32,000 nucleotides of DNA from Rhodospirillaceae bacterium (GCA_965279655.1 OZ257255.1:2356909-2388908); one strand, 5' to 3'; positions 1 through 32,000 are shown, numbered from the stretch's first letter. Notes: generated from the sequence alone by a model not told the origin. Program-made: numbers and translations.

Positions 1-1
1 A

Positions 2-958
2 CTCTCCCGCGACTATCACGAGCGCGCGCGCATCACCGGCATCCGTGAAGGCATCATGCTGCTCGGCATTGTCGTCGCCGGCGCGATCCCGGCGATCGCG
101 GCGAACATGGGGCGGCCGGAGAGCGATGCACTCGCGGCGATCTCCTGGACGGCGGCCTTCCTCGGTCTACCGTTCTTTGCGCTTCTGCTATGGCGCGTGC
201 CCGAAGGCAAGGTTGCGACGATCGCGCCGGACGCGCGCCTGCCCTTCTCCGAATTGATGCGAGCCTTGCGCGATAATCGTCCGTTCCTGCGGCTGCTGCT
301 GGCGTGGTTCGTGAACGGACTCGCGAACGGAATTCCAGCCGCCCTGTTCCTGCTCTACCTCGAACATGCGCTGCGCGCCGATCAGGGCCAGCGCAGCGCC
401 ATGATCCTGATCTATTTCATCGCCGCGGTGGCAGCGATTCCGCTGTGGCTACGGGTGAGCGCGCGGTGGAGCAAACATCGCGCCTGGTGCGCCGCGATGC
501 TCCTCACCTGTGTCGCCTTTGCCTTCGTGCCGCTCCTGGCGCCAGGACAAATCTGGGCGTTCGGCGTGGTCTGCCTCCTGACCGGCATCGGGCTCGGCGC
601 GGATCTCGCCTTGCCGCCGGCCCTTCAGGCCGACGTGGTGGACTACGATACCTTCCGCCACGGCCAGCACCGGGCGGGGTTGTTCTTTGCCTTGTGGAGC
701 ATGTCCACCAAGCTGGCCCTCGCTTTTGCCGTGGGAATTGCCTTCCCGGTCCTGGCTGCCTTCGGCTTCAAGACCGGCGTCGTGAACGCCGACCGCGCAG
801 TGGTTGCACTTGCTGTGATCTATGCTTGGGTACCGGTCGTATTGAAGGTGATTGCGGTGTCGCTCGTGTGGGCCTTCCCCCTTACCCCTACGCGCCAACG
901 GGCCATCCGCAAGCGACTGGAGAGGCGGGCGCAATTATGGCGGTCAGATTTGGTCTAG
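2..958 (+). CDS. MFS transporter, GPH/MelB-like (C-terminal ~318 codons; the 5' end lies upstream of the window)
   Basis: Frame 2 is open from base 2 (LSRDYHERARITGIREG precedes the track Met at 56). It contains several hydrophobic spans and stops at 956-958. The sequence resembles the C-terminal half of glycoside-pentoside-hexuronide type MFS symporters. Confidence 0.75.
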   Translation, partial: LSRDYHERARITGIREGIMLLGIVVAGAIPAIAANMGRPESDALAAISWTAAFLGLPFFALLLWRVPEGKVATIAPDARLPFSELMRALRDNRPFLRLLLAWFVNGLANGIPAALFLLYLEHALRADQGQRSAMILIYFIAAVAAIPLWLRVSARWSKHRAWCAAMLLTCVAFAFVPLLAPGQIWAFGVVCLLTGIGLGADLALPPALQADVVDYDTFRHGQHRAGLFFALWSMSTKLALAFAVGIAFPVLAAFGFKTGVVNADRAVVALAVIYAWVPVVLKVIAVSLVWAFPLTPTRQRAIRKRLERRAQLWRSDLV

Positions 959-1512
959 CCGTGGTGGCCCTGCTGATCCTCAGTGGATGCAGCACAATGA
1001 AACCGGAAGACTTCGCCCACACCCAGCCGCGTTTTGCGCTGGAAGACTATTTCGCCGGCAGAACGACGGCCTGGGGCATGTTCGTCGACCGCTTCGGCAA
1101 AGTGCGCAGCCAATTCGTCGTCGATATCGACGGCACCTGGGACGGCACGACCCTGACCCTCGATGAGCGCTTCACATACGCGACCGGCGAGCGGGATCGA
1201 CGCGTGTGGAAGATCACGAAACAGGACGCCAACACCTATACCGGCACGGCCGGTGACGTCATCGGCGTCGCCCGCGGACGCAGCTTCGGCAACGCGCTGA
1301 ACTGGACCTATCGCATGAATTTGAAAGTCGGCGACGGCACCTGGAAGGTGCAATTCGATGACTGGATGTTCCTGCAGCCACAGGGCGTGATGCTGAATCG
1401 CGCGGTGGTGAGCAAGTGGGGCATCGAACTCGGCCAGGTGCAACTGGCATTCCGAAAGGCTGAGGCGCGCGTCGCGCAGGACAACACGCCGCAGCAGCAG
1501 GCGGCGGAGTAG
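937..1512 (+). CDS. DUF3833-family lipoprotein
   Basis: ATG at 937 is in the frame of track ORF 304..1512 and overlaps the MFS gene end. The N-terminus MAVRFGLAVVALLILSGC carries a lipobox (LSGC). The body (DYFAGRTTAWGMFVDRFGKV...WKVQFDDWMFL) matches my recollection of DUF3833. The upstream 210 codons of the track ORF overlap the MFS gene in another frame and are rejected. Confidence 0.75.
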   Translation: MAVRFGLAVVALLILSGCSTMKPEDFAHTQPRFALEDYFAGRTTAWGMFVDRFGKVRSQFVVDIDGTWDGTTLTLDERFTYATGERDRRVWKITKQDANTYTGTAGDVIGVARGRSFGNALNWTYRMNLKVGDGTWKVQFDDWMFLQPQGVMLNRAVVSKWGIELGQVQLAFRKAEARVAQDNTPQQQAAE

Positions 1513-2190
1513 CTACACGCCGCATTTCACGCAGCGGAACTCCACTACCGAGCCATCCTTCTTGTTGGTGAATTTCATCTGCACCCACCGGCCACCGGCA
1601 TACCATACCTCGGTGTTGCTGAGGTCGCCGAGATAGCGGTAGCGCTGCGCCTCCATGGGTATGCCGGCAACAATCAACCTGTCGCGACCGAGCTTTGTCG
1701 CGGGTCCCTCGCGCAATACACCGTCGAGTGTGTCGAGCGTGTCGCGTGCGAGCGGCTGATCCGGATTCCAGTGAGTCGTCGGCACGATGCTCCCCGGCGC
1801 GGTCACCGGTCCCTTCTTGCCGCCTGTCACTTTGATCGTGTCGCCTTCGCGGCGCGCCGAAACGGAACTCCTCTTACCGTCGTCGTTCACCTTTGAATCG
1901 ATTGCCCACAACGTCCCGTTCGACCACATCTCCACGGCTTCGTAGTGGTAGCGGTAGCCAACGATGAACGCGACTTTCACCGCCAGGTCCATCCGGCTTT
2001 CGATCACCAAGGCGGTATCACGCCGGGTGAAGGTTGCCTGATATTGGCCGATGCGCGCGCCCTTGCGGTACACATCGAACTGGAGCGAATCACCGTACAT
2101 CGCGAACGGATCGTGGGGCGTGTGCCGCGGCGCCTCCTGCGCGCGCGCGCTCCCTACGAGCAAGACCAGAAACAGCATAAAAAGGCGCAT
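1513..2190 (-). CDS. Secreted beta-rich protein, DUF6134-like
   Basis: Signal peptide MRLFMLFLVLLVGSARAQE. The motifs YRKGARIGQY...GYRYHYEAVEMWSNGTLWAIDSKVNDDGK resemble the DUF6134 family as I recall it. Its stop abuts the DUF3833 stop (convergent pair). Confidence 0.6.
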   Translation of the reverse strand: MRLFMLFLVLLVGSARAQEAPRHTPHDPFAMYGDSLQFDVYRKGARIGQYQATFTRRDTALVIESRMDLAVKVAFIVGYRYHYEAVEMWSNGTLWAIDSKVNDDGKRSSVSARREGDTIKVTGGKKGPVTAPGSIVPTTHWNPDQPLARDTLDTLDGVLREGPATKLGRDRLIVAGIPMEAQRYRYLGDLSNTEVWYAGGRWVQMKFTNKKDGSVVEFRCVKCGV

Positions 2191-2242
2191 GGAACCTCAA
2201 TGGCCGCGCGACAAGCTGACGGCGAGAATACGCTAGACTAAA

Positions 2243-2821
2243 GTGATGGCCATGACGAACTCCCCCGACTCGCGTATGAACGCTGTTCTCTCGTTTTGGT
2301 TCGGTCCCAATCCCGCGAGCGCACGTCCGCAGTGGTTCAAGACCGATCCGGCGTTCGACCGCGCAATCACGCAGTTGTTCGGGACCGACTACGACCAAGC
2401 GCGCGCGGGCAAGCGCGCGGTCTGGGAGCAATCGGCGCGGGGTGCGCTCGCGCTGACCATCTTGCTCGACCAATTCCCGCGCAACTTGTTCCGCAAGACC
2501 GCTCGCGCCTTCGAAAGCGATGCCCTGGCGCTGCGCGTCGCCAAGCAGGCGCTCGCCGTCGGCTTCGACCAGAAGGTAACGCCGGTCCAACGGATGTTCT
2601 TCTATCTGCCGTTCGAACACAGCGAGAGTATGGCGGACCAGGAGTGCAGCCTGGAACTCATCAAGGTGTTGAACGATGCGCGCTCATTGGATTACGCCGA
2701 GCAACATGCGGCAATCATTCGGCGATTCGGCCGCTTCCCACACCGCAACGCCGTGCTCGGGCGGCAAAGCACGCCTGAGGAAATCGCATACCTAAAGGCG
2801 ACCCCACCCTCCTTCGGGTGA
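2243..2821 (+). CDS. DUF924 family protein
   Basis: The N-terminal LSFWFGP...RPQWFKTDPAFDRAI pattern is typical of DUF924. The start is ambiguous: GTG 2243, ATG 2246 or ATG 2252. Confidence 0.75.
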   Translation: MMAMTNSPDSRMNAVLSFWFGPNPASARPQWFKTDPAFDRAITQLFGTDYDQARAGKRAVWEQSARGALALTILLDQFPRNLFRKTARAFESDALALRVAKQALAVGFDQKVTPVQRMFFYLPFEHSESMADQECSLELIKVLNDARSLDYAEQHAAIIRRFGRFPHRNAVLGRQSTPEEIAYLKATPPSFG

Positions 2822-2858
2822 GTATACTGCGCACGCTCATCCACAAGAGGAGTCCGCC

Positions 2859-3251
2859 ATGCCCGCCCCGCCCGTTGTCGCCGCGATCATGCGTGGCCTC
2901 TCCGGCCGTTGCCCGGCTTGCGGCGAAGGCCGGATGTTCCGCAAATTCTTAAAAGTCGCGGATGCCTGCGAGGCCTGCGGCGAGGAACTCCACCATCACC
3001 GCGCCGACGACTTCCCCGCCTATATCGTGGTCTCGATCGTGGGCCACATCATGTTGTCGGCGGCCTACTGGGTCGAAGTCACCCTCGCGCCGGCGATCTG
3101 GATTCAGATGGTTTCGTTGCTGCCGGCCGGCGCGATCATGACGCTCGCACTGATCCAGCCGATCAAGGGTGCCGTGGTCGCGATCCAGTGGCACATCGGG
3201 ATGGACGGCTTCGGCGCCGCCAAAGCCGTCCGCGTGCAGGTTCGCTCCTAA
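2859..3251 (+). CDS. DUF983 domain membrane protein (copy 1)
   Basis: Zinc-ribbon-like CPACGEG...CEACGEE is followed by two hydrophobic spans. A GAGGAG Shine-Dalgarno lies about 7 nt upstream of ATG 2859. Confidence 0.85.
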   Translation: MPAPPVVAAIMRGLSGRCPACGEGRMFRKFLKVADACEACGEELHHHRADDFPAYIVVSIVGHIMLSAAYWVEVTLAPAIWIQMVSLLPAGAIMTLALIQPIKGAVVAIQWHIGMDGFGAAKAVRVQVRS

Positions 3252-3818
3252 CTACTTCTGCGGGGCGCGATTGGCGGCCCGCGCCGCGGCATCGTTGGAT
3301 GCACCGACCGCGGTCCCCGTTGGGGCCGTGAGCGTGTAGCCCATCTGGCGCATCATCCCGAGCACGTCATAGTCGCCCCACTGCTCGACCATCATGCCGT
3401 CCTTGTAGCGGTAGATGTCGATGCCGGTGAACTTCATCGACTTGCCGGTCGGCGGTTGGCCCATGTAGGCGCCGTCGTTCGTCGCCTCGATCGTTTGGCT
3501 GGCGATGAGCATGTCGTCTTTGCACACGATCAGGTCGTTGGTGAGCTTGCGCTTGGGAAACGCCTTCGCGGTCGCGGCCACGAAGGACTTGGTCGCCTCC
3601 GGTCCATGCGGCGCGGTTGGCGGCGCGTAGCGGCTCTTGAATTCCGGTGAGACGTACTTGTCGACCAGGCTCAGGTCGCGGCCGTTGAACACCTTGTCGA
3701 ACATTTCGAGGTAGGCCTTGAGATTGGCCTCGTTGCCCTCGCAATGGATCTCGGTCGCGGCGGCGGCAGGCGCGGCGAAAAGCAGCGCGGCGGCGAAAAG
3801 CGTCAGGCGTGCGGTCAT
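3252..3818 (-). CDS. Secreted SnoaL-like (ester cyclase / NTF2-fold) protein
   Basis: ATG at 3818 is in frame with track ORF 3252..4262 and is preceded by GGAGGA. Signal peptide MTARLTLFAAALLFAAPAAAA. The core NLKAYLEMFDKVFNGRDLSLVDKYVSPEF...FTGIDIYRYKDGMMVEQWG is typical of SnoaL-type polyketide-cyclase-like proteins. The longer track ORF would overlap ctaB and is rejected. Confidence 0.7.
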   Translation of the reverse strand: MTARLTLFAAALLFAAPAAAATEIHCEGNEANLKAYLEMFDKVFNGRDLSLVDKYVSPEFKSRYAPPTAPHGPEATKSFVAATAKAFPKRKLTNDLIVCKDDMLIASQTIEATNDGAYMGQPPTGKSMKFTGIDIYRYKDGMMVEQWGDYDVLGMMRQMGYTLTAPTGTAVGASNDAAARAANRAPQK

Positions 3819-3898
3819 GGTGTCCTCCCCGAATGGAGAGGACAGTTTGCCCGGGTCCGTTGGTTGGATTCCAGCGCCCCGCGAAGGGTGACCGCTGG

Positions 3899-4780
3899 TT
3901 AGAGGCCGAAGGTCGCCAGGGAGATGTGGCGGTCGAGCACGATCGCCAGGAACACGCCCGCCAGGTACTGCATGGAGAACAGGAAGTTCCGCCGCGCATT
4001 GTCGCGGCTCGGGTCCTGCACCAGTTGCCAGTTCAGCCACAGGAAGCGAACGCCGAAGGCCGTAGAGATCACGCCGTAGAGCAGGCCGAGTTGGCTGAAC
4101 ATCACTGGCAACAGCGCCGAGATCACGAGCAGCGCGGTATTCCCGAAAATCCACCAGGCGCAGGCCTTGTCGCCCGCGACCACCGGCAGCATGGGCACGC
4201 CGGCGGCGGCGTAGTCGTCTTTGATGAGGATGGCGAGCGACCAGAAGTGCGACGGCGTCCACAGGAACAAGGTGATCGCCATCAGCATCGGCAGAAGCCA
4301 GATGTGCGGATCGACCGCGGCGCCACCGCCGAGCACGGCGAAGCTGCCCGCCGCGCCGCCGATGATGATGTTGGTCCAGTGCCGGCGCTTCAGCCAGACG
4401 GTGTAGACGATGCCGTAGACAAACGCGCCGAGGAACAAGTGCGTCGCAACCAGCCAGTTGAAGGCCAGCACCGCGATGACGCAGCCAGACAGCAGCAACG
4501 CTCCGGCGAACCAGAGCACATGGTACGGATCGCCGAGCGTGCCGGCGGCGAGCGGGCGTTTGGCCGTGCGCGGGCTCAACCTGTCGAGGTCGCGATCGTA
4601 GAACTGGTTGAAGACCGCCGAACCGGACGACCCAAGCAGCATCGCCAGGAAGAGCAGCGCCAACTTGCGCGGGTCAACGTCGGGCGCAATCGCCGCATAG
4701 CCGGCCATCGCCGAAACGGCGATGAGGAAGCCGATCCGCAGCTTCATCAGCGTCAAATAGCTTCGGATTTGCAATGTCAT
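3899..4780 (-). CDS. ctaB: Protoheme IX farnesyltransferase (heme o synthase)
   Basis: UbiA-family polytopic protein with the Asp-rich motifs NQFYDRDLD and DDYAAAGVPMLPV. Its start ATG overlaps the stop of the upstream gene (ATGA), indicating translational coupling. Confidence 0.9.
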   Translation of the reverse strand: MTLQIRSYLTLMKLRIGFLIAVSAMAGYAAIAPDVDPRKLALLFLAMLLGSSGSAVFNQFYDRDLDRLSPRTAKRPLAAGTLGDPYHVLWFAGALLLSGCVIAVLAFNWLVATHLFLGAFVYGIVYTVWLKRRHWTNIIIGGAAGSFAVLGGGAAVDPHIWLLPMLMAITLFLWTPSHFWSLAILIKDDYAAAGVPMLPVVAGDKACAWWIFGNTALLVISALLPVMFSQLGLLYGVISTAFGVRFLWLNWQLVQDPSRDNARRNFLFSMQYLAGVFLAIVLDRHISLATFGL

Positions 4781-6252
4781 AAGGGCCTGGCACCGATTTC
4801 AGGCGCTGCAGTAGCATCGCGGGTGGGCTTCGCCAACAGCATTTTCCCCGCAAGCACGATGAAGATGACCCCACCAATGACGGCGACGCCACCGCCTCCC
4901 GCATTGAGAATCAAAGAGATTTTCTTCTCAACACTGTCGAGTCCCTGGGCCGCGCCGGCGGTCTTTCGGGCCACCCCGAACACCCCGGCGATGAAAAGGC
5001 CGACGGTTTGCACCAGGGTCCCGAGGCCGAGGGTCAGGTACATGGTGGTGCGCAGCCGCTTGCGCTCGATACGCTTATCCAGCACCGGCAGGAACACGCC
5101 GAAGGTGAGCGCCATGAATAGCAGCGTCACGGCGATCAGCATGGCGTGGTAGTGCGCCGGCGTACGGGTATCGACCGAACTCTCGAAGAATCCAATTACG
5201 CCGCCCCAGGCGAACAGCACCAGCGCCGCCGCCATGCCGCGCACTTCCGGCGCCCCGTCCCAGATGTCGTGCCAGCGCCGGCCGAGAAGCATCACCACGC
5301 TGAGCACGACCACGGCCGTCGGCCACGGCAGCACGAACCGATACATATCGGTGAACATGAGACGCTGGGCGGGATCGCCGCTTTGATAAGTCAGATAGAG
5401 CAGTGGGCCCGCCGCGGCCCCCGCGAGCAACAGCAGGACCATCGCCTTGAATACGCGTCCCGACAGGGGCGTCTCGCCGAAGGTGACGCGGCTCAGCAGA
5501 TAGAGTGCGCACAGGAACAGCGTGGTGTTCGCAAATTGCAGTACGTGGCCGCCACCCCACATCAGGAAGTCGTTGAGCCCCTCCGCATCGAACCCGTCTG
5601 GACGGCGTAGCCACGCGAGTGCGAAGCAGACCAGAGCAATGAGATGGATCACGCCGGCGCAGGCGACACCGAATGTCGTCGGTTCGGCGCGCCGCGACCG
5701 CCACAAAGCGGCCAATAGGCGCAGGATCGGTAACGCCAAGCTCAATCCCAACGCGCCCAGACCCGCGTAGTAGATCGGATCGGTCATGACAGGGATGTAG
5801 TTATTGGGTGAGGCGCTTCCGCGGCCGAGAACCAACGGAATCAGAAGGAGGAGAAAGCTGGTCGCCGCACCGCCCAGAGCGAGGCGCCCGCTCACCAGGC
5901 CACCGAGAGACATTGGCCCTGCCGCGGCATGCAAGCGACCGGTGACCAGAACGGTTAGCGCCCCCTGCACGGCGACGTACCACACCACGAATGCGAACGT
6001 GACGTGCGCGACGAGACCACGCTGGAAGAACGCTTGATTGAGGAATGGCAACGCTTTCTCGACACCGGGGATGCGCGCGACAGCGAGCACCAGCGCGAGC
6101 AGACCCGCCAGACCGAGGGCTGCGACCGAGATCGCCGACCAGCCTTGCAACTCAAGACGGAGATCGTCCGTCAGTTTTCCCGCGAAGTGTCCGTCGACCG
6201 CCACATCGACGGGTGCCGGCATGGCGCGAGCGAAGATAACCTTATCGTCCAT
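4777..6252 (-). CDS. 12-TM heme-copper-oxidase subunit I-like membrane protein; the CuB His-His pair was not found
   Basis: About 12 hydrophobic spans. His in span 2 (GLVAHVTFAFVVWY), MWGGGHVLQF in span 6 and PAHYHAMLIAV in span 10 parallel [10 protein letters not shown] and [10 protein letters not shown] of the genuine CtaD in this window. There is no HH equivalent of CtaD VWAHHMY. I am confident it is a CDS; the family assignment is tentative. Confidence 0.6.
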   Translation of the reverse strand: MDDKVIFARAMPAPVDVAVDGHFAGKLTDDLRLELQGWSAISVAALGLAGLLALVLAVARIPGVEKALPFLNQAFFQRGLVAHVTFAFVVWYVAVQGALTVLVTGRLHAAAGPMSLGGLVSGRLALGGAATSFLLLLIPLVLGRGSASPNNYIPVMTDPIYYAGLGALGLSLALPILRLLAALWRSRRAEPTTFGVACAGVIHLIALVCFALAWLRRPDGFDAEGLNDFLMWGGGHVLQFANTTLFLCALYLLSRVTFGETPLSGRVFKAMVLLLLAGAAAGPLLYLTYQSGDPAQRLMFTDMYRFVLPWPTAVVVLSVVMLLGRRWHDIWDGAPEVRGMAAALVLFAWGGVIGFFESSVDTRTPAHYHAMLIAVTLLFMALTFGVFLPVLDKRIERKRLRTTMYLTLGLGTLVQTVGLFIAGVFGVARKTAGAAQGLDSVEKKISLILNAGGGGVAVIGGVIFIVLAGKMLLAKPTRDATAAPEIGARPL

Positions 6253-6282
6253 TGATCTCGCGGCGGGTCATGGCGTCGATGC

Positions 6283-6747
6283 TCAACCTGGCGGCGCGTA
6301 CACGTGATAGAGAGTGGCATAGATCAACACCCCGGTCACCGCGACATACAGCCAGATGGGAAACGTCCAGCGGGCGATGGCGCGATGGCGCGCAAACACT
6401 GGCGCGGGTGCCGATGCGCCTCCGTTGCGCCAAGCCTTGATCGCGCGCCACGCGGTCACCGCGATCATCGGCGTCGCCACCGCGGCCAGGATCACGTGAC
6501 TGATGAGCATCGCGTAGTAGACCGGCACAACCCATCCGGTGCCGGGGAACACGAACACCGGCGCGGTGAAGTGGTAGATGAGATAACAGACGAGGAAGAC
6601 CGCGGAGACGCTCAACGCGGCGATCATCACCCGGCGATGGGCCTCGCGGCGGCCGGCCCGGATCAACGCATAAGCGGTGATCAGCAGCACCACGGACGTG
6701 GAATTGAGTGCCGCATTCACATGCGGCAGGACGGCCGTTAACTCCAT
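6283..6747 (-). CDS. DUF420 family membrane protein (CtaM-like)
   Basis: Four hydrophobic spans. The N-terminal LPHVNAALNSTSVVLLITAYALIRAGRREAHRRVM and the later YLIYHF motif are typical of DUF420, the family of Bacillus CtaM. Confidence 0.85.
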   Translation of the reverse strand: MELTAVLPHVNAALNSTSVVLLITAYALIRAGRREAHRRVMIAALSVSAVFLVCYLIYHFTAPVFVFPGTGWVVPVYYAMLISHVILAAVATPMIAVTAWRAIKAWRNGGASAPAPVFARHRAIARWTFPIWLYVAVTGVLIYATLYHVYAPPG

Positions 6748-6784
6748 GTGGCGAAAAGCCCCTAAAATGCGCAGTGAAGGCCGG

Positions 6785-6907
6785 TTACGGGCCCTGCAGC
6801 GCGGTCTTGACGATAATGCTGACGAACATGAACGCAGAGATACCGAGCAAAATCAGGCCGAACTTGCGCAAGCGCGGGTCGCCGGGCTGAGGCGTGTTGT
6901 TCGGCAT
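6785..6907 (-). CDS. 40-aa single-TM membrane peptide
   Basis: Product MPNNTPQPGDPRLRKFGLILLGISAFMFVSIIVKTALQGP. ATG at 6907 has GGAGG 8 nt upstream. It is the first gene of the DUF420 operon. The track start at 6973 has no SD, so the shorter form is preferred. Confidence 0.5.
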   Translation of the reverse strand: MPNNTPQPGDPRLRKFGLILLGISAFMFVSIIVKTALQGP

Positions 6908-7186
6908 TTCTCGGCCTCCGAGTACGTAAGGAAGGGGGCTTGTAGCGCACGCAGGTCCTGGGGAAAACCCCAAGCGCCATTGGCGGCCAAAACCGCCGTG
7001 GTTTCAAGGCGCTCGCGCCTTTACGCGTAACCCGCCTTGGGCTAGTCTCCGCCGCAACCCGCAAGCGTCGCTCGCGGGGCTCTGGCGGGGGCGCCGGATA
7101 CCCGGCAAAAATATTGAAAAGCCTGGGAAAATTCAGTTGAACCCATGGGTCCGCCCGCTTAAACGGGGGGCGCTCATGGGGTTGCA

Positions 7187-8065
7187 ATGGAGACAGATGT
7201 GAACCGTCTGACACTGGCCGTTCTAGGCGTATTTATCCCTCTTTCGACGGCTGTGGCGCAGACCGCTGACCAGTTGCCGCAACCCTCGTTCCCGCATCGA
7301 TGGCAGCTCAACCTCCAAACGCCGGCCAGCCCGGTGATGGAGAAGATGGTCGATTTTCACAATCTGCTGTTGTGGATCTGCACGATCATCTCGGTGTTCG
7401 TCCTGGCCCTGCTGCTGTACGTGGCCATGAAGTTCAACGAGCGCACCAACCCGGTGCCCTCCAAAACCACCCACAACACGCTGCTGGAAGTGATCTGGAC
7501 CGGTATCCCGGTGCTGATCCTCGCGGCGGTCGCGATCCCGTCCTACCGGCTGCTGTTCTTCGCCGACCGGATCGAGAACCCGGAAATGACCCTGAAAATC
7601 ACGGGCAACCAGTGGTACTGGACTTATGAGTACCCGGACACCGAGGTCTCCTTCGACTCCATCGCCCGTCCCGACGACAAGATCGACGTGAGCAAGGGCG
7701 AGCACCGCATGCTGGAAGTCGACAACGAGGTTTACCTGCCGATCGACACCTCGGTTCGGCTGCTTTTCAACGCCACCGACGTGATCCACGCCTGGACCAT
7801 CCCCGCGTTCGGCGTGAAGAACGACGCGATGCCTGGCCGCACCAACGAGAGCTGGGTGCGCGCCACCAAGATCGGCAAGTTCTACGGGCAGTGCTCGGAA
7901 CTCTGCGGCGTCGACCATTCGTTCATGCCGATTGTCGTGAACGTGGTCAGCAAAGAGCGTTATCAGGCCTGGGTGGCCTCAAAGAAGCAGAGCGCGTCGG
8001 CTGAGCCGACCACCAAAGCGGCGTCGGCAGAACCGGCGACCCAGCTCGCTTCCGCGCAAAATTAA
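7187..8065 (+). CDS. ctaC: Cytochrome c oxidase subunit II (aa3-type, CuA)
   Basis: Signal peptide plus 2 TM, QWYWTYEYPD, and the CuA site HAW...CSELCGVDHSFMP. There is no C-terminal cytochrome c domain; the Ala/Ser/Pro-rich tail contains a repeated SAEP(T/A)T. Confidence 0.95.
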   Translation: METDVNRLTLAVLGVFIPLSTAVAQTADQLPQPSFPHRWQLNLQTPASPVMEKMVDFHNLLLWICTIISVFVLALLLYVAMKFNERTNPVPSKTTHNTLLEVIWTGIPVLILAAVAIPSYRLLFFADRIENPEMTLKITGNQWYWTYEYPDTEVSFDSIARPDDKIDVSKGEHRMLEVDNEVYLPIDTSVRLLFNATDVIHAWTIPAFGVKNDAMPGRTNESWVRATKIGKFYGQCSELCGVDHSFMPIVVNVVSKERYQAWVASKKQSASAEPTTKAASAEPATQLASAQN

Positions 8066-9718
<1,653 letters not shown>

Positions 9719-9739
9719 CCGCCAGCTTTCGGACTGAGG

Positions 9740-10318
9740 ATGGCCGACGAGAAGACATTGGAGCGCCGCAAGGCCACGACCGCGATCATCGCCGTAACGG
9801 TGGTCGCCGGCATGGTCGGGTTCGCGTTCGCGTCGGCGCCACTCTACCGAATGGTGTGTAAGACTTTAGGCATCGGCGGCACCACGCAGGTCGCTGCCCA
9901 AGCACCAAGCTCGATTTCGCAAGAGCCGGTGACGATACGGTTCGACTCCAATATCGACCCGCAGCTGCCGTGGGAGTTCAAGCCCGAGCAGAAGGCCGTC
10001 ACGGTGAAGTTCGGCGAGACCGCGACCGTCAAGTACCGCGCGAAGAACATTTCCGACCATACGATCGTGGGCACCGCTACCTTCAACGTCACACCGGAAA
10101 AGGTGGGGATTTACTTCAACAAGCTCGCCTGTTTCTGCTTCCAGGAAACCACCCTGAAGCCGGGCGAAGAAGTCGAACTACCGGTGACGTTCTTCGTCGA
10201 TCCCGATTTGCTGCAAGACGAATACGCCAACGAAGTGCGTACGCTGACACTGTCCTACACGTTCTTTCCGTCGCTCAATGCCGTCGCCAGCGCGCCGGCC
10301 ACGACGGTTTCCAAATAG
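9740..10318 (+). CDS. ctaG: Cytochrome c oxidase assembly protein CtaG/Cox11 (CuB chaperone)
   Basis: N-terminal TM, then PLYRMVCKTLGIGGT and the copper-binding CFCF motif (LACFCFQE). Confidence 0.9.
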   Translation: MADEKTLERRKATTAIIAVTVVAGMVGFAFASAPLYRMVCKTLGIGGTTQVAAQAPSSISQEPVTIRFDSNIDPQLPWEFKPEQKAVTVKFGETATVKYRAKNISDHTIVGTATFNVTPEKVGIYFNKLACFCFQETTLKPGEEVELPVTFFVDPDLLQDEYANEVRTLTLSYTFFPSLNAVASAPATTVSK

Positions 10319-10342
10319 CCAAAGCATAGAGGACCTCATTCC

Positions 10343-11182
10343 ATGAGCGCCCACGCCAAACATCCCTATCACATGGTCAATCCGAGCCCGTGGCCCGCGC
10401 TGGGCTCGTTAGCGGGTCTCGTCACCGCCGTGGGCGCGGTGATGTACATGCACAAGCAGCCGATCCTCGGCATCACAGGCGTCGCGACGATCCTGCCGGG
10501 CCTGTCCCTGCTGGTCCTCACCATGATCTTGTGGTGGCGCGATGTGATCAAAGAGTCGGTGAAGGATCACGCGCACACCCACGAAGTGGCCCATGGCCTG
10601 CGCATGGGCATGGTGTTGTTCATCGCCTCGGAAGTGATGTTCTTCTTCGCCTTCTTCTGGGCGTTCTTCCACAACGCGCTGGGCTTCTCGACCGCCACCC
10701 TGCAGTGGCCGCCCGAGGGCATCGCCGTTCTGAATGCCTGGGACATCCCCTTCGTCAACACGGTGATCCTGCTCACCTCCGGCGGCACGGTCACCCGCGC
10801 GCACATCTACGTCGAGGAAGGCAACAACAAGCTCGCCGCTCGCTGGCTTTTCATCACAGCCGCCTTGGGCGCGATCTTCCTGAGCGCGCAGGTGTACGAA
10901 TACGTCCACGCCACCTACAAGCTGTCGGACGGCATCTATCCGTCGACCTTCTATCTGGCGACCGGCTTCCACGGCTTCCACGTGTTCGTCGGCACGGTGT
11001 TCCTGACCGTCTGCGGCTTCCGCGCGGCGAAGGGCCACTTCACAGCGCACAAGCACATCGGCTTCCAGGCAGCCGCCTGGTACTGGCACTTCGTCGACGT
11101 GGTGTGGCTGTTCCTGTTCGTCTGGGTCTACTGGATCCTGGGCCTGCCGATCCGTCATTTCGCGCCAGCCGTCGGCGGCTGA
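10343..11182 (+). CDS. ctaE: Cytochrome c oxidase subunit III
   Basis: HPYHMVNPSPWP N-terminus, 7 TM, and FHGFHV and WYWHFVDVVWLFLF motifs. Confidence 0.95.
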   Translation: MSAHAKHPYHMVNPSPWPALGSLAGLVTAVGAVMYMHKQPILGITGVATILPGLSLLVLTMILWWRDVIKESVKDHAHTHEVAHGLRMGMVLFIASEVMFFFAFFWAFFHNALGFSTATLQWPPEGIAVLNAWDIPFVNTVILLTSGGTVTRAHIYVEEGNNKLAARWLFITAALGAIFLSAQVYEYVHATYKLSDGIYPSTFYLATGFHGFHVFVGTVFLTVCGFRAAKGHFTAHKHIGFQAAAWYWHFVDVVWLFLFVWVYWILGLPIRHFAPAVGG

Positions 11183-11190
11183 TCAACAAA

Positions 11191-11221
11191 GGGCCGGGGG
11201 AAACCCCGGCCCTTCTGCTTT
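11191..11221 (+). terminator. Hairpin with GAAA tetraloop and T-rich tail after ctaE (possible partial terminator)
   Basis: GGGCCGGGG-GAAA-CCCCGGCCC is a perfect 9-bp stem followed by TTCTGCTTT. The DUF983 gene starts only 16 nt later, so termination is probably incomplete. Confidence 0.5.
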
Positions 11222-11236
11222 GTGGGATATGCCAAC

Positions 11237-11602
11237 ATGACCAAACCCGCCGCCCCGTTGATCTCCACCGCTCTGCGGGGCCGCTGCCCTCGCTGCGGCG
11301 AAGGCTCACTGTTCGAGGGCTATATCAAGGTCGCGCCCAAGTGCCCGGTGTGCGGTCTGGGTTTCGGCAACAACGACACGGGCGACGGGCCGGCCTTCTT
11401 CGTGATGATGCCCCTGTGCATCCTGGTGGCTGTCAGCGCCCTGGTATTCGACCAAATGGTCGCGCCGCCGATGTGGGTGCACCTGCTGGTATGGCCGACC
11501 TTCATCGCGCTGGCGGTCGGTTTCTCACTACGGCCCGTGAAGGCGATCATGGTCGGGCTGCAGTACCGCTATCGCGACGTGGAGCGGCAAACCCCAGAGT
11601 AG
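11237..11602 (+). CDS. DUF983 domain membrane protein (copy 2)
   Basis: CPRCGEGSLF...CPVCGLGF zinc-ribbon-like pair followed by two hydrophobic spans. ATG 11237 is preferred over GTG 11222. Confidence 0.8.
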   Translation: MTKPAAPLISTALRGRCPRCGEGSLFEGYIKVAPKCPVCGLGFGNNDTGDGPAFFVMMPLCILVAVSALVFDQMVAPPMWVHLLVWPTFIALAVGFSLRPVKAIMVGLQYRYRDVERQTPE

Positions 11603-11616
11603 CGGGAGCTAGCCGT

Positions 11617-11862
11617 TCAGGCCCCGCGGCGAATTGAGAATCGAACATCTTTCTTGTCGTCGACCGTGTCCAGCACCTGATGCCCATGCGCCGCGCAGAA
11701 TGCCGGCACATCCCGCAACGCCACCCGGTCCGTCGCCAGCAGATGTACGACCGTGCCCGGCGCGAGGTCCGTCAATGCCTTGCGCAGTTTGAGCACCGGT
11801 AGCGGACAGGCCAATCCGCGCGCGTCGATCGCCGGGACGTCGGTCTCGTGATTGTTTGCCAT
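11617..11862 (-). CDS. TusA/SirA-family sulfur carrier protein
   Basis: About 80 aa, with the diagnostic DARGLACPLPVLKLRKAL (CPxP) motif. An alternative start lies at 11871. Confidence 0.8.
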   Translation of the reverse strand: MANNHETDVPAIDARGLACPLPVLKLRKALTDLAPGTVVHLLATDRVALRDVPAFCAAHGHQVLDTVDDKKDVRFSIRRGA

Positions 11863-11906
11863 GCCGGACATATATAACGTGGCGCATCAACCTGTGGGAA
11901 TTCTAC

Positions 11907-12890
11907 GTGAACACTGTCCTCGGGTTCGCCCTGGCCGGCCTCGCCCTCGGTGCCGCGATCGGCGCCATCGCGCAGGTGACGGCCTTCTGCTCCGTGGGCG
12001 CCGTGGCGGACATCGTGCTCGCCAAGGATTGGCGGCGCATGCGCAGCTGGCTGATGGCCGCCGGCGTGGCCCTGATCGGAACCCAAGCCTTGAGCGCCCT
12101 CGGTTGGGCAGACCTGACCGGAACGCCCTATGGCCTTCCCATGGGAACCTGGCCCTTTGTTCTGCTCGGCAGCATCGCCTTCGGCTACGGCATGGCGCTC
12201 GCTGGCGGCTGCGTGCAGCGGGCCCTGGTGCGGGTCGGCAGCGGCTCGGTGAAGTCCGCCGCCACGCTGTTCCTGGTCGCGATCACCGCCGCGGCAACGC
12301 TTGTGGTGGCGCCACGCGCGGTGCCGGTGTCGGTCACCCTGCCCCATGCCATGGCGCTGGCGATCAGCCTTGGCCTCGGCGGCGCGCTGATCGTGTTCGC
12401 CGTGGCGGACCCATGGTTCCGGAAATCGCCTGAACACCTGTGGGGCGGCGCCGCCATCGGCGCGGCCATTGCGCTGGCCTGGGTGTTCGCCGACGGCCAC
12501 CGGGGGTTCAATCTACTCATGGACCTTGGCGCGGCGAGCGCCATCCCCCTGGGTTTGTCCGAGCCGTTGCCGGTGTTCGGCCTCGCGGCTCTGGGCGGGA
12601 TGGTGATCGGCGCGGCGATCAGCGCCGCCGTGCGCGGCGACCTCTCCCGTGATCGCTTCGTCGACGGCGAGGACGTTAAACGCCACGTCATCGGCGGCGT
12701 CCTGATGGGGCTCGGCGGCGCGCTCGCCTACGGCTGTACTTTCGGCCAGGGGCTGGCGGGCCTCTCGACCCTGTCCATGAGCTCGGTGATCGCCATCGCG
12801 GGCATGGGGATCGGCTGCCTCTGGGGCATCCGGGTGCTGGAAGCCGGCACCGCCTGGGGCGGCCTCAAGCTGATGTTTGGAACTCGCTAG
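11907..12890 (+). CDS. YeeE/YedE family inner-membrane sulfur compound (thiosulfate-type) transporter
   Basis: Polytopic protein with three Cys-containing motifs spaced as in YeeE (AFCSVGA, LAGGCVQRA, LAYGCTFGQG). GTG 11907 is chosen because ATG 11856 would overlap the divergent tusA-like start. Confidence 0.75.
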   Translation: MNTVLGFALAGLALGAAIGAIAQVTAFCSVGAVADIVLAKDWRRMRSWLMAAGVALIGTQALSALGWADLTGTPYGLPMGTWPFVLLGSIAFGYGMALAGGCVQRALVRVGSGSVKSAATLFLVAITAAATLVVAPRAVPVSVTLPHAMALAISLGLGGALIVFAVADPWFRKSPEHLWGGAAIGAAIALAWVFADGHRGFNLLMDLGAASAIPLGLSEPLPVFGLAALGGMVIGAAISAAVRGDLSRDRFVDGEDVKRHVIGGVLMGLGGALAYGCTFGQGLAGLSTLSMSSVIAIAGMGIGCLWGIRVLEAGTAWGGLKLMFGTR

Positions 12891-13330
12891 AGCTTCCCGA
12901 TCATGGTCAGCACGTTGCCCGCCGTGTCGCGGAAATGGGCAGCCCCACCCCCGGCGGCCTGGGGCTGCGGTGGCGCGAGGAACGTGACACCCATGGCGGA
13001 CAGACGACCGTAGGTCGCGGCCAGATCAGCCACCACGAAACTGAGGCCCGTGAAGCGGCCGACCATGTCCGCATGCGCCGGGTGCCCATGCGGCAGGCCC
13101 TCGACCGTGAGCTGCGCCACGCCGGTGTCGAACACGGCGGCGTTGCCCGCCTGCTTGAGGAGCGTCAGCCCGATCAGGTCCCGATAGAACAGCACCGCCT
13201 GTTCGAGATCGCCGCAATAGATGCGGGCCGCCTGAAGCCGCAAGGGCGGCGCGGGATGATGGTGGTGATGCCCATGGGCGTGGTCATGGTCGTGCCCGTG
13301 GTCATGCTCGTGATCGTCGTGCGGTGCCAT
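12887..13330 (-). CDS. VOC (glyoxalase/bleomycin-resistance/dioxygenase fold) protein with a His/Asp-rich N-terminal tail
   Basis: The core IYCGDLEQAVLFYRDLIGLTL...VVADLAATYGRLSAMGVTFL...FRDTAGNVL is VOC-like. The first ~25 residues are MAPHDDHEHDHGHDHDHAHGHHHHH. Its stop overlaps the yeeE stop in a shared CTAG. Confidence 0.7.
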   Translation of the reverse strand: MAPHDDHEHDHGHDHDHAHGHHHHHPAPPLRLQAARIYCGDLEQAVLFYRDLIGLTLLKQAGNAAVFDTGVAQLTVEGLPHGHPAHADMVGRFTGLSFVVADLAATYGRLSAMGVTFLAPPQPQAAGGGAAHFRDTAGNVLTMIGKL

Positions 13331-13413
13331 GCCCGGAGTGTGCCGGGCTGATTTGCAGGGGACAAGGGTTCCGGCCTAATCTTCTCGCCACGCAATCACA
13401 TGAGGACGTCGCG

Positions 13414-13749
13414 ATGCCGATGCCGCCGGAACAGGTGTTTTACGTCTCCCCGGAGCAGATCAACGCCTGGCGCGATGAGGACAACGCGGTCATCGTGGAC
13501 GTACGGGAAGACAACGAGTGGGCCGACTCCCACATCCCCGGCGCGATCTTGATGCCGCTGTCCACCTTCGATCCGGCCAAGATCCCCAATCCCGGCGGCA
13601 AGCACCTGGTCTTTCACTGCCGGAGCGGCCGGCGCTGCGGCATGGCCGCGGAGAAGGCCGTCGATGCGGGCTACAAAGGCGTCATTGAACGCATGGAAGG
13701 CGGCTTCCTCGCCTGGCAGGCCGCCGGCTACGACCAGGAACCCGGCTAG
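13414..13749 (+). CDS. Single-domain rhodanese (sulfurtransferase)
   Basis: ATG 13414 has a GAGGA SD. The motifs VIVDVREDNEWADSHIPGA and the active-site loop HCRSGRRC are present. The upstream part of track ORF 13324..13749 is rejected. Confidence 0.85.
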   Translation: MPMPPEQVFYVSPEQINAWRDEDNAVIVDVREDNEWADSHIPGAILMPLSTFDPAKIPNPGGKHLVFHCRSGRRCGMAAEKAVDAGYKGVIERMEGGFLAWQAAGYDQEPG

Positions 13750-13758
13750 AGGGCTCAT

Positions 13759-14265
13759 ATGGCGCCAGCGGAAACCGAGGCTGGGATCGGTCGCGAGGAA
13801 AAGCGGGTCTTCCTGCTGGTTGTCGACGAGACCGAGGAACTGGGTTCCGCCATCCGCTACGCCTGCAATCGTGCCCGCAGCACCGGTGGCCGGCTCGCCC
13901 TGCTTTACGTCTATCAGCTCGACACCGAGTTCCAGCACTTCAGCTCGGTTGGACGTCTGATGGAAAAAGAGGCCGAGGCCGAAGGCGAAGCCATCCTCAA
14001 ACGTCATGCCCTGGATATCGCCCGGGAATCGGGGCGCGTGCCCGACATGTTCGTCCGTCGCGGCGCGCGGCGAGATGAACTGTTCAAGTTGGTCAAAGAC
14101 CATCCGGAGATGTCGATTCTCGTCCTGGCCGCCGCACCGGGCGCCAAGCCCGGCCCACTGGTCGAGGCCGTGACAGGAAAATTTGCCGGCAAGATCGGAA
14201 TTCCCGTCACCGTCGTACCTGGCGACTTGACGCCACCCGAGATTGACCGTTTGACTGCGGTGTGA
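13759..14265 (+). CDS. Universal stress protein (UspA family)
   Basis: VFLLVVDETEELGSAIRYA...RLALLYV and a C-terminal ...ILVLAA...G...KIGIPVTVVP pattern typical of the USP alpha/beta fold. Confidence 0.75.
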   Translation: MAPAETEAGIGREEKRVFLLVVDETEELGSAIRYACNRARSTGGRLALLYVYQLDTEFQHFSSVGRLMEKEAEAEGEAILKRHALDIARESGRVPDMFVRRGARRDELFKLVKDHPEMSILVLAAAPGAKPGPLVEAVTGKFAGKIGIPVTVVPGDLTPPEIDRLTAV

Positions 14266-14338
14266 CCGCAGGGACCAACCTCGTCGCAATCCCGTCGAAG
14301 ACCCCGCGCAGCTTTGCCTGCGGTCGGAGGCGCGCGCC

Positions 14339-17188
14339 ATGACCTTCGAGGATCCACACGAGCCGGACGGCGTGGACACATCACCCGTCGTCGCGGACGA
14401 GGTGAAGACCACAACCTGCTACATGTGCGCCTGCCGCTGCGGCATCCGCGTCTTCGTCAAAGACGGCAAGATTCGCTACATCCAGGGCAACCGGGATCAC
14501 CCGGTGAACAAGGGCGTGCTGTGCGGCAAGGGAGCGGCCGGCATCATGCAGCACAACTCCCCCGCCCGCTTGCGCAAGCCCCTCAAGCGCGTTGGCGAAC
14601 GCGGCCGCGGTGAATTCGTCGAGATCGAATGGGACGAGGCGCTCAAGATCGCTACCGATTGGCTGGGGCACATCCGCCGCACGGACCCCAAGAAACTCGC
14701 CTTCTTCACCGGCCGCGACCAAAGCCAGTCCCTGACGGGCTGGTGGGCGGCCATGTTCGGAACGCCCAACTACGCGGCCCATGGCGGGTTCTGTTCGGTC
14801 AACATGGCCGCGGCGGGCCTCTACACCATCGGCGGTTCGTTCTGGGAATTCGGCGAGCCGGATTGGGAACACACCAAGTACTTCATGATGTTCGGCGTCG
14901 CCGAGGACCATGATTCCAATCCGATCAAGATCGGGCTCGGCAAGCTCAAGGGCCGCGGGGCGAAGTTCATCTCGGTCAATCCCGCCAAGACCGGCTATTC
15001 GGCCATCGCCGACGAGTGGATCGGTATCCGCCCCGGCACGGACGGCCTGTTCGTGATGGCACTGATCCATGAGCTGCTGCGCGCCGGGCAGGTCGATCTC
15101 GAATATCTCGTGCGCTACACCAATGCGCCGTGGTTGGTGATACAGACGCCGGACACGGCGGATGACGGATTGATTGCGCGCGATGGCACCGGCGCGCCGC
15201 TGTGCTGGGATCGCACAAGCAACACGGCTGCGTCCGCCTTGCGCGCGGACGTCACGCCGATGATGCATGGCAGTTTCACTGTCGATGGCAAGACCTGCGT
15301 GCCCGCGTTCCAACTGCTGGCGGATCGCTACGCCGACACAAAGTATGCACCCGACGCCATCGCCGAGACCTGCGGCATCCCCGCCGCCACCATCAAGCGC
15401 ATCGCGGCGGAACTGGCCCACGTCGCATTCAAAGAGACCATTGAGATCCCGGTGCCCTGGACCGATTGGGCGGGCCGCCGCCACGAGAGCATGATCGGCC
15501 GGCCCGTGGCGATGCATGCCATGCGCGGCATCTCCGCTCACTCCAACGGGTTCCACACCTGCCGCGCCTTGCACGTGTTGCAGATGCTGCTGGGCAGCGT
15601 CGATGTGCCGGGCGGCTTCCGCTACAAGCCGCCGTTTCCCAAGCCGGTGCCGCCGGGCCCGAAGCCCGCCGGAAAGGCGGGCGCGAAACCGGACACGCCC
15701 ATGCCGGGCCTGCCGCTCGGGTTCGTGACATCGCCGGACGATCTGCTGCTCGATCCGGAAGGCCGCGCGATCCGCATCGACAAGGCCTACACCTGGGACT
15801 TCCCCATGGCGGCACACGGCGCCCTGCACATGGTGTTGCAGAACGCCGCCGCCGGCGATCCCTACCGTATAGACACCTTGTTCCTCTATATGGCGAACCT
15901 CGCCTGGAATTCGTCGATGAGCGCGACGGCGGCAATCGAAGCGCTGACAGCCAAGGACGCAGACGGAGCCTACAAGATTCCGCATTTCATCTATGTCGAC
16001 GCCTACGCCTCCGAGACCGTGGCCTATGCGGATCTGGTATTGCCGGACACGACCTATCTCGAACGTTGGGACTGCATCTCGCTGCTGGATCGCCCGATCT
16101 CCGATGCGGACGGCGCGTGCGACGCCATACGCCAGCCGGTCGTGGAGCCCGATCGCGATGTGCGCGCTTTCCAGTCCGTGTTGCTCGACCTCGGCGCGCG
16201 GCTGCGCCTTCCCGGCATGATCACCTATGACGGACGGCCCGCGTATCCCGGCGGCTTCGCGGACTACATGGTCAATCACCAGCGCGCGCAAGGGCTCGGC
16301 CCTCTCGCCGGATGGCGCGGCTATGAAGGCGGAGAAGCAGGACGCGGCGCGCCGAACGCTTGGCAACTCGAAAGCTACATCGCGAACGGCTGCTTCTGGC
16401 GCGGCGAAATCCCCGCCGGCGCGCGCTATTTCAAGATGGCCAATGCCGGCTATCTCACCTGGGCGACCCATATGGGATTCATCGCCGGCCCCGAACAGAT
16501 CGTGCTGCAACTCTACAGCGAACCCATGCAGCGCTTCCGCAATGCGGCGCGCGGCCATGGCGCGATGCAGCCGCCGGAAAGCCATCGCGCACGCGTCGAG
16601 GCGGCGTTCGATCCTCTGCCGGTGTGGTATCCACCTTTCGAGGAAGCGGCGATCGATCGCGATGAATTTCCGCTCCATGCGCTGACCCAACGGCCCATGC
16701 AGCACTATCATTCATGGGGATCGCAGAACGCGTGGCTGCGCCAGATCACAGCCGCCAACCGCCTGTTCGTGCATCGCGCGACAGCGGCGAAACTCGGCAT
16801 CGCCGATGACGATTGGGTCTGGGTGATCAGCAGCGCCGGTCGCGTCAAAGGCCAGGTGCGGTTGGTGGAAGGTGTGAACCCGGACACGGTCTGGACGTGG
16901 AACGCTATCGGTAAGCGCAAAGGCGCCTGGGCGCTGAAGCCCGATGCGCCGGAGGCGAACGAGGGCTTCCTGCTCAATCATGCGATTTCCGAATGGCTGC
17001 CGGGCGGCGATCGCCGCCCGAACTGCGACCCGGTGACCGGCCAGGCTGCATGGTTCGATCTGCGCGTGCGCATCGAAAAAGCCGAGGCCGGTGCCTGGCC
17101 GCAGTTCGACGCCGCCGCATCGCCGCCCGGCATTGCGCCGGGGCCGGAAGTGCTGCGTTACGGCGCGGACTTCAAGGTGCGGCCATGA
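14339..17188 (+). CDS. soeA: Mo-bisPGD oxidoreductase catalytic subunit without a Tat signal; SoeA-like (sulfite dehydrogenase, quinone)
   Basis: 949 aa. N-terminal FS0 motif C-x2-C-x3-C-x27-C (CYMCACRCG...VLCGKG). No twin-arginine leader (MTFEDPHEPDGVDTSP...). It is followed by overlapping FeS and NrfD-type genes. The CDS is certain; the soeA name is an inference from architecture and sulfur-gene context. Confidence 0.7.
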   Translation: MTFEDPHEPDGVDTSPVVADEVKTTTCYMCACRCGIRVFVKDGKIRYIQGNRDHPVNKGVLCGKGAAGIMQHNSPARLRKPLKRVGERGRGEFVEIEWDEALKIATDWLGHIRRTDPKKLAFFTGRDQSQSLTGWWAAMFGTPNYAAHGGFCSVNMAAAGLYTIGGSFWEFGEPDWEHTKYFMMFGVAEDHDSNPIKIGLGKLKGRGAKFISVNPAKTGYSAIADEWIGIRPGTDGLFVMALIHELLRAGQVDLEYLVRYTNAPWLVIQTPDTADDGLIARDGTGAPLCWDRTSNTAASALRADVTPMMHGSFTVDGKTCVPAFQLLADRYADTKYAPDAIAETCGIPAATIKRIAAELAHVAFKETIEIPVPWTDWAGRRHESMIGRPVAMHAMRGISAHSNGFHTCRALHVLQMLLGSVDVPGGFRYKPPFPKPVPPGPKPAGKAGAKPDTPMPGLPLGFVTSPDDLLLDPEGRAIRIDKAYTWDFPMAAHGALHMVLQNAAAGDPYRIDTLFLYMANLAWNSSMSATAAIEALTAKDADGAYKIPHFIYVDAYASETVAYADLVLPDTTYLERWDCISLLDRPISDADGACDAIRQPVVEPDRDVRAFQSVLLDLGARLRLPGMITYDGRPAYPGGFADYMVNHQRAQGLGPLAGWRGYEGGEAGRGAPNAWQLESYIANGCFWRGEIPAGARYFKMANAGYLTWATHMGFIAGPEQIVLQLYSEPMQRFRNAARGHGAMQPPESHRARVEAAFDPLPVWYPPFEEAAIDRDEFPLHALTQRPMQHYHSWGSQNAWLRQITAANRLFVHRATAAKLGIADDDWVWVISSAGRVKGQVRLVEGVNPDTVWTWNAIGKRKGAWALKPDAPEANEGFLLNHAISEWLPGGDRRPNCDPVTGQAAWFDLRVRIEKAEAGAWPQFDAAASPPGIAPGPEVLRYGADFKVRP

Positions 17189-17919
17189 CCAGCCTGCCAG
17201 AGAAGACCGATAAGAAGCTCGGCCTCGTCATCGATCTCGATACCTGCGTCGGCTGTCACGCCTGCGTCACCAACTGTAAGGAATGGAACACCGGCGGACA
17301 CATGGCGCCCCTGACCGACCTCAATGCCTACGGCAAGGGCGCGGACGGCGTGTGGTTCAACCGCGTGCATACATACGAGGTGGATGACTCGCCGGGTTGC
17401 AGCCGCACGGTGCATTTCCCGAAGTCGTGCCTGCACTGCGAGACGCCGGCCTGCGTGACCGTGTGCCCCACCGGAGCATCTTACAAACGGACGTCCGATG
17501 GCATCGTGCTCGTAAACGAGGACCTGTGCATCGGCTGCAAGCTGTGTTCCTGGGCCTGCCCCTACGGCGCGCGCGAGTTCGACGTGTTCGAGGGCGTGAT
17601 GAAGAAATGCACGCTCTGCGTCGACCGCATCTACAACACGAACCTCGATGAAGCCGACCGGGCGCCGGCCTGTGTGCTGACCTGCCCCACTGGCGCGCGG
17701 CACTTCGGCGATCTCGGCGATCCGACCTCGGATGTATCGCAGCTGGTCGCCGCGCGCGGCGGCGTCGATCTGATGCCCGAGCTTGGCTACAAGCCGGTGA
17801 ACAAATACCTCCCGCCCCGCCCGCGCAAAACCGCGGCGGCCGACGTGGGCGCGCCGGCGGAATTGATCTCCGCGCCGGGCGGATTCCTCGGCTGGGTCGA
17901 TCGGTTGTTGTCGCGCTAA
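17185..17919 (+). CDS. soeB: 4Fe-4S ferredoxin-type electron-transfer subunit; SoeB-like
   Basis: ATG 17185 overlaps the soeA stop (ATGA). Product MTSLPEKTDKKLGLVIDLDTCVGCHACVTNCKEWN plus further Cys clusters (CLHCETPACVTVCP, CIGCKLCSWACP, CTLCVDR...CVLTCP). The track ORF start at 16993 is rejected. Confidence 0.8.
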   Translation: MTSLPEKTDKKLGLVIDLDTCVGCHACVTNCKEWNTGGHMAPLTDLNAYGKGADGVWFNRVHTYEVDDSPGCSRTVHFPKSCLHCETPACVTVCPTGASYKRTSDGIVLVNEDLCIGCKLCSWACPYGAREFDVFEGVMKKCTLCVDRIYNTNLDEADRAPACVLTCPTGARHFGDLGDPTSDVSQLVAARGGVDLMPELGYKPVNKYLPPRPRKTAAADVGAPAELISAPGGFLGWVDRLLSR

Positions 17920-18851
17920 TGCATCCCGCCGCGTCGATCATCTTCTTCACCACCGCCTCCGGGCTTGGCTACGGCCTGATGGCCTGGGTGGGGGTTCTGA
18001 CCGCGTTCGAACAGATGCCGCTGCATCGTGGTCTGGGCGTCGGCGTGATGGGCACAGCGCTCGTGCTCGTGTCTGCGGGCTTGCTGAGTTCCCTGCTCCA
18101 CCTTGGCCGGCCCGAGCGCGCTTGGCGCGCGCTGAGTCAATGGCGCTCCAGCTGGCTCTCGCGTGAGGGGGTGATGGCCATCCTCACCTTTGTCCCCGCG
18201 ACCGCTTTCGCCGCCGCGTGGATCTTGCTCGAACGCTTCTCGCGCAGCGCCAGCCTGCTCATGGCGATCTGCGCGCTCGTCACCGTGTACTGCACGGCGA
18301 TGATCTATCGCAGCCTGACGCCGATCAAACAGTGGAGCAATGAGACAACGGTACCGGTGTACATGGCGCTCGCGCTCATGACGGGCGCGACATGGCTCCA
18401 CGCCTTCATGTTGGCCTTCGGCGCGGGATCGGCGCGCACCGTGCTTCTCACCGGCGCGATTGCCGTGCTCAGTATCCCTGCCGGCTACACCCTGAAACGC
18501 CGCGCATGGAATTATGACCCGAGCCCTGCGACGACGATCCAAAGCGCCACGGGCCTCGGCGGCACGGACATCCGTTCCGTCGAATGGCCGCACACAGAAG
18601 AGAACTTCCTGCTGAAGGAAATGGGCTATCGCGTCGCCCGCAAGCATGCGGAGCGCCTGCGCCAAATCGCCACGGGCGCTGGTTTCGTCGCCCCGCTCCT
18701 CCTCCTGGTGTCGACCGCTGGCCGGCAGGATTGGATCGCCATCGCCGCCGCAATCCTCGCCGCCCTCGTAATGGCCGCCGGAATTACTGTCGAACGCTGG
18801 CTGTTCTTCGCAGAAGCGAAACATACAGTGGCGCTGTACTACGGGCGCTAG
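17919..18851 (+). CDS. soeC: NrfD/DmsC-type polytopic membrane anchor; SoeC-like
   Basis: TAATG overlap with soeB. About 8 hydrophobic spans and 310 aa, in the position and size expected for the quinone-interacting anchor. Confidence 0.7.
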   Translation: MHPAASIIFFTTASGLGYGLMAWVGVLTAFEQMPLHRGLGVGVMGTALVLVSAGLLSSLLHLGRPERAWRALSQWRSSWLSREGVMAILTFVPATAFAAAWILLERFSRSASLLMAICALVTVYCTAMIYRSLTPIKQWSNETTVPVYMALALMTGATWLHAFMLAFGAGSARTVLLTGAIAVLSIPAGYTLKRRAWNYDPSPATTIQSATGLGGTDIRSVEWPHTEENFLLKEMGYRVARKHAERLRQIATGAGFVAPLLLLVSTAGRQDWIAIAAAILAALVMAAGITVERWLFFAEAKHTVALYYGR

Positions 18852-18907
18852 CCGGATTTCCGGATTTCCGATACCCTTCCGGACATTGCGGTCTTGAGGG
18901 GGTTCGC

Positions 18908-20287
18908 ATGGGGTTCTTTCGTACGCTGCTAATCGGCACGATGGCGGTCGCAATGCTGGCCAGCGGAGCCAGCGCCGCGGATCGCGGCCGCAAGAAGGCT
19001 GAGCCGCCACCGCCGCTCCAACCCGCCATCCAACCCGGACAAGCCGCGAAGATTCTCGGCTTCGAGCGCATCGTCGTGCAAATTCCGATTGGCGCGTCTA
19101 TTGGCTCGGTCTCATGCAGTATGTTTAGCAACCGTCCGGTCTATATGACCGGAGCGATGACCGACATGGATCCCACGAGCTATCGCGACGTGTTCGTGAG
19201 AGAGGCCGCCGCGGCCGGATACCCCGTCGACAATCCCGCTGCGCTGCTTTTCAAAGAGACCAACAGAAACGGCGCGCAATTGGCCATTGGCACGGCGATC
19301 CTTCAGCAAAATCTCAGGGTTTGTGAAGCCGGCCCCGTTCCGCCAAACACAATCATGTTGGGTGAGACAAATTTTGCCAGGGGCACCGCGACATTTGAAT
19401 GGCAGGTGTTCGATGTCCTGGAGCGAAGGGTGATATGGAAAGGGACCTTTGAAGGCGAAGGTTCTGCCAAAGGTATCTCAAGCCAAAGCGTTCCGGCAGC
19501 CATGCACGTCGCTTTCCAAAGCTCTGCACAGAAGATGCTGCGCGATCCCGGCTTCATCGCGGCAGCCACGTCAGCGTTGCCCGCCGTGGCATCCGCGCCG
19601 GAACCTCAAGATGAGCTTAAGCCACCGCCGCATCGCATTCCTCATCGACCGCTTTCGACCGTCGCTTTTTCCCAGGACGTAACGGCTGCACGGGACCAGG
19701 TCGTGACGATCTTCGCCGGACAGGGCATGGGGACCGGTTTTTACATCACTCCGGAATTGTTGCTCACGAACGATCACGTCGTCGGCAATTCAAGACTGGT
19801 GAAGATCAAGACAATCCATGGCAAGGAGCATGTGGGCGAGGTTCTGCGCAGCAACAAGCGCCGCGACGTGGCCCTGGTGCGGACCGAGCCCCTCGCCTTG
19901 CCGGGCGTGCCGATACGCCCGGAAGATCCCGCGATTGGCAGCCAAGTCTATGTCATCGGCAGCCCGGCAGATCAGGCGCTGCAGGGAACCGTGACCGCCG
20001 GCATCGTTAGCAGCATTCGCCAATTCAAACCGAGCGGTAGCCTGTTCACCGGCAAGTTCATCCAGAGCGACGTCGCCATCAATCACGGCAACAGCGGCGG
20101 CCCCATGTTTGACGAGCGCGGCAACGTCATTGGCATCTCGGACCTCGGCATCAGCAACGACGGCAATCAGGGACTGAATTTCTTCATCCCCATCGCCGAG
20201 GCGCTTGATGTGCTGAACATCCAGGTCGATGCGCCGGTCTCCGCCGCTGCGACGCCGAAGCCGACGAAGGCTTCGACGAAGCCCTAG
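18908..20287 (+). CDS. Secreted trypsin-like (S1C) serine protease with a ~250-aa N-terminal domain of unknown function
   Basis: ATG 18908 is in the frame of track ORF 18584..20287. Signal peptide MGFFRTLLIGTMAVAMLASGASAA. The C-terminal catalytic triad context is TNDHVVG, RRDVALV and GNSGGPMF. I recognised no PDZ domain. Confidence 0.8.
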   Translation: MGFFRTLLIGTMAVAMLASGASAADRGRKKAEPPPPLQPAIQPGQAAKILGFERIVVQIPIGASIGSVSCSMFSNRPVYMTGAMTDMDPTSYRDVFVREAAAAGYPVDNPAALLFKETNRNGAQLAIGTAILQQNLRVCEAGPVPPNTIMLGETNFARGTATFEWQVFDVLERRVIWKGTFEGEGSAKGISSQSVPAAMHVAFQSSAQKMLRDPGFIAAATSALPAVASAPEPQDELKPPPHRIPHRPLSTVAFSQDVTAARDQVVTIFAGQGMGTGFYITPELLLTNDHVVGNSRLVKIKTIHGKEHVGEVLRSNKRRDVALVRTEPLALPGVPIRPEDPAIGSQVYVIGSPADQALQGTVTAGIVSSIRQFKPSGSLFTGKFIQSDVAINHGNSGGPMFDERGNVIGISDLGISNDGNQGLNFFIPIAEALDVLNIQVDAPVSAAATPKPTKASTKP

Positions 20288-20907
20288 CTGCGCGGCATCG
20301 CCGCGACACGCTGCTGCGCGTCGCGGGCAAGGCACCTGTCGAGCCAGCCTTTCACAGTCGGATACTTCGCGCCGACGTCGAAATTGATGCGCGGCAGGCT
20401 CGAGAGCACACAGGCGATGTTGAGATCGCCGACGCTGAAGCTGTCGCCGCACAGGTACGGCGTCTTGCTCAAGACCTTTTCGAGCAGCGCAAGCTCCCCA
20501 TGGAGCTTTTCCTCCGCCGCATCGTAGACAGCCTGGCTGCGTTTCTCCTCAGGCGTGAAGATCTTCTGCACGATCATGGTGATCGCGTAGGGCTCCAGCC
20601 CCGTGGCGCACCACATGGTCCACTGGGTGCACTTCGCCTGTTCCGGCTTGTTCTTCGGCCAGAGGGTGCCTTTGCCGTACTTTTCCGCGAGATACAGGTT
20701 AATGCCGAGGGATTCGAACATGATCGCATCGCCGTCCTTCAAGGACGGGATGAAGCCCGACGGATTGATCGCGAGATATTCCGGCGTGCGGATGGACGGA
20801 TCGCGCGTCTTCACCTTCTCATGCACGTAAGGAAGGTTCAGTTCTTCCAGAACCCACAGGTTCCGGGCGGCGCGGGAGGCAGTGTAGCCGTACAGGGTGA
20901 TGGACAT
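20284..20907 (-). CDS. Glutathione S-transferase
   Basis: ATG 20907 has an AGGAG SD. Product MSITLYGYTASRAARNLWVLEELNLPY...INPSGFIPSL...ESLGINLYLAEKYG is a typical GST N-domain. The upstream 53 codons of the track ORF are rejected. Confidence 0.85.
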   Translation of the reverse strand: MSITLYGYTASRAARNLWVLEELNLPYVHEKVKTRDPSIRTPEYLAINPSGFIPSLKDGDAIMFESLGINLYLAEKYGKGTLWPKNKPEQAKCTQWTMWCATGLEPYAITMIVQKIFTPEEKRSQAVYDAAEEKLHGELALLEKVLSKTPYLCGDSFSVGDLNIACVLSSLPRINFDVGAKYPTVKGWLDRCLARDAQQRVAAMPRS

Positions 20908-20921
20908 GATGTGCGCTCCTG

Positions 20922-21557
20922 CTACGGGTTTGCTTGAACGAAGGCGGCGCGAAGATCCATGATCTTCTTGTAGGCGGGCCGCGCTTGGCACGCTTGGTGC
21001 CACGCCTGCACCTTTGGCCACGGCGCCAGGCTGAAGTTCGCGCGGCCGGCGTAGTCGAGCACGCACGCGACCTGCAGATCGGCCAGCGTGAACGCGTCAC
21101 CGATCAGGTTCTTGTGGCGATCGAGATAGACCGTGAGCAGTTCCATGCGCGGCTTCAACCGTTCACCCAGGGCCGCCATGGTCTCCGGCTTGCGGTTCTC
21201 CGCCGGCGTGAAGACCTGATCGAACAGCATGCCGTAGGTGATCGGCTCCAGCTCGTTGCCGGCCCACACGGTCCACTGGATGATCTTGGCGTGGGCGTCA
21301 TCACCGGCGGGCCACAGCTTGCCCTGCCCGTAGGTCTGGCCGATGTAAAGGTTGATGGCGAGGGATTCGCTCATCACGACATCGCCGTCGACGAGCGCCG
21401 GAACTTTGCCCGACGGATTGATCGCGAGATATTCCGGCGTCTTGTTGTCGCCGTTCTTGGGGATGATCCGCACGATCTCGTAGGGCAGGCCTAGTTCCTC
21501 CAGCGCCCACATATTGCGGAGACCGCGAGACGCCGGCGAGCCGTAGAGCTTGATCAT
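20922..21557 (-). CDS. Glutathione S-transferase (tandem paralogue)
   Basis: Product MIKLYGSPASRGLRNMWALEELGLPY...INPSGKVPAL...ESLAINLYIGQTYG is collinear with the neighbouring GST. ATG 21557 is preferred over 21569 because of the GAGG SD. Confidence 0.85.
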   Translation of the reverse strand: MIKLYGSPASRGLRNMWALEELGLPYEIVRIIPKNGDNKTPEYLAINPSGKVPALVDGDVVMSESLAINLYIGQTYGQGKLWPAGDDAHAKIIQWTVWAGNELEPITYGMLFDQVFTPAENRKPETMAALGERLKPRMELLTVYLDRHKNLIGDAFTLADLQVACVLDYAGRANFSLAPWPKVQAWHQACQARPAYKKIMDLRAAFVQANP

Positions 21558-21671
21558 GGGAGACCTCATCTGGAATGCGGAGATGACTTAATCGGCATCC
21601 GCGGTTTCGATCAAGGCCCGATGGGGGTGAACCGGAAAAGTGGGTACCGGTTTTCCGTGAGTTCACGTCCC

Positions 21672-21704
21672 AAATCAAAAATCTAGAGCGCGAAAGCGCT
21701 CTAG
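21672..21704 (-). terminator. Rho-independent terminator of the hyi-family gene
   Basis: CTAGAGCGC-GAAA-GCGCTCTAG is a perfect 9-bp stem with a GAAA tetraloop that includes the TAG stop. It is followed on the minus strand by ATTTTTGATTT. Confidence 0.75.
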
Positions 21705-22480
21705 CGCTTGCCGATGCCCCAATCCCTGGCCCAGCCGAGACCCACCACCGTATCCCCGCGCGGGACATACTCCGCCCCCACCCAGCCGGGGTACCCATGG
21801 GAATCCAGGAGATCGAAGATATAGCGCCAGTTCACTTCGCCCAGCTGATCCGGCTCGTGACGGTCGGGTACGCCGGCAACTTGCACATGGGCGATGATGT
21901 CGAGATTGTTTTCGAGAAATTCCGTGAGGCCCCCCTGGGTCATTTGCGCATGGTATAGATCGTACTGCAGGCGCAAGTTCTTGCGTTCGACCTGTTGGAT
22001 GATCTCCAGCGCCTGATCCGGCCGCTGGATCAGATAGTCTTCCATCAAGATCGGTTCTACGAGCACGCGTATCCCTGCCGCGTCGGCTTCGTCGGCGGCG
22101 TAGGCCAGGTTTCCGGTCAGCGCGTCGAGGGCGGCGGGGATGTCGTCCTCCGCCACCTTCCCCGCCATGACATGGATCTGCGCGCAATCCACCTCGCCCG
22201 CGTATTCCAGCGCGACCTGAAAACTGTCGCGGAATTCCGCTTCGCGCCCGGGCAGCGCGGCGAGCCCGCGTTCGCCGTTGACGAAGTCGCCCGGCGGGGC
22301 GTTCATCAACACCAGCGGAATCCCGCACGCGAGGAGCTTGTCGGACAGCGCTTCGGCGTCCACGTGGTACGGGAACATGCACTCCACGCCGGGAAACCCC
22401 GCCTTTGCCGCCGCATCAACGCGGTCGAGAAACGGCAGGTCGGCGAACAGCATGGAGATGTTGGCGGCGAAACGCGGCAT
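21701..22480 (-). CDS. hyi: Hydroxypyruvate isomerase family protein (xylose-isomerase-like TIM barrel)
   Basis: Product MPRFAANISMLFADLPFLDRVDAAAKAGFPGVECMFPY...IHVMAGKV...YDLYHAQM...IAHVQVAG. ATG 22480 overlaps the upstream stop (TGATG). The track ORF start at 22768 is rejected. Confidence 0.8.
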   Translation of the reverse strand: MPRFAANISMLFADLPFLDRVDAAAKAGFPGVECMFPYHVDAEALSDKLLACGIPLVLMNAPPGDFVNGERGLAALPGREAEFRDSFQVALEYAGEVDCAQIHVMAGKVAEDDIPAALDALTGNLAYAADEADAAGIRVLVEPILMEDYLIQRPDQALEIIQQVERKNLRLQYDLYHAQMTQGGLTEFLENNLDIIAHVQVAGVPDRHEPDQLGEVNWRYIFDLLDSHGYPGWVGAEYVPRGDTVVGLGWARDWGIGKR

Positions 22481-23451
22481 CAGGCGATCAACTTTGCAAG
22501 GGCCGCGGCGACGTCGCTGGCGGCGTTGAGGGGTGGGTGCGTGGCTTGAGCATACGCGCCATCGAAGGCGCGCGCATATCCCGCGGCGATCAGTTCGCGA
22601 TGCAGCCGCTCGTGCTTGGGCACCGCGAGGCCGGGTGGCGCATAGATGAACACCGTGGCCGGCGTGGCGCAGGCCTCGGAACACATGGAAACGGAATCGC
22701 CGGTGACGACGATGGCATCCGCCAGGCCGAGGAAACCGAGGTAGGGGTTGTCCCCGCCCTTGCCCCACTGGAACAGATGGCGCGGCTCCGGCAGTTCGCG
22801 TTCCAGAATCGCTTCCGCCTCCACACCCGTCCGACGCGACGTCAGTGCGAGGACCGATCCACCACTGCTGCGCGCCATCGCGCCGACCTTAGCGGCGAGA
22901 TCCTTGGCGGTATCCGCCGGGAATGGACGTTGGCGCGTCGCGCCACCGACCAGGAGTGCAATGTAAGGCCGCGGCAGTCGGCTCACCCGTTCACGCCAGG
23001 CATCCGCCGCCGCCTCGAGTTTGGCGGCCGTGATGCGATGGGGGGCGCCGGTGATCCGCAGCACATTGGTCTCATCGCCGCCGGGCACGGCGCAGTCGTG
23101 ATGCGGCAAGGCGATCAGGTCGAAGTCCTCCGCCCCGCGGCGGCCGGGGTTCATGATATGCGCCAGCACCACACGCTTGCCGGCTTGCGCCTTGATCCAG
23201 CGCGCCACGGGCGCTGCCCGGCGGCCGGCGGCGATCACCACATCCGGCCATGGCGGCGCGAGTCGCGCCTTGGTGTCGGCACCCACGCCGATCAGGCTCG
23301 CCCCCCGCAGGAAATTGGGCAGCTTCGCCAACCCGTCGTAGACCAGCGGTTGCTCGATGAACGGAAGACCCAACGCCTCGGCCACGCCCAAGGCCTGGGC
23401 GGCGGTGCCGGGGCGGTTGTCGCGCAAGACCCAGATGACGGGCGCGTTCAT
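22480..23451 (-). CDS. ELM1-family (mitochondrial fission ELM1-like / DUF1022) putative glycosyltransferase-fold protein
   Basis: VIWVLRDNRPGTAAQALGVAEALG...PDVVIAAGRRAAPVARWIK...HIMNP matches my recollection of bacterial ELM1-family proteins. Confidence 0.65.
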   Translation of the reverse strand: MNAPVIWVLRDNRPGTAAQALGVAEALGLPFIEQPLVYDGLAKLPNFLRGASLIGVGADTKARLAPPWPDVVIAAGRRAAPVARWIKAQAGKRVVLAHIMNPGRRGAEDFDLIALPHHDCAVPGGDETNVLRITGAPHRITAAKLEAAADAWRERVSRLPRPYIALLVGGATRQRPFPADTAKDLAAKVGAMARSSGGSVLALTSRRTGVEAEAILERELPEPRHLFQWGKGGDNPYLGFLGLADAIVVTGDSVSMCSEACATPATVFIYAPPGLAVPKHERLHRELIAAGYARAFDGAYAQATHPPLNAASDVAAALAKLIA

Positions 23452-23526
23452 GCGTATTTCGCGGTTGAGGTTCCGCCACGCACGCCATAAACAGAGGGAA
23501 CAACCCCTCGCTCAGCGGACATCGCC

Positions 23527-24216
23527 ATGGCTCCCACTTCCCGCAGCGCCCGGCAACAGGCGCAAGGCCGCATCGTCGCGGACATCCTGCTCGAAATCAA
23601 AGCGGTGAATTTCCGTCCCGAGCAGCCCTATACCCTCACGGCCGGCTGGGCGAGCCCGGTTTATATCGATGGTCGCAAACTCATTTCATACCCCCGGGCC
23701 CGGCGCAAGGTCACGGAACTGGCGCGCCATGAGATCGAGGAAAGCGTCGGCCACGAAAGCATCGATGCGGTGGCCGGGGGCGAGACCGCCGGCATCCCCT
23801 ACGCCGCCTGGATCGCGGACGCCCTGATGCTGCCCATGCAATACATCCGCAAGAAGCCCAAGGGCTTCGGCCGCAACGCCCAGATCGAGGGCGACATCCA
23901 CGACGGCCAGCGCGTGATCCTGGTGGAGGACCTCGCCAGCGACGGCGGCTCGAAGCTGCTGTTCGTGAAGGCGCTGCGCGACGCCGGCGCCAAGTGCGAC
24001 CACTGCTTTGTCATGTTCTTCTACGGCGCCTTCCCGGGCGCGATCGAGAGCATGGCGAAGGAAGGAATCGCCCTGCACTACCTGTGCACCTGGCACGACG
24101 TGCTCGCCGCGGCGGAAGCGGGGAACTACTTCACTCCCGCCGCCATTGCCGGCGTGCGCGAGTTCCTGAAGGACCCCGTCGGATGGTCGGCCGCCCACGG
24201 CGGTCGGAGCAGCTAA
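23527..24216 (+). CDS. pyrE: Orotate phosphoribosyltransferase
   Basis: ILLEIKAVNFRPEQPYTLTAGWASPVYID and the PRPP-binding loop VILVEDLASDGGS. Confidence 0.9.
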   Translation: MAPTSRSARQQAQGRIVADILLEIKAVNFRPEQPYTLTAGWASPVYIDGRKLISYPRARRKVTELARHEIEESVGHESIDAVAGGETAGIPYAAWIADALMLPMQYIRKKPKGFGRNAQIEGDIHDGQRVILVEDLASDGGSKLLFVKALRDAGAKCDHCFVMFFYGAFPGAIESMAKEGIALHYLCTWHDVLAAAEAGNYFTPAAIAGVREFLKDPVGWSAAHGGRSS

Positions 24217-24223
24217 GAAGCCC

Positions 24224-25879
24224 ATGGCCGTCAGCGGCGCCGACGCCTCGGGGACGGATGCCTTCCAGAAGGCGGTCGCGCTCTACGGCGCACAGCGCTT
24301 CGACGAAGCCGAGGCGCTATGCCTGGGCATCCTCGCGGTCGATCCGCGTTCCGTCGCCGCGAAGAATCTCGTGGGCGCCATGGCCATGGCGCGCGGCACC
24401 TATGAACGCGCAGCGGAATTGTTCGGGGAAGCGGCCAAGCTCGCCCCCGATGTCCCCGAAATTCAGGTGAATCGGGGCGATGCACTGCAGGCGCTCGGCC
24501 GTTCCGAAGCGGCGCTGAAGTGCTACGAGACCGCGCTCAAACGCGATGCCGCCAAGCCGGAAGTTCACCTGAAGCGCGGCATGGTGCTGCATAGCCTTGG
24601 CAGGTCCGCCGACGCCGAAAACGCTCTCACGCAAGCCCTGACGCTGCAGCCGGACATGCCTGAAGGATGGCACACGCGCGGTTTGATCCGCTTCGCCCTG
24701 GGCCGTGCCGAGGACGCACTCACAGACTATGACCGCGCGATTGCCTTGAAGCACGACCAAGCGGATATCCATGTCGCCCGGGCCGAAGCGCTTGAGGCTG
24801 TCGATCGCCGGGAAGAAGCGCGCGCGGCCCTGGAGACGACGCTCGCCCTCGCACCAAATCGGGACGATACGCGCGAACAGCTGTTCAATCTTCATCTCTC
24901 GGAGACGACCTACTCCGCCGAACTCGACCGACTGGGCGCGGAGGTCACGCAAATCGCTGCCGCGCGCGACACGGACCACCTTCTGCACGACCGCGCCACC
25001 TACGATTTCCGTTTGCTGCACGACCTCGAACAGACTGCCTACATGATCGCACGCGGGATCGCGGTCGATGGCCTCCGTGAGGCACATACGGCCCTCGCCG
25101 CCGCTTACGAGCGCTTGCCCGGAACGCCGACGGGAAAAAGCTTTGCCCTGAACGATGCGGAGATTACCGCCATTGCCGCGGGCCGGAAGCTGAGCATCCG
25201 CCATCCCGTGCCCAAACTATCCGGCAGCGCCCTTAATCCCGACAAGGATTGGGCTGCGATTGAGGAAGCCTACTTTGGTCAGAGCACGGAACTTGTGGTC
25301 ATCGACGAATTTCTGTCCGGCGAGGCGCTGACCCAATTGCGCGACTTTTCGTTGCTCTCGACGATCTGGCGGCGCGAGTACGAGAACCAGTATATCGGTG
25401 CCTTTGCCCAACAGGGTTTCGTCGGGCCGCTCCATTTGCAGATCGCCGAGGAACTGCAACAGAAGATGCCCCGCATCTTCGCGCAACATCGGCTGCATCA
25501 GCTATGGGGATTCAAGTACGCATCCACCCGCGCCGCGAAAGGCATTGGCGTGCATGCGGATTTTGCGCGCGTGAATCTGAATTTCTGGATTACCCCCGAC
25601 GACGCAAACCTCGATCCGCAGTCCGGCGGCATGGTCGTCTATGACGTGCCCGCGCCGAAGACGTGGGGATTCAAGGAATACAACGTCGATCAGAAGCGGA
25701 TTTACGCGTTCCTCAAGAAGAACCGGGCGACGGCGCAAACTGTGCCTCATCGCTGCAACCGCGCCGTGCTGTTCAATTCAACGCTCTTCCACGAGACCGA
25801 CACGATCCGATTCAAGGAAGGCTACGAGAATCGCCGCGTGAACATGACGTACTTGTTCGGGCGGGGACTGAAGCTCTAG
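24224..25879 (+). CDS. TPR-repeat protein fused to a 2OG-Fe(II) oxygenase-like C-terminal domain
   Basis: The N-terminal ~200 aa are Ala/Leu-rich 34-residue TPR-type repeats (AEALCLGILAVDP..., ALKCYETALKRD..., ALTDYDRAIALK...). The C-terminus has an HxD...H...R pattern (GIGVHADFARVNLNFWI, GGMVVYD, AVLFNSTLFHETD, NRRVNMTYLF). Confidence 0.7.
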   Translation: MAVSGADASGTDAFQKAVALYGAQRFDEAEALCLGILAVDPRSVAAKNLVGAMAMARGTYERAAELFGEAAKLAPDVPEIQVNRGDALQALGRSEAALKCYETALKRDAAKPEVHLKRGMVLHSLGRSADAENALTQALTLQPDMPEGWHTRGLIRFALGRAEDALTDYDRAIALKHDQADIHVARAEALEAVDRREEARAALETTLALAPNRDDTREQLFNLHLSETTYSAELDRLGAEVTQIAAARDTDHLLHDRATYDFRLLHDLEQTAYMIARGIAVDGLREAHTALAAAYERLPGTPTGKSFALNDAEITAIAAGRKLSIRHPVPKLSGSALNPDKDWAAIEEAYFGQSTELVVIDEFLSGEALTQLRDFSLLSTIWRREYENQYIGAFAQQGFVGPLHLQIAEELQQKMPRIFAQHRLHQLWGFKYASTRAAKGIGVHADFARVNLNFWITPDDANLDPQSGGMVVYDVPAPKTWGFKEYNVDQKRIYAFLKKNRATAQTVPHRCNRAVLFNSTLFHETDTIRFKEGYENRRVNMTYLFGRGLKL

Positions 25880-25881
25880 GG

Positions 25882-27456
25882 CTACTCCGCCGCGATCCGC
25901 TCGATTGCGATCGTCGGCAGGGTGACCCGCACCCGCAAGCCGCCATCGACCCGCGACAGCAACTCGACATCGCCGCCCATACCGCGGATGGTATTGCGCG
26001 CAATCGTCAGACCTAACCCCACCCCGCCGGTTTCGCGGGAGCGCGAAGCTTCGAGCCGCACGAACGGGAGGAACACCCGCTCCCGGTCCCGGTCCGGAAT
26101 TCCCGGGCCGTTGTCGTCGACCAGAATCTCCACATGCTCATCGGCACGATGCACACTGATTCGCGCGCGATGACCATATTTGATCGCGTTCTCGACCAAG
26201 TTTGTGAGAGCGCGCTTGAGCGCCAGGGGCCGCGCCGCTACGTCCAACACCGCGGGGCCGCTGTACTCTGCGTCTTGGCCGATGGAACGGCTGTCGGCGG
26301 CGATACCGCTCAACAACGCCGCGACATTCATCATCGCGACCGGCTCGTTCGCCGCGTCGTCGCGCGAGAACGCCATTGTCGCGGCGATCATTTGCTCCAT
26401 CTCCTCGAGATCCTTCAGCATCTTCGCGCGCTGATCGGAATCATCGACGAACTCGGCCCGCAAACGAAGCCGTGTGATCGGCGTGCGCAGATCGTGGGAG
26501 ATTGCCGCCAGCATCTGGGTGCGGTCCTGGATGAACCGCTTCAGGCGGTTCTGCATGGTATTGAATGCCCGCGCCGCGCGGCGCACCTCACCCGGACCGT
26601 CCTCCGGCAAGGGTTCGACATTCACGTCCACACCCAGCCGCTCGGCGGCGCTAGCGAACAGGGCGAGCGGTTTGAACGCGCGGTGCACGCCCCACAGCGC
26701 GGCGATGGCGATCAACAGCGACACGATGCTTTGAAAGATCAACGGCTGCAGGCGCGCCTGAGCGTCATCGCCCACCGTCAAGAGAACGCGGGCGTTGAAC
26801 CAGGTGTTCTCGGCGAATTTCACCGACACGCGGAACATGCCCTGCGAGTCCACCAGGGCAGGCCCACCGAGCTGCAAAAACCGCTTCACCCGCGCTTCGC
26901 GTTCGTCGGGAGAGACGATGCGCTCCTGACGATCCTGAAACCCACGCGGCTGGCTGTCCGGCGGACGCGGCGGGTCGCGCTCTTCGAATCCCGGCGGCGG
27001 CTCCGGCGGCGGAATCTCGATCTGCTCCGGCGGCCGCAGTTCTTCCTCGGCGCGCTGCTCCATCTCCCTGGGGCGTTCGATCAGGCTGTCGACACGAATG
27101 TCCGTACCCGGCGCGAACTCCCGCGCGAGCTTGCGCAACACGACACGCGACGTCACCGAGTCGTCGGACTTTTCGACCACCGGCGTGCGGGTGATGACCA
27201 CGCGCATGACCGGGGAACTCAGGCGGCGCACCAGCATGGCGCGGTCCTGCGGTCGATCGCGCTCGATCATGCGCTTGAGGACGATCACCTGGTCGCCGGC
27301 CTGGCTGGCGGCGGCGAGGATCCCGGTCGTATTCCGGTTCAGGAAAATGAACGCGAGCGTCGTGAGCGACATCAAGATCACGACGCCCGCCAGCACCGTG
27401 AAGGTCCACCAGGCCAGCGTATCGGGCAGAAGACGCGTGCGGAGCCGACTAACCAC
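25882..27456 (-). CDS. Sensor histidine kinase (EnvZ-like: 2 TM, HAMP, HisKA, HATPase_c)
   Basis: TM spans lie at about residues 17-40 and 238-258. H-box ISHDLRTPITRL, N box NLVENAIKYG, and G boxes DDNGPGIP and GGVGLGL. It overlaps the regulator gene by 8 nt. Confidence 0.9.
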   Translation of the reverse strand: MVSRLRTRLLPDTLAWWTFTVLAGVVILMSLTTLAFIFLNRNTTGILAAASQAGDQVIVLKRMIERDRPQDRAMLVRRLSSPVMRVVITRTPVVEKSDDSVTSRVVLRKLAREFAPGTDIRVDSLIERPREMEQRAEEELRPPEQIEIPPPEPPPGFEERDPPRPPDSQPRGFQDRQERIVSPDEREARVKRFLQLGGPALVDSQGMFRVSVKFAENTWFNARVLLTVGDDAQARLQPLIFQSIVSLLIAIAALWGVHRAFKPLALFASAAERLGVDVNVEPLPEDGPGEVRRAARAFNTMQNRLKRFIQDRTQMLAAISHDLRTPITRLRLRAEFVDDSDQRAKMLKDLEEMEQMIAATMAFSRDDAANEPVAMMNVAALLSGIAADSRSIGQDAEYSGPAVLDVAARPLALKRALTNLVENAIKYGHRARISVHRADEHVEILVDDNGPGIPDRDRERVFLPFVRLEASRSRETGGVGLGLTIARNTIRGMGGDVELLSRVDGGLRVRVTLPTIAIERIAAE

Positions 27457-28183
27457 GCACGACCTCTGCGGTGAACATGTATCCGCCGCCGCGCACCGTC
27501 TTGATCAGCGCGGGATTCTTTGCGTCGAGTTCGATCTTCTTCCGCAGTCGGCCGACCTGCACGTCGATGGAACGGTCGAAGGGGATGGCCGCGCGGCCGC
27601 GCGCCATATCGAGCAGCTGGTCGCGGTTCAGCACACGGCGTGGATGTTCCACGAACGCCACCAGCAGGTCGTACTCCCCGGCGGTGAGCGGGATTGCTTC
27701 CTGAGCGCGCCGCAACGTGCGGGTGGATTGCTCGAGTTCAAAGCCCGCGAAGCTCAGCTTCTCCGCTTCCGCATCCGCCGCGGTCGGCACCGGCGGCGCC
27801 GACACGCGGCGCAGCACGGCCTTGATGCGCGCGGCGAGTTCGCGCGGATTGAACGGCTTGGGCAAATAGTCGTCCGCGCCGACCTCGAGGCCGATAATGC
27901 GGTCCACATCTTCCGCCATAGCCGTCAGCATGATGATCGGCACGAAGGAGTCCGCGCGAATGCGCCGGCACAACGTCAGCCCATCGTCGCCGGGCAGCAT
28001 GAGATCGAGGACGATCAGATCGATCGCCCAATCCTTCAGCGCCTGCTCCATCTCTCGCCCGTCTTTCGCGGTGGTGACGCGAAAGTCGTGCTTGGACAGA
28101 AAGCGGCTCAGGAGATCGCGGATTTCCGAATCGTCGTCGACGATGAGGATATGCGGCTTCGGTGTTTCAGAGGTGGTCGACAA
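27449..28183 (-). CDS. OmpR/PhoB-family response regulator
   Basis: Receiver domain HILIVDDDSEIRDLL...DLIVLDLMLPGDDG and winged helix RSIDVQVGRLRKKIE...IKTVRGGGYMF. TTG 28183 (AGGAA SD 9 nt upstream) is preferred over the GTG at 28273, which would add 30 atypical residues. Confidence 0.85.
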   Translation of the reverse strand: MSTTSETPKPHILIVDDDSEIRDLLSRFLSKHDFRVTTAKDGREMEQALKDWAIDLIVLDLMLPGDDGLTLCRRIRADSFVPIIMLTAMAEDVDRIIGLEVGADDYLPKPFNPRELAARIKAVLRRVSAPPVPTAADAEAEKLSFAGFELEQSTRTLRRAQEAIPLTAGEYDLLVAFVEHPRRVLNRDQLLDMARGRAAIPFDRSIDVQVGRLRKKIELDAKNPALIKTVRGGGYMFTAEVVRG

Positions 28184-28416
28184 AATTCGGGTTCCTACAT
28201 CGGTAGCTTGCGGGCGGAGTGTATCAACCGAGATAGGGAGGAGAAAGGAACCCGCGCGGTTATTCGGCAACACGTTGTAAACACGGGCCCTGAGGTTACT
28301 GGGCGTTACACTTATCTCTGACGCTGGACATGCCGCGACATGCGGAGGTTACAGGCGGGGCCCTAAATACGCTCCATCGGCTGGACGCTGGGTCTGGCCG
28401 GAAAGACGAGGTTCCC

Positions 28417-28491
28417 ATGTCACTCTTAATGCTTCCGATCATCATTATCACCGCGCTTTTCGCCGGCTGGTCCACCACCTGCGAGCGCTAA
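28417..28491 (+). CDS. Candidate 24-aa hydrophobic small protein (below the ORF-track length cut-off)
   Basis: Product MSLLMLPIIIITALFAGWSTTCER. GAGG lies 5 nt upstream of ATG 28417. The stop is 7 nt before the AAGGAG SD of the next gene. Its AT-rich codons are atypical for this genome, so it is speculative. Confidence 0.35.
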   Translation: MSLLMLPIIIITALFAGWSTTCER

Positions 28492-28512
28492 CCTCCAAAG
28501 GAGCTCCAAGCG

Positions 28513-29322
28513 ATGCACGCCTTCTCCCTGAAACGTACCCCCGCCCGCGCCCTCTTGGCCGGCCTGGGTCTAACCTGTGCGAGCGTCTTCGCCGTGCACG
28601 CGGAGGAAGGCTTGCAGGTCGCGCAGATGCAAGGCGGCCCCCAGATGCAAAGAAGCGGGGCTGACGGTCCTCGCAACGGCGGCGATCGCTGCGCGCGGCT
28701 TGCCGAGCGACTTGAAAAGACCGACCGGAACCTGAGCGCCGATCAGGTCCGCGACATTCTTGCCGGCCGTCTGGCGCAAAGCGGCGAACCGAATTTGAAG
28801 GTCGGTAAGCCTCGCACCAAAGGAGACGTCGTCGAACTCGACATCGTCACCACTTCCGGCTCTCTCGTCGCCACCCGCGAAATCTCCATGAAGACCGGGC
28901 TTGCGGCGAACCTGCTTGAACGCTGCCAAGAACGGCAAGCGCAACGCACATCGCAGGGCGAGAGCGCGCGTGACGGCGGACGTCGCGGCGGACGGTCTTT
29001 CCAGATGCGCGGCGGGCCGGACGGCATGCGCGGCGGCATGGGCATGGGCGGCATGGGCGGCGAACGCCGCGGCGGCGGGATCACGGGCGCGCTCGCCATG
29101 ATCGCCGGCGAACCCGGCCGCGACCTCAAGCTGACGCCCGACCAGGGCAAGAAACTCGCCGAAGCTGCCCTCGTCATGGTCGGCAATGCGCGCCTCAAGG
29201 TGGGTGCGGTGAAGGAGAAGGACGCCGACACCCTGACCGTGGACATCGTCACCCAGGACAACGCCCTGGTGATTCGCCGCGAGATGAACCGCCACACAGG
29301 CCGCGCCCACAAGCCGGCCTAG
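28513..29322 (+). CDS. Periplasmic protein with two PepSY-like repeats separated by a Gly/Arg/Met-rich linker
   Basis: Signal peptide MHAFSLKRTPARALLAGLGLTCASVFAVHA. The internal duplication is L(S/T)xDQ...LKVG..K...(L/V)DIVT...LV..RE(I/M)...TG, at about residues 74-130 and 205-262. The linker is GGRRGGRSFQMRGGPDGMRGGMGMGGMGGERRGGG. Confidence 0.65.
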   Translation: MHAFSLKRTPARALLAGLGLTCASVFAVHAEEGLQVAQMQGGPQMQRSGADGPRNGGDRCARLAERLEKTDRNLSADQVRDILAGRLAQSGEPNLKVGKPRTKGDVVELDIVTTSGSLVATREISMKTGLAANLLERCQERQAQRTSQGESARDGGRRGGRSFQMRGGPDGMRGGMGMGGMGGERRGGGITGALAMIAGEPGRDLKLTPDQGKKLAEAALVMVGNARLKVGAVKEKDADTLTVDIVTQDNALVIRREMNRHTGRAHKPA

Positions 29323-29408
29323 AGCACAGGAGCGCCAGACCCGGCCGCACGGAACCGAAGCCCCTCTCGTTCCGGCATCCCTCCCCTCGAGATGCAGGCC
29401 GGGTTCAA

Positions 29409-29450
29409 GCCCCGGGCGGGTCCCCCGTGCCCGCCCGGGGCTTTTCCTTT
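29409..29450 (+). terminator. Rho-independent terminator
   Basis: GCCCCGGGCGGG, a 9-nt loop, then CCCGCCCGGGGC form a perfect 12-bp stem followed by TTTTCCTTT. It lies 87 nt after the PepSY-like gene stop. Confidence 0.8.
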
Positions 29451-29474
29451 CTGGAACCAATCGGCGACTTTAGA

Positions 29475-29489
29475 GTTCTTGTTTTGTTC
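29475..29489 (+). promoter_or_regulatory. Candidate alphaproteobacterial LexA (SOS) box, GTTC-N7-GTTC
   Basis: GTTCttgttttGTTC sits in an AT-rich patch 25 nt upstream of the radical SAM gene start at 29514. Confidence 0.5.
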
Positions 29490-29513
29490 TCTTTATTGCC
29501 GTATGGTCCACCC

Positions 29514-30650
29514 ATGCCTGGAAATGTCGCCCAACAGCCCCCTGGCCCCGCCTGGGAAGGCACCACCCGTCCCCACCCCGAAGCCCGTCGCGGGCGTGGG
29601 GCGGTCAGCAACGCCGTTGGCCGCTACGAGCCGGAGGTCCGGGAATATGCCGACGACGGCTGGGACAACATGGACCTGCCGGCCCCGCCCCTCCGCACCA
29701 TGGTCCAGGTGGACGCGACGCGCACGATCATCGCCCGGAATACCTCCCCCGATATCGGCTTCGACCGTTCGATCAACCCGTATCGGGGCTGCGAGCACGG
29801 CTGCATCTATTGTTTCGCCAGGCCGACCCACGCCTACCTCGGCATGTCGCCGGGGCTGGATTTCGAGAGCCGCCTGTTCGCCAAACCCGAGGCCGCGGCT
29901 TTGCTCGACAAGGCCCTCCGGGCTCCGAAGTACCAGGCACGCACCATGGCGATGGGCACCAACACCGACCCCTATCAGCCGATCGAACGGCAGTACCAGA
30001 TCACGCGCAGCGTTCTCGAAGTGCTGGCGCGCTTCAATCACCCGGTGAGCATCGTCACCAAGTCCGCGCTGGTGACACGCGATATCGACATCCTGGCGCC
30101 GATGGCCGCCAAGGGGCTGGCGCGCGTGGCGCTGTCGGTTACCTCGCTGGACGCCCATTTGTCGCGCAAGATGGAACCTCGCGCGTCGACGCCCACACGC
30201 CGGCTCGCCGCCCTGAAGGAACTACATGAGGCCGGCATCCCCACCGCCGTGATGTTCGCGCCCACCATCCCCGGCCTGAACGATCATGAGATGGAAAGCG
30301 TGCTGACCGCGGCGCGCGACATGGGTGTGACGGAAGCCGGCTACGTCATGCTGCGCCTACCGATCGAGGTGAAGGATCTGTTCCGCGAATGGCTGGACGC
30401 GGCAGTGCCCGAACGCGCCACCCGCGTCATGAGCCTGGTGCGCACCATGCGTGGAGGCAAGGACTACGACCCGGAATGGGGCACGCGCATGCACGGCGTC
30501 GGACCTATCGCCGAGATGATCCGGGACCGCTTCCGCATTGCCTGCAACAAGCTCGGCCTGAACAAGACAGCGCGGTCCTTCGCCCTGGATACGACGCAGT
30601 TCCGGGTGCCCCACACGACCGGGACGCAACTGTCGCTTTTTGCCTCTTGA
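29514..30650 (+). CDS. PA0069-family radical SAM protein (SplB-like, COG1533 type)
   Basis: GRGAVSNAVGRYE N-terminal motif and the radical SAM cluster CEHGCIYCFARP. ATG 29514 is chosen because the track start at 29427 lies inside the upstream terminator. Confidence 0.8.
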   Translation: MPGNVAQQPPGPAWEGTTRPHPEARRGRGAVSNAVGRYEPEVREYADDGWDNMDLPAPPLRTMVQVDATRTIIARNTSPDIGFDRSINPYRGCEHGCIYCFARPTHAYLGMSPGLDFESRLFAKPEAAALLDKALRAPKYQARTMAMGTNTDPYQPIERQYQITRSVLEVLARFNHPVSIVTKSALVTRDIDILAPMAAKGLARVALSVTSLDAHLSRKMEPRASTPTRRLAALKELHEAGIPTAVMFAPTIPGLNDHEMESVLTAARDMGVTEAGYVMLRLPIEVKDLFREWLDAAVPERATRVMSLVRTMRGGKDYDPEWGTRMHGVGPIAEMIRDRFRIACNKLGLNKTARSFALDTTQFRVPHTTGTQLSLFAS

Positions 30651-30739
30651 GATAACGGGCGCGTCGCACGGCGCCCCGCTATACTCCACGCGCCTGATCG
30701 CCGACATTTGGCGTCTTCGGCGAACGGATAAGGTGTGCG

Positions 30740-32000
30740 GTGGCGGGCGAGGCTGGGAGGACCGAAGCTGATATTTGCGCCGATGCGCGCAAGCTCCTGG
30801 ACGGCGGCCGCCCGGCGGAAGCCATCGCGCTGCTGACGGCGGCGCTGCAGAATAGCCCGCACGCGCAGGCGCTGCTGGCCGCGCTTGGTGAAGTCCTGTG
30901 CCGCAACGGACGTTTTGCCGAGGCCGCGCAGCATCTCGCGAAGGTAGTCGCGGCCGATTCGAACAATGCCGCGAACCTGTTCTACTACGGAGTGGCGCTG
31001 CAGGGCCTCGGCAGCCTCAAGCCCGCGATCGTCCATCTGCGCCGCGCGCTCGATCTTCAGCCGCACCTGACCGAAGCCTACCGCGCGCTGTCGATGGCGC
31101 TGTGGGCCGTGGCCCCGGAACACGCGATCGCCACGCTGGATGAGGCACGGCGCAAGAATGCGGCGACAGGCCAAACAGAAGGCCTGTGCTTCTTTTTCCG
31201 CCAAACGCTCGCGGATTGGTCGGTCTTCGACGCGAGCATCAACTGGCTGCGAACGCAGCTCGATGCCGGCGCGACCGACCTGGAACCGGCAATCTGCTGC
31301 ATCGTGCCTGGCTTCGGTCCCGTCGAACAACGGCGTGTGGCGGAGGCCTATGGCCGCATGATCGGCGGCGCCGGCACACCGCCGACATTGGATGCGCGTG
31401 AAGGCGACAAGATTCGCATCGGCTATCTGTCTGCGGACCTCGGCGAACATCCGGTCGGACGCCTGATGGCGGGAATATTCGAACACCACGACCGAAGCCG
31501 ATTCGAAGTCTTCGCCTATTCCACGCGGCCCGGCGGTGAACTTCCCACGACACGCCGCCTGCGCGCCGCGGCTGAACACTTCATCGACGTCCATCAACTG
31601 TCGGATGCCGACGCGGTAGCGCGCATCCGCAGCGACAGGATCGAACTTCTCGTCGATCTCAGCTGCTACACCGAGGGCGGACGTCCACGGATCGTGGCGC
31701 AACGCCCGGCGCCGATTCAGATCAACTATCTCGGCATGGGCGGGACGACCGGACATCCCTCCTACGACTACATTCTGACCGACGAAGTGCTGACCCCACC
31801 GACCCTCCTTGCGCACTACTCGGAGACGCCCGCGTTCCTTCCCGAGGTCTATCTCAACATCGATCAGGCCGCCGCTCCCCCGCGGCGCAAACAGGATCGC
31901 GCGCGATGGTCGCTGCCCGAAAAGGGCTTCGTGTTCTGCGCGTTCAACAACACTGTGAAAATCACGCCTTCCCACTTCCACCTCTGGATGGAGATTCTGC
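30740..32000 (+). CDS. TPR-repeat / SPINDLY-type O-GlcNAc-transferase-like glycosyltransferase (5' portion; continues beyond the window)
   Basis: Frame 2 is open from the TGA at 30695 to the window end and has no stop, so it is absent from the ORF track. GTG 30740 is the only start-type codon after that stop. The translation reads ...LLTAALQNSPHAQALLAALGEVL... (TPR), then IRIGYLSADLGEHPVGRLMAGIFEHHDRSRFEVFAYS...QINYLGMGGTTGHPSYDYILTD, characteristic of COG3914-type proteins. The 505-aa minus ORF 30464..31981 is its antisense shadow. Confidence 0.75.
   Translation, partial: MAGEAGRTEADICADARKLLDGGRPAEAIALLTAALQNSPHAQALLAALGEVLCRNGRFAEAAQHLAKVVAADSNNAANLFYYGVALQGLGSLKPAIVHLRRALDLQPHLTEAYRALSMALWAVAPEHAIATLDEARRKNAATGQTEGLCFFFRQTLADWSVFDASINWLRTQLDAGATDLEPAICCIVPGFGPVEQRRVAEAYGRMIGGAGTPPTLDAREGDKIRIGYLSADLGEHPVGRLMAGIFEHHDRSRFEVFAYSTRPGGELPTTRRLRAAAEHFIDVHQLSDADAVARIRSDRIELLVDLSCYTEGGRPRIVAQRPAPIQINYLGMGGTTGHPSYDYILTDEVLTPPTLLAHYSETPAFLPEVYLNIDQAAAPPRRKQDRARWSLPEKGFVFCAFNNTVKITPSHFHLWMEIL

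Follow-up and report, generated by a model that had tools for sequence, protein, structure and literature searches.

The locus analysed here raises the question of what a protein that resembles subunit I of haem-copper oxidases (HCO) does in an operon read divergently from a set of aa3 oxidase genes. We refer to this 491-aa protein as HCOL and to the whole 32-kb stretch of DNA that was analysed as the window. The original prediction described five same-strand genes opposite the aa3 genes, and all of them were confirmed at the positions given below:

3252-3830, minus strand: SnoaL-like secreted protein, a lineage-specific addition at the 3' end of the operon (PF07366, E 1e-27, 96.4 bits, cut-off 28.4; the match gives the fold family only)
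3899-4780, minus strand: ctaB, haem o synthase (protohaem IX farnesyltransferase; equivalog TIGR01473, 260.9 bits, cut-off 210.3)
4777-6252, minus strand: HCOL, 491-aa subunit I-like oxidase paralogue without a CuB site (Pfam COX1, PF00115, 61.5 bits, cut-off 34.8)
6283-6747, minus strand: DUF420/CtaM-family four-helix membrane protein of 154 aa (Pfam PF04238, E 1e-38)
6785-6907, minus strand: pep40, 40-aa single-pass membrane peptide, first in the operon (GGAGG 8 nt 5' of the ATG)
6908-7186, no strand: 279-bp intergenic region separating the divergent genes pep40 and coxB, presumed from the sequence to be a shared control region
7187-8065, plus strand: coxB (NCBIfam CoxB, 194.6 bits, over the cut-off)
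8084-9718, plus strand: ctaD (NCBIfam CtaD, 713 bits, over the cut-off)
9740-10318, plus strand: ctaG/Cox11 (NCBIfam CtaG, 220.9 bits, over the cut-off)
10343-11182, plus strand: ctaE (matches subunit III models only, all below their cut-offs)
11222-11602, plus strand: DUF983 (Pfam)

Organization of the locus

The plus-strand genes coxB-ctaD-ctaG(Cox11)-ctaE-DUF983 (7187-11602) are those of an A1-type aa3 oxidase, presumably the enzyme that the minus-strand operon serves. They include the sole COX2 gene of the window. No extra subunit II, ctaA or surf1 gene was found in the minus-strand operon or elsewhere in the 32 kb, and no sigma-70-like consensus was found in the intergenic region between pep40 and coxB. 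As originally predicted, ctaB has moved from its canonical place (10.1101/2023.11.21.568154, PMC6431628), and none was found between ctaD and ctaG. The predicted overlap of the HCOL stop and the ctaB start is read in the sequence as ATGA.

The open reading frames of the operon are genuine genes and not chance reading frames. Their GC3 is 0.77-0.89, and the dN/dS ratios calculated against a 92%-identical relative (L001) are 0.06-0.10 for pep40, DUF420, HCOL, and CtaB, with CtaD in the same range. The ratio for pep40 is 0.088. Homologues of the peptide were identified from 50 close loci, and all of them end with FMYVSFIxKTAxxGP followed by a stop; pep40 was detected in close relatives only. Its similarity to NF038351, 'cytochrome oxidase small assembly protein', is weak and sub-threshold (18.3 bits against 27.5).

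The SnoaL-like protein carries an N-terminal signal-like segment. Its gene is separated from ctaB by 68 nt, in which a terminator-like site was not found. Only about half of the close relatives have the gene, sometimes in two to three copies, and it is absent from distant ones. Therefore, it is an addition to the operon that lies outside the conserved core.

HCOL is a subunit I homologue without a CuB site

HCOL is a true homologue of HCO subunit I. The profile-profile alignment of HCOL with CtaD has a probability of 98.7%, and the AF2 model of HCOL, which contains 12 helices (pLDDT 81, pTM 0.85), was matched by Foldseek with a probability of 1.0 to subunit I of the A, B, and C families, the best match being that to ba3 oxidase (TMq 0.74). 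In a search of the PDB with the HCOL family profile, ba3 was the only family matched (E 2e-12). HCOL is descended from a B-family-like subunit I.

In the alignment with CtaD, H83 of HCOL corresponds to a haem a histidine, H367 and H369 to the haem a3 and haem a histidine pair, H236 to one of the CuB histidines, and R429-K430 to the RR pair. Residues H83, H367, and H369 also align to the ba3 ligands and are kept in 145-146 of the 146 family representatives. Together with W232, G235, H236, Q239, Y368, and R429-K430, they are invariant or nearly so. HCOL is predicted to retain a bis-His low-spin haem site (H83, H369), a high-spin site (H367), and the propionate-binding residues R429-K430.

The CuB site is reduced to H236 from helix VI. 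The helix VII pair is gone, and no histidine of the HCOL family lies opposite WAHH of CtaD or GFHH of ba3. The position of the cross-link tyrosine, four residues after the histidine, is occupied by F240 in the window protein, and by phenylalanine in 106 and tyrosine in 10 of the 146 representatives. The D-channel glutamate is lost (HPEVY of CtaD is aligned to HVLQF), as is the K-channel lysine (PTGIK is aligned to PTAVV, with modest alignment confidence there). Since the two CuB histidines, the tyrosine, and the D- and K-channel residues are missing, HCOL cannot act as a proton-pumping oxygen reductase. The absence of the CuB site means that HCOL is not a complete terminal oxidase, as had been argued from the lack of a subunit II or III partner; the operon indeed contains no COX2-like gene. 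HCOL also lacks a three-ligand metal site of the NO-reductase type, having only one of the three histidines. [quoted passage not shown] E357 of HCOL is conserved in the alphaproteobacterial clade only, not family-wide.

Judging from sequence comparisons, the HCOL family is distinct, wide, and unnamed. It comprises 654 clusters from several phyla at E≤1e-30, and a search of 1.84 billion representatives with its profile yielded no more than 1700 proteins at E≤1e-3 and did not draw in canonical COX1 proteins. The representatives are approximately 27-37% identical to the window protein, and at least 20 positions are invariant or nearly so (at least 137 of 146). As the original prediction requires, our searches of the literature and family databases found no characterised family to which HCOL belongs and no paper describing it.

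The DUF420 protein belongs with CtaM and probably resembles subunit III

The DUF420 protein of the window has the attributes of CtaM: the Pfam match, four transmembrane helices, and adjacent ctaB and a-type oxidase genes. CtaM is an oxidase maturation factor, typically colocalised with ctaB (PMC4958251). Genetic studies in B. subtilis and S. aureus established that CtaM is required for aa3-type activity; active aa3 and caa3 oxidases need it, yet haem a is still inserted, and a function in copper trafficking is now proposed (PMC4958251, PMC9145763, PMC13344008).

Four histidines (H9, H37, H84, and H121) show little or no variation among 65 DUF420 sequences. The AF2 model of the protein is formed by four helices (pLDDT 89), and its top Foldseek matches in the PDB are COX3 chains, but with E≥0.047. 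The hhalign comparison with CtaE gave a moderate probability of 61% (E 8e-5, 107 columns), against at most 1.6% for other membrane proteins and at most 0.6% for shuffled controls. A Pfam COX3 match is absent. The DUF420 protein probably resembles the bundle of four helices in the C-terminal part of oxidase subunit III, and because of this likeness, of which we found no mention in the literature searched, DUF420 and HCOL may mimic a subunit I-III core. The proposed kinship of CtaM with CtaA is unsupported, as the hhalign probability of DUF420 against a real CtaA is 0.28%. Neither HCOL nor DUF420 matches PF02628, and thus neither is a member of the COX15-CtaA family.

Gene neighbourhood and fusions of HCOL

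The gene neighbourhood was analysed in a sample of 138 HCOL loci. The patterns used to find the loci are biased to the clade of the window, and the percentages therefore mostly describe that clade. DUF420 is the immediate 5' neighbour of HCOL at 111 or more of 117 loci, and CtaB is its immediate 3' neighbour at 97 of 112. The tightest pair is DUF420-HCOL, not HCOL-CtaB. The operon arrangement is kept at all 53 close loci and at most of the 80 remoter ones, so that the operon which the original prediction singled out is conserved in relatives. That prediction had overlooked the identity of DUF420 as CtaM, its probable likeness to subunit III, its close pairing with HCOL, and the non-core position of the SnoaL-like gene.

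An oxidase COX1 gene is present within 10 kb of HCOL in 83 of the 94 loci with wide flanks. In proteobacterial loci, the partners are A1-type aa3 oxidases, and in Rokubacteria the partner is a B-family-like, Tyr-less oxidase, with the gene order COX2-COX1-HCOL-CtaB-SCO1. The constant linkage of HCOL to oxidases of different families argues for a generic maturation role. In co-directional operons, DUF420-HCOL is terminal (CoxB-CtaD-CtaG-CtaE-DUF420-HCOL). No SURF1 gene follows DUF983 in nine sampled loci, and no CtaA homologue was found in the 94 wide-flank loci or the window. In locus L061, HCOL directly adjoins a true COX15/CtaA gene, and CtaB and SCO1 are encoded close by.

HCOL is fused to CtaB in two proteins from separate clades (P0237, P0274), to SCO1 in P0339, and to a CcmH-like TPR domain in P0327 and P0387. 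These fusions to assembly factors speak for a role in biogenesis. The gene of a cytochrome b::HCOL fusion (P0319) adjoins nirS, and a cytochrome b/Fe-S/FlpD gene recurs downstream in Rokubacteria-type clusters and in cluster L062, which also adjoins haem d1 biosynthesis genes. The P0319 fusion and the recurrent gene speak against biogenesis, as they suggest an electron supply.

Proposed role in oxidase biogenesis

The position of HCOL between two oxidase-assembly genes makes it most likely that the protein aids the building of the real oxidase and does not itself respire. We propose, with a probability of about one half, that the minus-strand operon serves the biogenesis of the neighbouring haem-copper oxidase as a module for cofactor handling, built on a 'shadow' oxidase core. 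HCOL and DUF420, joined in the window lineage by pep40, would form a subunit I-III-like complex. CtaB would feed farnesylated haem straight into HCOL, which we infer from the translational coupling of the two genes and their fusion in some lineages. HCOL would bind this haem, and the complex might then hold cofactors, condition their redox state, or pass them to nascent CtaD. The cofactors may be haem o or haem a, and possibly copper via CtaM. The module would cover the step served by SURF1 and related factors in canonical operons. Against this reading, the module is not generally required, because Bacillus CtaM, canonical alphaproteobacteria, and mitochondria manage without HCOL, the latter two making aa3. 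In addition, both haem sites and the invariant residues Q239, Y368, N151-Y152, and D/N361-T362 suit a working redox enzyme better than a passive carrier, and the similarity of DUF420 to COX3 is moderate. The interpretation offered in the original prediction is, as a whole, partly supported: of its two hypotheses, a scaffold for haem handling or insertion fits better, though it is unproven.

The other hypothesis, taken in a wider form, makes HCOL a free-standing oxidoreductase that uses haem only, for instance to reduce O2, NO, or peroxide at low turnover, or to serve as a cupric reductase. Quinol or cytochrome b would feed it, DUF420 and pep40 would be its subunits, and the adjacent oxidase genes would reflect co-regulation and not assembly. 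We consider this unlikely, even though HCOL retains its two haem sites and the geometry for electron transfer, with Y368 invariant between the haem histidines and Q239 and H236 invariant in the distal pocket. The cytochrome b fusion beside nirS and the cytochrome b/Fe-S/FlpD gene of the Rokubacteria-type clusters and of L062, beside haem d1 genes, would also fit, and a dedicated cupric reductase is a discussed but unfilled role in the oxidase biogenesis of Firmicutes (PMC13344008). However, with two of the three CuB/FeB ligands, the tyrosine, and the channel glutamate and lysine missing, HCOL has no evident proton supply, and its operon provides neither a subunit II nor a cytochrome c as partner. 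The fusions to CtaB, SCO1, and TPR assembly domains and the variety of oxidase families at the 83 of 94 loci also count against it. The version with the 40-aa peptide as accessory subunit is weaker, since the peptide was detected in close relatives only and the near-constant partner in this branch of the family is DUF420. The loss of the catalytic copper site, the tyrosine, and the proton channels might suggest that HCOL arose by duplication of an oxidase subunit and is now decaying, without a function of its own. This reading is refuted by the conservation data and is extremely improbable: the dN/dS of HCOL, 0.064, is as low as that of CtaD and indicates purifying selection, the near-invariant residues are shared by divergent representatives, the family spans several phyla, synteny is conserved, and fusions occur.

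HCOL and DUF420 could also form a haem-modifying enzyme acting on the CtaB product, either a CtaA-independent haem a synthase or a producer of another haem o derivative, in which the high-spin pocket would be the substrate site and the low-spin haem an electron relay. HCOL immediately precedes ctaB, and the two are sometimes fused; CtaA-CtaB fusions likewise exist in other bacteria. Farnesylated haem is the natural occupant of the high-spin site of haem-copper oxidases, no CtaA homologue was found in the wide-flank loci or the window, and DUF420-HCOL takes the SURF1-CtaA place of the canonical operon (10.1101/2023.11.21.568154). The absence of CtaA from the flanks says little, however, because cox15 of alphaproteobacteria usually lies apart from the COX operon (PMC10411912). 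Furthermore, all genomes with ctaM also had ctaA in a survey of 978 bacterial genomes (PMC4958251), and type 1.5 CtaA is listed for Rokubacteria (PMC8239418). Replacement of CtaA by HCOL is unlikely because the L061 relative lies directly beside ctaA, and we regard the haem-modifying enzyme as improbable.

Comparison with known systems

HCOL shares its 12-helix fold with the ba3 oxidase of Thermus thermophilus (B family; PDB 1EHK, 3S8F), with a best TM-score of 0.74. The two proteins align at the helix II histidine, at WxxGH in helix VI and HxH in helix X, and at the two basic residues that follow helix XI, but HCOL is without the two CuB histidines of helix VII, the cross-link tyrosine, and a subunit II/CuA partner. 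Because of these losses and a sequence identity of 17-20%, HCOL is not a member of the B family. The eNOR, sNOR, gNOR, bNOR, and nNOR families (Murali et al. 2024, PMC11214002) are, like HCOL, related to the B family, divergent, and Tyr-less. In contrast to HCOL, with its single histidine, they keep a three-ligand metal site (three histidines, or two histidines and an aspartate) and subunit II. The Rokubacterial oxidase beside HCOL has HPSQQ in place of the ba3 tyrosine motif HPINY (H+4 = Tyr), and may therefore belong to these NOR-like families.

The DUF420 gene of the window is located beside ctaB and an a-type oxidase, as is that of CtaM/YozB in B. subtilis and S. aureus (PMC4958251). CtaM of Firmicutes acts without HCOL, whereas DUF420 is paired with HCOL in the window and at more than 100 other loci. 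The haem a synthase CtaA/Cox15 and the haem a chaperone SURF1/Shy1 occupy the same place in the pathway as the proposed HCOL module, downstream of CtaB. Their folds are unrelated to that of HCOL, as CtaA spans the membrane with eight (or four) helices and SURF1 is periplasmic with two helices, and one HCOL relative shares its cluster with CtaA (L061). The canonical subtype b operon ends with COX3-DUF983-SURF1-CtaA (10.1101/2023.11.21.568154), whereas the oxidase genes of HCOL loci end with COX3-(DUF983), and DUF420-HCOL is appended to them or divergent.

Operon organization

The minus-strand operon consists of five genes and spans positions 3252–6907 of the window:

6785–6907, minus strand: pep40, a 40-aa membrane peptide with the ribosome-binding site GGAGG 8 nt 5' of its ATG
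6283–6747, minus strand: DUF420, a member of the CtaM/YozB family (PF04238, E 1e-38)
4777–6252, minus strand: HCOL, a 491-aa oxidase-subunit-I-like protein (Pfam COX1, 61.5 bits versus a threshold of 34.8)
3899–4780, minus strand: ctaB, haem o synthase (TIGR01473, 260.9 bits versus 210.3)
3252–3830, minus strand: SnoaL-like protein with a signal-like N-terminus

This arrangement, including the ATGA overlap of the HCOL stop with the ctaB start read in the sequence, confirms the operon of the original prediction. None of the NCBIfam models matched HCOL. The divergent plus-strand genes are coxB, ctaD, ctaG (Cox11), ctaE, and DUF983. CoxB, CtaD, and CtaG exceed the NCBIfam cut-offs, and CtaE matches subunit III models only, all of them under the cut-offs. 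Neither ctaA, surf1, nor a second subunit II was found in the whole 32-kb window. The four core genes, including pep40, have dN/dS values in the 0.06–0.10 range, like ctaD, when compared with a 92%-identical relative; together with the GC content by codon position, these values indicate that the genes are real. A scan of positions 2800–7300 for promoters and terminators yielded nothing over the shuffle expectation.

Pep40 is detectable in close relatives only, where its C-terminus is strikingly conserved, and roughly half of these relatives have the SnoaL gene, which is thus not general even among them. The SnoaL gene is secondary, as is the emphasis that the original prediction had placed on pep40. 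The assignment of pep40 to NF038351 was rejected because a weak match was obtained for only 2 of 15 homologues.

Two DUF983 paralogues (2859–3251 and 11222–11602, both on the plus strand) flank the whole cox region and share 28–39% identity with each other in relatives. The first of them ends exactly at the end of the convergent SnoaL gene, without a spacer, and this upstream copy is also located near the operon in the homologous loci L001 and L004. DUF924 and DUF6134 genes (window 1513–2821; L001 11786–13087, L034, L039, and L048) recur just past the SnoaL end in many relatives. The cox genes are followed by a sulfur-related block (11617–18851) encoding TusA (minus strand), a YeeE/TsuA-like transporter, a glyoxalase-fold protein, a rhodanese, a Usp protein, and a three-subunit molybdoenzyme of the DMSO-reductase family composed of a 949-aa catalytic subunit, an Fe-S subunit, and a DmsC/NrfD-like anchor. 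The catalytic subunit is most similar to PhsA, at a sub-threshold score, and the enzyme may be SoeABC-like. The start listed for the Fe-S ORF, 16993, gives an overlap of about 200 nt with the catalytic gene and probably lies too far upstream. Unrelated to HCOL, an ELM1-like protein (22480–23451, minus strand; PF06258 'mitochondrial fission ELM1', E 3e-83) is encoded next to a xylose-isomerase-like TIM barrel protein and a phosphoribosyltransferase.

Fold and conserved residues of HCOL

The AlphaFold model of HCOL, built with 15 homologues, has a pLDDT of 81 and a pTM of 0.85, and contains 12 transmembrane helices. Foldseek matched the model with a probability of 1.0 to subunit I of A-, B-, and C-family oxidases, with TM-scores of 0.62–0.74, the highest of which was to Thermus ba3. 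A sequence search of the PDB with the HCOL family profile retrieved ba3 subunit I only (E 2e-12), which places the nearest known relatives of HCOL in the B family; the single HCOL sequence had no match in the PDB, and tblastn of HCOL against plasmids produced none. Alignment by hhalign with a 15-sequence HCOL profile was uninformative (probability 0.13%), and larger profiles were required. Residues were mapped by aligning 146 HCOL family representatives to 75 CtaD sequences (probability 98.7%, E 4e-15) and to ba3. The following residues are invariant or nearly so among the 146 representatives:

H83: aligned to the low-spin haem ligand of helix II
W232-x-x-G235-H236: aligned to the WxxGH motif with the first CuB histidine
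D361-T362: aligned to the DT immediately before helix X
H367 and H369: aligned to the haem ligands of helix X
R429-K430: aligned to the Arg-Arg pair that holds the haem propionates

In the same alignment to CtaD, HCOL lacks both CuB histidines of helix VII. The H+4 position, which is the site of the cross-link tyrosine, is occupied by phenylalanine in 106 of the 146 representatives, and the D-channel glutamate and K-channel lysine are absent. As judged from these alignments, HCOL is a subunit-I-like protein that retains the full two-haem scaffold and has lost the catalytic copper site. Glu357 was considered as a catalytic residue and rejected, as it is conserved in the alphaproteobacterial clade only.

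The HCOL family and its fusions

A profile of alphaproteobacterial and Rokubacterial members, searched against 1.84 billion cluster representatives, identified 1700 proteins at E ≤ 1e-3 and 654 at E ≤ 1e-30. Since 1700 is far too few to include ordinary COX1, HCOL constitutes a separate family of at least five or six clades. Its members are publicly labelled 'hypothetical', 'cytochrome c oxidase subunit 1', or 'cbb3-type cytochrome c oxidase subunit I', the last being a mislabelling of the branch by automatic annotation. No mention of the family was found by full-text searching or in the specialist papers PMC9145763, PMC8239418, PMC10411912, PMC6431628, and PMC11214002. A three-ligand metal site is kept in all of the new oxidase families described in PMC11214002. 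As a branch of the oxidase superfamily, HCOL is uncharacterised, widespread, copper-less, and linked to CtaM and CtaB; it is either non-catalytic or differently catalytic. Four representatives (P0270, P0287, P0293, and P0316; 593–661 aa) carry C-terminal extensions of 130–200 residues without a Pfam match; P0293 and P0316 are under the Pfam COX1 reporting threshold, yet score more than 300 bits with the HCOL family profile.

According to Pfam, HCOL is fused to CtaB in two different clades (P0237 and P0274), to SCO1 in P0339, and to CcmH-like TPR domains in P0327 and P0387. P0274 is a single uninterrupted 748-aa ORF inside an oxidase operon. A fusion of cytochrome b to HCOL, P0319, adjoins nirS. 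At L059 (2–3889), a 761-aa protein composed of an N-terminal cytochrome b (PF00033) and HCOL is directly followed by the cytochrome cd1 nitrite reductase NirS. At L144 (1366–6075), the genes after an HCOL-SCO1 fusion encode DUF423, a hemerythrin, and a protein with a faint likeness to NnrS, a neighbourhood that suggests a response to NO or O2.

The Rokubacteria-type gene order is small ORF, COX2 (174 aa), COX1, HCOL, CtaB, SCO1, and cytochrome b/Fe-S/FlpD. The COX1 of this type is ba3-like (E 3e-40) and has HPSQQ in place of the ba3 tyrosine motif HPINY, in which H+4 is the tyrosine; it is therefore probably one of the NOR-like relatives of the B family. A common module is present at L054 (4423–12126), L057 (7592–15455), and L058 (7630–15338), which are Rokubacteria-type, and at L062 (142–7049) from another clade, where HCOL comes first, CtaB is missing, and nirS-type haem d1 genes are adjacent. 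The shared module ends with a fused cytochrome b/4Fe-4S/FlpD protein and a 170–190-aa protein without a Pfam match. A description of the module of small ORF, COX2-like protein, tyrosine-less COX1, HCOL, CtaB, and SCO1 was not found in the literature examined. In one locus of another clade, SCO1 and a genuine COX15/CtaA are divergent from HCOL, and CtaB lies on the opposite side.

Gene neighbourhood

The close set comprises 53 loci, from assemblies mostly labelled Rhodospirillaceae, with 50–92% identity. All of these loci that are long enough have pep40-DUF420-HCOL-CtaB divergent from coxB-ctaD-ctaG-ctaE-DUF983. A wider set adds 80 metagenome loci with identities down to 33%. Conservation of the gene neighbourhood, a check proposed with the original prediction, is borne out by both the order in the close loci and the counts over the usable loci.

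Genes linked to HCOL (138 usable loci overall; denominators vary by feature)
DUF420 directly upstream: at least 111 of 117 loci
CtaB directly downstream: 97 of 112 loci
COX1 within 10 kb: 83 of 94 loci
Cox11 within 10 kb: 76 of 94 loci

Some loci have a second layout, coxB-ctaD-ctaG-ctaE-DUF420-HCOL, followed by unrelated genes. When compared with the canonical alphaproteobacterial operon COX2-COX1-CtaB-CtaG-COX3-DUF983-SURF1-CtaA (10.1101/2023.11.21.568154), DUF420-HCOL of this layout stand at the position of SURF1-CtaA. The placement of ctaB between ctaD and ctaG was seen in none of the listed HCOL-linked clusters, and SURF1 after DUF983 in none of nine sampled loci. Seven loci (L001, L009, L012, L024, L026, L030, and L050; RH-23may17 and RH-15aug16 assemblies) are titled 'Candidatus Marinimicrobia' and carry a plainly alphaproteobacterial cox cluster with CtaD 83–96% identical to that of the window; the taxonomic label looks wrong.

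Possible similarity of DUF420 to subunit III

S. aureus and B. subtilis require CtaM/YozB (DUF420) for active aa3 and caa3 oxidases, although haem a is still inserted in its absence, and ctaM usually colocalises with ctaB (PMC4958251, PMC9145763). A recent proposal gives CtaM a role in the export or trafficking of copper for oxidase assembly (PMC13344008). Histidines 9, 37, 84, and 121 of DUF420 are present in 63–65 of 65 HCOL-linked proteins. The DUF420 model (pLDDT 89) consists of four helices, and the PDB entries that rank first against it are oxidase subunit III chains (yeast, mouse, plant, Rhodobacter, Paracoccus, E. coli bo3, and mycobacteria), with TM-scores of 0.55–0.63 and E-values of 0.047 or worse. 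Profile-profile alignment of 108 DUF420 to 72 CtaE sequences gave a probability of 61% and an E-value of 8e-5 over 107 columns, pairing DUF420 residues 6–129 with CtaE residues 134–248. The probabilities of the controls were at most 1.6% for CtaB, CtaG, CoxB, and CtaD, 0.3% for the reversed alignment, and at most 0.6% in 20 column shuffles. The likeness is a good lead, not a proof; CtaM may be related to subunit III and dock on surfaces resembling those of subunit I. The idea that DUF420 is a half-CtaA (PMC8239418) was unsupported (hhalign probability 0.28%).

Proposed role of HCOL

The route by which two haems and CuB enter subunit I is poorly understood in bacteria, and the role of CtaM is debated: it was linked to haem a at first and, more recently, to copper trafficking. 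The operon combines a subunit-I-like and a probably subunit-III-like protein with a small peptide and a haem o synthase, beside a complete aa3 oxidase. Four features favour a generic maturation role for HCOL over a respiratory one: its linkage to oxidases of more than one family, its fusions to assembly factors for haem and copper, the loss of the catalytic residues, and the lack of a subunit II partner. The first hypothesis of the original prediction, a scaffold for haem handling or insertion, fits best, and the description of the operon given there is broadly right. In the most economical mechanism, HCOL would bind the farnesylated haem made by CtaB, with translational coupling or fusion securing direct transfer. 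HCOL and CtaM would pair in the manner of subunits I and III, and the complex would hold or condition cofactors and hand them to nascent CtaD.

Given the conserved polar residues Gln239, Tyr368, and Asn151-Tyr152 and the cytochrome b fusion, HCOL may perform real redox chemistry, with cupric reduction or haem modification as candidates. Phmmer searches with the real CtaA of L061 and a B. subtilis CtaA sequence found no CtaA in the window or the flanks of 142 loci. Straight replacement of CtaA by HCOL is unlikely: one HCOL relative adjoins ctaA, all bacterial genomes with ctaM surveyed in 2016 contain ctaA (PMC4958251), and Rokubacteria have their own CtaA type (PMC8239418).

We give a probability of about one in five to the reading, taken as a whole, that HCOL and CtaM/DUF420 form a hitherto unrecognised, copper-less two-protein mimic of the subunit I–III core, which takes the farnesylated haem directly from CtaB and either modifies it, as a CtaA-independent route to haem a or to a new haem, or supplies nascent subunit I with both haems and possibly copper. 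If true, haem-copper oxidases in bacteria would have in this pair their missing device for cofactor insertion, and the role of CtaM would be explained. The HCOL family is large and conserved, its haem pockets are kept and its copper site is lost, and its pairing with CtaM is near-constant, with CtaB usually following. Given the CtaM pairing and the CtaB and SCO1 fusions, HCOL is a concrete candidate for a cofactor hand-over station. The CtaM/CtaB-centred oxidase biogenesis operon is of a kind already known, and its central component, HCOL, is new.
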